Virus record (IMG/VR): IMGVR_UViG_3300005262_000003
Length of the DNA stretch: 43,109 nt
Direction: 5' to 3' (one strand)
DNA from: a virus
The notes beneath the pieces are model-generated. The model was not told the origin of the DNA. It worked only from the letters and a program-made list of their open reading frames with translations, and ran no database searches. Below are positions 1 to 43,109 of the stretch, in pieces (within the stretch, counting starts at the first letter, position 1; the number at the start of each line of letters is the position of its first letter). Made by a program: the position numbers and the translations under genes.

Positions 1-120
1 TGAGCAGATCCGCGCGCCACGCCGGGTCCACCTGGTTGTCGAATACGTCGGCGAGCGACGCGCAGAACACGCGCTGGCGCCGGCCGTGCTGCGCGAAGAA
101 CTCGTCGTGCCGACGGTTCC
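1..120. repeat. Terminal direct duplication, copy 1 (circular-closure overlap)
   Basis: nt 1-120 (tgagcagatccgcgcgccac...gtgccgacggttcc) match 42990-43109 base for base by direct comparison. This implies a 42,989-bp unit. Confidence 0.95.
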
Positions 121-313
121 AGGCCATGGGCTTCGCCCAGTTCGCCGGCTTCGTGCGCACGCGCGCGCCGCGCGGGCCCCACTGCACGACCTTCAGGCGG
201 CTGGCCATGTCGCGTTCCGCGTAGCAGTGGTCGCAACCCGGGCTCACCTTGGTGCAGCCGATCCACGGGTTGAACGTGTGGTCGGTCCATTCGATTTTGC
301 TGTTTTCGCTCAT
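1..313 (-). CDS. Gp37/Gp68-type (DUF5131) protein, N-terminal part; continues across the circular junction into 42385-42989
   Basis: ATG at 313-311. Reverse translation is MSENSKIEWTDHTFNPWIGCTKVSPGCDHCYAERDMASRL... It is in frame (313-70 = 3x81) with the ORF ending at 42385. Joined product is 305 aa. Confidence 0.85.
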   Translation of the reverse strand, partial: MSENSKIEWTDHTFNPWIGCTKVSPGCDHCYAERDMASRLKVVQWGPRGARVRTKPANWAKPMAWNRRHDEFFAQHGRRQRVFCASLADVFDNQVDPAWRADLL

Positions 314-318
314 GATCG

Positions 319-1089
319 TCAGGCGGTCAGTTCTTGGTAAAGCTGTTCTACGAGATCAGCCGCTTTCGTGCTGATCCTCCCCTTTTTGTTCGGCTGTATC
401 GACGGCGGTTCTTCACCGAGCCTCGCGGCCAGCGCGACGAGCCGCTGCTCGATCTGGTGTTGCGTGTATCCCTCGTCGCGCAGTTTCGCCAGCAGCTTCA
501 TGGTCGGCTTGGCGCACTCGCATTTCAGTTTCTCGAACAGGCGCTCGACCAGGTATGCGCTGCGCACGGTCACGACGTCGCGTTTGAGCTGCAGCGCCGG
601 GACCTTGCTTTTGCTGCCGAGCTGGGCGGCCAGATAGGTCCGGGTGTATCCATCGGCGATCAGCTCGTCGAGCATCTTCCAGGTGGCCTTACCCGACACC
701 AGCGCACCGTCGCCGGCGGCGGCCGCGGTGACCTTCAAGATGGCGCGCTCGGTCGAGGCGCGGATGTTTGTCTTGCGGCCCGAGATGATGTCCGCCAGCA
801 CGGTGTCGGCCACGTCGCACGCCGCGCCGACAGAACGCCTCCCGACGCCCTGCGCCGATAGCGCCTTCAGGTGCGCGCGGGCTTTCGCAGCCGGCACGAT
901 GCCGTTTCCTTCGCCGGCGGCGCGCGCCACCTTCCGGGCTGCCTCGTATGCGGTGTTGGCGCTCCTGCAGCGGAAGCAGCGGCAGCCTGCCCTGTAGCGC
1001 AGCCGGTCGCCGTGGTCTCGGCCGGCGGCGAGCTCCGCTACTGGCCGCAGGCCGCGCGCGCTCAGTGCGTTTTGCGATGGCTGGGTCAC
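319..1089 (-). CDS. Hypothetical early protein, 256 aa, with Cys-rich N-terminal motif (GCRCFRC); possible DNA-binding role
   Basis: ORF track. GTG start overlaps the upstream stop (GTGA at 1086-1089). Co-oriented in the early-left operon. Confidence 0.7.
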   Translation of the reverse strand: MTQPSQNALSARGLRPVAELAAGRDHGDRLRYRAGCRCFRCRSANTAYEAARKVARAAGEGNGIVPAAKARAHLKALSAQGVGRRSVGAACDVADTVLADIISGRKTNIRASTERAILKVTAAAAGDGALVSGKATWKMLDELIADGYTRTYLAAQLGSKSKVPALQLKRDVVTVRSAYLVERLFEKLKCECAKPTMKLLAKLRDEGYTQHQIEQRLVALAARLGEEPPSIQPNKKGRISTKAADLVEQLYQELTA

Positions 1090-1967
1090 GATTCGTTCCT
1101 CGCATGGCTTCTGGCCGTCTGTACGTCTGCCGCGAGCTGCCTATCGGCGACGGACGCATACAAGGCGCTGTACGACCAAGTCGTATCACGGAACACCCGG
1201 CCGTCTTCGAAGTCGCGCGTGCACCCCAGAACGTCGTTGGCGATGTCCTTGTCCTCGTTGTCGCGAATCGTGAACCGGCTCAGCGCGTATTCAACGGCGC
1301 CGCATCCATCATTCCAGTCGCCGCGCACGTCCTCCATGGCGACAGCCAGGTCGAGCCGCTGGTCGCGCCCGCGCAGGGCTTCCAGCACGTCGTGCCATTC
1401 AGATTCGATGGGCAGACCATAGCGCTGGATAATTGTGACCAGCTCCAGGTCGGCCCGGCGCTTGGCGATCCTCTCGGCCTCCGCGCGCTCGGCAGCCACC
1501 TTGTCCCGCTCGGCCTGCTGCTTCGCTGCCGCCTCGAATTCGCGGTAGCGCTTCGACAATTCCTCGTAGGTGCGAGTAGCAGCTGCAAAGCCATCATCCG
1601 TTTTGCATTCGCGCACGAGATCGGACAGGAATCCGGCGGAGCTGCTGAAGGTCTTCGGGCGGCGGGCTCGCGAGTTCGTGTCGCGTTGAGTGAAGCTGCG
1701 AGGCATGCCGATCTCAGCCATCACAGCTTCGACGTGCTCGCGCACCGCCTGGTTGTTGGCCAGCGCCGGCACGTTCCGTTCATGCGTGGCCACGTCGACG
1801 GCGCGCGCCCTCTCCAGTTCGGCCAAAGCATGGGCGGCAACGCGATCGGGTGCGGGTTTCCGGTAGCTGTAGCTGCTCATGTGCGACTCGTAGCTTTGCG
1901 GTGACGCCATGCATTTGCCCACGGCGCCGCACTGCTCGATCGGCATGATTTTCAGTGCGGCGCTCAC
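1086..1967 (-). CDS. Hypothetical early protein, 293 aa, with charged coiled-coil centre
   Basis: ORF track. GTG start at 1967, one nt after the upstream stop. An alternative ATG lies at 1946. Confidence 0.65.
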   Translation of the reverse strand: MSAALKIMPIEQCGAVGKCMASPQSYESHMSSYSYRKPAPDRVAAHALAELERARAVDVATHERNVPALANNQAVREHVEAVMAEIGMPRSFTQRDTNSRARRPKTFSSSAGFLSDLVRECKTDDGFAAATRTYEELSKRYREFEAAAKQQAERDKVAAERAEAERIAKRRADLELVTIIQRYGLPIESEWHDVLEALRGRDQRLDLAVAMEDVRGDWNDGCGAVEYALSRFTIRDNEDKDIANDVLGCTRDFEDGRVFRDTTWSYSALYASVADRQLAADVQTARSHARNES

Positions 1968-1968
1968 G

Positions 1969-2496
1969 TCAGGCCGCCTTCTCTTCGTTGAAGAGGTCGT
2001 ACACGTCAGCCGGCGGCGGAGGCGTCAGCGTCAGGTCGATGTTCTGTTTCTGCTTCGCGCACAGCTTGCCGACATGCTCCTCCTCCGGGTGTGCCGAAAT
2101 GTTGCACTTGACGACCACGCTACCGCCTTCCATGGGGGTGATGCTGAAGCTTCCGACTTCGGCGTCGCCCAGGACGATGTCGCTCTCGCCGCCCAGGCCA
2201 TAGTCCACAACGGCGGTATAGCCCGTGCCTTCCCATTCCCAGTCGAACGGGGACATCTTCGGGAAGCGCAGCACCGTCGGCTGCTCCGGGTCGGCCAGCA
2301 GGTCGCCGTCGTCGTTGTTCTGGTCGGCCATGCGATAGAGGGCATCGCGCAGACCCGGGGCGAAATTCATCAGATGCTTATTCGGCACCGTCGCCTCGAT
2401 CGTGAGGACGCACGCCAGCTTGTAGTCCTTGCCGTGGTTTTCCATCGGCGTAGACACTTTCACGAGTTTGACCTGCTGCTTTTCGAGTTCGAACAT
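1969..2496 (-). CDS. Hypothetical early protein, 175 aa
   Basis: ORF track. Strong AGGAG Shine-Dalgarno upstream of the ATG (accaggagatgtaaATG on the minus strand). Confidence 0.8.
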   Translation of the reverse strand: MFELEKQQVKLVKVSTPMENHGKDYKLACVLTIEATVPNKHLMNFAPGLRDALYRMADQNNDDGDLLADPEQPTVLRFPKMSPFDWEWEGTGYTAVVDYGLGGESDIVLGDAEVGSFSITPMEGGSVVVKCNISAHPEEEHVGKLCAKQKQNIDLTLTPPPPADVYDLFNEEKAA

Positions 2497-2511
2497 TTAC
2501 ATCTCCTGGTC

Positions 2512-2745
2512 CTATTGGTGGTTGGTGGGGTGCTGCTTTTGATAGTTGAGGTACGCGCGGCGGATCCGCTCATCCCAGCGCGCCTGCGCGGCCGCGTCGC
2601 GGTCCAGCTCGGCGCGCGAGCTGACTTCGCACAGCTCGCGCACGCGCTCGGCGGCGGCCTCGTTGCTGTCGACGCCGAGGAACCGCTGGAAGTCCTGCTC
2701 GCGGCAGTGCAGGACCGTCCACAGGCACGGGCGCTGGCCGGCCAT
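2512..2745 (-). CDS. Hypothetical small protein, 77 aa
   Basis: Internal ATG (2745) of ORF 2512-3048, placed 2 nt after the stop of the upstream gene (2748-2750). The longer ORF would overlap gene 2748-3158. Confidence 0.55.
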   Translation of the reverse strand: MAGQRPCLWTVLHCREQDFQRFLGVDSNEAAAERVRELCEVSSRAELDRDAAAQARWDERIRRAYLNYQKQHPTNHQ

Positions 2746-2747
2746 GA

Positions 2748-3158
2748 TCAATCCGACGAATCGATGGTTTGGACGAAGCCGCACTTTTTGCACGTGTACT
2801 TCGTCAGGCAGCGGCCGACTTCTTCGCTCGTAGACTCGTGCTGGCAGCCGAACTTGAAGATGCTGATCTTCTTTTCCCAGTAGTCGCCAATCAGGGCGAA
2901 GCCGGTGTCGTCGTGCATGAAGTACAAAAAGGCGTCTCCAGCCAAGGTGCGAGACCAGCCAGCAGCCAGCGGGGTGTAGCGGAAGAAGTTCGATTGCGCG
3001 AACTCCTCCTGGGTGATCTCGGTCCAGCCGTTCGGATGGACTTCGCAACCGTAGCGATATTTCGGGTGCGGTACCGATTCAATTTCACCGCCCCAGTATT
3101 TGGTGATCGCCTGCTGCTGAGTGAGCTCGCGCTGGCCTTGAATGTGGTTGAAGAGCAT
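2748..3158 (-). CDS. Hypothetical protein, 136 aa, with C-terminal CxxC pair
   Basis: ORF track. AAGGA Shine-Dalgarno before the ATG at 3158. Confidence 0.75.
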   Translation of the reverse strand: MLFNHIQGQRELTQQQAITKYWGGEIESVPHPKYRYGCEVHPNGWTEITQEEFAQSNFFRYTPLAAGWSRTLAGDAFLYFMHDDTGFALIGDYWEKKISIFKFGCQHESTSEEVGRCLTKYTCKKCGFVQTIDSSD

Positions 3159-3174
3159 GTTGTGTCCTTTCGAG

Positions 3175-4233
3175 TTACGCGGCCTTTGGCTGGGCCACGG
3201 CGCTGATGTGCCGCTGCAGCGCGGCGCAGATCCGCAGGAAGTCCGACTCGCGATACAACTTCGCGGACTTGTCCGTCATCGCGTGCGCGAAGCCCAGGCG
3301 CGCGAGGCCGTCGGCGGTCAGCGTGATCGGCGCCAGGCGCTCGTTGATCTGGCCAAGTCGCAACATGGCTTCGTCGTCCGCTGCCGGTACACGCGCGACA
3401 TCAATGTCCGTCACCGTCGCCGCCATTGCTGGCTGAGCCTCGCGCCGCCGTTCCAGCGCGTCGACCAAGACCTGGTGCACCGGGTGCATCTCGGGCGCGG
3501 CCGCGGCCTGCACGAGCTCGGCGGGCGCCGGCGCGGCGGACACTTCCTGGAAGTCGGGGTCGAACTCGGCGTCGACGGCATCATCTACCGGTGCGCGCAG
3601 CACGCCCTCGAACAACTGCACCATGCTGTCGAACTTCACGAGGCGCGCGGCCATGTCGTCGATGAACGCGTCGTCACGGAAGATGCGCTTCACGAACAGG
3701 TCCTTCCCGACGGCGGCCAAGTCCGGCACGTACATGATGAAGTCGCACCACTTCCGGCCCGTGATCCACATGCCGCCCTGCATCTGGTGGTCGTATTCGC
3801 TCGTGTCACCGGACTGCCACATCGCCAGAATCTTCGTGCTGTCGATCGGCGCTTTGATTTCGATGAGGCCGTCGTCGTCGACCAGACCGTCGGTGCTGTA
3901 GCCGAAGGCGCCGTCGTCGGTCACGCAGATGCCGGCCTCGGTGACGAAAGCTCCAGTGCGGCCCTCGTAGATACGGCGCGCATGCGCCTCCATCTCGTGG
4001 CCGCGCTCGAGCACCCACGCTTTCGGCGGCTCGCCGTGCGGCTGGCCGCTGATGCGCTCGATCGCCAGATCGGCGGCGTAGCGCTCAGCTACCGCCGTCG
4101 GGTCTCCCGAATCACGCGAAGCAGACTTTTTTTGGCAGACGCTGATGGCGTCGGCGAAGCACGAGGCGGTGATCTTGCCGCTTCGCGCGGCGAGCCATTC
4201 GGCGCTGCCCTGCGGGCATTCGATGAACTTCAT
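3175..4233 (-). CDS. YqaJ/lambda-Exo-like recombination exonuclease (PD-(D/E)XK) with C-terminal extension
   Basis: N-terminus MKFIECPQGSAEWLAARSGKITAS, plus GYSTDGLV...GLIEIKAP and MQGGMW motifs typical of YqaJ viral recombinases. ATGA overlap with the upstream recT. Confidence 0.85.
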   Translation of the reverse strand: MKFIECPQGSAEWLAARSGKITASCFADAISVCQKKSASRDSGDPTAVAERYAADLAIERISGQPHGEPPKAWVLERGHEMEAHARRIYEGRTGAFVTEAGICVTDDGAFGYSTDGLVDDDGLIEIKAPIDSTKILAMWQSGDTSEYDHQMQGGMWITGRKWCDFIMYVPDLAAVGKDLFVKRIFRDDAFIDDMAARLVKFDSMVQLFEGVLRAPVDDAVDAEFDPDFQEVSAAPAPAELVQAAAAPEMHPVHQVLVDALERRREAQPAMAATVTDIDVARVPAADDEAMLRLGQINERLAPITLTADGLARLGFAHAMTDKSAKLYRESDFLRICAALQRHISAVAQPKAA

Positions 4234-5234
4234 GGTTGTGCTCCCAGGCTACGTTGGAAATCGGCGTCCTCATCGGACAGCGGCGGCGGCATGTCGGCGG
4301 CTGCCGGCGGCGACGGCTGCGGCGCGCGCGGCGGCTCCATGTCGATCGTGCGCGCGGCGTCGGCGGCATCACGCAGCGCTTGACGGTGGCTGGCGATCGC
4401 GTCCTTGAGCTTCTTGTGGTCCTGCGGCTGGCGCGCCAGCTTGCCGTTGTTCTCGCGCCAGTACTTCAGGGCGTCGGCGTCCGTGCGCGTGGCGATCGCG
4501 TCGGCGATCATCGGCGCGACGTCGATCCAGTCGGCCGGCCGCTCGTTCAGGTCGACCATGCGCTCGCCGTTCTGGCTGAGCTGGTCCATGGCGTTGTCCA
4601 GGCGCTCAGTCTTCGGCCAGAGCTTGTACGCGCGGCGGATGACTGTCTTCTTGATCATCTCGCCCTCGTCGGTTTTCCACGGGCCGCCGCCGTTGCGCTT
4701 CCACGATTCCGAGCGGTCGCGGATGCTGTAGATGTCGTCGATGTCCATGATCGTGGTCAGGTAATCGCCGTTGTGCAGCTTCACGACCACGTACGCGCCA
4801 ACGATCTCGCCGCGGTTCTTCCCGAACGGCTCGAAGTCGTGCACAGGCTGCTTGTCCATGCCCACCTTGCGGAACGCGTCGTTCTCGCGCACCAGCTCGG
4901 CCTGGCCCCACAGGATCGATCCCGAGGCGACAGCGATGTCCAGCAGGCCGATATAGCTGATGTCGAGGCAGATCTTGCCGCCACGCGGCACCAGGTAGGC
5001 CTGCTTGCGCGCCGGGTTCAGGCTGATGCCGATGGCGGCGATGTTGGTCACGGCCGCGATCAGCGACGGCTTGGCGCCCATCGCGACCTTCATCGCGTAG
5101 TCGTTGTTCTGCAGGATCTGGATCGCGAAGCCGCTTTCGCGCTCGAAGCTGATGCTGCGGTCGACGAGGACGCGCGAGAAATCGTCGCGCGCTTCCTGGA
5201 TGGCGCCGGTGATGATGGCGAGGGCGTTACTCAT
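4230..5234 (-). CDS. recT: RecT-family single-strand annealing protein
   Basis: Motifs LNPARKQAYLVPRGGK, ISYIGLLDIA, GAYVVVKL, PWKTDEGEMIKKTVIRRAYKLWP. Paired with the YqaJ exonuclease. Confidence 0.9.
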   Translation of the reverse strand: MSNALAIITGAIQEARDDFSRVLVDRSISFERESGFAIQILQNNDYAMKVAMGAKPSLIAAVTNIAAIGISLNPARKQAYLVPRGGKICLDISYIGLLDIAVASGSILWGQAELVRENDAFRKVGMDKQPVHDFEPFGKNRGEIVGAYVVVKLHNGDYLTTIMDIDDIYSIRDRSESWKRNGGGPWKTDEGEMIKKTVIRRAYKLWPKTERLDNAMDQLSQNGERMVDLNERPADWIDVAPMIADAIATRTDADALKYWRENNGKLARQPQDHKKLKDAIASHRQALRDAADAARTIDMEPPRAPQPSPPAAADMPPPLSDEDADFQRSLGAQP

Positions 5235-5671
5235 TGGGCTTCCTTTCGTTTCAGCTGTTTCGCCAGCTGGTGGGTTTCAACGTGATGTTTCTTGCACAGC
5301 CAGGTCACGGCGAGCGGCAGCGAGTAATCGGCGTGATGTGCTTCGGCTCTCTGGGCGCCGCAGATGAAACAGGGCTGCGGGATCAGCCTCCCCAACTTGA
5401 TGGCGTTGCTGACGATGGTGTTCGCCGCGAACTGCTCGGGGTGCGTCCCTCGACGCTTCAAGTACGTACGGCGTAGAACAGCTTTGCCGGCCGCTGTCTT
5501 GCTGTACGCAGACTTCCTCGCCGCGGTCGCCTCCGGGTTTGCGTTGCGATATGCGGCGACGTCGGCGCGCGTGCATTCCTTGCACTTCCCCAGGTGGCCG
5601 TCAGCCATCCGCTTGTGCCGATAGAACTCGGTCAGCGGCAGCTCGCGGCGGCACTTGAAGCAGGTCTTCAT
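5231..5671 (-). CDS. HNH-type zinc-ribbon nuclease-like protein
   Basis: CFKC...CKEC N-terminal ribbon. C-terminal CFICG...AHHADYSLPLAVTWLCKKHHVETH (HNH-like). ATGA overlap with recT. Confidence 0.7.
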   Translation of the reverse strand: MKTCFKCRRELPLTEFYRHKRMADGHLGKCKECTRADVAAYRNANPEATAARKSAYSKTAAGKAVLRRTYLKRRGTHPEQFAANTIVSNAIKLGRLIPQPCFICGAQRAEAHHADYSLPLAVTWLCKKHHVETHQLAKQLKRKEAQ

Positions 5672-5673
5672 GG

Positions 5674-5778
5674 CTAGAACCCCAGCAAATAGCTGCTCAC
5701 GGCACGGGCGACGGCCTGGCGCGGCTGGAAGCCGGCGCGCAGGTACAGGCGGTACTGGTTGAAGATGTGGCGGATCAT
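5674..5778 (-). CDS. Mini-ORF, 34 aa (MIRHIFNQYRLYLRAGFQPRQAVARAVSSYLLGF)
   Basis: ATG at 5778 preceded by a GAGGAA Shine-Dalgarno. Its stop is 2 nt before the next start. Below the ORF-track cutoff when taken from this start. Confidence 0.45.
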   Translation of the reverse strand: MIRHIFNQYRLYLRAGFQPRQAVARAVSSYLLGF

Positions 5779-5798
5779 GGGTTCCTCGGGTTGGTGGG

Positions 5799-6005
5799 TT
5801 ACCAGGTGCTGATTTGCTTGCGGCGCGCCATCAGGCGCACTTCGCGGATTCGTTCGGTGCGCACGAGGCTGACGAGGTCCTCGCGCATCTGGAGCAGGCG
5901 GGCGGCTTCGCCGGCGGACGCGGTCAGCGCGCGGTCGGTCAGCCACAGCGCGGCCGGCTTGATGGCCTTGCGCACCAGGCGGCGCGCGATGCGGGCGGCG
6001 ATCAC
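5799..6005 (-). CDS. Hypothetical small protein, 68 aa
   Basis: GTG at 6005 overlaps the upstream stop (GTGA, 6002-6005). In frame with ORF 5799-6125. Confidence 0.5.
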   Translation of the reverse strand: MIAARIARRLVRKAIKPAALWLTDRALTASAGEAARLLQMREDLVSLVRTERIREVRLMARRKQISTW

Positions 6006-6388
6006 GATTTCACCTCGACCTGGCCTTCGCCTTTGCAGTCCGGGCAGGCCACGTCCTTCTCGACGTGGTAGCCGGCCTCGCACGTGGCGATCATCGTCAC
6101 GCCGACGCCTTCGCAGGTGTCGCACAGGCGGCAGCCCTCGTCGGCCTTCTCCAGGTTCGCGGCGACCGGGCCGCGCTCGCGCACATCGTCAGGCACGTCG
6201 AGGTGCCTGCGGCCGTCGCGCAGGTCGCGGCTCAGCTTTTCGCAGGCGTCGGCTCCGGCCTTGATCGATTGCAGATACCGATCCGCTGCCTCGCGCCCAC
6301 TCCAGTGCGTGGAACGATCCCGCATCCATTCGGCAGCGGCCCTTGCGTCGGCCAGCGCGACGCGGATGTCCGACAGTTCGCGGCTCAC
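6002..6388 (-). CDS. Small protein, 128 aa, with two DnaJ-type CxxCxGxG zinc-finger repeats
   Basis: GTG at 6388 overlaps the upstream stop (GTGA). The C-terminus contains CDTCEGVG and CPDCKGEG. Confidence 0.65.
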   Translation of the reverse strand: MSRELSDIRVALADARAAAEWMRDRSTHWSGREAADRYLQSIKAGADACEKLSRDLRDGRRHLDVPDDVRERGPVAANLEKADEGCRLCDTCEGVGVTMIATCEAGYHVEKDVACPDCKGEGQVEVKS

Positions 6389-6675
6389 TTGGCACGCTCC
6401 GCAAGCATGGCGTCGGCCATCTTGTATGCCTTCGCCGCGATCTCGGGAATATCGCAGCCCCACGTATCGCCATGGGCGCAAATGCCCTGCATCGCCTTCG
6501 CCGCGAAGTAGTCGCGCAGTGTCATGCCCTGCATGGCTTGGCCACGCACCTCGGTGTACACGCGGTCGCGCTCGGCCGGATCCTCGATGCCGCTGATTGC
6601 GCCTACCGCGATAGCGTGCGCCGACTGCCCGTCGCTGGTCGGGAACGCTTGCCCGCCGGTCTTCTTCAGGTCCAT
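6385..6675 (-). CDS. Hypothetical protein, 96 aa
   Basis: ORF track. GAGGAG Shine-Dalgarno before the ATG at 6675. Confidence 0.75.
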   Translation of the reverse strand: MDLKKTGGQAFPTSDGQSAHAIAVGAISGIEDPAERDRVYTEVRGQAMQGMTLRDYFAAKAMQGICAHGDTWGCDIPEIAAKAYKMADAMLAERAK

Positions 6676-6715
6676 CTTCTGCTCCTCGTTCTGGCCGGCG
6701 CCGCCGGCGGTTGGT

Positions 6716-6910
6716 TTATTGGTGTGGTGCCGTCGCTGCTTCGTTATCGCGGGACAGGGTCAGTTCCATGTCGATGGCGCGCAGGGCGATGTCCAAGCCC
6801 GCGTTGATGCCGTCGACGTAAAGTCCCGGGTAGCGGTGCTTGACGTCGCGAGCGGCCTGCACGATCTTCTTGAGGCCTTCCAGGCGCATGGAAGTGGTCT
6901 GCGTGCTCAC
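6716..6910 (-). CDS. Hypothetical small protein, 64 aa
   Basis: GTG at 6910 overlaps the upstream stop (GTGA 6907-6910). An alternative ATG lies at 6889. Confidence 0.5.
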   Translation of the reverse strand: MSTQTTSMRLEGLKKIVQAARDVKHRYPGLYVDGINAGLDIALRAIDMELTLSRDNEAATAPHQ

Positions 6911-7254
6911 ATCAGCACCCCGTACTGGCGATCCCACGCGCGGCGCTCGATACGAGCCCACCGCTCCTGCTCCTTGCGCACCTGCTCCATGCGCTCGATC
7001 TGCTTGATCGCTGCGACTTCCGCGTCGTTCTCGATCACCTTGTCGCGGATTTGGACGAAGGTGAGTTCGCCGGTCACGAGCTTGTTCAGATCGTCGTAGG
7101 CAAACGCGAGGTAGTCGGTAACGCAGTCGCCGACTTCGCGGATCGTGGTCAGGTCGCCAGCTGCAATCAGCGCCTTCGTGTGGTCTGCGTTCTTGGCGGT
7201 GCGCTCGGCGATGGCAGCGTCGCGGGCCTCTTCGGGGGACATGCGGGCGTTCAT
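6907..7254 (-). CDS. Hypothetical protein, 115 aa
   Basis: Internal ATG (7254) of ORF 6907-7293, preceded by a GGAGG Shine-Dalgarno. The upstream mini-ORF stops at 7256. Confidence 0.65.
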   Translation of the reverse strand: MNARMSPEEARDAAIAERTAKNADHTKALIAAGDLTTIREVGDCVTDYLAFAYDDLNKLVTGELTFVQIRDKVIENDAEVAAIKQIERMEQVRKEQERWARIERRAWDRQYGVLM

Positions 7255-7255
7255 G

Positions 7256-7414
7256 TCAGGCCTCCGCAGCGGCCAGGAAGGTTTGCGCTTCAACTTCGGT
7301 GCGCAGGTGCGGCGTGCTCATGCGCTGGTAGAAGCCGCTCGACCAGGTGCGGGTGATGACGTAGCCGTTGTACGACTTCTTGATCTGCCAGGCGCCGGGG
7401 GTGTGCTTGCTCAT
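7256..7414 (-). CDS. Mini-ORF, 52 aa (MSKHTPGAWQIKKSYNGYVITRTW...)
   Basis: Hand translation. GGGAGAG Shine-Dalgarno before the ATG at 7414. G/C-rich third positions. Not in the ORF track (<60 aa). Confidence 0.55.
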   Translation of the reverse strand: MSKHTPGAWQIKKSYNGYVITRTWSSGFYQRMSTPHLRTEVEAQTFLAAAEA

Positions 7415-7429
7415 CGTGCTCTCCCGGAC

Positions 7430-7591
7430 TCAAAAGTTCCAGGCTTTAGCGCCGGCAGCCTTCGCCGCTGCCTTGGCCTCAGCCTTGCTGTCGAACAGCT
7501 GCTCGGACACGATGCCCTCGGAAATCGACGGGCCGGTACTGATGATCAGGCGGGCCTTTTTGCCAGCCGCGCGGTAGATGTGTGCGTACAT
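7430..7591 (-). CDS. Mini-ORF, 53 aa, first gene of the leftward early operon (MYAHIYRAAGKKARLIISTGPS...AKAWNF)
   Basis: Hand translation. GGAGA Shine-Dalgarno before the ATG at 7591. Lies directly downstream of the PL-like promoter. Confidence 0.55.
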   Translation of the reverse strand: MYAHIYRAAGKKARLIISTGPSISEGIVSEQLFDSKAEAKAAAKAAGAKAWNF

Positions 7592-7636
7592 TCGGGGTCT
7601 CCATCTGCCCTGCTGGGCTCGGTTGCGATGGAGACA

Positions 7637-7677
7637 TTATTAGCTATGCTTTTTTCTTAGTCAAGAGCATTGCTTAT
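7637..7677 (-). promoter_or_regulatory. PL-like early-left promoter with OL operators
   Basis: Minus strand reads TTGACT (7664-7659), 16-nt spacer, TAATAA (7642-7637). The 15-mer AAGAGCATTGCTTAT (7663-7677) is the exact reverse complement of 9569-9583. A related AGCATAGCT lies in the spacer. Confidence 0.7.
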
Positions 7678-7719
7678 ATTTTTACGCATGGACGCGCCCC
7701 GGGTCCGGACGCGGGGCGC

Positions 7720-7745
7720 AAAAAAGCCCGCACTTGGCGGGCTTT
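7720..7745 (-). terminator. Intrinsic terminator closing the cI-orf91-lipoprotein unit
   Basis: Minus strand reads aaagcccgc-caagt-gcgggcttt followed by tttttt (plus-strand A-run 7720-7725). It lies 18 nt downstream of the lipoprotein stop. Confidence 0.7.
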
Positions 7746-7762
7746 GAAGGAATCAAAAGCGG

Positions 7763-8416
7763 TTACTGAACTTGGATGCTTGACGGGCAACTACCGACGA
7801 ACGTCCGCCAGAATGTCCTGCCAGCATAGCTGTACTCACAGTTCCAGCCGGACTGGTAGGTAACCGTTTGCACCTGCGTTTGTTTTCCTGTCCAGTATGC
7901 AGTCGCGGCCACCTGCAGGGGAGTCGGCGCTACTGAAGCAACCGGAGGAATCGTTGACACTCTGGGAGTAATCGGAGTGTAAGTCAACGGTTGAGGCTGA
8001 GACGCCTGGTTTGCCTGCATTAACTGAAGCGCAAGCGCCGTTCGCGCACGTTGATCAGCTTGCTGTTGCGCTGCAATTTGTTGAGCAATCGCTGTAATTC
8101 TTGCTCGTTTGTCCCGCTGCCTGAACTCAAACTCCTCTTTCGTTATAGATGCGTTTTCGTATTGCTGCGCATCCCACTGCATTTGGTTAATGACCTGTAT
8201 GATCTGCGGGGAAGTTCCGATAGCCAGATGTCTTTGATATAAACCGCTGTAATACACCGACCATTTAACTGCCCCATTTTCAGCCAGAGGCTTATTTGTT
8301 TCTATATAGCTTCGAAGCTCAACTGCTTTTTGGTCCGACTGGGACTGCTGCAACTGATTAGCGCAACCCGCGACGAGTAAACCGAGCGCCGCGATAAAAT
8401 ATTTTCGGATACTCAT
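7763..8416 (-). CDS. Lipoprotein, 217 aa, low G+C, unknown function (candidate superinfection-exclusion or defence factor)
   Basis: Internal ATG 8416 gives MSIRKYFIAALGLLVAGC (lipobox LVAGC). Followed by a Q-rich helical middle, a Pro-rich linker, and a C-terminal two-Cys domain. Sampled 60-nt windows are about 40-48% G+C. Confidence 0.8.
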   Translation of the reverse strand: MSIRKYFIAALGLLVAGCANQLQQSQSDQKAVELRSYIETNKPLAENGAVKWSVYYSGLYQRHLAIGTSPQIIQVINQMQWDAQQYENASITKEEFEFRQRDKRARITAIAQQIAAQQQADQRARTALALQLMQANQASQPQPLTYTPITPRVSTIPPVASVAPTPLQVAATAYWTGKQTQVQTVTYQSGWNCEYSYAGRTFWRTFVGSCPSSIQVQ

Positions 8417-8439
8417 ATTGTCTAAGAAATCAGTCGTGT

Positions 8440-8715
8440 TTAAAAGGGAAGTTCCTGCTCCGCGAATACAGCTTCGTTCCATTCGATATCACCAAGCGAT
8501 AGCAATTCGAGCAGATAAGGCATAGCATCAAATTCTGCCGCTGCACGTGCGTTATTCCAAGCTGTGTCATCCCGCGCCACCAGCATGACCGGCAACTGGA
8601 ACTTCATCTGCAGCTCTGCCACCAACGGGCCAGCAACATCCCAAGCCAGCTGGCGCCGCTCTACCAAGACTACCGCCATGCGCACGCCGCGCAGGCGCTG
8701 AATGGAATGCAACAT
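8440..8715 (-). CDS. Hypothetical 91-aa protein translationally coupled to cI
   Basis: ATG 8715-8713 overlaps the cI stop 8717-8715 (TGATG). Product MLHSIQRLRGVRMAVVLVERRQLAWDVAGPLVAELQMKF... I recognise no family. Confidence 0.65.
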   Translation of the reverse strand: MLHSIQRLRGVRMAVVLVERRQLAWDVAGPLVAELQMKFQLPVMLVARDDTAWNNARAAAEFDAMPYLLELLSLGDIEWNEAVFAEQELPF

Positions 8716-9491
8716 CAAAATACTTCCGTCTCTCTTTTCACTACTCGACCAATAATTTGTGACGTATCTCCCGCGAAGGATTGCCGGTAATAACGTCGCT
8801 GATCCACATTGTCCGAAACTAGCCACCATCTTCCTGCATCACGCGTCAATCGTTTGATTGCCGGCTCTCCTTCGTAATTCACTGCGTAAACTGCACCAGA
8901 AACGGGCTTTGTGTCTGCCGTGTTAATAATGACCAGGTCGCCATCGTAAAACGTCGGCTCCATGCTTTCGCCGCGCACTCTGATTGCAATTAACTTGTCC
9001 CGACTATAGCCATGGCGCTCGATCCATTCGGTTGGTACTGTCGTTGACGACCCATCATACGGCTCGGGCTCAACCTCGAAGCCGCTAAGACCAGCCGTCA
9101 GCCGCAGCCGCACCTTTGGAATAATGGTGAGCCGCGGATCATCGCCGTCTGCTCCCTCGACACGCATGTAGCTGCCTGGCTTCAACCCCGCAAGGGAACC
9201 CTGAGTCGGCGACTCCACCTTCTCGGCCACCTGATCGACGACCTGCATCAGCCGCGGACTGATGAAGCGCGGATCCGCTTCGATGACGTTGCAAATGGCC
9301 AACAGGGCCTGAAGGTTCAGCGGAATGATCGCGCGCATGTACTGGCTGACCGCAGCTTGCGTCCCAAGGCCAGCCTCGGCGGCAAGCCAAGTCTGTGTCG
9401 CTCCATCGTGCGCGGCGCGATAGCTCTCCCAGGCCGCTTTCAGCCGATCAGCCTCGCCTCTTTCCTCAGCAGTAAGTTCCCGTCGTTTCAT
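8715..9491 (-). CDS. cI: CI-type prophage repressor (N-terminal HTH plus C-terminal S24 LexA-like autopeptidase)
   Basis: The C-terminus has GESMEPTFYDGDLVII (catalytic Ser) and AIKRL (Lys). A candidate Ala-Gly cleavage site lies in LTAGLSG. Divergent from cro. Confidence 0.9.
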   Translation of the reverse strand: MKRRELTAEERGEADRLKAAWESYRAAHDGATQTWLAAEAGLGTQAAVSQYMRAIIPLNLQALLAICNVIEADPRFISPRLMQVVDQVAEKVESPTQGSLAGLKPGSYMRVEGADGDDPRLTIIPKVRLRLTAGLSGFEVEPEPYDGSSTTVPTEWIERHGYSRDKLIAIRVRGESMEPTFYDGDLVIINTADTKPVSGAVYAVNYEGEPAIKRLTRDAGRWWLVSDNVDQRRYYRQSFAGDTSQIIGRVVKRETEVF

Positions 9492-9532
9492 TCTGACATT
9501 TTATTAGTGCTACTTTTTTTCCGTGCGACATC

Positions 9533-9584
9533 TTGAAAAGCATTGCTGTTAATGTAGAATGCAGAAAAATAAGCAATGCTCTTA
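9533..9584 (+). promoter_or_regulatory. PR-like promoter with OR operators
   Basis: TTGAAA (9533-9538), 16-nt spacer, TAGAAT (9555-9560). Palindromic core AGCATTGCT sits in the spacer (9539-9547). ATAAGCAATGCTCTT lies at 9569-9583. Confidence 0.75.
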
Positions 9585-9600
9585 AATTTTAGGAACGCAC

Positions 9601-9855
9601 ATGACCCTTGACGAACACCTGAAGGAAGTCGGCCAAAGCCAAAGCGAGTTTGGCGCCGAGCTCCATCCTCCTGCCTCGCAAGCCCTGGTCAGCCAGTGGG
9701 TTCGCGGTATCACTCGCGTCACCCTTGATTACGCGCTGCAGATCGAGCGCGCTACCGAAGGCCGCGTTACGCCGCAGGACTGCGCTGACATGTTCCGTGA
9801 CCCGAACGCACGACGAGCTGCTTCACCACAGCAGCTGTCGAGCCAGTCGCAGTAA
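9601..9855 (+). CDS. cro: Cro/YdaS-like HTH regulator
   Basis: 84 aa. SQSEFGAELHPPASQALVSQWVRG HTH. AGGAA Shine-Dalgarno. First gene rightward of the operator region. Confidence 0.8.
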   Translation: MTLDEHLKEVGQSQSEFGAELHPPASQALVSQWVRGITRVTLDYALQIERATEGRVTPQDCADMFRDPNARRAASPQQLSSQSQ

Positions 9856-9961
9856 ATCCTGCGACTTTTTTGCGCTTCGAAAGTTGCGCCTGGGCAGTTG
9901 CCCATCGGCCTTTGCCCTGAATCACCCGAAGTCCTGAACCACGCCTCAACTGGAGAAACCC

Positions 9962-10210
9962 ATGAAGAACCCCCGAAACATCGAAGTGAAAGCGCTGCTG
10001 AACGCCGACGAGTACGTCGAGTACAACACCGAGCGCGAAGCGGCCGGCGTCGAAACGAGCCCGCTCATCCGCACCTTCCTGAAGGGCTGGACTGCCGAGC
10101 AGAAGCGTAAGCGTTCCCAGCAGCAACCGGAATGGCCGGCATATGGCCACCAGATGGCCATGTTGCTGCCGGGCCGTGCCGCGCGCCCGCAACTGCGTAT
10201 GCGTCTTTGA
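9962..10210 (+). CDS. Small protein, 82 aa, possibly ribbon-helix-helix, in the cII position
   Basis: GGAGA Shine-Dalgarno. NIEVKALLNADEYVEYNTEREAAGVETSPLIRTFL resembles RHH/MobC-type N-termini. High GC3. Confidence 0.6.
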   Translation: MKNPRNIEVKALLNADEYVEYNTEREAAGVETSPLIRTFLKGWTAEQKRKRSQQQPEWPAYGHQMAMLLPGRAARPQLRMRL

Positions 10211-10253
10211 GGCCGGGGTCTGGACCGTTGGATAGCCCGAATAAGGAATAAAC

Positions 10254-10427
10254 ATGCAAGACCAGGCCAAGAGACAGGAGCAGGACAACAGGATCCTGCA
10301 CCGCGCTCGGGAATGGCGCCGGAAGGACCGGATCGCCATCACCGACAAGACCGACCGCGCGAAAGTGCGCGAGGAATACCACGCTCGCCAGCAGCTGCGC
10401 GAAGCGATCGACAAGGCGGAGGCGTGA
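10254..10427 (+). CDS. Mini-ORF, 57 aa, highly charged helical
   Basis: Hand translation MQDQAKRQEQDNRILHRAREWRRKDR... AAGGAA Shine-Dalgarno. Its stop overlaps the next ATG (TGATG). Confidence 0.55.
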   Translation: MQDQAKRQEQDNRILHRAREWRRKDRIAITDKTDRAKVREEYHARQQLREAIDKAEA

Positions 10428-10654
10428 TGGACCAGTCGATTACCTCTCGCGCAGCGATCGATGCGCACCTCCTCATCAACAAAGCCCGGGCCGCGTACAA
10501 GCGCGGCGTCGGCCGCGACGATCACGGCTTCAACTGGCATTCGCACCACGCGATCGCCGTGTGGCAGGCCGAATGGGACCGCTGCGCAGCTGCAGAAGCG
10601 GCTGTGCTGAAGGTCAAGCCCATGCTGGCCCAGGCGGAGGTATCGCCGCCATGA
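10427..10654 (+). CDS. Hypothetical protein, 75 aa
   Basis: Internal ATG of ORF 10313-10654, coupled to the upstream stop. MDQSITSRAAIDAHLLINKARAAYKRG... Confidence 0.55.
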   Translation: MDQSITSRAAIDAHLLINKARAAYKRGVGRDDHGFNWHSHHAIAVWQAEWDRCAAAEAAVLKVKPMLAQAEVSPP

Positions 10655-11787
10655 CCCCACGCGAGGCTGCCGTCCTACCGGCTCCCCTCACCCCGCCCGA
10701 CTGCGACCTCCAGGACTTCAAGTTCATGCCCCTGGACGTCGCACGCCTGCGCGACAGCGACATGGCAAGCGAGCAGACACCCGAAGAAAACTGGGCCGCG
10801 GTTCTGTTGTGGGCCGCCGCCTGGCACCAGGTCCCCGCCGGCAGCATGCCGGACAGCGACAACTGGATCGCGAAAGCGGCCGGCTACCTGTCGCGTGGCC
10901 GTGTCGATCCCCACTGGAAGGACGTCAAGGCAGGCGCCATGCGTGGCTTCGTCCTGTGCAGCGACGGCCGCTGGTACCACCCTGTCGTGTGTGAAAAGGC
11001 GAACGAGTCGTGGCTGGCGAAGCTGCGACAGCGCCTGAAAACGGAGTGCAACCGCATCAAGAAGCACAACGAACGACACGGGACACGCCTCCCCTTCCCT
11101 GACTTCGAATCGTGGTTCAACGCAGGATGTCCCACGGGACAACCACTGCCTGTCCCCGGTGACAACCCTCAGTTGTCGCTGGCGACAGATGGAATTGTCG
11201 CTAGTGACATGCCCCCGTTGTCGTTCGCGACAGACGGCGATGTCACCGGTGAAACACCCTCCAAGGGACAGAGACAGGGACAGAGACAGGGACAGGGACA
11301 GTTAACTTCTAACGACAACGACGACATTACGGACGGTGGATATGCGCGAGCGACTTCGGCCACGCTGCCGCCGCGCGAGGATCCGCCCCCAAGCAACGAT
11401 CCCGCGATCGCCGTCGCTGTCGCCCTGCGTAAACTCGGCGTGGATGCCACGTTCACGCACCCTGCCGTGCAGGACTGGACGAAGCGCGAGATCGCCCCCG
11501 AGGTGCTGCGCGCTGCCGTCGACCTGGCACGCGAGCAGAAGGGCCCGAACGCGAAGATCGCGCCGAACTACCTCGTGCCCATCGTCGAGAAGCTGCTGAA
11601 CCCTCCGCCCATGGCCGAGAGCAAGCCGCACCAGGTGCAGAACGATTGGGCCTGGAAGCGGACACCCCAGGGCATCGAGGCGAAGGGCCGTGAGCTCGGC
11701 ATGTTCGCCCGCGGCACCGAGAACCACCAGGACTTCGCTGTCCGGATCCAGAAGGAACTCGACAAACGCAAGGGAGGCCAGCCATGA
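10651..11787 (+). CDS. Replication initiation protein (YdaU/DUF1376-like N-domain, low-complexity linker, C-terminal domain)
   Basis: ATGA-coupled internal start. N-terminus CDLQDFKFMPLDVARLRDSDMASEQTPEENWAAVLLWAAAWHQVPAGSMP is typical of DUF1376. The linker DNA carries iterons. Confidence 0.75.
   Translation: MTPREAAVLPAPLTPPDCDLQDFKFMPLDVARLRDSDMASEQTPEENWAAVLLWAAAWHQVPAGSMPDSDNWIAKAAGYLSRGRVDPHWKDVKAGAMRGFVLCSDGRWYHPVVCEKANESWLAKLRQRLKTECNRIKKHNERHGTRLPFPDFESWFNAGCPTGQPLPVPGDNPQLSLATDGIVASDMPPLSFATDGDVTGETPSKGQRQGQRQGQGQLTSNDNDDITDGGYARATSATLPPREDPPPSNDPAIAVAVALRKLGVDATFTHPAVQDWTKREIAPEVLRAAVDLAREQKGPNAKIAPNYLVPIVEKLLNPPPMAESKPHQVQNDWAWKRTPQGIEAKGRELGMFARGTENHQDFAVRIQKELDKRKGGQP
11173..11234. 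repeat. Three palindromic iterons (putative ori) inside the initiator gene
   Basis: ttgtcgctggcgacaga (11173-11189), ttgtcgctagtgaca (11195-11209), ttgtcgttcgcgacaga (11218-11234). Start-to-start spacing is 22 and 23 bp. Confidence 0.6.
11265..11301. repeat. Tandem repeat (gggacagagaca)x2 plus (gggaca)x2, encoding GQRQGQRQGQGQ
   Basis: Read directly. Followed by a locally A+T-richer tract, 11302-11334. Confidence 0.85.
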
Positions 11788-12245
11788 CCCACACCCACGA
11801 AGACCGCGCCGCCGAGCGCGACTCGAGCATGTGCGCCGCGTACGGTTGCCCGCTGATGGGCACGTTCACCAGCTCGACCAGCGGCGCCAACGACTGGTGC
11901 TGTTCCTTCCATGCGAACAAGGGCGGCGGCCAGCTGCAGCAGATCACGATGATCATCAACCAGTACCGCTGGCTGGCCGAGGCGATCACGATCGTTCGCG
12001 GCATGGTCCCCGGCAATCCGCACCGCGCGAAGCTGCTCGAACGGCTCTGGAACGACTTCAACGTGCACGACCGGCCCGAGCTGTACTGGAACCGCGTCGA
12101 GACCGTGCGCCAGTGGGTGAACCGCCTCGACAAGGCCCTCGACGAGCTCGTGGCGCCGCACCTGCAGAAGTCCGAGCCGCCGACCCTTGGGCAGCCTGCG
12201 GAGACGTGGAGCAGCGCTGGATCATCGCTGCCGCTCTGGGCCTGA
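11784..12245 (+). CDS. Hypothetical protein, 153 aa, with Cys/His cluster (CAAYGCP...WCCSFH)
   Basis: ORF track. ATGA overlap with the upstream gene. Confidence 0.7.
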   Translation: MTHTHEDRAAERDSSMCAAYGCPLMGTFTSSTSGANDWCCSFHANKGGGQLQQITMIINQYRWLAEAITIVRGMVPGNPHRAKLLERLWNDFNVHDRPELYWNRVETVRQWVNRLDKALDELVAPHLQKSEPPTLGQPAETWSSAGSSLPLWA

Positions 12246-12315
12246 CGAGACCATTTCGCGCGCGAGCGCACCGAGTCCCCGGGTTGCGGGGACGACAACA
12301 ACCTGAAAGGCAGAC

Positions 12316-12681
12316 ATGAATTACCCCACCGAACTGCAGCAGAAGATGGCGGCCGCATCCACGTACGGCGCCGGCTCGATCATCGGCACGGGCGCGCTCG
12401 CCCAACACGATGCCGTTGGCCAAATGCCGCAGCGCGACCGACCGCCTGTTGATGTGTCGGCACAGCGCCTGTTCGAACGCCTGGAGCAGCTGCATACCGA
12501 AGTCGCACTGCTCACCGAGCGCCTCGCGCCGGTCACTCGCCCCGAGCTGACAGGCGAGGGAAAGGCTACCGTCCGCGGCCCGACCGAATGCCAGTTGGTT
12601 GAGATGCTGGACCAGGCGGCCGAGCGCGTAGAACACGCAATCACCCGTCTGGCCAGCGCGCGCAACCGCCTCTGCATCTGA
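12316..12681 (+). CDS. Hypothetical protein, 121 aa
   Basis: ORF track. GAAAGG Shine-Dalgarno. Confidence 0.65.
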   Translation: MNYPTELQQKMAAASTYGAGSIIGTGALAQHDAVGQMPQRDRPPVDVSAQRLFERLEQLHTEVALLTERLAPVTRPELTGEGKATVRGPTECQLVEMLDQAAERVEHAITRLASARNRLCI

Positions 12682-12738
12682 CCACCACCCCGCCCGGCCG
12701 CCGGGCGGCAACAACAACGACACGGGAGAACCTGAACG

Positions 12739-13266
12739 ATGATGATCTTGGAAAGCATGAAGCACTCGCCGGTGCGCAACTACGGCGGCATCCCCGGCCT
12801 GACGAGCTGGCTCATCGGCGAGCCGAGCGCGCGCGGCCTAGTCCGCCTGCTGGAGTGCTCGCGCACGCACTTCGAACCCATCGTGCCGCACTCGCACCGC
12901 TTCGACTTCGAATGCCGGGTGCTGCGCGGGAAGGTGCGGAACATCGTCTGGGAGCCGAGCGCAGCCGGCGACGATTACGAGACGACGGAAATCACGTACG
13001 GCGGCGCGCCTGGATCGTATGGCGAACACCGCCCGACCGCGCGCTCGACGTGGGCGTTCCGCACGGAGGTCTATCGCGAAGACCAGCGCTACGCGATGGA
13101 CGCGCACGAGGTGCATTCGATCTTCTTCGAGCGCGATACTGCCGTGCTGTTCTTCGAAGGACCGCAGACCGTCAACACGTCGATCTTCCTGCAGCCGGTC
13201 GTCGACGGCCAGGTCGTGCCGACGTTCAAGGTCGAGCCGTGGATGTTCCAGCGAGGTGGCGCATGA
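12739..13266 (+). CDS. Hypothetical protein, 175 aa, with possible cupin-like HxH...E...H signature
   Basis: GGGAGAA Shine-Dalgarno. PHSHRFDFECRVLRGKV and AHEVHSIFF motifs. The fold call is tentative. Confidence 0.65.
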   Translation: MMILESMKHSPVRNYGGIPGLTSWLIGEPSARGLVRLLECSRTHFEPIVPHSHRFDFECRVLRGKVRNIVWEPSAAGDDYETTEITYGGAPGSYGEHRPTARSTWAFRTEVYREDQRYAMDAHEVHSIFFERDTAVLFFEGPQTVNTSIFLQPVVDGQVVPTFKVEPWMFQRGGA

Positions 13267-13745
13267 ACATCCTCGCCATCGACATCGGCACCCAAACCGG
13301 CTGGGCCCGCAGCTCGCGCGCCGGCACCGTCACCAGCGGCAGCGAATCGTTCGCGCCGCGCCGCATGGAAGCGGCCGGCCAGCGCTGGCTGAAGTTCCGC
13401 GCCTTCCTCAACGACCAGCGGATCGCCGGCGGCGAGATCCACGCGATCTACTACGAGGACGTGAAGCAGCACGCCGGCACGCTCGCGGCGCACGTCTACG
13501 GCGGCTTCCTCGCGTGCCTGGAGATGTGGTGCGCGGCGAACAACGTGCCGCTCAAGCCAGTGGGCGTGGGCGTCGTGAAGAAGCACTGGACCGGCAAGGG
13601 CAACGCCGACAAGGCCGTCATGTGCGAGACGGCGCGCGCACGTGGCTTCCGCCCGAAGGACAGCAACGAGGCCGACGCGCTGGCGATCCTGTCGCTGGCC
13701 CAGCACCTGGAAGGCATCACGGCACCGGTGGCGGAGGCGGCATGA
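13263..13745 (+). CDS. RuvC-like Holliday-junction resolvase
   Basis: ATGA-coupled internal start. MNILAIDIGTQTGWA (catalytic Asp), YYEDV, and DSNEADALAIL motifs. Confidence 0.85.
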   Translation: MNILAIDIGTQTGWARSSRAGTVTSGSESFAPRRMEAAGQRWLKFRAFLNDQRIAGGEIHAIYYEDVKQHAGTLAAHVYGGFLACLEMWCAANNVPLKPVGVGVVKKHWTGKGNADKAVMCETARARGFRPKDSNEADALAILSLAQHLEGITAPVAEAA

Positions 13746-13918
13746 CGCCCGAGCAAACCACCCTCGCATGCGCCGCGTGCTTCGCCGTCGGCTTCATCGG
13801 CGGGTTCGCCGGCGGCTTCCGCGTCGCGGCCATGATCATGACCGGCGTGCGCACGGTGCGCGGCGCCCGCCTGCGCGTTGTGGCGTCGGACGGCCAACTG
13901 CGAGAGGACGTGGCCTGA
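13742..13918 (+). CDS. Small membrane protein, 58 aa
   Basis: ATGA-coupled. Hydrophobic segment LACAACFAVGFIGGFAGGF. Confidence 0.5.
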   Translation: MTPEQTTLACAACFAVGFIGGFAGGFRVAAMIMTGVRTVRGARLRVVASDGQLREDVA

Positions 13919-14655
13919 TGCGATTTTTCACCGGCACCCACCAGCCGAGCGACGCGCAGCACCATGACGCGAACTTCGTCAGCGTCAACCGCCTGCGCGC
14001 GCGCCGGTCCGGCTTCGCAGTTGGCGACTGGATCATGGATTCCGGCGCGTTCACGCAGATCCTGCGCCACGGCGGCTACACCGAGGGCGTCGAGGTGTAC
14101 GCCGCCGAGATCAAACGCTGGGCGAATAACGGAAACCTGCTGGCGGCCGTCGCCCAGGACTACATGTGCGAGGCTCACATGCTGGCGATCACCGGCAAGA
14201 CCATCGAGGAACACCAGCGCCTGACCATCGAGCGCTATGACGCGCTGCAGGCCTGCGACGTCGGCGGCGTGTACATCATGCCTGTGCTGCAGGGATACGC
14301 GCCCGACGATTACGTGCGCCACATCGCGATGTATGGCGAACGCCTCGCGCACGGTATGTGGGTCGGCGTCGGCTCTGTATGCAAGCGGAACGGTGACCCG
14401 CGCGCAATCGAACGCGTGCTGTTCGCCATCAAGGAAGCTCGGCCAGACCTGCTCCTGCACGGCTTTGGCGTGAAGACGACGGCGCTGTCGTCGTCGCTGG
14501 TCACCGAGCTGCTGCACACGGCTGACTCGATGGCGTGGAGCTTCGCCGCGCGACGCGAGGGGCGAAACCCCAACGACTGGCGCGAGGCCCGCGCGTGGAC
14601 CGAACGGATCGCACGCCGGCCGATGCAATTCGGGCTGTTCGGAGGTGCACAATGA
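13918..14655 (+). CDS. dpdA: DpdA-like DNA transglycosylase (tRNA-guanine transglycosylase superfamily, minimal 245-aa form)
   Basis: MDSGAFTQ (compare TGT DSGGFQ), VGVGSVCKR, LHGFGVKT and ADSMAWSFAARREG (compare archaeal TGT FDSASY..A). No Zn or tRNA-binding domains. TGATG-coupled start. Confidence 0.7.
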   Translation: MRFFTGTHQPSDAQHHDANFVSVNRLRARRSGFAVGDWIMDSGAFTQILRHGGYTEGVEVYAAEIKRWANNGNLLAAVAQDYMCEAHMLAITGKTIEEHQRLTIERYDALQACDVGGVYIMPVLQGYAPDDYVRHIAMYGERLAHGMWVGVGSVCKRNGDPRAIERVLFAIKEARPDLLLHGFGVKTTALSSSLVTELLHTADSMAWSFAARREGRNPNDWREARAWTERIARRPMQFGLFGGAQ

Positions 14656-15029
14656 CCGAACGCCGCGACATCGGCGCGCGCCTGGAGAACTGGGCGCGCG
14701 TCTACCACGACAACCCGCGACCAGGTCTCAGCCCGACGGCCGCGTTCTGCGACCAGCTGCGCCGCGAGGCCGAAGGCGAGAAGCCCCAAGCTGAGCGCCG
14801 CAAGGTCGACGAGGCCGATGCCGCGCTGATCGAACGCGGCATGCGGGAGCTCGAGACGAAGTACCGCATGCTCCTCTGGTGGTGCTACATCAAGCAGGCT
14901 CAGCCCGAGATCGTCTGCCGCAAGATGTCCATCGCCCACCGGCCGGCGACCGTCTTCGTCAACCTGTTCCGCGACGCCCAGCGCGCGATACAATCCGTGG
15001 TCGAAAAGTACGAGGAGCGGTGGCAGTGA
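14652..15029 (+). CDS. Q-type late-gene antiterminator-like protein
   Basis: LENWARVY... then DEADAALIERGMRELETKYRMLLWWCYIKQAQPEIVCRKMSI. This follows the pattern of phage antitermination protein Q (LERWGAWA...DDDA...L..YY). Lies upstream of the late promoter. Confidence 0.6.
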   Translation: MTERRDIGARLENWARVYHDNPRPGLSPTAAFCDQLRREAEGEKPQAERRKVDEADAALIERGMRELETKYRMLLWWCYIKQAQPEIVCRKMSIAHRPATVFVNLFRDAQRAIQSVVEKYEERWQ

Positions 15030-15499
15030 GCACGGACGGAAACGAATTCAGGAAGGTCCACTGGACCGGCGACCAGTGGGAGCCGAGCGACGATGACGGC
15101 CCCGACGGCCTGCCCGTGCAGCCGCCGCGCGGGCCCGGCCTGTCTGCCGAAGACCTGGAGCTGCTGACGCTGGCCGCGCGCGCACTCGGTGCCGTGCGCA
15201 TCGAGGAAGTCGAAGGCGAAGCGTGGCTGAACCTGTACTTCGCCGATGGATCGACCGCGTGGAACTGGAACCCGCTCCTGCACAGCGACGACACGATTGA
15301 CCTGGCCGCGCGACTGTCGAAGCGTGACGGTGGCGTTGCCGTCCTTCTAAACTCTCGCTTCGACCAGACAGGCTTCGCGACGGTGTACACAGATGAGCAC
15401 CACGTGAGCAGTCAGGAATGGATGCTTGACGACCCGAAGGCGGCGATTCTCCGCGCCGTCACGCGCGCCGCTGCCGAGATTGGCAAAACCATGGCATGA
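15026..15499 (+). CDS. Hypothetical protein, 157 aa (DUF2591/ABA-sandwich-like pattern)
   Basis: GTGA-coupled GTG start. LELLTLAARALG...WNWNPLLHSDDTIDLAARL pattern. Confidence 0.6.
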   Translation: MSTDGNEFRKVHWTGDQWEPSDDDGPDGLPVQPPRGPGLSAEDLELLTLAARALGAVRIEEVEGEAWLNLYFADGSTAWNWNPLLHSDDTIDLAARLSKRDGGVAVLLNSRFDQTGFATVYTDEHHVSSQEWMLDDPKAAILRAVTRAAAEIGKTMA

Positions 15500-15509
15500 C
15501 GCCCGAGCG

Positions 15510-15836
15510 TCAGAAGTCCAGCTGCTCGAACGTAATGCCCAACGCGGCCGCGATCTTTTCCTTGGTCGACCGGCGCAATGATTCGCTGTTCTCCTGCTTC
15601 GCATAGGACGGCTGGGAAATCTTCAGTCGCGCGGCCACCTCGGCTTGCGTCAGCCCCAGGTACTCGCGCCAAGCGCGCACTGGCGTGGCCCCGTCCACCG
15701 TCGCGCTCACCACCTCGTGCGGGATCAAGCCCCGCTCCTCAATGAGGCTCTTTCGATATTCGTCGTAGGGGATAACGACAAAGGCCGGCTTCCCGTCCGG
15801 CCCGTTGATCACTTGGATGTTAGTAGGTGCGTTCAT
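15510..15836 (-). CDS. Type II antitoxin, C-terminal XRE-type HTH
   Basis: LGLTQAEVAARLKISQPSYAKQE HTH. Overlaps the upstream toxin gene by 17 nt. Confidence 0.8.
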   Translation of the reverse strand: MNAPTNIQVINGPDGKPAFVVIPYDEYRKSLIEERGLIPHEVVSATVDGATPVRAWREYLGLTQAEVAARLKISQPSYAKQENSESLRRSTKEKIAAALGITFEQLDF

Positions 15837-16074
15837 CTCGTTTGCTCACTTCGTTGATTTCGACGATTTTGATTTGTCCGTCCCAGTCAAACAGCACCCG
15901 ATAGTTGCCGACTCGGAGCCGGTAGCCGCTGTCGTGGTTCGTCAGGGCTTTGACGTTCTGGCAGTTCGGCATCGTGGCCAGCTTCATCACCGCATCGCGG
16001 ATCGGGCCCTGCACCTGTTTGTCCAGTTTGCGCAGTTGCTTGGCAGCTTTTTGGGTCCAGTTGATCGAGTTCAT
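15820..16074 (-). CDS. RelE/ParE-superfamily toxin (toxin-first, HigB-like order)
   Basis: 84 aa. YRLRVGNYRVLFDWDGQIKIVEINEVSKRDERTY is the characteristic RelE/ParE C-terminus. Confidence 0.85.
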   Translation of the reverse strand: MNSINWTQKAAKQLRKLDKQVQGPIRDAVMKLATMPNCQNVKALTNHDSGYRLRVGNYRVLFDWDGQIKIVEINEVSKRDERTY

Positions 16075-16081
16075 GAGATGT

Positions 16082-16121
16082 ATTATAGCTGTTTTATAGC
16101 TTTAGTCAACGAAAAGCTATA
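16082..16121 (-). promoter_or_regulatory. Consensus sigma-70 promoter of the TA operon with overlapping operator repeats
   Basis: Minus strand reads TTGACT (16109-16104), 16-nt spacer, TATAAT (16087-16082), only 7 nt before the toxin ATG. TTATAGCT at 16083-16090 and 16094-16101. Inverted AGCTATA at 16115-16121. Confidence 0.75.
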
Positions 16122-16201
16122 TCGTAGCGCTGACTTTTCTCGTGGTCATGTGGTGGGTTTCCCGATTCCGCGACACCGGCAACATTCCCATTCGAAATTT
16201 C

Positions 16202-16230
16202 TTGACAGTCGGAAATCTCAGCAGTAAATT
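16202..16230 (+). promoter_or_regulatory. PR'-like late promoter
   Basis: TTGACA (16202-16207), 17-nt spacer, TAAATT (16225-16230). Followed about 80 nt later by a terminator. Confidence 0.7.
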
Positions 16231-16306
16231 CCCAGCCACAACTTATTTCCGTCGATTACGACGTGTGCGGTTGCCTGATGGCAGCCCCCGGCGTGAACGA
16301 ATCCCG

Positions 16307-16347
16307 AAAAGCCCTGCGATCAGCGATGACGCGGGGCTTTTTGCTTT
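16307..16347 (+). terminator. tR'-like intrinsic terminator
   Basis: 12-bp stem aaaagccctgcg / cgcggggctttt (one G-U pair), 11-nt loop, then ttgctttcc. The hairpin is symmetric enough to act bidirectionally. Confidence 0.65.
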
Positions 16348-16365
16348 CCGCCCTCTGGAGGTTCT

Positions 16366-16632
16366 ATGCTCAGCTCCTTCCGCCGTACCGCCCTGCTCGC
16401 TGCCGCCGTCCTCGGCCTGTCCGCTGGCGTCGCGCCCGTCGTGGCCAGCCAGCCAGCGCTGACCGCTGCCGCGCCGCGCCCGGTGCGCGCCAGCAAGCGC
16501 AGCCTGTTCGGCGGGATCCGCGCGAGCGCCGGCCTGCATGGCCGCAAGGGCGCCGGCATCTCAATGGCGCAGCAGCAACGCCGCTCCGCGAAGGCGCGGA
16601 ACGTCGCGCGAAACCGACGGCACCACCGCTGA
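16366..16632 (+). CDS. Small secreted, highly basic protein, 88 aa
   Basis: GGAGG Shine-Dalgarno. Signal-peptide-like RRTALLAAAVLGLSAGVAPVVASQ. Arg/Lys-rich C-terminus. High GC3. Confidence 0.65.
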   Translation: MLSSFRRTALLAAAVLGLSAGVAPVVASQPALTAAAPRPVRASKRSLFGGIRASAGLHGRKGAGISMAQQQRRSAKARNVARNRRHHR

Positions 16633-16642
16633 CCAGGTCACC

Positions 16643-16852
16643 ATGCAGTTCTTCGAACAAGTTTGCGACGGACGCACCGTGCTCAGCGACAGAGTCGAGC
16701 CGGACGCCCAGTTTGTCACCGACGACGTCGACGCGCCGTGCTGGATCGAGGCGAAACGCCAGCTCGGCTACACGCTGACGCCGGCGCAAACGCGGCTGCT
16801 CGGCGAGTTCTACGACCGCCACGAGCACGACACCAACCCGACCACCGCTTGA
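16643..16852 (+). CDS. Hypothetical protein, 69 aa
   Basis: Internal ATG of ORF 16538-16852. Begins after the stop of the preceding gene. Confidence 0.5.
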   Translation: MQFFEQVCDGRTVLSDRVEPDAQFVTDDVDAPCWIEAKRQLGYTLTPAQTRLLGEFYDRHEHDTNPTTA

Positions 16853-16906
16853 CGCGGACGTCTGACCAGCCGGGAACAGCAGCGGCACCAACTAGCCGAG
16901 GACCCT

Positions 16907-17044
16907 ATGCCGTTCCAGATGACCGACCCCGAGCTGCGGCGCTGGCTGCTGGTCCTCCACCAGATCAAGGCGATGCGCGGCACGATGCGCATGCGCCCGC
17001 AAGCCAACGGGGAGCAACGCCCGATCAGCCGGTTGTCCCGGTAG
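16907..17044 (+). CDS. Mini-ORF, 45 aa
   Basis: Hand translation MPFQMTDPELRRWLLVLHQIKAMRG... GAGGA Shine-Dalgarno. Confidence 0.4.
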   Translation: MPFQMTDPELRRWLLVLHQIKAMRGTMRMRPQANGEQRPISRLSR

Positions 17045-17121
17045 CCGCAAGGCTGTTGCCGATTCGCCGCCGTAAGCGGCCCCGTGTCTCCTCCGCCCTG
17101 CTGATCGACCAGGGCGTTTCC

Positions 17122-17157
17122 GGCCCGGCCGCCACGTGCGCGCCGGGCCATTTTTTT
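17122..17157 (+). terminator. Intrinsic terminator immediately upstream of terS
   Basis: 8-bp GC stem ggcccggc / gccgggcc, 12-nt loop, then a+ttttttt (17151-17157). Confidence 0.6.
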
Positions 17158-17168
17158 GACCGAATGCC

Positions 17169-17582
17169 ATGACCGCAACCACCTACAAGCCCGCATTGGC
17201 CGCGAAGCTGTGCGCCGCGCTGGCGGCCGGCGAGAGCGGGAAAGATAGCCTCCGCTCCGTGTGCAAGTTGCCCGGCATGCCGAGCCGCGCGACGGTATAT
17301 CGCTGGCTCGAAGAGAGCGCCGAATTTCAGGCCATGTACGCCAAGGCCACCACGCAGCGTGCCGACGGCTACATCGACGAGATCGTCGAAATCGCGGACA
17401 CGGCGCCCGGCACGAAGAGCGGAATCGCAAAGGCCAAGCTGCGAATCTACGCGCGCGAGAAGTACGCGGCCAAGATCGCTCCGCGCAAGTACGGCGAGAA
17501 GATCGACGTGAACCACGGCGGCCAAGGCGATAACCCGATCAAGACCGTCACCCGCGTCGAGCTGGTGCCGCTGTCGAAATGA
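17169..17582 (+). CDS. terS: Terminase small subunit
   Basis: SVCKLPGMPSRATVYRWLEESAEFQAMYAKATTQRADGYIDEIVEIAD pattern typical of HTH-type TerS. Directly precedes terL (ATGA overlap). Confidence 0.8.
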   Translation: MTATTYKPALAAKLCAALAAGESGKDSLRSVCKLPGMPSRATVYRWLEESAEFQAMYAKATTQRADGYIDEIVEIADTAPGTKSGIAKAKLRIYAREKYAAKIAPRKYGEKIDVNHGGQGDNPIKTVTRVELVPLSK

Positions 17583-18910
17583 CGACCGCACAGATCGCCA
17601 TACCGGAGAAACTGATCCCGGTGTTCCAGGGCGAGGCCGACGTACGCGGCTCCTACGGTGGCCGCGGCTCTGGCAAGACCCGCACGTTCGCGAAGATGAT
17701 CGCCCTGCGCGGCTACATCTACGGCATGGCCGGCGTCACCGGCCAGCTGCTGTGCGCGCGCCAATTCATGAACTCCCTCGCCGACTCGAGCCTGGAGGAG
17801 TGCAAACGCGCGATCGAGGAGGAGCCGTTCCTGGCTGCCTACTACGAGATCGGCGACAAGTTCATCCGGTCCCGAGACGGCAACGTGTGGTTCGCCTTCG
17901 CCGGCCTGGACCGCAACATCTCCAGCATCAAGTCGAAGGGTCGCATCCTCATCTGCTGGGTCGACGAGGCCGAGCCGGTGACGGACGAGGCGTTCACCAC
18001 GCTGATCCCGACGCTGCGCGAGGAAGGCGACGACTGGAACGCGGAGCTGTGGGTCACATGGAACCCGAAGCGCAAGGCGGCCGCCGTCGAGAAGCGGTTC
18101 CGCAACACCGACGACCCGCGCATCAAGGTCGCCGAGCTCAACTGGCGCGACAACGAGAAGTTCCCTGCCAAGCTGGAACGCGAACGCCAGCGTGACCTGC
18201 GCGACCGCCCTGACCAGTACGACCACATCTGGGAAGGCGGCTACGCGACCGTCATCGAGGGCGCCTATTACGCCGCGAGCCTGACCGCCGCGAAGGCGCA
18301 GGGGCGCATCTGCCGCGTGGCGGCCGACCCGCTGATGACGCTGCGCGTGTTCGTCGACATCGGCGGCACCGGCGCTCGTGCGGACGCCTTCACGATGTGG
18401 GTCTCGCAGTTCATCGGCAAGGAAATCCGCGTGCTGGACTACTACGAGGCCGTCGGCCAGCCGCTGGGCACGCACCTGGAGTGGATGCGCGAGCGCGGCT
18501 ATAGCCCGAGGCGTGCACAAATCTGGCTGCCGCACGACGGATCGACGCAGGACAAGGTGTTCGACGTGTCCTACGAGTCAGCGCTAGAGGGCGCTGGCTA
18601 CACGGTCACCGTCGTGCCTAACCAGGGCAAGGGCGCAGCCAAGGCGCGCATCGAGGCCGCACGCCGGCTGTTCCCGTCCATGTGGTTCAACGCCGAGACG
18701 ACCGAGGCCGGCCGCGAAGCGCTGGGCTTCTACCACGAAAAACGTGACGAGGTGCGCGGCATCGGACTGGGTCCGGAACACGACTGGTCCAGCCACGGCT
18801 CTGACTCGTTCGGCCTGATGTGCGTGGCCTACGAAGAGCCGCAGGCCTGGGGCGACGACGAAGAAGAGGATCCGGACTACACCGGAAGATCAACGATTGG
18901 CGGCTACTGA
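17579..18910 (+). CDS. terL: Terminase large subunit
   Basis: Walker A GGRGSGKT. ILICWVDEAE Walker B-like. C-terminal nuclease-type region. 443 aa. Confidence 0.9.
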   Translation: MTTAQIAIPEKLIPVFQGEADVRGSYGGRGSGKTRTFAKMIALRGYIYGMAGVTGQLLCARQFMNSLADSSLEECKRAIEEEPFLAAYYEIGDKFIRSRDGNVWFAFAGLDRNISSIKSKGRILICWVDEAEPVTDEAFTTLIPTLREEGDDWNAELWVTWNPKRKAAAVEKRFRNTDDPRIKVAELNWRDNEKFPAKLERERQRDLRDRPDQYDHIWEGGYATVIEGAYYAASLTAAKAQGRICRVAADPLMTLRVFVDIGGTGARADAFTMWVSQFIGKEIRVLDYYEAVGQPLGTHLEWMRERGYSPRRAQIWLPHDGSTQDKVFDVSYESALEGAGYTVTVVPNQGKGAAKARIEAARRLFPSMWFNAETTEAGREALGFYHEKRDEVRGIGLGPEHDWSSHGSDSFGLMCVAYEEPQAWGDDEEEDPDYTGRSTIGGY

Positions 18911-21054
18911 TGGCATACGAAACTTTCAACATCGACGACGAACAGGGCGGCGACGCGCCGGCTGCGAAGCAGCATCCGGCCGAACTGCTGCGGTCCTTCA
19001 TCGGCCAGCCGAACATCGTGTCGCTGCTGCCGCCGGAAGTGGTCAGCAAGATCGGCATGGAGGTCACGCGCGGCTACGACGCCGACGACAGCAGCCGCGC
19101 TGATTGGTCGCGCATGATGAAGACGGCCATGGACTTGGCCATGCAGGTGACGCAGGAAAAGAGTTGGCCGTGGCCGAAGGCGGCGAACGTCAAGTATCCG
19201 CTGATCACCACGGCCGCAATTCAGTTCAGCGCGCGCGCCTACCCCGCCATCGTGCAGGGTGAGCAGGTCGTGAAGGGCATGGTAATGGGCCCCGATCCGG
19301 ACGGCGAGAAAAAGAAGCGCGCCGACCGCATCGGCCACCACATGTCCTACCAGCTGCTCGAACAGATCGAGGACTGGGACGAGGACACCGACAAGCTGCT
19401 GCTGCAGATGGCGATTGTCGGCTGCGCGTTTCGCAAGACCTACTTCGACACGACGCTCGGCCGCCCGCGCAGCGAGATGGTCCCGGCGAAGTACGTGGTC
19501 TACGACCATGCCACTCCCTTCAAGGACCTGCGCCGCATCAGCCAGTGGCTGCCGCTCTACAAGAACGACGTCATAGAACGCGTGCGCGGCGACGTCTTCG
19601 TCGATGTGCAGCTGGGCACGCCGGTCGGCGCGACGAACGACGAGGACGCCCCGCACGAGTTCATCGAGCAGCACTGCTGGTACGACCTAGACGACGACGG
19701 CTACAAGGAACCCTATATCGTCACGGTCGTGAAGGAGACGTCCGAGGTGGCGCGCATCGTCGCCCGCTTCGACGAAGACGGCATCTACCTGAACAGCAAG
19801 GGCGAGGTCGCGAAGATCGAGCCCGTCAGCTACTGGACGAAGTACCCCTTCATGCCGAACCCGGACGGCGGCTCGTACGACGTCGGCCTCGGCCTGCTGC
19901 TGAACCCGATCAACGAAACGATCAACACGGTGCTCAACCAGCTGCTGGACGCCGGCACGCTGGCCAACACGGGTGGCGGCTTCATCGGTACCGGCCTCGG
20001 CCTGAAGTCCGGCAAGGCGTCCTTTACGCCAGGCGAGTTCAAACCCGTCGATAGCAAGGCCGGCAAGATCGCGGACAGCATCTACCACATGCAGTTCCCA
20101 GGGCCCAGCCCCGTGCTGTTCCAGCTGCTGGGCATGCTGATCGAGGCCGGCAAGGACATCTCGTCGGTGAAGGACATCTTGACCGGCGAGCAGCAGGTCA
20201 ACCAGACCGCGACCACCACGTTGGCGCTGATCGAACAGGGCCTGAAGGCGTTCACCGCGATCTACAAGCGCGTGCACCGGTCGCTGAAGAAGGAATTCGC
20301 GAAGCTGTTCCGCCTGAACCGCCTGTACCTGCAGCCCGAGGACTACTACCGCTTCCAGGACAAGTCGGAGCCGATCTACCTGCAGGACTACCAGGGCGAC
20401 GGCACGGACGTGGCGCCCGTCAGCGATCCGAATCTCGTGTCGGACGCCCAGGAGCTGGCGCGCGCCGACGCGCTGATGCAGTTCAAGGGCGATCCCTTCA
20501 TCAACCAGGTGGAGCTGCGGCGCCGCTTCCTGAAGGCGATGAAAGACCCGAATCCGGATGCCCTGCTCGTCACCGACCCGCCGGCGCCGCCTCAGGACCC
20601 GAAAGTCATGGAGGTCCAGGGCAAGCTCGCCGCGATGGAAGTCGAGGTGAACGCCAAAGCCGAAAAGATGATGGCCGAGATCGAGAACCTGCAGGCGCGC
20701 AATGCCGAGCTGGAGGCCTCCGCCGCACTGAAGATGGCGCAGGCGCAGGCGATCGGCGGCGAACAACAATTCGCGGTCCTCATGGCCCAGGTCCAGCACA
20801 TGCTGGACAGCCATCTGGAGCGCACCAAGGCAGCTTTACAACCGCAACAACCACAGGGAGGAATGAACGATGGCAGCAGCACCGGGAATGAGCAAGGAGG
20901 AATACCAGCAGTGGAAGGACCACCCGCTGACGCAGCGGTTCCACCAGTACCTGAAGGATTACCGCCAGGCGCTGATGGAGAAATGGGCACAGGGGGCGCT
21001 GGCGCCGACCAGCCCGGAAGCGCTGATGGCGGTGGCGCGCTGCCAAATGGCTGA
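18910..21054 (+). CDS. Portal protein
   Basis: 714 aa from ATG 18910 (TGATG-coupled to terL). Assigned by size and position. The last ~60 codons are low-complexity with poor GC3. Confidence 0.8.
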   Translation: MAYETFNIDDEQGGDAPAAKQHPAELLRSFIGQPNIVSLLPPEVVSKIGMEVTRGYDADDSSRADWSRMMKTAMDLAMQVTQEKSWPWPKAANVKYPLITTAAIQFSARAYPAIVQGEQVVKGMVMGPDPDGEKKKRADRIGHHMSYQLLEQIEDWDEDTDKLLLQMAIVGCAFRKTYFDTTLGRPRSEMVPAKYVVYDHATPFKDLRRISQWLPLYKNDVIERVRGDVFVDVQLGTPVGATNDEDAPHEFIEQHCWYDLDDDGYKEPYIVTVVKETSEVARIVARFDEDGIYLNSKGEVAKIEPVSYWTKYPFMPNPDGGSYDVGLGLLLNPINETINTVLNQLLDAGTLANTGGGFIGTGLGLKSGKASFTPGEFKPVDSKAGKIADSIYHMQFPGPSPVLFQLLGMLIEAGKDISSVKDILTGEQQVNQTATTTLALIEQGLKAFTAIYKRVHRSLKKEFAKLFRLNRLYLQPEDYYRFQDKSEPIYLQDYQGDGTDVAPVSDPNLVSDAQELARADALMQFKGDPFINQVELRRRFLKAMKDPNPDALLVTDPPAPPQDPKVMEVQGKLAAMEVEVNAKAEKMMAEIENLQARNAELEASAALKMAQAQAIGGEQQFAVLMAQVQHMLDSHLERTKAALQPQQPQGGMNDGSSTGNEQGGIPAVEGPPADAAVPPVPEGLPPGADGEMGTGGAGADQPGSADGGGALPNG

Positions 21055-21118
21055 CGAAATCGCCACGCTGGAAGACGACTCGATCGCAGATTTTTACCGC
21101 AAGGAAGGAGCGAACTGA
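20870..21118 (+). CDS. Hypothetical protein, 82 aa, overlapping the portal 3' end out of frame
   Basis: GGGAGGA Shine-Dalgarno 7 nt upstream. High GC3 in this frame throughout. Confidence 0.65.
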   Translation: MAAAPGMSKEEYQQWKDHPLTQRFHQYLKDYRQALMEKWAQGALAPTSPEALMAVARCQMADEIATLEDDSIADFYRKEGAN

Positions 21119-21339
21119 TGTACCAACAGATCAAGCAGCTGGCCGACGACGCGCTGGCACTGCAGAATAAAAACCGCATGGATGCGGCGCTGCGCGAAAT
21201 CAGCGCTCTGTGCGACCACGCGGCCGCCGCGCAGCCGGAACAACCGGAACCGGCCGAGCCGGCCGAGCCGGCCGTGCTGCCGCCGGCGGGCGACTTCGGT
21301 GACGCCGGCGACGCGGTCCAGGAAGGCGGTGCGCAATGA
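21118..21339 (+). CDS. Hypothetical protein, 73 aa, with PEQPEPAEPAEPA repeat
   Basis: TGATG-coupled. ORF track. Confidence 0.55.
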   Translation: MYQQIKQLADDALALQNKNRMDAALREISALCDHAAAAQPEQPEPAEPAEPAVLPPAGDFGDAGDAVQEGGAQ

Positions 21340-21692
21340 ACGCCGCCGTCAACCAGTCCGGGATCCAGCCCGTCGAATACAAAATCCTGATCCTGCCCGA
21401 GCAGGCCGAGGAAACCGACGAGACCCTGAAGCGCGCCAAGGCTGCCGGCCTCGTGCTGGTCGACAAGACCACCGAGCGCGAAAAGATGGCCCAGGTGAAG
21501 GGCCGACTCGTCGCCGCCGGCGGCAACGCCTTCGAGGACTGGTCCGGCCAAGTGCCGCAGCTCGGCGACGTCGTCTGGTTCGCGAAGTACGCCGGCTACG
21601 TCGTCAAGGGCGACGACGGCCAGGAATACCGCCTGGCCAACGACAAGGACATCAGCGCGGTGCTGCTGCCCCGCTCCACTCCCACCGAATAA
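21336..21692 (+). CDS. GroES/Cpn10-like co-chaperonin
   Basis: IQPVEYKILILPEQ...AAGLVLV...VKGRLVAAGGN...LGDVVWFAKYAGYVV...EYRLANDKDISAVL follows the GroES pattern (P..drvLV, AGGIVL, VvAvG, GD.V.f.ky.G, DIlAvl). Confidence 0.65.
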   Translation: MNAAVNQSGIQPVEYKILILPEQAEETDETLKRAKAAGLVLVDKTTEREKMAQVKGRLVAAGGNAFEDWSGQVPQLGDVVWFAKYAGYVVKGDDGQEYRLANDKDISAVLLPRSTPTE

Positions 21693-21701
21693 GGAAAATC
21701 C

Positions 21702-22604
21702 ATGTTCTACCTCAGGAAGAAGTACCCGCTCCGGAAACCTGCTGACGGTGAAGGCCACGAGCCGGGCGGCGCGCCCGCTGGCAACGACCCCGGCGCTGCT
21801 GCTGGCGCTGCCGGCGCCGACGGCCACGCCGACGACGCGGCCCAGAAGGAGCTGGAAACCCGTGCTCGCGCGATGGGCTGGACGTCGAAGGACGAGTTCA
21901 AGGGCGATCCCGCGAAGTGGCGCGACGCCGGCGAATTCGTCGAGCGTGGCGAAAACCTGCTGCCGCTGGTGAAGGCCCAGAATAAGCGCCTGGAGCGCGA
22001 AGTCGCCGAGCTGAAGCAGACCACGCGCGAGTTCGCGGAACACCTCAGCAAGACCGAGCAGCGCGCCTACGATCGCGCCATGGCCGACCTGAAGCAGCAA
22101 CGCAAGGAAGCGCTGGCCGCCGGCGATGGCGAGGCCTTCGAGAAGGTCGACGAAGCGATCGATAAGCTGAAAACCGACGCCGCGGCGAAGGCTGCCAAGC
22201 ACGCCGAGAAGAAGGACGACGGCGGCGCCGACCCGGTCTACACCGAGTGGGAATCCCGCAACCCGTGGCTGAAGGATGCCGAGCTGTCCGAGTTCGCCGA
22301 ATTCGCTGCCGAAAAGCTGCGTCGCGGTGGCGAGCGCGCGACCGGCGCCGAGTTTCTCGACCTGGTCGCACAGAAGGTCAAAGCCCAGTTCCCGGCCAAG
22401 TTCACCAACCCGCGCCGCGAGACGGCCCAGGCGGTGGAAGGCGCAGCGCCCGCGCGCCGCACCGGCGGCAAGACGTACGCCGACATGCCGGCCGAGGCGC
22501 GCGCCGCCTGCGACCGGATGGCGAAGAACGGCTTCGCCGGCGACGAAAAAGCCCAGGCCAAGTTCAAGGCCGATTACGTGAAACAGTATTTCGAGGAAGC
22601 ATGA
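21702..22604 (+). CDS. Scaffolding protein (putative)
   Basis: 300 aa, highly charged, Ala/Glu/Lys-rich helical. Lies between the portal and capsid genes. Confidence 0.65.
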   Translation: MFYLRKKYPLRKPADGEGHEPGGAPAGNDPGAAAGAAGADGHADDAAQKELETRARAMGWTSKDEFKGDPAKWRDAGEFVERGENLLPLVKAQNKRLEREVAELKQTTREFAEHLSKTEQRAYDRAMADLKQQRKEALAAGDGEAFEKVDEAIDKLKTDAAAKAAKHAEKKDDGGADPVYTEWESRNPWLKDAELSEFAEFAAEKLRRGGERATGAEFLDLVAQKVKAQFPAKFTNPRRETAQAVEGAAPARRTGGKTYADMPAEARAACDRMAKNGFAGDEKAQAKFKADYVKQYFEEA

Positions 22605-23059
22605 CCATGAGCCGTACACCGCGAGCAGAAACCAGGGAAGAAGAAGGCCGGAGCAAGCGCGTCCCGTTGGGCGTGGCCCGCTCCAGGCTGTCCGTCGCAG
22701 GCCGCCCGGGCTACGTCCGGCGCTGGATCAACGACAACGAGGGCCGGTTGCAGATGGCCCAGGATGGCGGTTACCAGTTCGTCCAGGACGACTCCGTGAA
22801 GCAGATCGGCGACCAGGACGTCACGAACGAAAACCGCGACCTCGGTTCGCGCGTGTCCCGCGTGGTCAACCAGACCACCGGTCAGCGCGCCTACCTGATG
22901 GAAATCAAGGCAGATTTTTACGAGGAAGACCAGCACGCCAAGATCAAGAAGGTCGAAGAGACCGATCGGCGCATCCGCAAGGGCAAGCTGGAAGAAGTGG
23001 ATGGCGGCTACGTTCCGGACGAAGGCCGCGGCATCCAAATCGAGACCCGCGCTCGATAA
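22601..23059 (+). CDS. Head-module protein, 152 aa, unknown role
   Basis: ATGA-coupled internal start. MTMSRTPRAETREEEGRSKRVPLG...GYVRRWINDNEGRLQMAQDGGYQFV. Confidence 0.6.
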   Translation: MTMSRTPRAETREEEGRSKRVPLGVARSRLSVAGRPGYVRRWINDNEGRLQMAQDGGYQFVQDDSVKQIGDQDVTNENRDLGSRVSRVVNQTTGQRAYLMEIKADFYEEDQHAKIKKVEETDRRIRKGKLEEVDGGYVPDEGRGIQIETRAR

Positions 23060-23096
23060 CCCGTATTTCGGCGCCCTCGCCGAATCCCCAACAACT

Positions 23097-23127
23097 GGGC
23101 CGCCATCGAGCGGCCCTTGCCTTTTTT
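23097..23127 (+). terminator. Hairpin plus T-run (weak terminator or attenuator) before the decoration and capsid genes
   Basis: gggccgc-catcga-gcggccc, then ttgcctttttt. Confidence 0.35.
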
Positions 23128-23137
23128 GGAGCATCCA

Positions 23138-23716
23138 ATGGCAAACACTGATACCCCGGCCGGCGCCACGCCGGTCGCGCATCGCAACGGGGCCGCGTAC
23201 AACGGCTCGTTCCGCGTGTACTCGGTCCCGGCCGGCGACGCAACCGCGCTGTTCGTGGGCGACTTCGTCAAGCTGGCCGGCACCGGCCAGACCATCAACG
23301 GCCGTGTGCTGCAGGACGTCGCGCGCGCCGCGACCGGCGACGTGATCGTCGGCGTCGTGGTCGGCATCAAGCCCGACACGCAGGACAGCCTGCGCTACCG
23401 CGTCGCGAACACCGTGCGCGAGGTCTACGTGGCCGACAACCCGGATCTGGTCTTCGAGATCCAGGAAGGCGCCACCGGCACGCCGCTGACCGCGAACGAC
23501 ATCGGCCTGAACATCAACTTCGTGGTCGGCGCCGGCAGCACCGTAACCGGCTGCTCGGGCACGCAGCTCGACAACGCCACCGAGGCCACCACCGCAACGC
23601 TCGACCTGCACCTGATGCAGCCGGTCGCGCGCGACGACAACGCGATCGGCGCGTCGTGCAAATGGCTGGTGACGATCAACCGTCACCAATATTCCAACCA
23701 AGTAGCAGGGGTCTAA
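23138..23716 (+). CDS. Head decoration/cement-type protein (putative)
   Basis: GGAG Shine-Dalgarno before ATG 23138. 192 aa, beta-rich. Immediately upstream of the capsid gene, as in BPP-1-type phages (from memory). Confidence 0.5.
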   Translation: MANTDTPAGATPVAHRNGAAYNGSFRVYSVPAGDATALFVGDFVKLAGTGQTINGRVLQDVARAATGDVIVGVVVGIKPDTQDSLRYRVANTVREVYVADNPDLVFEIQEGATGTPLTANDIGLNINFVVGAGSTVTGCSGTQLDNATEATTATLDLHLMQPVARDDNAIGASCKWLVTINRHQYSNQVAGV

Positions 23717-23719
23717 ATC

Positions 23720-24631
23720 ATGGCTGGCATCATCAATACCGGTACCCATCCGAAAGCACTCTGGCCGGGCGTGTTCAGCATGTTCGGCATGTCCTACAAC
23801 AACCGCGACGAATGGCGCGACCTGGTCACCGTCCAGACCTCCGACAAGCATCGCGAGGAGATGGTCCAGAACAACGGCTTCGGCCTGGCAGCCATCAAGG
23901 AACAGGGCGGCTCCATCGCCTACGACACGACGAGCCAGGGCGGTACCGCCACGGCCTACCACGTCGTGTACGGCCTCGGCTACGTCATCACCCGCGAAGC
24001 GATCGAGGACAACCTTTACGAGAAACTGGCGATGGCCCGTTCCAAGGCGCTGAAGCGCGCGATGGTCGAGACGAAGAACACCGTCGTCGCCAACTGGTTC
24101 AACCGCGGCTTCGACACGAACTATCCGGTCGGCCCGGACGCCAAGCCGCTGTTTTCGGCTGCGCACCCGTCGACGTCGGGCAACCAGAGCAATGTGCTGG
24201 CCACGGCTGCCGACCTGTCCGAAGCGTCGTTGGAAGACCTCGTCATCCAGGCCAACGGCGCGACCGACGACCGCGGCAACAAGATCGCGCTGCAGGTGCG
24301 CTCGCTGCACATCCCGCGCCAGCTCGAGTTCGAAGCAGCCCGCATCCTGAAGTCGATCAACCAGAACGACACCGCGAACAACGCCATCAACGCGCTGCGC
24401 GCGATGGGCACGTTCCCGGAAGGCTTCAAGGTGAACCACTTCTTCACCGACCCGGACGCGTTCTTCATCCGCACCGACGTCGACGACGGCCTGACGCTGT
24501 TCCAGCGCCGCGAACTGGAGTTCACGAAGGACAACGACTTCGGCACCGAGAATGCCCTGGCGAAGGCCACGGAGCGCTACTCGCTGCAGATCGGCGACTT
24601 CCGCAACTGGTACGGCAGCCAAGGCGCGTAA
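23720..24631 (+). CDS. Major capsid protein
   Basis: 303 aa. Lies after the scaffold and decoration genes and is followed by a strong terminator. Sequence character is typical of HK97-fold coat proteins. Confidence 0.7.
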   Translation: MAGIINTGTHPKALWPGVFSMFGMSYNNRDEWRDLVTVQTSDKHREEMVQNNGFGLAAIKEQGGSIAYDTTSQGGTATAYHVVYGLGYVITREAIEDNLYEKLAMARSKALKRAMVETKNTVVANWFNRGFDTNYPVGPDAKPLFSAAHPSTSGNQSNVLATAADLSEASLEDLVIQANGATDDRGNKIALQVRSLHIPRQLEFEAARILKSINQNDTANNAINALRAMGTFPEGFKVNHFFTDPDAFFIRTDVDDGLTLFQRRELEFTKDNDFGTENALAKATERYSLQIGDFRNWYGSQGA

Positions 24632-24657
24632 TCGCCGGAGGCAGCCGCAACACCTGG

Positions 24658-24686
24658 CGCCCTCGCATGTCGGGGGCGTTCTTTTT
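24658..24686 (+). terminator. Intrinsic terminator after the capsid gene
   Basis: 8-bp stem cgccctcg / cgggggcg (one G-U pair), 5-nt loop, then ttcttttt. Confidence 0.65.
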
Positions 24687-24708
24687 CATGGAACGCTAGG
24701 AGAAACAC

Positions 24709-25419
24709 ATGCCCTCCCCTTCCCGCTTTACCAACGGTATCGCCACGGTGCCGAAGGCTGCGCCGCTCGGCAACTTCGGTTTGCCCGACCCGACCGAATG
24801 GCACACCTATTTCGATGACTTCGACAGCTACATCGCCGCGGCCTGGGCCGTGACCGCAGTCGGTACCGGTACGGCCGCGCTGGCCAACCTCGACGGCGGC
24901 GTGCTGGTGCTGACCAACTCGGCCGCCGACAACGACAGCATCCAACTGCAGAAGGTGGGCGAATCCTTCCTGCTGACGGCAGGCAAGCGCGCCTTCTTCA
25001 AGGCTCGCTTCAAGGTATCGGACGCGACGCAATCCGACCTGGTCATCGGCCTGTGCGTGACCGACACGACCCTGATGGGCGCGACGGCTGGCGCCGGCGT
25101 GACGGACGGCGTGTTCTTCAGCAAGGACGACGGCGTGGCCACCCTGGACGTGCAGTGCCAGAAAAATGCTACGACCGGCCAGACCCGCGCCGCGGCGATC
25201 GCGACGCTCGCGAACGACACCTTCGTCACCGTGGCCTGGGCCTATGACGGCAAGGGCGAGATCGCCTACTTCGTCAACGACCAGCAGCTCGGCACGCTGA
25301 ACGCCAGCGCGGCCTACCTGCCCGACACCACCCTGACCGCGTCGTTCGGGATCATGAACGGCGAGGCGCTCGCCAAGTCCATGACCGTCGACTACATGTT
25401 CGCGTCCGCCGAGCGCTGA
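24709..25419 (+). CDS. Virion protein, 236 aa, predicted beta-sandwich/jelly-roll (head fibre or decoration?)
   Basis: AGGAG Shine-Dalgarno. FDDFDSY...W...GGVLVLTNSAADNDSIQL pattern seen in ConA/LamG-like phage proteins. Confidence 0.55.
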   Translation: MPSPSRFTNGIATVPKAAPLGNFGLPDPTEWHTYFDDFDSYIAAAWAVTAVGTGTAALANLDGGVLVLTNSAADNDSIQLQKVGESFLLTAGKRAFFKARFKVSDATQSDLVIGLCVTDTTLMGATAGAGVTDGVFFSKDDGVATLDVQCQKNATTGQTRAAAIATLANDTFVTVAWAYDGKGEIAYFVNDQQLGTLNASAAYLPDTTLTASFGIMNGEALAKSMTVDYMFASAER

Positions 25420-25457
25420 TCAATCGGGGCTTCGGCCCCTTCCACCTGGAGGCCATC

Positions 25458-25838
25458 ATGGCAGACGCAGTAACCAGCCAGATTCTCGTGGACGGCGAAC
25501 GCAACGCGGTCATGAAGTTCACGAACATTTCCGACGGCACCGGCGAGACGGCCGTGCTGAAGGTCGACGTCTCGACGCTGGCCGGCGCGCCGAGCTCGGT
25601 CAAGATCACCCACATCGAGTACGACATCTTCGGCATGCAGGTCGCAATCCTGTGGGACGCGACCACCGACGTGCCGGCAATCGTCTTGAGCCAGGGCCAG
25701 CAGCGTTTCGACTTCACGAGCGTCGGCGGCCTCATCAACAACGGCGGCGCGGGCGTGAACGGCGACATCCTGTTCACCACCATCGGCGCGAGCGCGAACG
25801 ACTCCTACTCGATCGTGCTGCACATGAAGAAGAGCTGA
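25458..25838 (+). CDS. Virion-module protein, 126 aa
   Basis: GGAGG Shine-Dalgarno. ORF track. Confidence 0.65.
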   Translation: MADAVTSQILVDGERNAVMKFTNISDGTGETAVLKVDVSTLAGAPSSVKITHIEYDIFGMQVAILWDATTDVPAIVLSQGQQRFDFTSVGGLINNGGAGVNGDILFTTIGASANDSYSIVLHMKKS

Positions 25839-25840
25839 CC

Positions 25841-26086
25841 ATGGCGGGCGACACGTTCATCCTGGGCGACTCGAACGCCATCTGCGACTGCTGCGGGTTC
25901 CAGTTCAAGCTGTCCCAGCTGCGCAAGCGCTGGGACGGTGCGATGGTGTGTTCGAAGGACTGGGAGCCGCGGCACCCGCAGGACTTCGTGAAGGCCCGCC
26001 CGGAGCGCAACCACGTCAAGAATGCCCGGCCAGGCGCTGAGCCGCGCTTCGTCGGGCCCAACGAGATCACGGCGGACGACCTATGA
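25841..26086 (+). CDS. Small Cys-containing protein, 81 aa (CDCCG...VCSKDWEPRHPQD)
   Basis: Internal ATG 25841, 2 nt after the upstream stop. Confidence 0.6.
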   Translation: MAGDTFILGDSNAICDCCGFQFKLSQLRKRWDGAMVCSKDWEPRHPQDFVKARPERNHVKNARPGAEPRFVGPNEITADDL

Positions 26087-26514
26087 CCATCATTGCATGG
26101 GACGGCAAGACCCTGGCCGCCGACAAGCGAGGCACCGTAGCCGGCATGGGTTACGCCGTGACAAAAATCCACAGATTGCCCGATGGCCTGGTCGCATTCT
26201 CTGGCGGCGGTGCGCATGCTGCAGAACTGCTGAACTGGTTCCATGGCTCTCGAAACCCTGATACGTATCCCCGCCGCGACGATGACAGTGGGGCCGGTGC
26301 GTTGCACATCGACGCACAGGGACGCGTTTTCATGTACAGCGCGGCGAATCCTTTCCCGGAGCGCATCGAGAGTCCGTACTTCGCGCGGGGCTCTGGACGC
26401 GATTACGCCATGGCGGCGATGCACTTGGGCTGCGACGCTCGCCGCGCTGTAGAAGTCGCCTGTGCTTTCGATATCGGCTGCGGGCACGGCATCGATACTT
26501 TGGAGCTGAAATGA
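26083..26514 (+). CDS. HslV/proteasome-beta-like Ntn-hydrolase (threonine peptidase)
   Basis: MTIIAWDGKTLAADKRGT (Thr2 nucleophile position), TKIHRL, VAFSGGGAHAA and ARGSGRDYAMAAM. These line up with HslV TTIVSV..GDGQ, KKVRRL, AGFAGGTADAF and GSGG.YA.AAA. Confidence 0.7.
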   Translation: MTIIAWDGKTLAADKRGTVAGMGYAVTKIHRLPDGLVAFSGGGAHAAELLNWFHGSRNPDTYPRRDDDSGAGALHIDAQGRVFMYSAANPFPERIESPYFARGSGRDYAMAAMHLGCDARRAVEVACAFDIGCGHGIDTLELK

Positions 26515-27449
26515 CCACGAGCGGAACGAACACCTTCAGCCTCTCGCGCGACGACATCATCGCGGCGGCCGCGCTGGAAAACGGCGACATCGCCCTGGGC
26601 GACACGCTGGACGCGGACACGCTGGCCCAGTACGCACTGCGGCTGAACTCCTGGGTGAAGGCCCTGATGGCCGATGGCGCGAAGCTGTGGGCGATGCAGC
26701 TGGCCACCCTCTTCCTGCAGCCGGGCGTCTGCCGTTACGTGCTGGGCACCGGTGGCACGCACTGCACCGTCAGCTACGTGCGCACGACCCTGTCCAGCAA
26801 CGCGGCGGCCGGCGCTGTCGCTGTGCAGCTCGCCAGCTTCACGGGCATGACCGCGGGCGACAACATCGGCGTGCTACTGGCCGACGGCTCGCTGTTCTGG
26901 ACGACGATCAATGGCGCGCCGGGCGCGTCGACGACGCTCACCACGGCGCTGCCGGGCGCGGCCGTCGCGGGCGCCCAGGTCTTCACGTACACCACGAAGA
27001 TCACCCGCCCGCAGCGCATCGATCCGGACGGCGCCTACTGGCGCTCCTCCGCACTGCAGGACACCCCGGTCGCGATGATCTCGCGCACCGCATACGCCCA
27101 GCAGGCCAACAAGGGCGCGCGCGGCAAGATCGTCCAGGCCTTCTACGACCCGCAGCTCGGCAACGGCGTGCTGTCGGTCTGGCCAGCGCCGGACAACGCC
27201 GCCGACGTGCTGTGCTTCTGGTACGAGCGCCGCATCGAAGACTTCAACACCGGCAGCGACACCCCCGACTTCGCCATCGAGTGGGGCGAGGCACTGATTC
27301 TCGGCCTGGCTCACCGCATGGCGCCGACGGCCGGCCTGCCGCTGACCGAACGTCAGGACTTGGAGCGCCGCGCAGCGCTGGCGCTGGACAAGGCGGAGGG
27401 CTACGACCGCGAGAACACGGGCGTGTTCTTCCAGCCGGACGTGCAATGA
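26511..27449 (+). CDS. Virion structural protein, 312 aa (possible head-to-tail adaptor)
   Basis: ATGA-coupled. Position is between the head genes and the ejection proteins. The function is a guess. Confidence 0.5.
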   Translation: MTTSGTNTFSLSRDDIIAAAALENGDIALGDTLDADTLAQYALRLNSWVKALMADGAKLWAMQLATLFLQPGVCRYVLGTGGTHCTVSYVRTTLSSNAAAGAVAVQLASFTGMTAGDNIGVLLADGSLFWTTINGAPGASTTLTTALPGAAVAGAQVFTYTTKITRPQRIDPDGAYWRSSALQDTPVAMISRTAYAQQANKGARGKIVQAFYDPQLGNGVLSVWPAPDNAADVLCFWYERRIEDFNTGSDTPDFAIEWGEALILGLAHRMAPTAGLPLTERQDLERRAALALDKAEGYDRENTGVFFQPDVQ

Positions 27450-27853
27450 GGCTGAACCTTCTTGACGTGGTCGACCCGTGGACCGTACAGGCCCCCTGGA
27501 TGACGCCACAGGAGATCGTCGCGAACCTAGATGCTCAAGTCGACGCCGGCGTGGCCCAGTACTTCTGGTCCTGCGACGGGCAGACGTGCTGGTTCGTTCG
27601 GCGCTGCACCAACCGTGTGGCCGATGTCCACCTTTTCAGCCGCTCGTCCGCGCTCGTCGCGAACTCGCGCGAGATCCAAGCACGCGTATGGGATGAGACG
27701 GGATACGCGCGGCTGGAGATGCGGACCCACGTGCGCGGCGTCTGGGCGCTGGCGCGTCGCTTGGGCTGGCGACACGAAGGCATATGCAAAGCGTCGATCG
27801 AACTGCAGGACGGCTCGGTCGTTGACGAACACACATACGGAATACTGAGATGA
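27446..27853 (+). CDS. Small protein, 135 aa, with GNAT-like C-terminal half
   Basis: ATGA-coupled internal start. YARLEMRTHVRGVWALARRLGWRHEGICKASIELQDGSVVDEHTYGILR resembles the RimJ/RimL-type GNAT C-terminus. No clear acetyl-CoA motif. Confidence 0.45.
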   Translation: MRLNLLDVVDPWTVQAPWMTPQEIVANLDAQVDAGVAQYFWSCDGQTCWFVRRCTNRVADVHLFSRSSALVANSREIQARVWDETGYARLEMRTHVRGVWALARRLGWRHEGICKASIELQDGSVVDEHTYGILR

Positions 27854-28557
27854 GCAAAGCAATCGGAACAATCGCTGGCGGCGTCGGCGGATTCCTTATC
27901 GGCGGCCCGACAGGCGCTGCAATCGGCGCGTCCATCGGCGGCGGCATTGACGGCAGTCGAGCAGCATCCGATGCCGCCAGCACGCTGCAGCAAGGCGCGG
28001 ACGCGGCGACTACAGAAGCCCGGCGCGAATACGACCTGACGCGCGCGGATCAGCTCGACCTTCTAAAGCAGCAACGCACCGACCAGCAGCCCTGGCTCGA
28101 CGCCGGCAAGAACGCGCTGGCGAAACTGGCGTCTGGCGTCGACCTCCCGACTGATCCGGGCTACCAGTTTCGGCTGAGCGAAGGCGAGAAGGCCATCCAG
28201 CGCGCGGCGTCGGGCCGCGGCGGTCTGTACTCGGGCGCGACCCTGAAGGCGCTTGCGCGCTTCAACCAGGACACGGCGTCGAACGAGTACGGTGCGTCCT
28301 GGAGCCGGCTGGCGCAAATCGCCGGTTTCGGCCAGAACGCCACCAACCAGGTCGGCCAAGCTGGCCAGAGCGCGTACGGCACGATCGCCAACGCCGGCCA
28401 GAACACGTCGAGCGCTGTGCAGAGCAACCTGACCGGCTCCGCAAACGCGCGCGCATCCGGATACGTGGGCAACACGAACTCGATCACCAACGGGGTCGGC
28501 CAAGCCCTGAACTTTTACCAGAACCAGAACCTGCTCTCGAAACTTTCGAAGGGCTGA
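27850..28557 (+). CDS. Internal virion/ejection-type protein, 235 aa
   Basis: Gly-rich hydrophobic N-terminus, then YQFRLSEGEKAIQRAASGRGGLYSGATLKAL. Low-complexity Q/N/G tail. Confidence 0.55.
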   Translation: MSKAIGTIAGGVGGFLIGGPTGAAIGASIGGGIDGSRAASDAASTLQQGADAATTEARREYDLTRADQLDLLKQQRTDQQPWLDAGKNALAKLASGVDLPTDPGYQFRLSEGEKAIQRAASGRGGLYSGATLKALARFNQDTASNEYGASWSRLAQIAGFGQNATNQVGQAGQSAYGTIANAGQNTSSAVQSNLTGSANARASGYVGNTNSITNGVGQALNFYQNQNLLSKLSKG

Positions 28558-28568
28558 AAGGGAATCGC

Positions 28569-29855
28569 ATGGCAATCGACCCGAGCATCATCATGGGCGT
28601 CAAGCCCGTCCAACTGGCGAATCCGCTGGAACAGTACATGCAGGCCCAGCAGATCCAGGGGGCGCAAAACCAGAACCGACTGGCGGACCTGATGTACAGC
28701 GAAAAGCAGCGCGACCTCGCAGCCGACAAGGTCCAGGCCGACGCCCTAGCCGGCGCCCAAGATGTCGGCGAGGCCCTCGCGAAAGCGGGCTATGGCGCGC
28801 GCGCGCTGGCCTACCGAAAGACGAAACTGGAGGCGGATGCCAAGCAGGCCGACATCGGCAAGACCCAGGCCGAGACCCAAGCGAAGCAGATCGAGACGTT
28901 GACGAAGGCGAACGGCATGATCGGCAGCGCGGCGGGCGCAATCGTACAAAATCCGACGTACGACAATGCCGTTGCCATGGTGGGCGGCTTGCGGCAGCAG
29001 TTGGGTGACGATCTGTCGAAGCGACTCGGCCTGGATACGCTGGAGATTCCAAAGGACCCGGCGCAACTGAAGGCATGGGCCCAGAACCACTACCTGGGCT
29101 CGATTGACACAGCGAAACAGCTTGAGGACGCTCGGATCAAGTCGGAAGGCTTAGCGAACCGCGGGAGCCAAGAGAAGATCGCCGCAGGGCACGATTCGAC
29201 ATCGCGCGCGAACACGGCAGCGACGGTGGCGGCCACGCGCCGCGGGCAGGACATGACCGATGCGCGGGCGCGCGAGCAGAATACCCTCGCCCGCGAGGCG
29301 CAGCAGACCCAGGTAGTCGTCGACCCGAATCAGGGCCCGCTGCTGATCAACAAGGGCACGAAAACTGCTGTGCCGGCCACGTTCGCCGATGGCACCCGCG
29401 TCCCGGGCGAAAACGCCGTTGCCGCGCGCAAGCTGAACGACCAGCTCAAGGCCGGGATCGCCTCCGCGCGCGAGCTGATCCCGAAGGCGACGGCAAGCGG
29501 CGCAGGCGCGATGCTGGACAACGCCGCGGCGTTCTTCGGCAAGTCGACAGAAGGCGCGGACGCGGCGGCCCAGCTCGATACAATCGCCGGCTGGATGACG
29601 TCGAACGTGCCGCGTATGCAGGGCCCGCAGTCGGACAAGGACGTGTTGCTGTATAAGCAGATGGCCGGCGACGTCGCCAATCGCAACCTGCCGGTCTCAC
29701 GCCGTTTGGCCTCGCTGGACGGACTTGAGAAGCTGCTGGGCAAGTACGCGGACATCAATCAAGCCGGTACGCCCGCGCCCGCTGCCGCGCCGGCCGCCGC
29801 TGGCGCCGTGCCAGCTGACATCGCGGCCCTGCTGAAAAAACACGGAGGAAAGTAA
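28569..29855 (+). CDS. Internal virion/ejection-type protein, 428 aa
   Basis: AAGGGA Shine-Dalgarno. Long Ala/Gln/Lys-rich helical protein. Confidence 0.55.
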   Translation: MAIDPSIIMGVKPVQLANPLEQYMQAQQIQGAQNQNRLADLMYSEKQRDLAADKVQADALAGAQDVGEALAKAGYGARALAYRKTKLEADAKQADIGKTQAETQAKQIETLTKANGMIGSAAGAIVQNPTYDNAVAMVGGLRQQLGDDLSKRLGLDTLEIPKDPAQLKAWAQNHYLGSIDTAKQLEDARIKSEGLANRGSQEKIAAGHDSTSRANTAATVAATRRGQDMTDARAREQNTLAREAQQTQVVVDPNQGPLLINKGTKTAVPATFADGTRVPGENAVAARKLNDQLKAGIASARELIPKATASGAGAMLDNAAAFFGKSTEGADAAAQLDTIAGWMTSNVPRMQGPQSDKDVLLYKQMAGDVANRNLPVSRRLASLDGLEKLLGKYADINQAGTPAPAAAPAAAGAVPADIAALLKKHGGK

Positions 29856-31582
29856 TGCCCACTCGCGACGAGCTGTACAACGCCCTGCGCAACGCCGATA
29901 AGACCGGCGACGCCGAGGGCGCGCGCAAGCTGGCGGCCTACATTCAGTCGCTGCCGGCCGAGACCCCGGCCGCGGCGTCCACGCAGCCGGCGGAGCAACC
30001 GGGCATGCTCGACAGCATCAAGAAAGGCGCCGTCAATCTGGCTGCGGGTGCGGTGCGCGGCGCCGGCTCCATCGGTGCCACGATCCTTGCCCCTGTCGAC
30101 ATTATCAGCGACGCCATGGACGGGAAAGGCGTTTCCCTCGAATCGAACCGGAAGCGCCGCGCCGACATCGACTCGGGCCTAACCTATCTGGTGGGCTCCG
30201 ATCCGGACTCTCTCGCGTACAAGGCGGGCAAGCTCGGTGGCGAGGTGGCGGGGACGGCTGGCGTGGGCGCGGCGCTGGCCGGCGGGCTGCGCGCGGCGGC
30301 ACCAGCAGCAGAAGCCGTTGGCATGTCTGGCGCCACGCTGCAACGGATCGCAAACGCCGTGGGAACCAGCGGATTTCGCACCGGGGCGCCGCGCGCCCAG
30401 TCACTGGCCGAGATGGCGTCGAACGCGGGCACGCGCGCGGCCGGCGGCGCGGTGACGGGCGGCGCGAGCGCGGCGCTTGTGGATCCGGAGCATGCGGGCG
30501 CCGGGGCTGCGATTGGCGCGGTGCTGCCGGGGGCTGCGCAGATGCTCGGTGCACCCACTCGGGCTGCGGTCAGGGGGATAGGCAAAGCGCTCACCGGCGG
30601 CGAGATATCTCCGGAGGTCGTCGCGCTGGCTGATCGCGCGAAGCAACTCGGCATCGACATTCCGGCCGACCGTATCGCCGACAGCAAGCCATTGAATGCC
30701 GTGGCCGCAGGCTTGAATTACGTCCCGTTCAGCGGGCGCGCCGCGACCGAGCAGGCTATGCAGAACCAGCTGAACCGCGCACTGAGCGCGACGTTCGGTC
30801 AGCACTCGGCGAACGTGACGGCGGCACTGCGCAAGGCACAGGGCGACCTGGGCGGTGAATTTGACCGCGTGCTCCGCTCGAACACCGTCCGCGTCGACCA
30901 GCCTTTCCTGGACGCGCTGTCGGAAGCAGAGTCCCGCGCGACCAGCGAACTGGGGTCAGATGGCGCCCGCGTCATCAAGAACCAGATCGACGAGATCATG
31001 AACAAGGTCGACGCGAACGGAGAGATCGACGGTCAGGCCGCCTACAACATCAAGCGCGTCTTGGATCGCATCGGCCGTCGCAGCACGCCCGAGGCCTACT
31101 ACGCCAGCGACCTCAAGCGCGACCTGATGGGTGCTCTCGACCGCTCGATGACACCAGAGGCGTCGGCAGCCTTCGCGAAGACGCGGCAGCAGTACGGCAA
31201 CATGCTCGCGCTCGAAAAGTTGGCGAAAAACGGGGTGGACGGCGACATCTCGATCGCGCGCCTGGCGAACCTGAAGAACATCAACAACAAGGACTTGCAG
31301 GAATTAGCCGACATCGCGGCACAGTTCCTGAAGCCGAGGGAAGGAGCTCACGGCGGAGCGCAACGGGCTGCGGCGGCAATTGCTGCGGCAACGATGGCGG
31401 GGCCTGTAAAAGCGGCTGTCGGAATGGCCGCAGGTCGTGCGACAAACAAGGCGCTGAACAGCGGCACCCTTAGAGACTTGATGACCGGGCAGCCGATGCA
31501 AAGCCCCGCGATCCAGGCGGCTACGAGTCCGAATCTGCTTCAGTACCTTTATCGGACGGCTCCGGTGGTCGGCTCCGACTAG
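29855..31582 (+). CDS. Internal virion/ejection-type protein, 575 aa
   Basis: GGAGGAA Shine-Dalgarno. TAATG coupling. Ala/Gly-rich segments. Confidence 0.55.
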   Translation: MPTRDELYNALRNADKTGDAEGARKLAAYIQSLPAETPAAASTQPAEQPGMLDSIKKGAVNLAAGAVRGAGSIGATILAPVDIISDAMDGKGVSLESNRKRRADIDSGLTYLVGSDPDSLAYKAGKLGGEVAGTAGVGAALAGGLRAAAPAAEAVGMSGATLQRIANAVGTSGFRTGAPRAQSLAEMASNAGTRAAGGAVTGGASAALVDPEHAGAGAAIGAVLPGAAQMLGAPTRAAVRGIGKALTGGEISPEVVALADRAKQLGIDIPADRIADSKPLNAVAAGLNYVPFSGRAATEQAMQNQLNRALSATFGQHSANVTAALRKAQGDLGGEFDRVLRSNTVRVDQPFLDALSEAESRATSELGSDGARVIKNQIDEIMNKVDANGEIDGQAAYNIKRVLDRIGRRSTPEAYYASDLKRDLMGALDRSMTPEASAAFAKTRQQYGNMLALEKLAKNGVDGDISIARLANLKNINNKDLQELADIAAQFLKPREGAHGGAQRAAAAIAAATMAGPVKAAVGMAAGRATNKALNSGTLRDLMTGQPMQSPAIQAATSPNLLQYLYRTAPVVGSD

Positions 31583-31589
31583 TGCCCTC

Positions 31590-32450
31590 ACGCCAACCCT
31601 GGACGGCACTGAAAATCACGACGAGCACGAGGAGCGCCCCGGCTTTCCACAGTTTGAAGGTGATGTAGTCGCTCAATTTATGCCCTGGATTGGATATGTG
31701 CCCAGTTTTTCCCATTCAGGATTGAGCTAATTGCGCTATTAGTGACGCCAAATTCGCGCGCCAGCTTGGTCGCGATTCCATATTTTTTCGGCTGACTTTT
31801 TATATATCGAACCTGCTCTTCGGTTAGCTTCGCGCAACCGTTTTGAGGCCCACGCTGAGCTGTCGGCTTCCAACCGAGAGCCTTAATCGCATGCTGAGCA
31901 TTGCCGGCATATGTTGTGATTTCAAGATTGGTCACCGCATTGTTCTTGGGGTTTCCATCCAAATGGTTAATACACAGGCCAGCCGGTATCGGGCCAATAA
32001 ACGTCTGCGCGATCAGTCTGTGCACCAAATGCCTGTGCGACTTTCCATCTTTGCGGAGCTGCACCATGAAGTAGCCGGTCGTTAGCAGAGATCCTTGAAT
32101 AAAACGATGTGCAGGGTCATTGGCCCAGTTAAGTCCTTTGAAAATCATGGCAATGTTTCTCTTACTAACTCCGAATTGGTTTGCAATTTTTTGATGAGAC
32201 AAACCTTTTTCACGTAAGGCCACGATGTTTGGAATATCCGCTGCGCAAAGCTTTTTCCCTCGCTCTAATCTACGAATCCTGCCCTGATTACTGGCTTCGT
32301 AGATCCCCTCAAAACCTGCAATCGGCTTCCAGTCTTCAACCATGAGAATCCCTTTTGTTGGAGGAGCCTATCTTTCTAGGTCCCTCAATTTTAGCGCGTC
32401 GCGGTGTATCAATCTATATCCGGTTCTTGATGAATCAGGAGGCAATGCCA
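31590..32450. mobile_element. Homing-endonuclease insertion with flanking low-G+C tract
   Basis: The compositional dip extends about 110 nt into the 5' end of the downstream hub gene. My hand count is 45 G+C in nt 32342-32441. Confidence 0.6.
31678..32343 (-). CDS. Free-standing HNH homing endonuclease (NUMOD4-like N-terminus, HNH core, C-terminal HTH modules)
   Basis: WKPIAGFEGIYEASNQGRIRRL; HRLIAQTFIGPIPAGLCINHLDGNPKNNAVTNLE; IATKLAREFGVTNSAISSILNGKNW. Opposite strand inside the structural operon. Low G+C. Confidence 0.9.
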   Translation of the reverse strand: MVEDWKPIAGFEGIYEASNQGRIRRLERGKKLCAADIPNIVALREKGLSHQKIANQFGVSKRNIAMIFKGLNWANDPAHRFIQGSLLTTGYFMVQLRKDGKSHRHLVHRLIAQTFIGPIPAGLCINHLDGNPKNNAVTNLEITTYAGNAQHAIKALGWKPTAQRGPQNGCAKLTEEQVRYIKSQPKKYGIATKLAREFGVTNSAISSILNGKNWAHIQSRA

Positions 32451-33775
32451 AGTCCGTGCGCGCGCTGTTCGGCACTCCCGGCCTGCGCCGGCTGGCGACG
32501 CTCGCCGGCGGCGGCATCCGCGCGCTGTACCGGCCGTCGGTCGGCGACGCCATTGCGGTGGCCGGCTCCAACGTCTACCGTGTGGCCGCCGACTTCACGC
32601 CAACGCTGGTGGGCACGATCGACGCGCTCGACGCCCCCGTCTCGATCAAGGACAACGGCAACATCGCCCTACTCGGGACGGGCCCGAACGGGTACCAGCT
32701 GAACCTGGGCACGAACGCTCTGGTGCGCATCGATGACGAGGCGTTCTACGGCGGGCAGCGCGTCGACTACGCGAACAACGCCTTCATCCTCGACCGCCCC
32801 GGCACGTTCCAGTTCTATATATCGGCGGCCGACGGCTCGGTGACGTTCGACGCGCTCGACTTCGCCGCGGCGGACAGCAACGCCGAGCCTATCGTCTCCC
32901 ATATCGTCAACCACGGCCAGCTGCTGCTGTTCAAACGGACCGTGACCGAGGTGTGGAGCTACACCGGCGAGGCCGACTTCCCGTATACACGCGACGGCAA
33001 CGCGCTCATCGAACAGGGCTGCTGCGCGCCGCACTCGGTGGCCGACCTGGACAACAGCGTGTTCTGGCTGGGCGAGGACAAGACCGGCCAGGGCACCGTC
33101 TGGCGCCTGAACGGCTACTCGCCCGTGCGCGTGTCCCACGACGGCATCGAGCGCGCGATCCAGAGCTACGGCGACATCTCGGATGCCCGAGCCTTCGCCT
33201 ATACGCAGGAAGGCGAAACGCACTATGTGCTGAGCTTCCCCAGCGCGAACGCGACATGGGTCTACGGCGTGAAAGCTCAGCTCTGGCACGAGCGCGCATG
33301 GCTCGACCCGAGCGACGGCCAGCTGAACCGGCACCGCGCCAACTGCCACATGTTCTGGAGCGGCGAGCACGTGGTCGGCGACTGGGAGAACGGCAACCTG
33401 TACGCGCTGGACCTGGACTGCTACGACGACGACGGCAACCCGTTGCTGGCGCGGCGGGCGGCGGCGCACGTGGCCGACGGCGATTACCGGCGCATCCGCT
33501 ACCACGGCCTGCAGGTCGACATTGAGGCGGGCGTCGGCCTGCTCACTGGCCAGGGCAGCGACCCGCTGATGATGGTTCGCTGGTCGGACGACGGCGGGCA
33601 CACCTGGAGCACTCTGCGCACGATGTCGATGGGCCGCATCGCCGAGTTCAAGGCGCGCGCACGTCTTCGGCGCCTGGGCAGCAGTCGCGATCGCGTATTT
33701 GAGATCTCGATTTCCGATCCGGTGAAGCGCGTCATCCTCGGCGCCGCAGTGGACGCGGAGGGCCTGACGCGATGA
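32342..33775 (+). CDS. P22 gp10-like tail hub / packaged-DNA stabilisation protein
   Basis: 477 aa (P22 gp10 is about 470 aa). N-terminus ...YLSRSLNFSASRCINLYP and C-terminus ...ARLRRLGSSRDRVFEISISDPVKRVILGAAVDAEG resemble the gp10 termini. Confidence 0.65.
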   Translation: MRIPFVGGAYLSRSLNFSASRCINLYPVLDESGGNAKSVRALFGTPGLRRLATLAGGGIRALYRPSVGDAIAVAGSNVYRVAADFTPTLVGTIDALDAPVSIKDNGNIALLGTGPNGYQLNLGTNALVRIDDEAFYGGQRVDYANNAFILDRPGTFQFYISAADGSVTFDALDFAAADSNAEPIVSHIVNHGQLLLFKRTVTEVWSYTGEADFPYTRDGNALIEQGCCAPHSVADLDNSVFWLGEDKTGQGTVWRLNGYSPVRVSHDGIERAIQSYGDISDARAFAYTQEGETHYVLSFPSANATWVYGVKAQLWHERAWLDPSDGQLNRHRANCHMFWSGEHVVGDWENGNLYALDLDCYDDDGNPLLARRAAAHVADGDYRRIRYHGLQVDIEAGVGLLTGQGSDPLMMVRWSDDGGHTWSTLRTMSMGRIAEFKARARLRRLGSSRDRVFEISISDPVKRVILGAAVDAEGLTR

Positions 33776-34554
33776 GCAAGAACACCTTGAACCTGTTCCC
33801 GGCGCGCGTGGCGATCGGCAACGTGCAGCCGGACGGGACCGTGCTGATGACGCCGGAATTCTCGCGCGCGCTGACCGCCGTGCTGGCGCGGATCGGCGGC
33901 CCGAACGGAATGTCGTCGGACGACCTGGCCGCGCTGGCCGCCTTCGGTGTCGACGTGCCGGCGGCGTCCGATACCCGATCCCAGGACGTCGCGGCGGCGC
34001 TCACGTGGACGCAGTCGATTGACCGCAGGATCCTGGACGACATCCGGAAGGAAATCGCCATGATCCCGGACTATTCGGCCGCGTTCGGGTCGCTGGGCAC
34101 GATGGCCAGGCAGAACGCGAATGCCGTGGCCATCACGGGCGGCACGATCAACGGCACGTCCATCGGCGCAACCGCGCGCAACAGCGGCAGGTTCACGACC
34201 CTCAGCGCCGGCACGGGGTCACCCACGTACCGGTTTGTCGTCTCCAACAACGGCGCGGCCGGGCTCGAGTTCGACTCGGACGGCGCGGCTTTCGGAGCGG
34301 GCACGACCGGTGTGCTGGCCTATGACCGCGTGGCGGCCGGCTACGTCCCGCTCACCGTTGCCGCGTCCACGATTTCCCTGCGCGCGACGAACACGACGCG
34401 GATCTCTGTCAACGGCACGGGCATCGGCTTCTTCGGCGCCACCCCCGTTGCAAAACCGACCGTTACGGGCTCGCGCGGCGGCAATGCGGCGCTCGCATCC
34501 GCGCTGACCGCATGGGCCTCGCTGGGACTGATCACCGACAGCACGACCGCATAA
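33772..34554 (+). CDS. Tail fibre/needle-type protein, 260 aa
   Basis: ATGA-coupled. C-terminal GFFGATPVAKPTVTGSRGGNAALASALTAWASLGLITD motif is common at tail-fibre C-termini. Confidence 0.55.
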   Translation: MSKNTLNLFPARVAIGNVQPDGTVLMTPEFSRALTAVLARIGGPNGMSSDDLAALAAFGVDVPAASDTRSQDVAAALTWTQSIDRRILDDIRKEIAMIPDYSAAFGSLGTMARQNANAVAITGGTINGTSIGATARNSGRFTTLSAGTGSPTYRFVVSNNGAAGLEFDSDGAAFGAGTTGVLAYDRVAAGYVPLTVAASTISLRATNTTRISVNGTGIGFFGATPVAKPTVTGSRGGNAALASALTAWASLGLITDSTTA

Positions 34555-34575
34555 CAACCACCTGAAAGGACCACC

Positions 34576-34899
34576 ATGGCAGTCAACCCGTACATCTTCG
34601 ACGGCGCGGTGCTGGGCGCGGCGCTGGCCGACATGGGCACGACAGTGCCCGCCCTGACCAAACGAATCATCAAATCCGCATCGCTGGTCAACACGACGGC
34701 CGCGCCCATCGCTGGCACGGTCGCTTTCGTGGCGCCCGACGGCACCACGGTCATCACGCACATCTCGGCGCGCCCGATCGCCGCGGGCGAAAGCTACCCG
34801 TGCTTCGAACTGATCAACAAGGGCCTGAACCCCGGCGGGAAAGTCCAGGCCATGGGCGCCGGCCTGACCTTCATGTACACCGCAACCGACATCGTATAA
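34576..34899 (+). CDS. Hypothetical tail-module protein, 107 aa
   Basis: GAAAGGA Shine-Dalgarno. ORF track. Confidence 0.6.
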   Translation: MAVNPYIFDGAVLGAALADMGTTVPALTKRIIKSASLVNTTAAPIAGTVAFVAPDGTTVITHISARPIAAGESYPCFELINKGLNPGGKVQAMGAGLTFMYTATDIV

Positions 34900-34909
34900 G
34901 GACTACCCG

Positions 34910-37186
34910 ATGCCTACCACCACCCTCATGCCGGAAGGCCGACAGCGCTACTACAACAACGACGGCACGCCGGCGGCCGGCTGCAAGCTGTACACCTATG
35001 CCGCCGGCACGACGACGCCGAAAGCCGTGTACCAGGACGCCGCCGGCACGGTCCCGCACCAGTGGCCGATCACATTGGACGCGAAAGGCGAAGCCGCGAT
35101 TTTCTGGGATGGCGCGTACAAGGTCGACCTGAAGACCGCCGCGGGCCAGCAGGTCAGCGGATACCCGGTCGACAACTACAGCACCGACCCAGCCGGTCTG
35201 CAGAACATTTCGCCACAGCTGGCCGCGCCGACCGGCTCGAATCTCGTCGGCTTCAATGCATCGGGTGCTGGCGCCCAGCTGCGCACGCTGCTCGATCGCG
35301 GCCGGGATTCCGTGAGCGCGTTCGACTTCATGACGTCGGCCCAGATCGCCAACGTGCGCAACGGCGTCCCGACCGACGTCACTACGGCACTGCAGAATGC
35401 CCTGGCGTGCTTCACGACGTTCGCCGGCGAGGTGATCCTGCCGCCCGGGAACTATCGGATCTCGCAACCGATCGTCACCACCGGCAAGGGCATGCGCATT
35501 CGCGGTGCGTCCCGGTACGGCACGTATATCACCGCGCCCGACCTGGCCGTGTTCGACATGCTGCGCATCGCGCACCAGCAGTGCGAGGTGTCGAACATTA
35601 TTTTCCGCCCGTCGACGGCCTCGCAGGCCCCGATCAGGGTCTATGCCGGCCGTGCTCATATCCACGACTGCTATCTGCTGTCGGGATCGAACAATGGCGG
35701 GACCGGCATTCTGTTGACCGACATCGATCCGGTCACGAGCGCGTTTGTGCCCGGCGCATACGCGCACACGATCGACAACAACACCATCGGGGACGCCGGC
35801 TTCGCCTTCGCCAACGGCATTACCGAGACCACCACGCAGGGTCTCCAAATCTGCCGCTTCCACCGGAACAACATCCTGTCGAACCGGCCCATCAAGGTAA
35901 ACAAGGGCGGTGCGAACTCGTACTTCGCGAACCTGCTGCAGAGCTCCAGCGGCGCCGCCGGCGCGCAGGTCGGCGTCGGCATCACGCTGGGCCCGAACGT
36001 CGTGGGCGAGAAGATCGGTCACAACTACCTGGAGCTGTTCCAAGCGCAGATCGAGGCGCAGAGCGCCGACAACACGTACCAGCTGTTCCACGCGATCGCG
36101 AACCACAACGACAACTGCACCGCGTCGGTGTCCGATGCCGGTGCGAAGAACTACGTCATCGAGGATCCGGTCGGGAAGGTGGAAAACCGGTTCGGCTGGT
36201 CGACGCGCTACACGGCCACGCAGTACGGCGTCAACACGCCGAGCGGCGTGAGTGGCTTCGGGATGGACACAAACGGCAACTGCTTCATGGGCGTGTCGTC
36301 CGGTTCGTCGCACATCATCAACAAGCCTGGCCTGGCCGAGGCGGGCGTGATCTTGACGCTGCAGGGCGCGGGCACGACGGCCGCCTACTTTCAGCACGTC
36401 ACCGCTGGGCCGATCAACGGTGCGCCCACTGGACTGGCCACCGGCAAGCACTCGAGCAATGGCCGTTCGATCAACGCGGCCGGCACGGTGAACACCAGCG
36501 GGGCCGACTATGCCGAATATATGCGCAAGGCGCCCGGCGTGGGCACGATTGCGAAAGGTCAGATTGTCGGTGTGACGGCCAACGGCGAAATCACGGATCG
36601 TTTCGCGGATTCCGTCACGTTCGCCACTAAGTCGACTGACCCGTCCTACGTCGGCGGCGACACGTGGGCGGCCGATCTCGGCCTGCGTCCCGTCGAACCC
36701 GTGTACGTCGAACCGGATTACGAAGGCATCACGGCAGGCCGCACGCCGTACCCGCCTGAAGAACTCGGCATTCCGGACGTGGACGCAAAGCGCATGGAGA
36801 ACTTCGAAAAGGCGCTGGAAAACTGGAAGGCCGTGGCCGCGCAGGAAGAGGCCGACCGCGCTGCATATGCCGCCTTGATCGACAAGCTGCGCGCCGATTA
36901 CAAGGCCGCCATGCAGGACTGGGAAGCGGACGCCAAGAAATACGATGAGGACCACGAAGCGGTGCGCGCCACGGTCGACCGGATCGCATTTGCTGGCCGA
37001 GTGCCGGTCAACGTGTACGGCGCCCAGCCGGGCCAGTACATCGTGCCCGTGCAGGACGGCGACGGCATCAAGGGCGTGCCCATGAACGAAGCGGATATGA
37101 CGCTGACGAACTACATGCGCGCCGTCGGCAAGGTCATCACGGTCGAGGCCGACGGCCGCGCTGTCGTGATCGTGAAGACCGCATGA
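34910..37186 (+). CDS. Tailspike: conserved N-terminal anchor, pectate-lyase-like beta-helix, C-terminal Peptidase_G2/intramolecular-chaperone-like domain
   Basis: N-terminus YYNNDGTPAAGCKLYTYAAGTTTPKAVYQDAAGT; FDFMTSAQIANVRNG...ILPPGNYRISQPIV; TSGADYAEYMRK...GQIVGVTANGEITD. Confidence 0.8.
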   Translation: MPTTTLMPEGRQRYYNNDGTPAAGCKLYTYAAGTTTPKAVYQDAAGTVPHQWPITLDAKGEAAIFWDGAYKVDLKTAAGQQVSGYPVDNYSTDPAGLQNISPQLAAPTGSNLVGFNASGAGAQLRTLLDRGRDSVSAFDFMTSAQIANVRNGVPTDVTTALQNALACFTTFAGEVILPPGNYRISQPIVTTGKGMRIRGASRYGTYITAPDLAVFDMLRIAHQQCEVSNIIFRPSTASQAPIRVYAGRAHIHDCYLLSGSNNGGTGILLTDIDPVTSAFVPGAYAHTIDNNTIGDAGFAFANGITETTTQGLQICRFHRNNILSNRPIKVNKGGANSYFANLLQSSSGAAGAQVGVGITLGPNVVGEKIGHNYLELFQAQIEAQSADNTYQLFHAIANHNDNCTASVSDAGAKNYVIEDPVGKVENRFGWSTRYTATQYGVNTPSGVSGFGMDTNGNCFMGVSSGSSHIINKPGLAEAGVILTLQGAGTTAAYFQHVTAGPINGAPTGLATGKHSSNGRSINAAGTVNTSGADYAEYMRKAPGVGTIAKGQIVGVTANGEITDRFADSVTFATKSTDPSYVGGDTWAADLGLRPVEPVYVEPDYEGITAGRTPYPPEELGIPDVDAKRMENFEKALENWKAVAAQEEADRAAYAALIDKLRADYKAAMQDWEADAKKYDEDHEAVRATVDRIAFAGRVPVNVYGAQPGQYIVPVQDGDGIKGVPMNEADMTLTNYMRAVGKVITVEADGRAVVIVKTA

Positions 37187-37195
37187 GGCCAACCA

Positions 37196-37444
37196 ATGAC
37201 CACCTCCATGACTGAACAACAAAACGCCATCGCCCTGGCTGCTCTGCAGGTCGAAGTCACGTATTTGAAGGTCGCAGTATCCGACCTGCGCGCCACCAAC
37301 ACCCTGCAGAACGAAAAGCTGGACAAGGTGCTCGCGCAGCTGGCGGAAGCCCGCGGCGGCTGGCGCACGCTGATGCTGATCGGCGGTGCCGCCGGCTCAA
37401 TCGGCAGCGGCCTGACCTGGATTCTTTCTCACCTGAAGGCCTGA
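37196..37444 (+). CDS. Membrane protein, 82 aa, with N-terminal coiled coil and C-terminal TM (lysis-associated?)
   Basis: WRTLMLIGGAAGSIGSGLTWILSHL hydrophobic tail. Immediately upstream of the endolysin. Confidence 0.6.
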   Translation: MTTSMTEQQNAIALAALQVEVTYLKVAVSDLRATNTLQNEKLDKVLAQLAEARGGWRTLMLIGGAAGSIGSGLTWILSHLKA

Positions 37445-37446
37445 CC

Positions 37447-37863
37447 ATGAACCGTGAAAAACTCGCTGCACAGCTCACCATCGACGAGGGCCGGCGCGCG
37501 CTGGTCTACATCGACACCGTCGGCAAGCTGACGGGCGGCGTCGGCCGCAACCTGACCGACCGTCCTTTCTTCGACGACGAAATCGCCCTGATGCTCAAGA
37601 ACGATATCGATCTGGCGGAAAAGGATCTCGACCGCTTTATCCCGTGGTGGCGGCAACTGTCGGAGGCGCGCCAGAACGTGCTGGCCAACATGTGCTTCAA
37701 CCTGGGCATCAAGCGCCTGCTGCTCTTCGTGAACATGCTGGACCACGCGCGCGCCGGCCGCTACACCGAGGCGGCCGCCGAGATGCTGGATTCGAAATGG
37801 GCCAAGCAGGTCGGCGATCGCGCCCGCCGCCTGGCCGAACTCATGCGTAAAGGAGAATTTTGA
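37447..37863 (+). CDS. Endolysin, T4-lysozyme-like (GH24)
   Basis: LTIDEGRRALVYIDTVGKLTGGVGRNL carries the E...D...T catalytic triad spacing of GH24 lysozymes. Confidence 0.9.
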   Translation: MNREKLAAQLTIDEGRRALVYIDTVGKLTGGVGRNLTDRPFFDDEIALMLKNDIDLAEKDLDRFIPWWRQLSEARQNVLANMCFNLGIKRLLLFVNMLDHARAGRYTEAAAEMLDSKWAKQVGDRARRLAELMRKGEF

Positions 37864-38390
37864 TGGACCCGATTACGATCGCCATGGCGCTTGCGCAGTT
37901 CGCGCCGTCCCTGGTCAAACTCCTCACCGGCAGCGATAAGGCGGCGGACGTCGCCGGCAAGGTCGTCGACATTGCCAAGACCGTCACCGGCGCCGACACC
38001 GGCGAGGCCGCGCTGGCGGCCATCCAGGCCGATCCGAACAAGGTGCTGGAGTTCCGCCAGGCCGTAGGCGCCCAGCAGGTCGATCTCGAGAAGGCTTATC
38101 TGGCAGACCGCGTCGACGCACGCGCGCACGACACGGAAGTGCGCAAGATGAATGCCGGCCACAACTACCGCGCCGACATGGCCGTGATGGCAGTCGTCGT
38201 CGGGCTGATTGCCTGCCTCTATGTGCTGGTCCAGTTCAAGGGCCAGATGCCGGGCGAAGCGGTCGGCATCCTGTCCACCATTGCCGGCATTCTGGGGTCC
38301 TGTCTGAAGGATTATTTCGCCTTCGAATTCGGCAGCTCGCGCAGCTCGCGCGAGAAGGACGAGACGATCAGCAAGATGGCAGGGGTGTGA
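37860..38390 (+). CDS. Holin, three-TM type (GTA-holin-like)
   Basis: ATGA-coupled to the endolysin. N-terminus DPITIAMALAQFAPSLVKLL plus two C-terminal TM segments. IQADPNKVLEFRQA motif recalled from the 3TM holin family. Confidence 0.65.
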   Translation: MMDPITIAMALAQFAPSLVKLLTGSDKAADVAGKVVDIAKTVTGADTGEAALAAIQADPNKVLEFRQAVGAQQVDLEKAYLADRVDARAHDTEVRKMNAGHNYRADMAVMAVVVGLIACLYVLVQFKGQMPGEAVGILSTIAGILGSCLKDYFAFEFGSSRSSREKDETISKMAGV

Positions 38391-38533
38391 TGGACTTCCA
38401 CGTCATCACGCCGACCGAGCAGCAGCTCGTCATGCGGACGACGGAAGGCGGGTACGTGCACCAGGTGTGGCCGGCGCCTCCGTCGTCGCTCCCGGCCGAC
38501 GCCGCGCCGGCTCAGCCAGCACCCGGCAGATGA
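38390..38533 (+). CDS. Mini-ORF, 47 aa, coupled to the holin
   Basis: TGATG overlap. Hand translation MDFHVITPTEQQLVMRTTEGGYVHQVWPAPPSSLPADAAPAQPAPGR. Very high GC3. No TM or lipobox. Confidence 0.45.
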   Translation: MDFHVITPTEQQLVMRTTEGGYVHQVWPAPPSSLPADAAPAQPAPGR

Positions 38534-38648
38534 GCGCGAAGCCCGCGCCGTGGTCGGCCAGGTAGGCGGCCGCGGCGCGCACGTCGCCCATGGTCAGCGC
38601 GTGGTCGACTGCGGCGGCAAGTTCGGTGTTCGGGCGGCTCAGTTCCAT
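38430..38648 (-). CDS. Hypothetical small protein, 72 aa (80 aa from GTG 38672)
   Basis: MELSRPNTELAAAVDHALTMGDVRAAAAYLADHGAGFALICRVL... Divergent from 38737-39033 across the LexA box. The 3' third overlaps the 47-aa ORF convergently. Confidence 0.45.
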   Translation of the reverse strand: MELSRPNTELAAAVDHALTMGDVRAAAAYLADHGAGFALICRVLAEPARRRPGATTEAPATPGARTRLPSSA

Positions 38649-38702
38649 GCGCCGATCATACGGTAGGCGCACCGCCGGCAGGTTGCGGCTGGTCAGCCGT
38701 TA

Positions 38703-38722
38703 TACTGTACGCTCATACAGTA
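38703..38722. promoter_or_regulatory. LexA (SOS) box
   Basis: TACTGTACGCTCATACAGTA fits CTGT-N8-ACAG, with perfect 8-bp arms ATACTGTA / TACAGTAT (38702-38709, 38716-38723). Confidence 0.75.
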
Positions 38723-38736
38723 TTTTCAACATCAGC

Positions 38737-39033
38737 ATGTACGGAAAAGTGAAGCGCCTGCGCGACCATGGGCGGCGCCTGTCGAACCGCGAGATCAACC
38801 AGATGCCAGCCGTCGAAGGCGCGCTCACGCTCGCCGCAGTGCGGTCAACCTACGTCCTTCAGGTCCGGCGGCACGATTCCCAGGTCGGGCCAGGGTTGCT
38901 GCCGGACCTCTACGAAGCCCGCCTCATCGCCATGCATACGGGCGGAATGCTATTCAGGGGCGAGGAGCGGCCGCAGGGCGACGACGGCCCGGCGTACGTG
39001 CAGGAGTGGTCGGTGATGATCGAGCCAATGTAA
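38737..39033 (+). CDS. Hypothetical protein, 98 aa, downstream of the LexA box
   Basis: Internal ATG of ORF 38590-39033, 14 nt after the box. About 85% G/C at third positions by hand count. No recognisable Shine-Dalgarno. Confidence 0.55.
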   Translation: MYGKVKRLRDHGRRLSNREINQMPAVEGALTLAAVRSTYVLQVRRHDSQVGPGLLPDLYEARLIAMHTGGMLFRGEERPQGDDGPAYVQEWSVMIEPM

Positions 39034-39176
39034 AATCGCGTACCGGGCGACGGCCCTATTTCTTTGGAAGATGCCCGTAAGGGCCAAGCATTCATGCGGG
39101 TTTCAGCGGCGTCGATCTTCCAAAGAATTCATCCGCACCTTTAGGAAAATCAATTACTTAGATGCTTTTGGGCATC

Positions 39177-39224
39177 GGATTGTGATTCCTGTTGTCGTGG
39201 GTTCGAGTCCCATCAGCCACCCCA
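39177..39224 (+). other. attP core: 3' portion of a tRNA-His gene (anticodon loop through CCA), not an intact tRNA
   Basis: GGATTGTGATTCCTGTTGTCGTGGGTTCGAGTCCCATCAGCCACCCCA matches the tRNA-His 3' half (GTG anticodon, C73 discriminator, CCA). No complementary 5' acceptor strand (GTGGCTG) lies upstream. Confidence 0.8.
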
Positions 39225-39243
39225 AGAATTCAGCAATAAGATC

Positions 39244-39284
39244 AAAGGGTTACGAGCTTCGCGCCGTAGCCCTTTAATTTTTTT
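39244..39284 (+). terminator. Intrinsic terminator downstream of the tRNA fragment
   Basis: 11-bp stem aaagggttacg / cgtagcccttt (one G-U pair), 10-nt loop, then aattttttt. Confidence 0.65.
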
Positions 39285-39318
39285 GGAAGATGAAATTCCA
39301 AATTTTGGAAGATCATTG

Positions 39319-40419
39319 TTACGCGGTCGCCTTGGCCGTCTTCTTCTTCCGCCTGTCGTACACCTGCCGCACCATGCGATCCGTGCTGTGTCCGGTAGCG
39401 TTCGTGATGTCTTTATCCCCCTCTTCTACCCGGTCCGTGACAGCCGCCGGCCGCATGTCCTTCAACGTGAACCGCGCGAACTCGATCCCTTCTTTTTCCG
39501 CCTTCTTCCGCGCGTGCTCCATCAACCGGCGCAGGTTCGTGTTCCAGCCGCTGGTCGTGTAGGGTTGCCCCTCACTGTTGCCGAAAACATACATGCTGGT
39601 CGTGCGCTGCAGGGACAGTGCCTCGCTCATGACCGCGCGCAGCTCGTCCGACCACTCGATCACCTTGAACTTTTGCACACTTCCCTTCTTCCGCTTGCCG
39701 ACCGGCATTTCGACCCCCTGCTCCGTGATCGCCTGGCGCGTGATTTTCCGCATCTCGTCCGGACGGCTCACCGTCAGGTAGGCCGCGCGCAAGCACAGCG
39801 CCGCCACCACGTACATCCCGCCGCGCTCCCGCGCCACGCGCACGACCAGGTCGAGCTCGGTCGACGTCACATAGCGGGTGTCCGGCGTCGTCTTGTTGTA
39901 CTTGATGTCGCGGCAGGGGTTCGTCTCCAGCACACCCTTACGGCGGCCGAACTCCAGCACAGCCGACAGCAGCGCGATTTCCTTGTTCGCCTTCGCCGGC
40001 GCGCCTTCAGCGGCCCGGCCGTCCAGATACTTATAGATGTGCACCGGCTTGATGACCGCCGGCTTCACCTTGCCGAATGTCTTCAGCAGGCGCTTTGCCT
40101 CGTTGTGCTCGTTCTCGTCCAGGGTGCTGTCGGCCTTGCGTTCCTCGCTGTCGCGCGGCAAGGCGCGCTGCCACGCGAAGTAGCGGCGGAACAGCGCATC
40201 GGTCTCGCCGGTCTCCACCTGGACGCCGTTCAGCTCGTTGGCGCGCTCGATCGCCTCGGTGCGGATCCGCGCGCACGCTTCCTTGTCGCTGGTGGCGGCC
40301 GTCAAGCGGAACGCCCACTTCCCGTCCGGCAGCTTGTAGCCGTAGCTCACCTTGAACTTACCGAGGCGCTCGTACAGGCGGAACGGCATGCCGTCCGGTG
40401 ATTTTCTTCTTCCGATCAT
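39319..40419 (-). CDS. int: Tyrosine integrase
   Basis: 366 aa. C-terminal ATGHSTDRMVRQVYDRR (H-x-x-R ... Y). Adjacent to attP and xis. Confidence 0.9.
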   Translation of the reverse strand: MIGRRKSPDGMPFRLYERLGKFKVSYGYKLPDGKWAFRLTAATSDKEACARIRTEAIERANELNGVQVETGETDALFRRYFAWQRALPRDSEERKADSTLDENEHNEAKRLLKTFGKVKPAVIKPVHIYKYLDGRAAEGAPAKANKEIALLSAVLEFGRRKGVLETNPCRDIKYNKTTPDTRYVTSTELDLVVRVARERGGMYVVAALCLRAAYLTVSRPDEMRKITRQAITEQGVEMPVGKRKKGSVQKFKVIEWSDELRAVMSEALSLQRTTSMYVFGNSEGQPYTTSGWNTNLRRLMEHARKKAEKEGIEFARFTLKDMRPAAVTDRVEEGDKDITNATGHSTDRMVRQVYDRRKKKTAKATA

Positions 40420-40652
40420 TGCGAAAACATACTGAAGTCAGGTTCGGCGTCGGCGACTGGTGCCGGGCCTGGGGCGGCGGCGCCGCTCAGCCGGGCGTCA
40501 TGATACGCGCGGCTCACGCGCGGGAATCCGCGAAGGTTCGGTTCGAACGGCCACCCGTGCCGGTCCAGGTAGCGGCGCATGCACGCGAAGCTGGTGGGCG
40601 CGCAGCCGATCAGCTCGGCCAGCTCGTCGGCGGTGAGGTAATTGGTCGGCAT
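40416..40652 (-). CDS. xis: Excisionase / AlpA-like HTH protein
   Basis: Internal ATG 40652 with a GGAG Shine-Dalgarno. MPTNYLTADELAELIGCAPTSFACMRRYLDRHGWPF. ATGA overlap with int. Confidence 0.7.
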   Translation of the reverse strand: MPTNYLTADELAELIGCAPTSFACMRRYLDRHGWPFEPNLRGFPRVSRAYHDARLSGAAAPGPAPVADAEPDFSMFSQ

Positions 40653-40654
40653 GG

Positions 40655-40834
40655 TTACTCCAGTCCCGCGTCCGGAAGCACCCGGCGCTCGCCGTACACC
40701 TGCTCGCCACGCGTCGGCGCCGGTCTGGCCGGAACCGTCCCACGCCGTTCGAACTGCGGGCGGCGTCGGTCGTTCACCGGGCTGGTGAAGTACGACGACA
40801 CGCCGCGGCGGCGGTCCTTTCCTCGTTCGATCAT
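40655..40834 (-). CDS. Mini-ORF, 59 aa, Arg-rich
   Basis: ATGA-coupled to the upstream ASCH gene. Ends 2 nt before the xis start. Confidence 0.4.
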   Translation of the reverse strand: MIERGKDRRRGVSSYFTSPVNDRRRPQFERRGTVPARPAPTRGEQVYGERRVLPDAGLE

Positions 40835-41511
40835 CGTTCGATCCTCCTGAATTCCACGACCCACACCCAGGGGTTGGTCGCCCAGCTGCCGGCGCCGTTG
40901 ATGCTGTCCCAGAGCGACCGGTATGAATTCTGTGGAATTGCGACCTTCGACGTCCATCCATTCGACGGGTCGTAGTTGCGCCACGTCCGCGTGCTGGGAA
41001 CCGCACACGGCATCTGCTCGATTCCCTCGGCGATAGCGTCCGCCTCGCTGATGTCCTGCAGCCGCTCAACGCGTAGGCCGGTGATCTCCAGCAGGATGCG
41101 GCTGTCCTTCCTAAACATGTGGATCGACGGCTTCCACGTGATCTCATCGACCGGCGGCAGGTTCGTGAAGCCGGCCGCGCACGACGGATAATCGGCCCGA
41201 TAGAAGGTGGGGCCAGGGTCGAGAGTCGTCGGCTGCGCCCACGTCTCGCGCACCCACAGGCGATCGCCCGCTACTCCGTATGGGCACAGGATGTCATCGT
41301 CGGCGCTGTCCGGCCAATCAGGCGCCACCGGGCGAACGGTGCCTGGCCGGCCGAAGGCAACCGGGTTCGGTGGCGGGCTGGTACCCCACATCGGCTGAAG
41401 GCTCTGCCACGACTCTGGCTGCGGCTTCACTACACGCCGCGTTTGCGTCTTCGTGCCGTCGAGCAGCGCGCGCACCATTGGGCCACTGAAGAGGATCGGA
41501 CGTTCAGTCAT
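40831..41511 (-). CDS. ASCH-domain-like protein, 226 aa
   Basis: Internal ATG 41511. MTERPILFSGPMVRALLDGTKTQTRRVV and RLWVRETW are typical ASCH-type phage protein motifs. Confidence 0.7.
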   Translation of the reverse strand: MTERPILFSGPMVRALLDGTKTQTRRVVKPQPESWQSLQPMWGTSPPPNPVAFGRPGTVRPVAPDWPDSADDDILCPYGVAGDRLWVRETWAQPTTLDPGPTFYRADYPSCAAGFTNLPPVDEITWKPSIHMFRKDSRILLEITGLRVERLQDISEADAIAEGIEQMPCAVPSTRTWRNYDPSNGWTSKVAIPQNSYRSLWDSINGAGSWATNPWVWVVEFRRIER

Positions 41512-42031
41512 GGTGGCCACCTTCGCTGTCGGTGGCGGCCGCCGGCCCATACCCCATGTCCAGCTCCTGCGCCTGGTCGACCAGCTGCTGCAGGGCGGCC
41601 TGCTTCGCGCGGTCGATGCGATCGATTTCGGCCAGCAGCAGCGCGGCGGCGCGCACGTAGTTGGCGCGGGCATCGCGCGGCTTCCACCACGACTTCGCCC
41701 AAGGCCAAATATACGGAGCCTCGTCGTTGGCACCGTTCAGGATGTACGACGCCGCGGCGCGCGGCAGCTCTGCGGCATAGTAGCGGTCGTCGCCCTCGTT
41801 CGTCATCCCTTCGGCTTCGACCTGGCGGCGGCGCTCGGCCAGGACATCGCGTGCAGCTCGGTTTGTCAGCGTGGCCAGCACCTGCGCCGGCGTCCCGATC
41901 GCGATCACGCGGTCGCCGCCCGGGATGGGCACGATGTTCGATTCCGTGCTCGTGTAGTGCTGCAGCTCGAGCACGGCGGCCAGCAGGCGCAAGCGCTTGG
42001 CTTCCAGCTTGATGTCGGTGTTCTTGTCCAT
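41504..42031 (-). CDS. Hypothetical protein, 175 aa
   Basis: ORF track. Conserved-looking ...WPWAKSWWKPRDARANYVRAAALLLAEIDRIDR segment. Confidence 0.7.
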   Translation of the reverse strand: MDKNTDIKLEAKRLRLLAAVLELQHYTSTESNIVPIPGGDRVIAIGTPAQVLATLTNRAARDVLAERRRQVEAEGMTNEGDDRYYAAELPRAAASYILNGANDEAPYIWPWAKSWWKPRDARANYVRAAALLLAEIDRIDRAKQAALQQLVDQAQELDMGYGPAAATDSEGGHHD

Positions 42032-42139
42032 GTCGTCCTTTCAAAAAGTGCCAGACTTGGCACCGCGTGTATCAAATTTGCGTAATGACAACGTTTTTCG
42101 TTCCGTGTACAGTGCGGGTTTTCCAGAGAGGAGAGGCAG

Positions 42140-42379
42140 ATGGCCGAATACCGATTCCATGAGATGGGTGAATTTTTCGTGAACACGCATGCAGTAGAAA
42201 AGGGCGAAAACTGCTGGGCAGCGTTCGTTTTCTTCGAGCGTAAGGCTGACGCCAGCAAAACGCTGGCGCCGGGCATGCGGCACCACCTTCCCCAGGATTA
42301 CGAGTCCGAAGGCATGGCGATCGAGGCCGGGATTCAGTACGCCCATCAGTGCATCCAGGATGGGCAAACCGGCCTGTAA
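42140..42379 (+). CDS. Hypothetical protein, 79 aa, lone plus-strand gene inside the leftward operon
   Basis: GAGAGGAGAGG Shine-Dalgarno region. Lower-G+C upstream spacer. Convergent with the DUF5131 gene (5-nt gap). Confidence 0.55.
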   Translation: MAEYRFHEMGEFFVNTHAVEKGENCWAAFVFFERKADASKTLAPGMRHHLPQDYESEGMAIEAGIQYAHQCIQDGQTGL

Positions 42380-42384
42380 AAAGC

Positions 42385-43109
42385 TCACGTCCCACCTTTC
42401 GGATAGCCGTCGTGCTGAACGCCGTCGAGCTGGCGGCCGGCGGCCTTCTTGCCCACGCGCGCCACCTGCTGTCCACCCTCGAAGCCGTGCCACTGCGGCT
42501 TGACCGGGAGCGGCGCGGCGCCTTCCAGAATCAGGACTTTGCCCGTCACGCTGCGGCCATCGATCGCTGGCAGCCATTCACCCCACTGCTTGAAGAGAAA
42601 CGGCACGCCTGCGGCTGCGCACTGGTCGCGCAGGTCGCGAGCCCACGCCGGGTGCATTGGACGGGACGCCGGGCCGCTCTCGCCGCCGACGATCACCCAG
42701 TCGACCATTCGAATCATCGGCCGGTACCAGCGCAGCGCGCGCTCGTCGGGCGCATTCTGGTCCAGGCGCACCGGCCCCAGCAGCGGCTCCATGCTCAGGA
42801 ACTTCACGTGCGCATGCAGGGTGGCCAGCTTCGGGATGTCGCGGTCGGCCTCGACCTGGTTGACGATGCTTGCCCCCAGCCACACGTTCGGGTGATCGAT
42901 CAGCCAGCCGTTCGGCAGCATGTCGGTCACGTTGCCGATGCGCTTCGTCAGCAGCAGCCAGTCCAGATTCGGGGTCTGGGCGATCAGCTTGAGCAGATCC
43001 GCGCGCCACGCCGGGTCCACCTGGTTGTCGAATACGTCGGCGAGCGACGCGCAGAACACGCGCTGGCGCCGGCCGTGCTGCGCGAAGAACTCGTCGTGCC
43101 GACGGTTCC
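42385..43109 (-). CDS. Gp37/Gp68-type (DUF5131) protein, C-terminal part (5' end runs off the window and continues at 313-121)
   Basis: ORF 42385-43059 extends in frame to the window edge. WLLLTKR, VWLGASIVNQ, FLSMEPLLGP, VDWVIVGGESGP and FLFKQWGEW motifs are typical of the family. Confidence 0.85.
   Translation of the reverse strand, partial: NRRHDEFFAQHGRRQRVFCASLADVFDNQVDPAWRADLLKLIAQTPNLDWLLLTKRIGNVTDMLPNGWLIDHPNVWLGASIVNQVEADRDIPKLATLHAHVKFLSMEPLLGPVRLDQNAPDERALRWYRPMIRMVDWVIVGGESGPASRPMHPAWARDLRDQCAAAGVPFLFKQWGEWLPAIDGRSVTGKVLILEGAAPLPVKPQWHGFEGGQQVARVGKKAAGRQLDGVQHDGYPKGGT
42990..43109. repeat. Terminal direct duplication, copy 2
   Basis: Identical to nt 1-120. Confidence 0.95.

What the first reader, a model, noticed from the sequence alone, without database searches (positions are those of the whole stretch)
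7720..8717. Foreign low-G+C two-gene cassette welded to the repressor gene in the lambda rex position
Two co-oriented ORFs of foreign composition lie between the CI gene and the PL/OL region, where lambda keeps rexAB. My hand counts of 60-nt windows give about 40-48% G+C at 8041-8280 and 45-50% in the 3' half of cI. The 5' half of cI gives 60-70%, and 13261-13320 gives about 68%. The compositional junction therefore falls inside cI itself.

The 91-aa ORF starts at an ATG that overlaps the cI stop (TGATG at 8717-8713). It should therefore be made whenever repressor is made, that is, in lysogens. The second ORF is a 217-aa lipoprotein with lipobox LVAGC, a Q-rich helical region, a Pro-rich linker and a two-Cys C-terminal domain. 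A minus-strand intrinsic terminator (7720-7745) closes the unit just before PL.

I recognise no family for either protein. The architecture predicts a prophage-expressed envelope-associated superinfection-exclusion or anti-phage module. The soluble-partner-plus-lipoprotein pairing is not one I know as a described system.
Basis: partly seen in the sequence, partly recalled or inferred. Interest (0 to 1): 0.85.

Follow-up and report, generated by a model that had tools for sequence, protein, structure and literature searches.

The report
Repressor-linked small protein plus swappable lipoprotein
Two uncharacterised genes sit behind the repressor gene of a Massilia-type lambda-like phage, but they are independent add-ons rather than a two-gene system: a small protein that always travels with the repressor and ends in a tail like that of bacterial SSB, and a lipoprotein that is one of many interchangeable envelope genes in that position.

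Summary
cI (8715-9491, minus strand) is followed by a 91-aa ORF whose ATG overlaps the cI stop, then a 217-aa lipoprotein gene, a hairpin/U6 terminator and PL/OL. G+C falls inside cI.

The "foreign two-gene cassette" reading does not hold.
- In 38 distinct related phage loci the ORF91 family lies directly after an S24 repressor; the one exception has a Bro-N gene in between. dN/dS is 0.03-0.10.
- DNA homology with relatives runs through cro, cI and ORF91, stops at the ORF91 stop codon (8440) and resumes at the terminator or PL. Only 7745-8439, the lipoprotein gene, is the exchangeable unit.
- That slot holds at least ten unrelated lipoprotein, membrane or secreted proteins.
- This lipoprotein family also occurs behind repressors without ORF91 (6 of 12 contexts), including a Massilia varians prophage.

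Neither protein matches any Pfam, PHROG, PADLOC, NCBIfam, PDB or BFVD entry.

ORF91 ends in a conserved ...EPE[LIVM]PF tail resembling the SSB C-terminal tip. Where the gene is duplicated in tandem, only the second copy keeps the tail.

Functions are inferred: a periplasmic, Llp/Cor-like exclusion or conversion lipoprotein, and a repressor-coupled cytoplasmic adaptor or decoy.

The parts
8715..9491 (-). cI-type repressor gene, 258 aa, with an N-terminal DNA-binding part and a C-terminal S24 self-cleaving domain
   Evidence: Pfam Peptidase_S24 E 1.7e-19 and PHROG 4 transcriptional repressor E 2e-34. The GESMEP and IKRL motifs are visible in the translation.
9182..9190 (-). Mosaic joint in the cI inter-domain linker. 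The immunity-specific N-domain lies upstream and the shared C-domain downstream.
   Evidence: blastn homology to L013 and L040 begins at 9182 and 9188. In 28 of 42 loci, protein similarity to this cI starts at residues 82-108. G+C falls from 62% to 53.5% across this point.
8440..8715 (-). ORF91, a small cytoplasmic protein translationally coupled to cI (TGATG overlap) and part of the conserved cI unit
   Evidence: 78 homologues. It lies directly after an S24 repressor in every distinct locus except the L006/L007 pair, where a Bro-N gene intervenes. dN/dS is 0.03-0.10. The AF2 model has pLDDT 83 with a bb-a-bb-a topology. No family or fold match was found.
8443..8484 (-). ORF91 C-terminal tail, residues 78-91 (EWNEAVFAEQELPF), acidic, of low model confidence, ending in L-P-F-COOH like the SSB C-terminal tip
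   Evidence: pLDDT is 55-59 for the last 20 residues. The tail is conserved in distant members. One tail per locus holds in 37 of 38 loci. None of 3,595 background ORFs end in [DE][LIVMF]PF.
7745..8439 (-). The exchangeable cassette (moron slot) between the ORF91 stop codon and the terminator
   Evidence: blastn to L008, L009, L017 and L020 stops at 8440 (8439 for L020) and resumes at 7744/7743 or 7683/7681. In relatives the slot holds at least ten unrelated envelope proteins.
7763..8416 (-). Lipoprotein gene, 217 aa: signal peptide and lipobox LVAGC (Cys18), a helical domain (residues 22-138), a disordered Pro-rich linker (about 139-170) and a four-strand C-terminal domain
   Evidence: 50 homologues. 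C18 and A19 are invariant. The AF2 model has pLDDT 83. No family or fold match was found.
7766..7906 (-). Lipoprotein C-terminal domain (residues 171-217), the conserved core of the family, with invariant Cys193 and Cys210
   Evidence: 25 invariant columns, nearly all in this domain. It is shared by the long, short (about 165 aa) and 122-aa mini forms. The model shows four beta strands at pLDDT 81-92.
7720..7745 (-). Intrinsic terminator of the repressor operon, a 9-bp G+C-rich stem with a 5-nt loop and a U run
   Evidence: Inverted repeat 7723-7731/7737-7745, 100% complementary. The RNA fold gives -35.5 kcal/mol, z -2.9, together with the next hairpin. It is conserved in L008 and L017 as backbone.
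7694..7719 (-). Second G+C-rich hairpin directly after the terminator
   Evidence: Inverted repeat of 13-nt arms, 92% complementary. It is folded in the MFE structure.
7636..7674 (-). PL-like promoter (TTGACT-17-AATAAT) with an OL operator 9-mer (7666-7674) abutting its -35 hexamer
   Evidence: Promoter scan, 10 of 12 matches. Exact AGCATTGCT at 7666.
9533..9614 (.). OR region: PR-like promoter (+, 9533-9560), PRM candidate (-, 9614-9586) and two operator 9-mers (9539-9547, 9572-9580)
9601..9855 (+). cro-like gene, divergent from cI
   Evidence: PHROG 35 E 2e-9; weak YdaS/P22_Cro/HTH_3 hits.

Best explanation
Region 7720-9491 is the lysogenic (PRM-type) operon of a lambda-like temperate phage of Massilia-type Burkholderiales. 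It has three layers.

1. Shown: cI and ORF91 form a conserved unit. ORF91 is translated by coupling to cI and belongs to the backbone together with the cI C-terminal (S24) domain. The cI N-terminal domain, the operators and cro are exchanged as the immunity module.

2. Shown: the stretch between the ORF91 stop codon and a shared terminator is a hot slot. In different phages it holds unrelated lipoprotein, membrane or secreted protein genes. The 217-aa lipoprotein is this phage's occupant, and the same family also sits behind repressors that have no ORF91.

3. Inferred functions:
- The lipoprotein is lipid-anchored, and by the E. coli +2 rule goes to the outer membrane. It dangles a small, probably disulfide-bonded, four-strand domain into the periplasm on a flexible Pro-rich tether. 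This domain most likely binds a conserved host envelope protein, masking a receptor or blocking DNA entry for competing phages, as T5 Llp or phi80 Cor do with FhuA.
- ORF91 is a cytoplasmic protein, probably dimeric, with a basic N-terminal half and an acidic flexible tail ending in ...EPELPF-COOH. This tail most likely docks into the pocket that normally receives the SSB C-terminal tip (DDDIPF) on a genome-maintenance protein. ORF91 would then act as an adaptor or decoy in lysogens, either tuning RecA-dependent induction of its partner repressor or disabling SSB-tip-dependent enzymes of incoming phages, such as RecT-type annealases.
For: Architecture:
- TGATG overlap, no promoter before the lipoprotein gene and a single terminator.
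- ORF91 homologues lie immediately after an S24 repressor in all 38 distinct loci except one with a Bro-N insert. This includes the most distant member, P0152, which sits in a different phage backbone.
- The homology break falls exactly at the ORF91 stop codon.
- Slot contents are 25 lipobox proteins, 10 TM/signal-peptide proteins and 3 empty, out of 38 loci.
- The lipoprotein family occurs behind repressors without ORF91 in L043, L044, L049, L052, L056 and L057, the last being Massilia varians.

ORF91:
- dN/dS is 0.03-0.10.
- The family is narrow: 24 clusters among 1.84 billion representatives.
- The tandem 85-aa ORF is a paralogue (hhalign 97.7%, E 2e-12).
- 24 of 25 single copies end in the tail. 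In the 13 tandem loci the first copy never has it and the second always does.
- The motif is absent from 3,595 other ORFs.
- The tail has low pLDDT.
- The SSB tip consensus DDDIPF is given in PMC5872125, and RecT systems are constrained by the SSB tip according to PMC13490951.

Lipoprotein:
- Lipobox Cys and +2 Ala are invariant. There are 25 invariant residues, including the two Cys, in the 47-aa C-domain. The N-domain is variable or dispensable.
- T5 Llp is a small four-strand lipoprotein whose disulfide is needed to bind FhuA from the periplasmic side (bioRxiv 10.64898/2026.03.26.714494).
Against: - There are no expression or phenotype data. Every functional statement is inference from anatomy.
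- ORF91 has no OB fold and no detectable similarity to SSB or to any solved or predicted viral structure.
- The tail carries Pro at -4 and Glu rather than Asp, so it resembles the SSB tip but is not identical to it. No partner has been identified.
- Repressors with a related C-domain work without ORF91 (L043, L044, L057), so ORF91 is not needed for repression itself.
- The lipoprotein has no sequence or fold similarity to Llp, Cor or Ltp.
- Prophage lipoproteins can have non-phage roles; lambda Bor is an example.
- Outer-membrane sorting is extrapolated from E. coli rules.
Confidence: 0.6

Rival explanations
1. One reading: ORF91 and the lipoprotein are the two parts of one foreign, co-functional superinfection-exclusion or anti-phage system, a soluble partner plus an envelope lipoprotein, acquired as a unit.
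For: They are adjacent, co-oriented and 23 nt apart, in one operon with one terminator, and both are below the genome's G+C. An envelope protein follows ORF91 or its paralogue in 35 of 38 loci.
Against: The envelope proteins belong to at least ten unrelated families. Only 6 of 38 ORF91 loci carry this lipoprotein family, and 6 of 12 lipoprotein contexts lack ORF91. Homology with relatives breaks exactly between the two genes. ORF91 is far more conserved (70-93% identity) than the lipoprotein (42-74%).
Confidence: 0.07
2. ORF91 is a direct co-factor of the repressor. It binds the S24 C-terminal domain of cI and modulates RecA-stimulated self-cleavage or cooperative DNA binding. This would be analogous to phage GIL01 gp7 acting on LexA (own knowledge). 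The C-terminal tail would serve that interaction rather than mimic SSB.
For: ORF91 is strictly adjacent and translationally coupled to S24 repressors across the whole family, including the most divergent member. It travels with the cI C-domain while the N-domain is swapped. It is absent from the two loci whose repressor lacks an S24 domain.
Against: Repressors with a 54-62% identical C-domain occur without ORF91 (L043, L044). A Bro-N gene can separate the two genes. In L059 the cI C-domain is 52% identical while the ORF91 homologue is only just detectable (E 2.7e-4), so the two do not diverge in step. Adjacency alone may reflect linkage. No complex prediction could be run.
Confidence: 0.25
3. 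The lipoprotein is a lysogenic-conversion factor that benefits the host for reasons unrelated to phages, such as envelope stress, predation or serum-type resistance, or adhesion. Lambda Bor is the model (own knowledge). It would not be a superinfection-exclusion protein.
For: It is expressed from the prophage operon. Its C-domain is highly conserved, which suggests a conserved host target. The slot holds many different envelope proteins, including DUF4136- and DUF4156-type lipoproteins also known from chromosomes.
Against: Every occurrence of the family that was found is behind a phage repressor, and none is in a chromosomal non-prophage context. Known lysogeny-module lipoproteins such as Ltp are exclusion proteins (PMC3952083).
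Confidence: 0.25
4. ORF91 is a Rex-like abortive-infection or toxin-antitoxin component that kills or arrests the lysogen on superinfection.
For: It occupies the rex position and is expressed in lysogens. Tandem paralogues exist in 13 loci.
Against: It has no membrane partner of constant family and no similarity to RexA/RexB or to any PADLOC defence model. The single PADLOC hit, at 14.6 bits to a type I MTase, is noise. The tandem genes are paralogues of one another rather than a toxin-antitoxin pair. Very strong purifying selection and low diversity are unlike arms-race genes.
Confidence: 0.1

Closest known systems
Lambda rexA-rexB (accessory genes in the cI operon)
   Same: Same map position, between cI and PL/OL. 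Transcribed with the repressor in lysogens and closed by a terminator.
   Different: No sequence or fold similarity. rexAB is a fixed cytoplasmic-plus-membrane pair. Here the two genes are independently distributed, and the second position is a slot for many alternative genes.
T5 Llp and phi80/N15 Cor (small outer-membrane lipoproteins that inactivate FhuA from the periplasmic side)
   Same: Lipobox lipoprotein whose active part is a small four-strand domain with two conserved Cys. A 122-aa mini form consists of anchor, linker and this domain only (bioRxiv 10.64898/2026.03.26.714494).
   Different: No sequence or structural match, and the PDB library searched covers entries up to April 2026. 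There is an extra helical domain and a long tether. The gene lies in the repressor operon. The target is unknown.
Ltp of Streptococcus thermophilus phage TP-J34
   Same: A lipoprotein encoded in the lysogeny module and expressed from the prophage, acting in superinfection exclusion (PMC3952083).
   Different: It is a Gram-positive, surface-exposed protein with helical repeat domains. No homology was found.
C-terminal tip of bacterial SSB (DDDIPF), the docking peptide for SSB-interacting proteins
   Same: ORF91 and its paralogue end in a flexible acidic tail with [DE]-[LIVM]-P-F at the free C-terminus. The tail is conserved even in members that are otherwise barely alignable (PMC5872125).
   Different: The body of ORF91 is not an OB fold and shows no SSB similarity. 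The tail has Glu and Pro where SSB has Asp. Binding to any SSB partner is untested.
Phage GIL01 gp7, a small protein that binds the S24-type repressor LexA (own knowledge)
   Same: A small phage protein functionally tied to an S24 self-cleaving repressor.
   Different: gp7 acts on host LexA and is not encoded behind a phage cI. No similarity was tested or known. For ORF91 the tie is positional only.
Morons of lambdoid phages, such as lambda bor and lom
   Same: A discrete insert of lower G+C between backbone genes. It encodes an envelope protein and is expressed in the lysogen, with exact boundaries against relatives.
   Different: It has no promoter of its own. It relies on read-through from the repressor operon and uses the backbone terminator.

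Membership tests
Lambda RexA/RexB exclusion system | Sequence homology to RexA or RexB | tested here: not met
   No Pfam, PHROG, PADLOC or NCBIfam family for either protein. tblastn against 50,697 phage records found nothing.
Lambda RexA/RexB exclusion system | Located between cI and PL and co-transcribed with cI | tested here: met
   Gene order, overlap and terminator. Transcription itself was not measured.
Lambda RexA/RexB exclusion system | A fixed two-component pair that always co-occurs | tested here: not met
   6 of 38 ORF91 loci have this lipoprotein family, and 6 of 12 lipoprotein contexts lack ORF91.
SSB / SSB-tip-bearing proteins | OB-fold ssDNA-binding domain | tested here: not met
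   The AF2 model is bb-a-bb-a. No SSB Pfam hit. No SSB among the Foldseek or HMM matches.
SSB / SSB-tip-bearing proteins | Disordered acidic C-terminus ending in [DE]-[IL]-P-F-COOH | tested here: met
   The window tail is AEQELPF and the family consensus is EPE[LIVM]PF, with pLDDT 55-59. It resembles DDDIPF but is not identical (PMC5872125).
SSB / SSB-tip-bearing proteins | The tail binds the SSB-tip pocket of partner proteins | not testable with these tools
   Needs peptide-binding assays or complex prediction.
Llp/Cor-type receptor-blocking lipoproteins | Signal peptide with lipobox Cys | tested here: met
   LVAGC, with Cys18 and Ala19 invariant in 33 sequences.
Llp/Cor-type receptor-blocking lipoproteins | Small beta domain with a functionally required disulfide | tested here: inconclusive
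   The four-strand C-domain has invariant Cys193 and Cys210. The disulfide bond itself is inferred, not shown.
Llp/Cor-type receptor-blocking lipoproteins | Sequence or fold homology to Llp or Cor | tested here: not met
   Best Foldseek PDB match E 0.36. HMM search against PDB sequences found nothing relevant. No tblastn hit in phages.
Llp/Cor-type receptor-blocking lipoproteins | Binds an outer-membrane receptor and blocks phage infection | not testable with these tools
   Needs plating, adsorption and pull-down experiments.
Ltp-type exclusion lipoproteins | Homology to the Ltp repeat domain | tested here: not met
   No Pfam or PHROG hit.
DinI-type RecA modulators | Sequence similarity to DinI | tested here: not met
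   hhalign of the ORF91 profile against E. coli DinI gave probability 0.3%.
Moron (autonomous insert in a phage backbone) | Discrete insertion with sharp homology breaks against related genomes and deviant composition | tested here: met
   Breaks at 8440 and 7744/7683. G+C is 50.6% against 64.4% for the window.
Moron (autonomous insert in a phage backbone) | Own promoter and own terminator | tested here: not met
   There is no promoter-like site upstream of the ATG. The only nearby match overlaps the start codon. The terminator is shared backbone in L008 and L017.

The most novel reading that the evidence does not exclude
ORF91 and its tandem paralogue define a new class of repressor-coupled phage proteins that carry a mimic of the SSB C-terminal tip. 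Made in fixed ratio with cI in every lysogen, they would plug into the host's SSB interaction hub through exactly one tail per unit. They would either set the threshold of RecA-dependent prophage induction or starve incoming phages' SSB-tip-dependent recombination and replication enzymes. That would be a cytoplasmic exclusion or induction-control principle not described before.
Probability: 0.25. Interest if true: 0.8.

Novelty: new variant of a known kind. Interest (0 to 1): 0.5.

Why it matters
Accessory genes in the repressor operon are what a prophage actually expresses in its host, so they shape phage-phage competition and host fitness.

Three points go beyond routine annotation:
- A small protein family is tied to S24 repressors by stop-start overlap across a whole phage lineage. 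It is under very strong purifying selection and has a free C-terminal motif like the SSB tip, kept once per locus. This gives a concrete, cheap hypothesis to test with a peptide-binding assay or a Pro-Phe deletion.
- One defined slot, between the ORF91 stop codon and the terminator, collects at least ten unrelated lipoprotein or membrane genes. It is a ready-made catalogue of candidate envelope-acting exclusion or conversion factors for Massilia-type soil bacteria.
- The G+C step inside cI is explained by domain-level mosaicism, not by a gene fusion.

If the functions turn out to be ordinary, the region is still a clean example of modular prophage evolution.

Tried and rejected
- Family searches of both proteins in Pfam, PHROGs, PADLOC and NCBIfam found nothing. 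The only item, a 14.6-bit PADLOC hit to a type I methyltransferase, is noise.
- megablast and tblastn against 50,697 phage records gave no match for the region or for either protein. Only cI has distant relatives, at most 35% identity, in Burkholderia, Pseudomonas and Ralstonia phages.
- AF2 models were searched with Foldseek against PDB (both proteins) and BFVD (ORF91). No match had E below 0.05 or TM above 0.44. The ribosomal eS7/eS28 and DHH-phosphoesterase hits are chance-level partial overlaps.
- Profile HMM searches against PDB sequences found nothing.
- DinI-like RecA modulator: rejected at sequence level.
- MazE/AbrB swapped-hairpin antitoxin idea: suggested by the bb-a-bb order and an acidic Trp-containing tail. 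It has no support from Foldseek, and helix 1 is much longer, so it was dropped.
- Beta-clamp-binding motif (QLxLF) and FtsZ C-terminal peptide as alternative readings of the tail: the spacing does not fit, and Gln is not conserved.
- Scan of 185,579 representative genomes: no ORF91 homologue. One lipoprotein homologue was found, in Massilia varians.
- Rfam and tRNA scans of the window found nothing.
- The automatic terminator scan reported none in 7400-9750. The hairpin was confirmed by repeat finding and folding instead.
- Literature searches for phage proteins that mimic the SSB tail, or for this gene arrangement, found no description.
Full report
**1. What is in the sequence**

On the minus strand the window carries the following features.
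- cI: a 258-aa repressor gene at 8715-9491. Its C-terminal half is a Peptidase_S24 domain (E 1.7e-19), and it hits PHROG 4 "transcriptional repressor" (E 2e-34).
- ORF91: a 91-aa ORF at 8440-8715. Its ATG shares bases with the cI stop codon (TGATG, 8717-8713).
- Lipoprotein gene: after 23 nt, a 217-aa ORF at 7763-8416 starting MSIRKYFIAALGLLVAGC.
- Terminator: a 9-bp G+C-rich hairpin followed by U residues at 7745-7720, then a second G+C-rich hairpin at 7719-7694.
- PL: a TTGACT-17-AATAAT promoter at 7664-7636.

The 9-mer AGCAWTGCT occurs exactly three times in 43 kb. One copy abuts the PL -35 hexamer (7666) and two flank the divergent PR/PRM region (9539, 9572) in front of a cro-like gene at 9601-9855.

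Further left in the PL operon lie RecT (4230-5234) and a YqaJ exonuclease (3175-4233). To the right lie a DUF1376 replication-type protein, DpdA, the large terminase and an integrase. This is a lambda-like temperate phage genome. The automatic terminator scan missed the hairpin because it absorbs the first three U into the stem.

**2. Composition**

| Region | G+C | GC3 |
|---|---|---|
| Whole window | 64.4% | not computed |
| recT | not computed | 0.91 |
| yqaJ | not computed | 0.87 |
| cI N-terminal part | 62.1% | 0.71 |
| cI C-terminal part | 53.5% | 0.53 |
| ORF91 | 55.4% | 0.61 |
| Lipoprotein gene | 50.6% (first half 48.0%) | 0.51 |

All values are. ORF91 is intermediate rather than clearly foreign. 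In relatives the whole cI-ORF91-slot stretch is likewise lower in G+C than its flanks.

**3. Both ORFs are real but unassigned**

Neither protein hits Pfam, PHROGs, PADLOC or NCBIfam, and neither has a tblastn match in 50,697 phage records.

In the metagenome-scale protein collection:
- The lipoprotein has 50 homologues. Full-length relatives are 42-74% identical, and shorter forms also exist.
- ORF91 has 78 homologues, mostly 70-93% identical.
- A profile search of 1.84 billion cluster representatives found only 24 clusters for ORF91, so the family is narrow.
- ORF91 dN/dS against eight relatives is 0.03-0.10 wherever dS was not saturated.

The only named source is an uncultured Massilia sp.. 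The only hit among 185,579 representative genomes is a prophage of Massilia varians, found with the lipoprotein. ORF91 itself found none there.

**4. Context of ORF91**

I collected 59 loci. In all 42 loci first retrieved with ORF91, the gene lies directly downstream of a cI homologue. The junction is almost always TGATG or TAATG.

After removing duplicates there are 38 distinct loci. The only exception to direct abutment is L006/L007, where a 335-aa Bro-N protein sits between cI and the ORF91 homologue.

The most distant detectable member, P0152 (E 2.7e-4), also lies directly behind an HTH+S24 repressor. That phage has a different replication module. One 1-kb contig shows a homologue behind a KilA-N protein.

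In 28 of 42 loci, similarity to this cI starts only at residues 82-108. The S24 domain is shared at 45-85% identity while the DNA-binding domain differs.

At DNA level, homology to L013 and L040 starts at 9182-9188, which is in the inter-domain linker. The compositional step inside cI therefore lies close to the well-known mosaic joint between the immunity-specific N-domain and the common C-domain. It is not a weld to a foreign cassette.

**5. The cassette boundary**

blastn of the window against its closest relatives (L008, L009, L017, L020) gives one continuous match from the cro side through cI and ORF91. It ends at 8440 (8439 for L020), which is the last base of the ORF91 stop codon. The match resumes at 7744/7743 (the terminator hairpin) or 7683/7681 (PL).

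L008 has cI 91% and ORF91 93% identical to the window, yet it carries a 101-aa membrane protein where the window has the lipoprotein. Only 7745-8439 is the exchangeable unit. ORF91 belongs to the backbone.

**6. The slot**

Across the 38 distinct loci, the first gene after ORF91 or its paralogue is:
- a lipobox protein in 25 loci (24 by the script, plus L019 by inspection);
- a protein with an N-terminal hydrophobic or signal segment in 10 loci;
- absent in 3 loci.

By inspection these proteins fall into at least ten unrelated families. Two give weak DUF4136 and DUF4156 hits, and most have no Pfam match.

The window's lipoprotein family occupies the slot in 6 of the 38 loci. It also occurs directly behind repressors with no ORF91 in six other contexts:
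- L043;
- the L044 group (L044, L045, L053, L054);
- L049;
- L052 and L056, which lie behind short HTH repressors without an S24 domain;
- L057 in Massilia varians.

Every occurrence of the lipoprotein family that I found is in a repressor-proximal position of a prophage or phage contig.

**7. The lipoprotein**

The alignment shows an invariant lipobox Cys and +2 Ala. The N-terminal region is variable, with long, short and absent forms. The C-terminal domain of about 47 aa is extremely conserved (ATAYWTGKQxQVQTVTYQxGWNCEYxYAGxTFWRTFVGSCPSSVQVQ) and has two invariant Cys. A 122-aa form consists of only the anchor, a low-complexity linker and this domain.

The AF2 model has pLDDT 83:
- a helical domain (residues 22-138, pLDDT up to 98);
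- a disordered Pro-rich stretch (about 139-170);
- four beta strands (171-216).

Foldseek against PDB found nothing (best E 0.36), and a profile search of PDB sequences also found nothing.

The design is a lipid anchor, a flexible tether and a small Cys-containing beta domain. That is what T5 Llp looks like. Llp is a small outer-membrane lipoprotein with four strands, and its disulfide is required to bind FhuA from the periplasmic side (bioRxiv 10.64898/2026.03.26.714494). Lysogeny-module lipoproteins of the Ltp type are exclusion proteins (PMC3952083). I infer a periplasm-facing binder of a conserved host envelope protein. Exclusion of competing phages is the most likely role. A non-phage conversion role is the main rival.

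**8. ORF91**

The AF2 model has pLDDT 83 and pTM 0.72. It shows two beta hairpins and two helices (bb-a-bb-a). The last 20 residues have low confidence. No fold match was found in PDB or BFVD (best E 0.05-0.08, TM at most 0.44).

The N-terminal half is basic and the C-terminal half acidic (direct count from the sequence).

The family ends in a conserved W-x-E-...-E-P-E-[LIVM]-P-F at the free C-terminus. This is kept even in members that are otherwise barely alignable, such as ...EADIPF in P0152.

In 13 distinct loci a second 85-aa ORF follows. It is a paralogue (hhalign probability 97.7%, E 2e-12). The tails then follow a strict rule:
- 24 of 25 single-copy genes end in the tail. The exception, in L021, is 86 aa long and ends differently.
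- In tandem loci the first copy never has the tail (0 of 13) and the second always does (13 of 13).

Among 3,641 ORFs of at least 60 aa in all frames of all loci and the window, the 46 that end in [DE][LIVMF]PF are all members of this family.

The tail resembles the SSB C-terminal tip DDDIPF. That tip is the docking peptide for many genome-maintenance proteins (PMC5872125), and it is used by RecT-type recombination systems (PMC13490951; see also PMC6393309 for Red-beta).

I therefore propose that ORF91 acts in lysogens as an adaptor or decoy that presents an SSB-like tip. This is inference. The body is not an OB fold, the tail is similar rather than identical, and no partner is known.

The main rival is a direct cI co-factor. 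It is suggested by the strict linkage to S24 repressors. It is weakened because related repressors occur without ORF91, and because ORF91 and the cI C-domain diverge at different rates.

DinI similarity was tested and rejected.

**9. Verdict**

- Observation: confirmed.
- Interpretation: partly supported. The position, the expression logic and the unassigned status of both proteins hold. The "foreign two-gene system" does not.
- What is there: a conserved cI-ORF91 unit, a hot-swappable envelope-gene slot and a shared terminator.
- Novelty: a new variant of a known kind, namely repressor-operon accessory genes and morons.
- Most novel possibility: the ORF91 family with its SSB-tip-like tail.
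- Limits: no wet-lab data exist for any of this. All relatives come from uncultured Massilia-type phage contigs apart from the one Massilia varians prophage.

Noticed in passing
L025, L027, L029, L031-L036, L038, L040-L042 (for example L025:5282-5539): A tandem 85-aa paralogue of ORF91 follows the first copy. The first copy has lost the ...PF tail and the second keeps it, which suggests a heterodimer with a single tail.
   Followed up: yes
window 6676-6715 (-), with flanks 6650-6730: A 40-nt intergenic element in the PL operon, CAACCGCCGGCGGCGCCGGCCAGAACGAGGAGCAG, is invariant across six otherwise diverged phages, while the genes downstream of it differ. It contains a GCCGGC palindrome and a Shine-Dalgarno sequence. 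It may be a mosaic joint or a regulatory (nut-like) hairpin.
   Followed up: partly
window 13642-14655 (+): A DpdA homologue (Pfam PF23859, E 1.6e-42), the transglycosylase of 7-deazaguanine DNA-modification systems. This suggests the phage modifies its DNA.
   Followed up: no
window 7694-7719: A second G+C-rich palindrome, GCGCCCCGGGTCC/GGACGCGGGGCGC, lies directly after the operon terminator and before PL. Its role is unknown.
   Followed up: no
L006:4990-5997 and L058:3-692: A 335-aa Bro-N protein is inserted between cI and the ORF91 homologue in L006/L007. A KilA-N protein precedes a distant ORF91 homologue on a 1-kb contig (L058). Both domain types are common in phage anti-repressor-like proteins.
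   Followed up: partly
L056:3908-4276 and L052:3965-4645: The lipoprotein family also occurs behind short HTH repressors that lack an S24 domain. One is a 122-aa mini form with only lipobox, linker and the conserved C-domain.
   Followed up: partly
window 5231-5671 (-) and 6002-6481 (-): Two Cys-rich PL-operon ORFs. One is a 146-aa protein with CxxC pairs and an HH-containing C-terminus that looks HNH-like. The other is a 159-aa protein with a weak DnaJ CXXCXGXG zinc-finger hit (E 7e-5).
   Followed up: no
whole window: No tRNA genes and no Rfam family at gathering threshold. The integrase is at 39319-40419.
   Followed up: yes

Follow-up and report, generated by a model that had tools for sequence, protein, structure and literature searches.

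A putative N-terminal-threonine hydrolase of the PPH family is an optional gene in the late operon of a podovirus-like phage genome

A 143-aa protein encoded in a temperate podovirus-like genome is a new member of the known PPH family and not HslV proper, as judged by the published family description (PMC8665760), and its gene is an optional one-gene insert that is dispensable for building the virion. The conserved predicted active site supports the view that the protein is a catalytically intact, HslV/proteasome-beta-like N-terminal-threonine hydrolase. The whole is best explained, at a probability of about 0.7, by a stand-alone threonine peptidase that is made late from a mobile accessory gene and is not a step of assembly. 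The window, i.e. the whole stretch of DNA analysed, comprises the 43,109 nucleotides of the IMG/VR virus record IMGVR_UViG_3300005262_000003, and the features concerned are as follows:

26083..26514, plus strand: PPH gene, 143 aa, identified by the phrog_1040 match, the AlphaFold2 fold, the Foldseek matches and the family description (PMC8665760)
25841..26086, plus strand: gene of an 81-aa Cys-rich protein, a conserved neighbour of the adaptor gene, whose stop overlaps the PPH start
26511..27449, plus strand: gene of a 312-aa head-to-tail adaptor-like protein, whose start overlaps the PPH stop
26086..26088, plus strand: codon of Thr2, the predicted catalytic nucleophile (Thr1 after loss of Met1), Thr or Ser in 149/149 diverse relatives
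26122..26124, plus strand: codon of Asp14, counterpart of proteasome Asp17, invariant in 30/30 close and 149/149 diverse relatives
26164..26166, plus strand: codon of Lys28, counterpart of proteasome Lys33, invariant in 30/30 and 149/149 relatives
26203..26205, plus strand: codon of Gly41, counterpart of the oxyanion-hole Gly47, present in 30/30 and 148/149 relatives
26089..26516, plus strand: 428-bp one-gene indel found by DNA alignment and bounded by two direct copies of the start context ATGACC(A), one at 26083-26089 and one at 26511-26517

The open reading frame that the first-pass annotation had placed at 26083-26514 exists on the plus strand and translates into the 143-aa product as quoted. 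The translational coupling claimed for both of its sides is also present: an ATGA at 26083-26086 sets the PPH start over the stop of the 81-aa frame, and a second ATGA at 26511-26514 sets the PPH stop over the ATG of the 312-aa frame. No promoter- or terminator-like sites were seen near PPH, and the nearest terminator-like hairpin is located at 24656-24680, after the gene of the major capsid protein (MCP).

The late operon in which the gene lies begins with the following features:

17579-18910: TerL
about 18910-21054: portal, after TerL
21336-21692: Cpn10/GroES-like protein, after the portal
between the GroES-like gene and the MCP gene: scaffold candidate, 300 aa
23720-24631: MCP

The MCP gene is followed by variable small genes, the 81-aa gene, PPH, the SU10-type adaptor-like gene and three genes for P22-like ejection proteins, and then by a head-closure Hc3 protein, a tailspike-size protein and a lysozyme. 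The adaptor-like protein has a weak match to Pfam SU10_adaptor (22.5 bits, cutoff 27) and belongs to phrog_12985, while no Pfam family matched the 81-aa protein. Elsewhere the window encodes an Sf6-type small terminase (Pfam), and a pooled Pfam scan of the remaining frames, in which matches were not assigned to single ORFs, returned an integrase, an S24 repressor, RecT, YqaJ and DpdA. The statement that no HslU-like ATPase is encoded holds, as the scanned ORFs of the window include no AAA+ match, and none was found among the neighbours in related PPH loci. Equally, there is no recognisable prohead protease of the S49, ClpP, U35/S78 or U9/S77 types in the head module, as had been noted before; this absence is normal for scaffold-using P22-like podoviruses. 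PADLOC gave no match for PPH or its variable neighbours.

The kinship to HslV and the proteasome beta subunits, which the first-pass annotation had drawn by eye, is confirmed by several lines of evidence. The PHROG search matched residues 1-143 to phrog_1040, "peptidase HslV family" (E 5.2e-32, 112.5 bits). With the single sequence, Pfam Proteasome PF00227 reached 15.8 bits and remained under its gathering cutoff of 22.4, the NCBIfam HslV model did not match, and the sole NCBIfam match was an archaeal beta-subunit model at 13 bits against a cutoff of 224. A single-sequence phmmer search against the PDB found nothing relevant, its response-regulator match being spurious; since this search was uninformative, the PDB was searched with a family profile derived from 30 relatives (55-85% identical), and this retrieved BPH (5ovs, E 1e-5) as well as 20S subunits and several chains of HslV. 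The HMM search proposed earlier, for which a lack of any significant Ntn-hydrolase match was to count against a protease, thus has a divided outcome: the Pfam Proteasome model falls short, while the PHROG and family profiles are significant, and the assignment escapes this objection solely on the strength of PHROG, the family profile and the structure.

The structure prediction, also proposed earlier, gives the HslV/BPH/proteasome-beta fold with a mean pLDDT of 95.8 (AlphaFold2 model built on the alignment of the 30 relatives). The top Foldseek matches of this model are BPH (5ovt), HslV (3ty6, 1m4y, 1g3i, 1e94, 4g4e) and 20S beta subunits, all with probability 1.0 and E-values of about 1e-7 to 1e-8, and the matches in BFVD include phage Ntn-hydrolase and proteasome-like proteins. 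Helices H1 (43-54), H3 (106-114) and H4 (119-129) are present in the model. H2 is missing; residues 55-70 are predicted to form a loop in its place, and the H2 segment is absent from the profile alignment to HslV as well.

The catalytic set of the proteasome family consists of Thr/Ser1, Asp17, Lys33 and the oxyanion Gly47 (PMC8665760), and all four have counterparts in the 143-aa protein (Thr2, Asp14, Lys28 and Gly41). Their conservation was followed in an exhaustive search for relatives, which gave 433 representatives with a limit of E<=1e-30 and 4386 with a limit of E<=1e-10, and from which 149 representatives of clusters at 50% identity were aligned. Position 2 is Thr in 136 of these and Ser in 13. 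As 145 of the 149 begin with MT or MS, the family has no propeptide; its median length is 148 aa. The motifs quoted in the first-pass annotation reflect real homology, and only one of these hallmarks is variable, namely the Ser of the GSGR motif (S in 113 out of 149, otherwise C, A, H or T). On the other hand there are two family-specific invariant residues, Trp52 and Pro63, located where H2 would be.

It is useful to compare these features with those of known groups. The PPH family was described as a family of about 140 residues without H2 and without a propeptide, placed in group I with HslV and BPH and occurring in Caudovirales and prophages (PMC8665760; reference sequence e.g. WP_042125023.1, the other groups being AAH, CPH and RPC). 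The protein studied here shares the length, the MT start without propeptide, the equivalents of Thr1, Asp17, Lys33 and Gly47, the missing H2, BPH and HslV as nearest relatives, and the occurrence in tailed phages and prophages of Proteobacteria. Nothing in the published description excludes membership, and a preference for portal and neck neighbourhoods, the one-gene indel and the accessory status, all discussed below, come as additions to it. With HslV (ClpQ) it has in common the alpha-beta-beta-alpha fold of Ntn-hydrolases, the catalytic residues and a Thr that, in PPH presumably, is exposed by removal of Met1, and the Foldseek TM scores to HslV, normalised to the query model, are 0.66-0.78. 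However, HslV is about 175 aa long, contains H2 and is encoded in a heat-shock operon, whereas PPH is a shorter, mobile phage gene with no hslU in the window. The Pfam score under the cutoff, the missing NCBIfam HslV match, the absence of H2 and the lack of an HslU partner are the reasons why we do not regard the protein as HslV proper.

The best PDB match by both profile and fold is BPH (5ovs/5ovt; PMC5777263), which is likewise without a propeptide and a partner unfoldase; a Ser nucleophile occurs in some members of each family (13 out of 149 in PPH). BPH uses the classical Thr1 mechanism, as demonstrated by an epoxomicin adduct (Fuchs et al. 2018, PMC5777263), and the removal of its start Met, which also precedes a Thr, was shown by mass spectrometry (PMC5777263). 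It differs from PPH in being about 200 aa long, with H2 and a long acidic pore loop, and in being a chromosomal, constitutively expressed, stress-linked protein that forms tetradecamers (PMC5777263).

The first-pass annotation regarded an Ntn-hydrolase protease in this position of a P22/BPP-1-style module as unusual. This view cannot be kept, as PPH (PHROG 1040) is an already described family that is annotated in more than 100 phage records: homologs were found in 114 GenBank/RefSeq phage genomes, all below 36% identity, with "peptidase HslV family" as the common annotation. Our literature search brought up neither a reported function of PPH nor any experimental study of PPH or HslV-like phage proteins. 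It did yield mentions of gp116 of Erwinia phage RAY and g89 of Citromicrobium phage RXM, which are other proteasome-like proteins with no mechanism reported.

The accessory status of the gene emerges from the comparison with sister phages. An INPHARED megablast with the structural module found no close cultured relative (a terminase fragment only), so relatives were taken from IMG/VR. The window proteins were mapped by tblastn onto 18 IMG/VR loci encoding a relative of the adaptor, and 13 out of the 18 were kept, which span the junction between the 81-aa and adaptor genes and clearly contain this same module (identities of 90-99% for MCP, 75-99% for the 81-aa gene and 75-96% for the adaptor). 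PPH is present in two of these loci only (L093 and L094); in the other 11 it is missing and the 81-aa gene directly abuts the adaptor gene. Note that L089 and L090 have an MCP 99% identical to that of the window, and yet they lack PPH. The DNA alignment of L089, L090, L095 and L102 reads CTATGACC and then ACGAGC at the junction, with nothing intervening. The clean 428-bp indel amounts to this one gene, and together with the 11 same-module relatives without it, it is the ground on which we call PPH dispensable for the virion. The HNH gene and the ORFs of 236, 126 and 135 aa vary across the relatives, as does PPH; the GroES-like gene, the scaffold, MCP, the 81-aa gene, the adaptor and the first ejection protein are conserved.

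Close homologs of the protein are found in quite different surroundings. In a podovirus whose portal is of the P22 type and whose MCP belongs to Phage_capsid_3, a copy 83% identical lies after an SU10-type adaptor; a copy 77% identical lies in a siphovirus between a DnaT_2-family gene and the head-closure/tail-terminator genes, a copy 63% identical occupies the same slot in a prophage, and a copy 59% identical is flanked by rusA and the gene of the small terminase in a P22-like prophage. An IMG/VR scan returned 401 relatives, and the best 80 were pooled with the window and with three loci retrieved before, which left 71 non-redundant loci. The neighbours were called with a crude ORF rule (stop or start near the PPH ends plus a frame score), by which neighbour starts may be over-extended. 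The upstream neighbours in the 71 loci fall into 33 homology clusters. The most frequent are DnaT_2 (21 loci, in a neck position between MCP and tail terminator), the myovirus neck protein phrog_14539 (10 loci, between MCP and sheath) and the P22-type portal (5 loci, followed by PPH, a 329-aa protein and the P22 coat); others are the SU10-type adaptor (3), the window-type 81-aa gene (3) and the T7-type portal (2). A position at the portal/neck boundary is thus seen in 44 out of 71 loci, drawn from the best 80 of the 401 relatives, and it includes all three tail types. The position in the window, which had been called unusual, is therefore the commonest one in the clade. About eight loci have upstream neighbours of the nin-region or replication type (RusA, YbcO, RecA-dependent nuclease, methyltransferase, Cro, Exc), and about 17 contexts are unclassified, as many neighbours, including downstream 125-aa and 216-aa proteins, have no Pfam family. 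No neighbour of PPH was found to be conserved across the contexts of the 71 loci. The flanking genes of PPH were previously reported only as phage-derived (PMC8665760), and the portal/neck preference seems to be unreported in the family description.

The gene overlaps the upstream gene by 4 nt in 45 out of 71 loci and the downstream gene in 31 out of 65. Its GC3 is below that of the flanks in 58 out of 71 loci (median difference -0.068, Wilcoxon p 5e-8); in the window the values are 0.69 for PPH and 0.93 for both neighbours. Yet other regions harbour the more distant members. In Xp10 the gene (50L) belongs to the early leftward operon, and in phiSD1 it lies upstream of the holin genes. Klebsiella phage IME346 carries it in an island of three genes that lies on the opposite strand within the tail genes, an rV5-like phage among metabolic genes, and Sinorhizobium phage phiM5 (homolog 35% identical) between TerL and the portal gene. 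The bacterial genomes that carry the clade are mostly Burkholderiales (Massilia with 78% and Janthinobacterium with 61% identity, as well as Duganella, Herbaspirillum and Variovorax), which suggests that this is the likely host group.

Two roles in the virion had been proposed earlier. According to one of them, PPH is a maturation protease that replaces the missing prohead protease and cuts scaffold, capsid or ejection proteins. Its translational coupling within a late structural operon is in line with such a role, and so is the failure to detect a protease of the S49, ClpP, U35 or U9 type in the head module; moreover, in some P22-like contigs PPH lies between portal and scaffold, the classical slot of the prohead proteases (HK97 gp4-type, ClpP/S49-type, T4 gp21-type), which also belong to late head operons. 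The latter are, however, conserved core genes, while PPH comes and goes among near-identical phages, and their fold and chemistry are unrelated, as they are serine proteases of the herpesvirus-assemblin or ClpP type. PPH itself, with its Ntn-hydrolase fold, matches only Proteasome and phrog_1040 and no prohead-protease family. P22-type phages assemble without proteolysis, the capsids that the clade accompanies are of no fewer than four unrelated types (P22 coat, Phage_capsid_3, Gp13-like and Mu gpT-like), and its distant members are found in early or nin-type regions. Because 11 of the 13 relatives make do with the same scaffold, MCP, 81-aa protein and adaptor and without PPH, the proposal has to be given up; this distribution, along with the range of capsids that occur with the clade, leaves practically no room for a maturation protease. 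The other proposal, an effector that is packaged with the ejection proteins and injected into the next host cell, draws on location: PPH adjoins the adaptor gene, lies 1.3 kb upstream of the three ejection-protein genes and prefers portal and neck neighbourhoods throughout the clade. Beyond location nothing was found to support it. The GenBank record of phiM5 flags 16 proteins as detected in the phage particle proteome, three internal virion proteins among them, but not the PPH-like peptidase, which is weak evidence since the phiM5 homolog is distant. Other members are encoded in early operons (Xp10 50L) or among rV5-like metabolic genes, and no packaging signal or conserved partner is evident. 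Although the dispensability in relatives may leave room for a virion-associated accessory role, we think an injected effector very improbable.

Two further readings concern the way in which the enzyme might work. It had been suggested that the protein uses the host HslU, and by docking on it PPH would redirect ATP-dependent degradation or block the host HslVU. Proteobacterial hosts of the kind that carry the clade generally possess HslVU, and few structures are closer to PPH than HslV (query-normalised TM up to 0.78). Nevertheless, the elements of HslV that form the pocket for the HslU tail or take part in activation are located on H1/H2 (Phe54, Phe57, Ala79/Lys80, Arg86/Arg89/Lys90 and Gln114), and in the H2 region Ala79/Lys80 are part of the tail pocket while the Arg86/Arg89/Lys90 cluster responds to HslU (PMC6429459, PMC5777263). 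The H2 residues of this pocket are impossible in PPH as the segment is absent, both in our model and in the family description (PMC8665760). In addition, BPH, the best sequence match, is devoid of the residues that form the HslU interface, did not retain HslU in a pull-down and has no unfoldase partner (PMC5777263), and the NCBIfam HslV model does not match PPH. Judged from the predicted monomer and the residue lists in the literature, the absence of H2 makes the use of host HslU unlikely. One may also think of a sequence-specific processing enzyme or ligase that acts on one defined phage or host protein, similar to connectase, a monomeric and highly specific transpeptidase with the proteasome fold but without flanking helices (PMC8665760; see also PMC7980362). 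The missing H2 and the invariant Trp52 and Pro63 in its place would agree with such specialization. Yet the S3/S4 insertion that gives connectase its specificity, and that is listed only for connectase, PMI-5 and PMI-6 (PMC8665760), is absent from the PPH model. Helices H3 and H4, which make the ring-to-ring contacts, are kept in the model, a state compatible with ring assembly, and no conserved neighbour in the 71 loci offers itself as a substrate. We therefore rate a connectase-like role as improbable.

The stand-alone late peptidase can be pictured as follows. PPH would be made late, together with the structural proteins and at the lower level of the genes past the post-MCP hairpin; host methionine aminopeptidase would remove Met1 and expose Thr1; and the enzyme would act in the infected cytoplasm as a peptidase without need of HslU, with host or phage proteins as presumed substrates. 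We speculate that the benefit is conditional, e.g. proteostasis and protein turnover during the mass production of virion proteins, or the removal of a host factor. As a conserved GroES-like gene is encoded in the same operon, a proteostasis role during virion-protein synthesis is a reasonable guess, but the removal of host factors is equally possible. The gene moves horizontally among unrelated tailed phages of Burkholderiales and other Proteobacteria, landing preferentially at the portal/neck boundary. A moron expressed during lysogeny was rejected as the main reading because PPH leaves no intergenic space on either side and has neither a promoter nor a terminator to itself.

The bias towards the portal/neck boundary could reflect a real link to neck or ejection proteins and not a permissive insertion site. 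A late enzyme, unfoldase-independent or connectase-like and functionally linked to portal and neck, might trim or remove a neck, portal or ejection protein, or destroy a host immune sensor of late structural proteins. We consider this unlikely; if true, it would point to phage accessory or counter-defence proteases of a widespread class that has so far escaped notice. For the preferred reading, a stand-alone late peptidase encoded by a mobile accessory gene, the near-identical phages with and without PPH represent a natural experiment in which the contribution of this gene is directly testable.

Some of the genes around PPH, the 143-aa proteasome/HslV-like threonine protease gene, are themselves not constant among the relatives, i.e. 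the IMG/VR loci that encode a relative of the window's SU10-type adaptor-like protein. The variable ORFs are located as follows:

24709-25838 and 27446-27853, + strand: ORFs of 236, 126 and 135 aa around PPH, variable among the relatives

Like PPH, these three ORFs are present or absent between relatives that are otherwise nearly identical, and searches of Pfam, PHROG and PADLOC returned zero matches for all three. Since PPH and these three ORFs all vary in this manner, the stretch from the major capsid gene to the ejection-protein genes is, judged by this comparison, a mosaic hot spot.

The distant homologs of PPH are found in quite different surroundings. The homolog in the Klebsiella phage IME346 (Jedunavirus; L107 4720-5843) lies within a three-gene island that runs in the opposite direction to the surrounding tail genes, which is a classic moron-like arrangement. 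In the Xanthomonas phage Xp10 (L008 3724-5188) the homolog is 50L, a member of the early leftward operon. HNH endonuclease genes flank 50L (49L, plus 52L two genes off), and this hints that the mobility of PPH in the Xp10 lineage is associated with homing endonucleases. The window itself contains a homing-endonuclease gene:

31678-32343, - strand: HNH/NUMOD4 homing-endonuclease gene, opposite to the surrounding late genes

It is inserted between the Hc3 head-closure gene and the last ejection-protein gene and coincides with a patch of low GC content (~0.58 vs 0.65). No close copy was found in the relatives examined, the sole match being 28% identical and confined to one locus.

Three further features of the late region deserve mention:

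21336-21692, + strand: gene for a Cpn10/GroES-like co-chaperonin (Pfam Cpn10, 33 bits; phrog_3188)
24656-24680, + strand: strong terminator-like hairpin (10 pairs, 7 of them G-C) followed by a T-rich tail
25841-26086, + strand: gene for an 81-aa Cys-rich protein (motif CDCCG...C), upstream of PPH

The co-chaperonin gene is flanked by the scaffold and portal genes and, unlike PPH, is kept in all relatives in which the region is covered (80-97% identity), so it looks like a core head-module gene in this phage group. The 81-aa gene is always immediately 5' of the adaptor gene in the relatives, even at 35-50% identity; its product, which had no family match in Pfam, could be a neck or assembly factor that binds zinc and has yet to be characterised. 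The hairpin lies directly 3' of the major capsid gene and may be an attenuator, so that the neck, PPH and ejection genes further downstream would be expressed at a lower level than the capsid gene.

The non-structural ORFs (1-15500 and 38500-43109) were scanned against Pfam as a pool, hence their matches apply to the regions and not to individual ORFs: DpdA (7-deazapurine DNA modification), DUF5131, RecT, YqaJ, DUF1376, an S24 repressor and an integrase. A low-GC stretch (~0.50) is found at 8000-9000. The pooled matches, with DpdA, the S24 repressor and the integrase among them, indicate that the phage is temperate and that it may modify its own DNA.

Follow-up and report, generated by a model that had tools for sequence, protein, structure and literature searches.

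A LexA-type operator ahead of a conserved, predicted all-beta cargo protein gene next to the putative attP site of a temperate phage

Gene content of the locus

Two small genes diverge from a short intergenic region in the window, by which we mean the whole 43,109-nucleotide stretch of viral DNA that was analyzed. M72 (positions 38430 to 38648, minus strand) encodes a 72-amino-acid protein, P98 (38737 to 39033, plus strand) encodes a 98-amino-acid protein, and the palindrome TACTGTACGCTCATACAGTA occupies positions 38703 to 38722 between them. An earlier note on this DNA had placed all three at these coordinates, and they were confirmed here. Both open reading frames are genuine genes, as P98 has 79 homologs and M72 has 41, the latter sharing a conserved core of about 50 amino acids. 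An endolysin gene (37447 to 37863) lies on one side of the pair. On the other side are a tRNA 3' fragment (about 39177 to 39231) flanked by TTTGGAAGAT arm repeats, which we read as the attP core, and an integrase gene (39319 to 40419). The cargo slot between lysis genes and attP that had been described for this phage is thus borne out. The tRNA 3' fragment was also the only part of the window with DNA matches to known phages, and these were in two Burkholderia phages. At the neighboring position in three related loci (L005, L020, and L023), a BrnT/BrnA toxin-antitoxin pair was found.

A LexA-type operator unique in the window

The palindrome had been described as an SOS box with perfect 8-bp arms. 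Within the 20-mer itself the arms are 7 bp long (TACTGTA and TACAGTA), and 8-bp arms are obtained after a shift of one base outward, in the widened frame ATACTGTA-N6-TACAGTAT at 38702 to 38723. The core motif CTGT-N8-ACAG is the SOS box of most Betaproteobacteria (PMC6595937). The bare core has one match in the window, and it is weak evidence for a LexA site, with at least one match also present in 26 of 100 shuffled windows. Relatives of this phage carry a second conserved CTGT-N8-ACAG beside the tRNA-Pro att site, in the structured tRNA-Pro trailer, so the core motif alone is not diagnostic in these phages. When that att-adjacent copy was examined as an RNA hairpin, its pairing was found to be kept, mostly through one-sided transitions, and instead of binding LexA this copy may serve as an RNA element or an integrase element.

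The complete 20-mer makes a strong case for a LexA-type site beyond chance. It matches the consensus TACTGT(AT)4ACAGTA at 12 of 12 arm positions, and its heterology index is approximately 6.9. We scored it with a position weight matrix built from 27 Escherichia coli LexA operators from the literature. The 20-mer reached 21.7 bits, compared with a median of 22.6 bits for the 27 operators; the second-best position in the 43-kb window reached 12.5 bits, and none of 200 shuffled windows scored as high. Scoring of this kind, which the earlier note had proposed, places the box within the range of known E. coli operators and makes it the sole LexA-type site across the window. The 20-bp palindrome thus reads as a functional-type LexA operator that would cover the P98 promoter and the early transcribed region.

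The palindrome could instead be a chance inverted repeat, a hairpin in the 5' untranslated region, or the operator of some other protein, for example, M72. The occurrence of the core motif in 26% of shuffled windows and the conserved copy in the tRNA-Pro trailer of relatives would fit such a reading, but the score of the 20-mer was not reached in any shuffle and the match reaches into the TA flanks. Moreover, as described below, the consensus recurs with different spacers before unrelated cargos and across bacterial classes, and in a Massilia replicon it stands ahead of the classical SOS gene imuA. We find it hardly credible that this is anything other than a LexA site.

The P98 promoter and its variation among relatives

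The hexamer TATACT at 38701 to 38706 on the plus strand, which extends into the operator's left arm, is the putative -10 element of the P98 promoter. The hexamer is kept directly left of CTGT in every relative that has a LexA box (as TGaTATACT in L094 and L102), and its position, measured from an upstream palindrome, equals that of a TGnTACACT -10 element in relatives that have no box. The assignment is comparative only, because neither a convincing -35 element nor a convincing Shine-Dalgarno sequence was found for P98 in the window. A sigma-70 consensus scan of 38300 to 39350 likewise reported no promoter and no -35/-10 pair, and a search of 38300 to 39400 against Rfam gave no RNA family. Between the operator and the ATG lies a leader (38723 to 38736, plus strand) of exactly the 14 nucleotides claimed earlier, and the same spacing recurs before a 115-amino-acid paralog of P98 (L170, L174, and L176), a phage-borne imuA gene (L165), and the P98 homolog of phage Medea1.

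Among the closest relatives of the window (the clade L012 to L017), the arms of the box are invariant and its spacer is variable, and in L018 the box reads CTGT-N8-CCAG. LexA boxes were also present in L010, L094, and L102, such that LexA-box promoters appear in at least three separate places in the P98 tree (the window clade, L010, and L094/L102). The remaining pattern is more common, with 86 of 103 Massilia relatives lacking a LexA box and having a TGnTACACT promoter located 6 nucleotides from the ATG, a distance that implies a leaderless mRNA. This non-LexA promoter looks constitutive from its sequence. LexA control is therefore no inherent property of the Massilia branch of the P98 family.

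P98 belongs to a widespread family of predicted all-beta proteins

The aligned homologs of P98 range down to 51% identity and share 16 to 20 invariant residues, depending on the alignment; the gene has a GC3 of 0.84. Lys6, Arg9, and Arg78 are invariant, and Trp91 and Arg14 are nearly so. In a representative library, the family comprises 235 clusters at 50% identity. Residues 9 to 92 match positions 2 to 86 of the 90 positions of phrog_5560 (E = 2.9e-4), a PHROG of unknown function whose phage members PG1 and pAN are homologs of P98 (hhalign probability of 95%). Neither P98 nor M72 matched any family in Pfam, NCBIfam, or PADLOC, and sequence searches of the PDB with both proteins gave nothing useful. 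A tblastn search of plasmids with P98 gave no match, and longer members of the family carry no informative fused domains.

AlphaFold2 modeled P98 with a pLDDT of 92 as an all-beta protein, predicted to be soluble. Foldseek comparison of the model with the PDB gave weak matches to Ran-binding and PH-like domains (best E = 1.6e-2, TM scores of 0.52 to 0.58), and comparison with BFVD gave none. With a TM score of about 0.55 and an E value of about 1e-2, the fold match offers no functional lead. P98 thus appears to represent a widespread, uncharacterized family of predicted all-beta proteins, each about 100 amino acids long. Its members occur in temperate tailed phages, Pf-type inoviruses, and plasmids of Beta- and Gammaproteobacteria, and LexA boxes stand ahead of the family's genes in at least six lineages from these two bacterial classes.

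The same operator precedes other cargo genes

The combination of box, 14-nucleotide leader, and ATG stands before three other cargos: a stand-alone imuA gene in related Massilia phages, a P98 paralog followed by imuA on a plasmid, and the P98 paralog in a phage. The paralog is a 115-amino-acid protein that scored 10 bits with a broad P98 profile HMM (about p = 2e-5 for one sequence) and aligned with the P98 profile across 102 columns in hhalign (E = 4e-4), which suggests a remote relationship. A LexA box was located 14 nucleotides before its ATG in all three contexts. The first is a Massilia putida plasmid, on which the paralog stands behind the box TACTGTACATTCATACAGTATTT with imuA directly after it. 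The second is a plasmid-like contig with a relaxase gene nearby, on which the box has the perfect consensus TACTGTATATATATACAGTA. The third is a phage with the layout of the window, in which lysis genes, an M72-like gene on the minus strand, the box, the cargo on the plus strand, and an integrase gene on the minus strand follow one another. A search of plasmids with the paralog matched only its own plasmid.

The slot defined by an M72-like gene and a LexA box holds a stand-alone ImuA, identified by NF033429 with 212 bits, in seven retrieved loci (L147 and L165 being one contig). Genuine imuA cassettes have nearly identical boxes, such as CACTGTACAAACATACAGTATTTT before imuA of Burkholderia cenocepacia pBCK56. 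Overall, the operator with its leader and start codon (TATACTGT-N8-ACAGTATTT, 14 nucleotides, ATG) appears, from these comparisons, to be a portable SOS unit of the Burkholderiales imuA-promoter type.

Members of the family in Pseudomonas phages are wired similarly. A LexA box was present in 17 of 17 loci of Medea1-like and Pf-like phages that were checked, 14 nucleotides before the start of the Medea1 homolog and 7 nucleotides before that of the PfAC02b homolog. In the other 15 of these 17 loci, all of them IMG/VR relatives, the box was 6 to 10 nucleotides before the ATG. Phage PG1 has no box, and its P98 homolog begins 3 nucleotides after a SRAP gene (Pfam, 163 bits). The suggested links of the P98 family to ImuA and SRAP are a matter of guilt by association, and direct adjacency is seen in a single operon on a plasmid and a single lineage of phages. 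In PfAC02b, the P98 homolog adjoins a Gabija system, and a search of the literature gave no function for the homolog in Pf phages.

Given its place in a classical cargo slot beside attP, P98 might be a lysogenic conversion, defense, or superinfection exclusion protein for which LexA merely sets the timing or lowers the cost, with no connection to DNA damage processing. A constitutive-looking promoter, as found in most relatives, is what would be expected of a gene expressed in the lysogen, and the Gabija genes of PfAC02b and the BrnT/BrnA pairs of three loci lie next to family members. Yet P98 has no match in PADLOC, LexA boxes have been recruited recurrently in at least six lineages and two bacterial classes, and both the slot shared with imuA and the operons with imuA or SRAP point specifically to the DNA damage response. 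We consider a role of this kind unlikely.

P98 does not track the phage repressor

The phage encodes a CI repressor (8715 to 9491) whose self-cleaving S24 domain, already recognized in the earlier note, was verified by a Peptidase_S24 match of 70 bits. Repeats between cI and cro suggest AGCAWTGCT as a candidate CI operator motif, and perfect copies are found at 9539, 9572, and 7666 of the window. There was no copy near P98, even with one mismatch allowed, and control of P98 by CI was rejected for that reason. The two proteins also do not vary together. A phage with an 83% identical CI has a P98 that is only 51% identical, a phage whose CI is 91% identical carries an M72 gene and lacks P98, and in L014 P98 is 95% identical while CI was not detected as related by the search. 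Overall, conservation is much stronger for P98 than for CI, with no covariation of the two.

These observations bear on the precedents to which the earlier note had pointed, LexA-controlled antirepressors and SOS-induced toxins. An antirepressor of the 186 Tum, N15 AntC, or Gifsy GfoA/GftA type would bind the repressor of its own or a coresident prophage and trigger induction. P98 is like such proteins in being small and in standing behind a LexA box of a temperate phage, and in one Pf-like phage the repressor gene is closely followed by the P98 homolog. That note had called a second, direct LexA input unexpected in a phage with a cleavable CI, which was overstated, in that Salmonella Fels-1 has both a cleavable CI-type repressor and an antirepressor acting in trans (Lemire et al. 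2011, PMC3121763). However, no Tum, DinI, antirepressor, or toxin family was matched in Pfam, PHROGs, NCBIfam, or PADLOC, phrog_5560 being the only family found, and the CI of the window has an S24 cleavage domain of its own. Both readings are unlikely because P98 does not covary with CI and its family is also borne on plasmids, including beside imuA, and, in a phage, beside SRAP. Furthermore, the constitutive-looking, box-less promoter of 86 of 103 relatives, some of which have no M72, fits neither a toxin nor an antagonist of the phage's own repressor, the latter being hard to square with stable lysogeny. We therefore regard an antirepressor function as rather improbable.

M72 is a separate gene with a putative promoter of its own

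AlphaFold2 predicted three helices in M72 (residues 4 to 19, 23 to 32, and 37 to 45), and a disordered tail follows a conserved RRR motif. Foldseek gave no fold match for the model, neither ribbon-helix-helix (RHH) nor CI-like, and no family match was obtained. A putative -10 element, TATGAT (38660 to 38655, minus strand), lies 6 nucleotides from the M72 ATG. The spacing is that of relatives, whose M-type genes have a TAnnnT hexamer exactly 6 nucleotides before the ATG, and it implies a leaderless mRNA. The earlier note had suggested that the box might also control M72, by filling the spacer of a minus-strand promoter TTGAAA-N19-TATAAC. That sequence exists, but as a promoter it has a 19-nucleotide spacer in place of the usual 16 to 18 nucleotides and was not reported by the scan. 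The length of its spacer, together with the conserved -10 element nearer to the gene, makes it unlikely to be the M72 promoter, and a second M72 promoter there is possible. LexA control of M72 did not hold up, as the center of the box is about 64 nucleotides upstream of the M72 start and therefore outside the M72 core promoter.

A degenerate palindrome, TTGCGGCTGGTCAG (38683 to 38696), is centered 41.5 nucleotides upstream of the M72 ATG and corresponds to a TTGA-N6-TCAA element of relatives. In 38 distinct relatives this element, with 0 or 1 mismatch, has its center at -25.5 relative to the P98 ATG and thereby at -40.5 relative to the M ATG. It accompanies the M gene even where there is no cargo at all. 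The partner of M72-type genes may be P98, ImuA, a 76-amino-acid protein, or none. Conversely, P98 occurs with no M72-type gene in L007-type and L022-type loci, where it has a strong -10 element, on plasmids, and in Pseudomonas phages. M72 is thus a separate small gene with a putative promoter of its own and probably a leaderless mRNA. It is the conserved last gene at the prophage end, is probably not LexA controlled, and is not an obligatory partner of P98.

The divergent pairing of P98 with an M72-type gene, which is kept in at least 50 loci, might be that of an SOS-triggered pair resembling a toxin and antitoxin, in which M72 neutralizes P98 or represses its gene until damage occurs. The disordered C-terminal tail of M72, reminiscent of labile antitoxins, and the palindrome between the genes are in keeping with this idea. 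Type II toxin-antitoxin pairs are normally cotranscribed, whereas these genes are divergent, and P98, by prediction a soluble beta protein, matches no toxin family. A role for M72 as a dedicated regulator or antitoxin of P98 was rejected, since either gene can be present where the other is missing, M72-type genes being found with ImuA, with other cargo, or alone. We consider such a pair very improbable.

Proposed regulation and role of P98

In an undamaged lysogen, host LexA would occupy the box and P98 would be silent, because the LexA-occupied box overlaps the putative -10 element TATACT. Following DNA damage, RecA filaments would stimulate LexA self-cleavage and P98 would be transcribed, in parallel with but independently of the self-cleavage of the phage's S24 CI. 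That LexA represses P98 is very likely, judging from the operator and its conservation. P98 would most likely target the DNA damage machinery of the host, meaning RecA, ImuA, or the axis of translesion synthesis or lesion processing, rather than the phage repressor. We infer a host target because P98 shows much higher conservation than CI and does not covary with it, and because the candidate CI operator motif is not found near P98 and the family is also carried by plasmids. The prospects that P98 is an SOS response effector directed at the host are nearly even. Taken as a whole, an explanation that combines a LexA-controlled P98 cassette, a host-directed product, and an independent M72 is the one we hold to be probable on balance. 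The regulation of P98 is well supported, and its biochemical function is proposed from context.

Since the P98 family is repeatedly LexA controlled on phages and plasmids, its part is probably that of a new mobile-element factor in the response of bacteria to DNA damage, and not that of an antirepressor or toxin. A broader and more speculative proposal, which we advance tentatively, is that P98 is the founder of a new LexA-regulated family of phages, inoviruses, and plasmids that works with RecA-like ImuA or SRAP-type lesion factors, perhaps as an adaptor resembling ImuB-C. Mobile elements would with its help reprogram host SOS, mutagenesis, or cell cycle arrest during induction or transfer, and the M72-adjacent unit would be an exchangeable slot for SOS cargo.

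To our knowledge, the LexA-controlled prophage genes characterized so far are antirepressors, DinI homologs, or toxins. Here, the LexA-controlled gene belongs to an uncharacterized family that is recurrent behind LexA boxes and shares a slot or an operon with imuA and SRAP. Should P98 act on RecA, ImuA, or translesion synthesis, mobile elements would have in it a new means of tuning host mutagenesis and the timing of the SOS response. This would have a bearing on stress-induced evolution and, via the Pf phages, on Pseudomonas aeruginosa.

Comparison with known systems

The closest likeness is to the LexA promoters of imuA(-imuB-dnaE2) cassettes in Burkholderiales. The operators are nearly identical (TACTGTACGCTCATACAGTATTTT in the window and CACTGTACAAACATACAGTATTTT before pBCK56 imuA), the Massilia putida plasmid repeats the arrangement of box (TACTGTACATTCATACAGTATTT), 14 nucleotides, and ATG, and sister phages have imuA itself in a slot of the window's type. 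In contrast to those cassettes, the gene driven in the window is P98 and not imuA, imuB, or dnaE2, and the slot is one for phage cargo by attP. The dinI-antirepressor operons of Gifsy phages, tum of phage 186, and antC of N15 are comparable in that a host LexA operator makes a small accessory protein SOS inducible, and LexA-controlled prophage loci are, like the one described here, moron-like units with their own promoter (PMC3121763). P98 has no sequence relationship to the products of the Gifsy, 186, and N15 loci, and differs further in that the repressor of the window is self-cleaving, P98 does not covary with CI, and the family is also found on plasmids and beside imuA or SRAP.

ImuB-C has been described as a small domain, mostly of beta structure, in which a C-terminal tryptophan and basic residues are conserved (Aravind, Anand and Iyer 2013, PMC3765255). 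It also exists as a protein of its own, from operons that include genes for LexA, SRAP, and translesion polymerases (PMC3765255). P98 resembles it by description only, having an all-beta model, Trp91, the basic residues Lys6, Arg9, Arg14, and Arg78, and a SRAP gene (PG1) or imuA (plasmid) as neighbor. A 190-sequence P98 profile showed no similarity to three ImuB C-terminal domains (hhalign probability of 0.1%, no HMM match), in a comparison of low power that included no GSU0042 sequence. P98 was consequently not filed as an ImuB-C protein at present.

Prophage DinI homologs and plasmid PsiB are, like P98, small phage or plasmid proteins wired to the SOS system, although P98 is not homologous to them, with no DinI or PsiB match in Pfam. 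By analogy, we hypothesize that P98 might act on RecA. Finally, a small gene divergent from a regulated cargo, with a palindrome between them, is also seen in P22 immI, where mnt is divergent from arc-ant, and in the PRM/PR region of lambda. Lambda OR2 lies about 41 nucleotides upstream of the gene for the leaderless cI mRNA, and the palindrome of the window is about 41 nucleotides upstream of M72, whose mRNA is probably leaderless too. M72 differs from the P22 and lambda regulators in having no RHH or CI-like fold match and in not being tied to one cargo, and its slot is shared by P98, ImuA, and other genes.

A candidate LexA operator upstream of a conserved gene

The window carries a temperate phage (64% G+C) with an S24 self-cleaving repressor gene, cI (8715-9491, minus strand; Peptidase_S24, 70 bits), a cro-like gene (9601-9855, plus strand), an endolysin gene (37447-37863) and a tyrosine integrase gene (39319-40419, minus strand) that has a DUF4224 Xis-like gene upstream. 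The sole DNA in common with known phages is a tRNA 3' fragment at about 39177-39231, read as the attP core. Copies of TTTGGAAGAT flank this fragment (39060-39072, 39115-39127 in inverted orientation, 39281-39291 and 39303-39313) and are probably the arm-type integrase binding sites of attP. Two small divergent ORFs, encoding the 98-aa protein P98 (38737-39033, plus strand) and the 72-aa protein M72 (38430-38648, minus strand), lie in the cargo slot between the lysis genes and attP, and here the gene map bears out the earlier note. Since all cellular genome matches to P98 belong to Massilia or close Oxalobacteraceae relatives, the host is most likely Massilia. Just downstream of cI, a 239-aa ORF (7763-8482, minus strand) has a lipoprotein-like N terminus (...LLVAGCANQ) and a Q-rich middle. 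It failed the GC3 coding filter and had no match in a Pfam search; lying within the immunity region, it may serve lysogenic conversion.

Between the P98 and M72 genes is the palindromic LexA-type box TACTGTACGCTCATACAGTA (38703-38722), 14 nt from the plus-strand ATG and 54 nt from the minus-strand ATG. CTGT-N8-ACAG is the SOS box of most Betaproteobacteria, as in Gammaproteobacteria (PMC6595937). The bare core is not rare, with one match in the window and at least one in 26 of 100 shuffles; it is the full 20-mer that is exceptional. On a position weight matrix made from 27 published E. coli LexA operators, the box scores 21.7 bits against a median of 22.6 for the operators behind the matrix. 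The second-best position across the 43-kb window scores 12.5 bits, and none of 200 shuffled windows reached the score of the box, which has a heterology index of ~6.9. The site proposed in the earlier note is thus correct and beyond chance, and its sequence predicts an operator-quality LexA site directly upstream of the conserved P98 gene. The arms, described there as perfect over 8 bp, are perfect over 7 bp inside the 20-mer and reach 8 bp only when framed as ATACTGTA-N6-TACAGTAT (38702-38723).

The P98 family and its promoters

A search of 5.8 billion proteins gave 79 homologues of P98, nearly all of 96 to 99 aa, with 16 to 20 invariant residues, varying with the alignment, and a signature with MYGKVKRLR...G.R and GEERPQG..GPAYVQEW among its elements. 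Searching 1.84 billion representatives with a profile placed 235 clusters in the family, almost all of them stand-alone proteins of about 100 aa. M72 has 41 homologues, and on these homologues and the conserved residues both small ORFs are real genes. The AlphaFold2 model of P98 is confident (pLDDT 92) and all-beta, and its sole structural neighbors, Ran-binding (PH-like) domains, are weak ones (TM about 0.55, E about 1e-2). P98 had no match in Pfam, NCBIfam or PADLOC. In PHROGs it matches phrog_5560, a family of unknown function whose members in Pseudomonas phages are true P98 homologues (hhalign probability 95%). In phages PG1 and vB_PstS-pAN the homologue lies between attP and the lysis genes, 3 nt after the gene for an SOS response-associated peptidase (SRAP). 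The Medea1 homologue comes after the lysis genes and has TACTGTATCTACATACAGTA 14 nt ahead of its start; that of the Pf-type inovirus PfAC02b comes after the repressor gene, with CACTGTTTATTTAAACAGTT in front of it. A LexA box 6 to 10 nt ahead of the ATG was present in each of 15 additional IMG/VR relatives of the Medea1 and PfAC02b proteins.

We compared about 120 loci with P98 homologues and classified the promoters of the 103 with an intact start. Most (86 loci, class A) have an extended -10 element, either TGnTACACT or TGnTAAACT, which as a rule is placed exactly 6 nt ahead of the ATG; they lack a Shine-Dalgarno sequence, and their mRNA is therefore probably leaderless. Class B, with the LexA box, comprises 11 loci, the window among them. 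Three loci (class C) have TATACT 6 nt before the ATG and adjoin a BrnT/BrnA pair that brings direct repeats of its own, and three show none of these patterns. The intergenic region is about 23 to 29 nt longer in class B than in class A, and the class B box is placed between the -10 position (TATACT, 38701-38706 in the window) and the ATG. Within the clade of the window (L012 to L017) the box arms are invariant and the spacer and flanks variable; L018 retains CTGT-N8-CCAG. A neighbor-joining tree built from P98 proteins puts the loci with a box at no fewer than three distinct positions (the window clade, L010 and L094/L102), nested within class A. The LexA-type site is recurrent and phylogenetically independent across the P98 family, and this recurrence, along with the matrix score, upholds the reading of the box as a LexA operator. 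At L005 (5363-5918, minus strand), L020 and L023, the toxin-antitoxin pair BrnT/BrnA (84 and 74 bits in Pfam) takes the place of the M72-type gene upstream of P98, and two direct repeats, TTGTATATACGATAAA, lie in the intergenic region common with P98.

Relatives also have a second CTGT-N8-ACAG (consensus TGCTGTTGATCTATACAGCT; 16 to 24 bits on the LexA matrix), absent from the window. In all 20 distinct loci (L005 6336-6355, L034 4337-4356, L017 4923-4942 and 17 others), its distance to the 3' end of a tRNA-Pro(GGG) gene or attP fragment is exactly 25 nt. The palindrome ATATTAGATGnnCATCTAATAT flanks it, as does a T-run in many loci, and the hairpin UUACAGC/GCUGUA is 98% paired, with mostly one-sided transitions as changes. 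Possible readings of this motif are a LexA site, an integrase core site, or a segment of a structured tRNA trailer or of a small RNA. Another locus, L061, pairs a P98 99% identical to that of the window with an att site of the tRNA-Pro type, which argues that the P98 cargo module has moved between integration modules.

The divergent M72 gene

M72 has a core of about 50 aa, DRPNTEL..AVD.AL...AAAFLADHGAGFALICRVLAEP.RRR, followed by a variable tail. Three helices and a disordered tail are predicted, and a fold search with this structure gave no match. The variable 3' tail of the gene overlaps, on the opposite strand, a small ORF (MDFHVITPTEQQLVMRTTEGG..., 38390-38533, plus strand) that ends the lysis cassette, is without a known family, and has an N terminus of ~25 residues conserved in many relatives (tblastn).

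A divergent M72-type gene (M-type gene) occurs at at least 50 P98 loci. The M-type genes read have a TAnnnT hexamer at a distance of exactly 6 nt from their ATG (TATGAT, 38660-38655 in the window). Relatives have a TTGA-N6-TCAA palindrome centered 40.5 nt upstream of the M-type ATG and at -25.5 from the P98 ATG, often as the exact FNR-type consensus TTGAT-N4-ATCAA. The window copy, TTGCGGCTGGTCAG (38683-38696), is degenerate (TTGC...TCAG) and centered at -41.5 from the M72 ATG. This palindrome accompanies the M-type gene whatever the cargo, even where there is none. It occupies the class II activator position of an M72-type promoter whose mRNA is probably leaderless, and candidate binders are M72 itself or a host CRP/FNR-family protein. 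With its palindrome at about -41 and a probably leaderless transcript, the M72 promoter is reminiscent, in its geometry, of lambda PRM or of a class II CRP/FNR-type site. The suggested control of the minus-strand gene by LexA is unlikely, since the box has its center about 64 nt ahead of the M72 start. The minus-strand TTGAAA-N19-TATAAC promoter put forward with it exists as sequence; its 19-nt spacer is unfavorable and it is not needed.

Other cargo beside the M72-type gene

IMG/VR was searched with the M72 alignment. Among the loci retrieved, seven (with L147 and L165 being one contig) have a stand-alone imuA opposite the M-type gene (NCBIfam NF033429, 212 bits; cut-off, 150). This imuA has a promoter almost identical to that in the window (TTGATATACTGTACACGCATACAGTATTTTTGAGGTATCA-ATG, with 14 nt from box to ATG), and a tRNA-fragment att site follows the gene. 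Stand-alone imuA, without imuB or dnaE2, was seen at L165 (188-925, minus strand), L147, L150, L152, L153, L156, L163 and L170 (5483-6202); these solitary genes occupy the attP-proximal cargo slot in Massilia phages and are also found on a Massilia putida plasmid, all behind LexA boxes. At L164 (about 1330-1500, on the reverse strand) the M-type gene faces the LexA box TATACTGTATTTTCATACAGTA, which would drive the gene of an unrelated 76-aa protein (MKPALTREDLIAIRDRNKGQEDVV...), and the SOS slot thus has a third type of cargo. Some M-type loci have no cargo, and M72 is then the last prophage gene (L166).

The nearest plasmid relative of the phage imuA is on M. putida plasmid NZ_CP019036, where TACTGTACATTCATACAGTA stands 14 nt ahead of the ATG for a 115-aa protein (MYVKACRIYNDGG...IRGEER...GWYCEIV), with the stand-alone imuA directly downstream of that gene. 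This protein scores 10 bits against a 190-sequence P98 profile HMM (p about 2e-5 for one sequence), and hhalign aligns it with P98 over 102 columns (E = 4e-4), which points to a remote P98 relative. One close homologue, on a plasmid-like contig, has the perfect consensus TACTGTATATATATACAGTA in front of it; another is in a phage with the exact layout of the window, namely lysis genes, M-type gene (minus), box, 14 nt, cargo (plus) and integrase (minus). Real imuA-imuB-dnaE2 cassettes on Burkholderia and Delftia plasmids have a box of the same kind, CACTGTACAAACATACAGTATTTT in Burkholderia cenocepacia pBCK56. By sequence comparison, the window site is of one type with the imuA operators found in this bacterial order.

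Proposed role and comparison with known systems

In the lysogen, LexA would block the TATACT -10 element and the transcription start, keeping P98 silent. RecA-stimulated LexA self-cleavage would then turn P98 on, in parallel with but independently of CI self-cleavage. The motif AGCAWTGCT, a candidate CI operator suggested by repeats between cI and cro, is present at 9539, 9572 and 7666; a search of the window found none near P98.

Antirepressors and SOS-induced toxins had been offered as precedents, and both are probably wrong. None of the antirepressor features that could be tested was found in P98. A toxin-antitoxin reading of P98 and M72 fails since each gene is found without the other, so that they are not an obligate pair, and many P98 promoters look constitutive. 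A CI 83% identical to that of the window goes with a P98 only 51% identical, and a phage whose CI is 91% identical has M72 and lacks P98. More tentatively, P98 may act on the host DNA-damage machinery, because imuA and SRAP genes are found in its slot or in one operon with it, because it is far more conserved than CI and does not covary with it, and because its family is also found on plasmids. The ImuB-C domain is small and beta-rich, has a conserved C-terminal Trp and basic residues, and occurs as a protein by itself in SOS operons that also contain SRAP or LexA (PMC3765255). P98 agrees with this verbal description; a profile comparison with three ImuB C termini gave no similarity, and P98 is not assigned there.

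The interest lies in an uncharacterized mobile-element protein family repeatedly placed under LexA, and in an exchangeable SOS cargo slot beside the M72 gene that holds P98, its paralogue or imuA. The LexA regulation is itself ordinary in kind, and the LexA-controlled prophage loci of the Gifsy phages, 186 and N15 follow the same regulatory logic as the window (PMC3121763).
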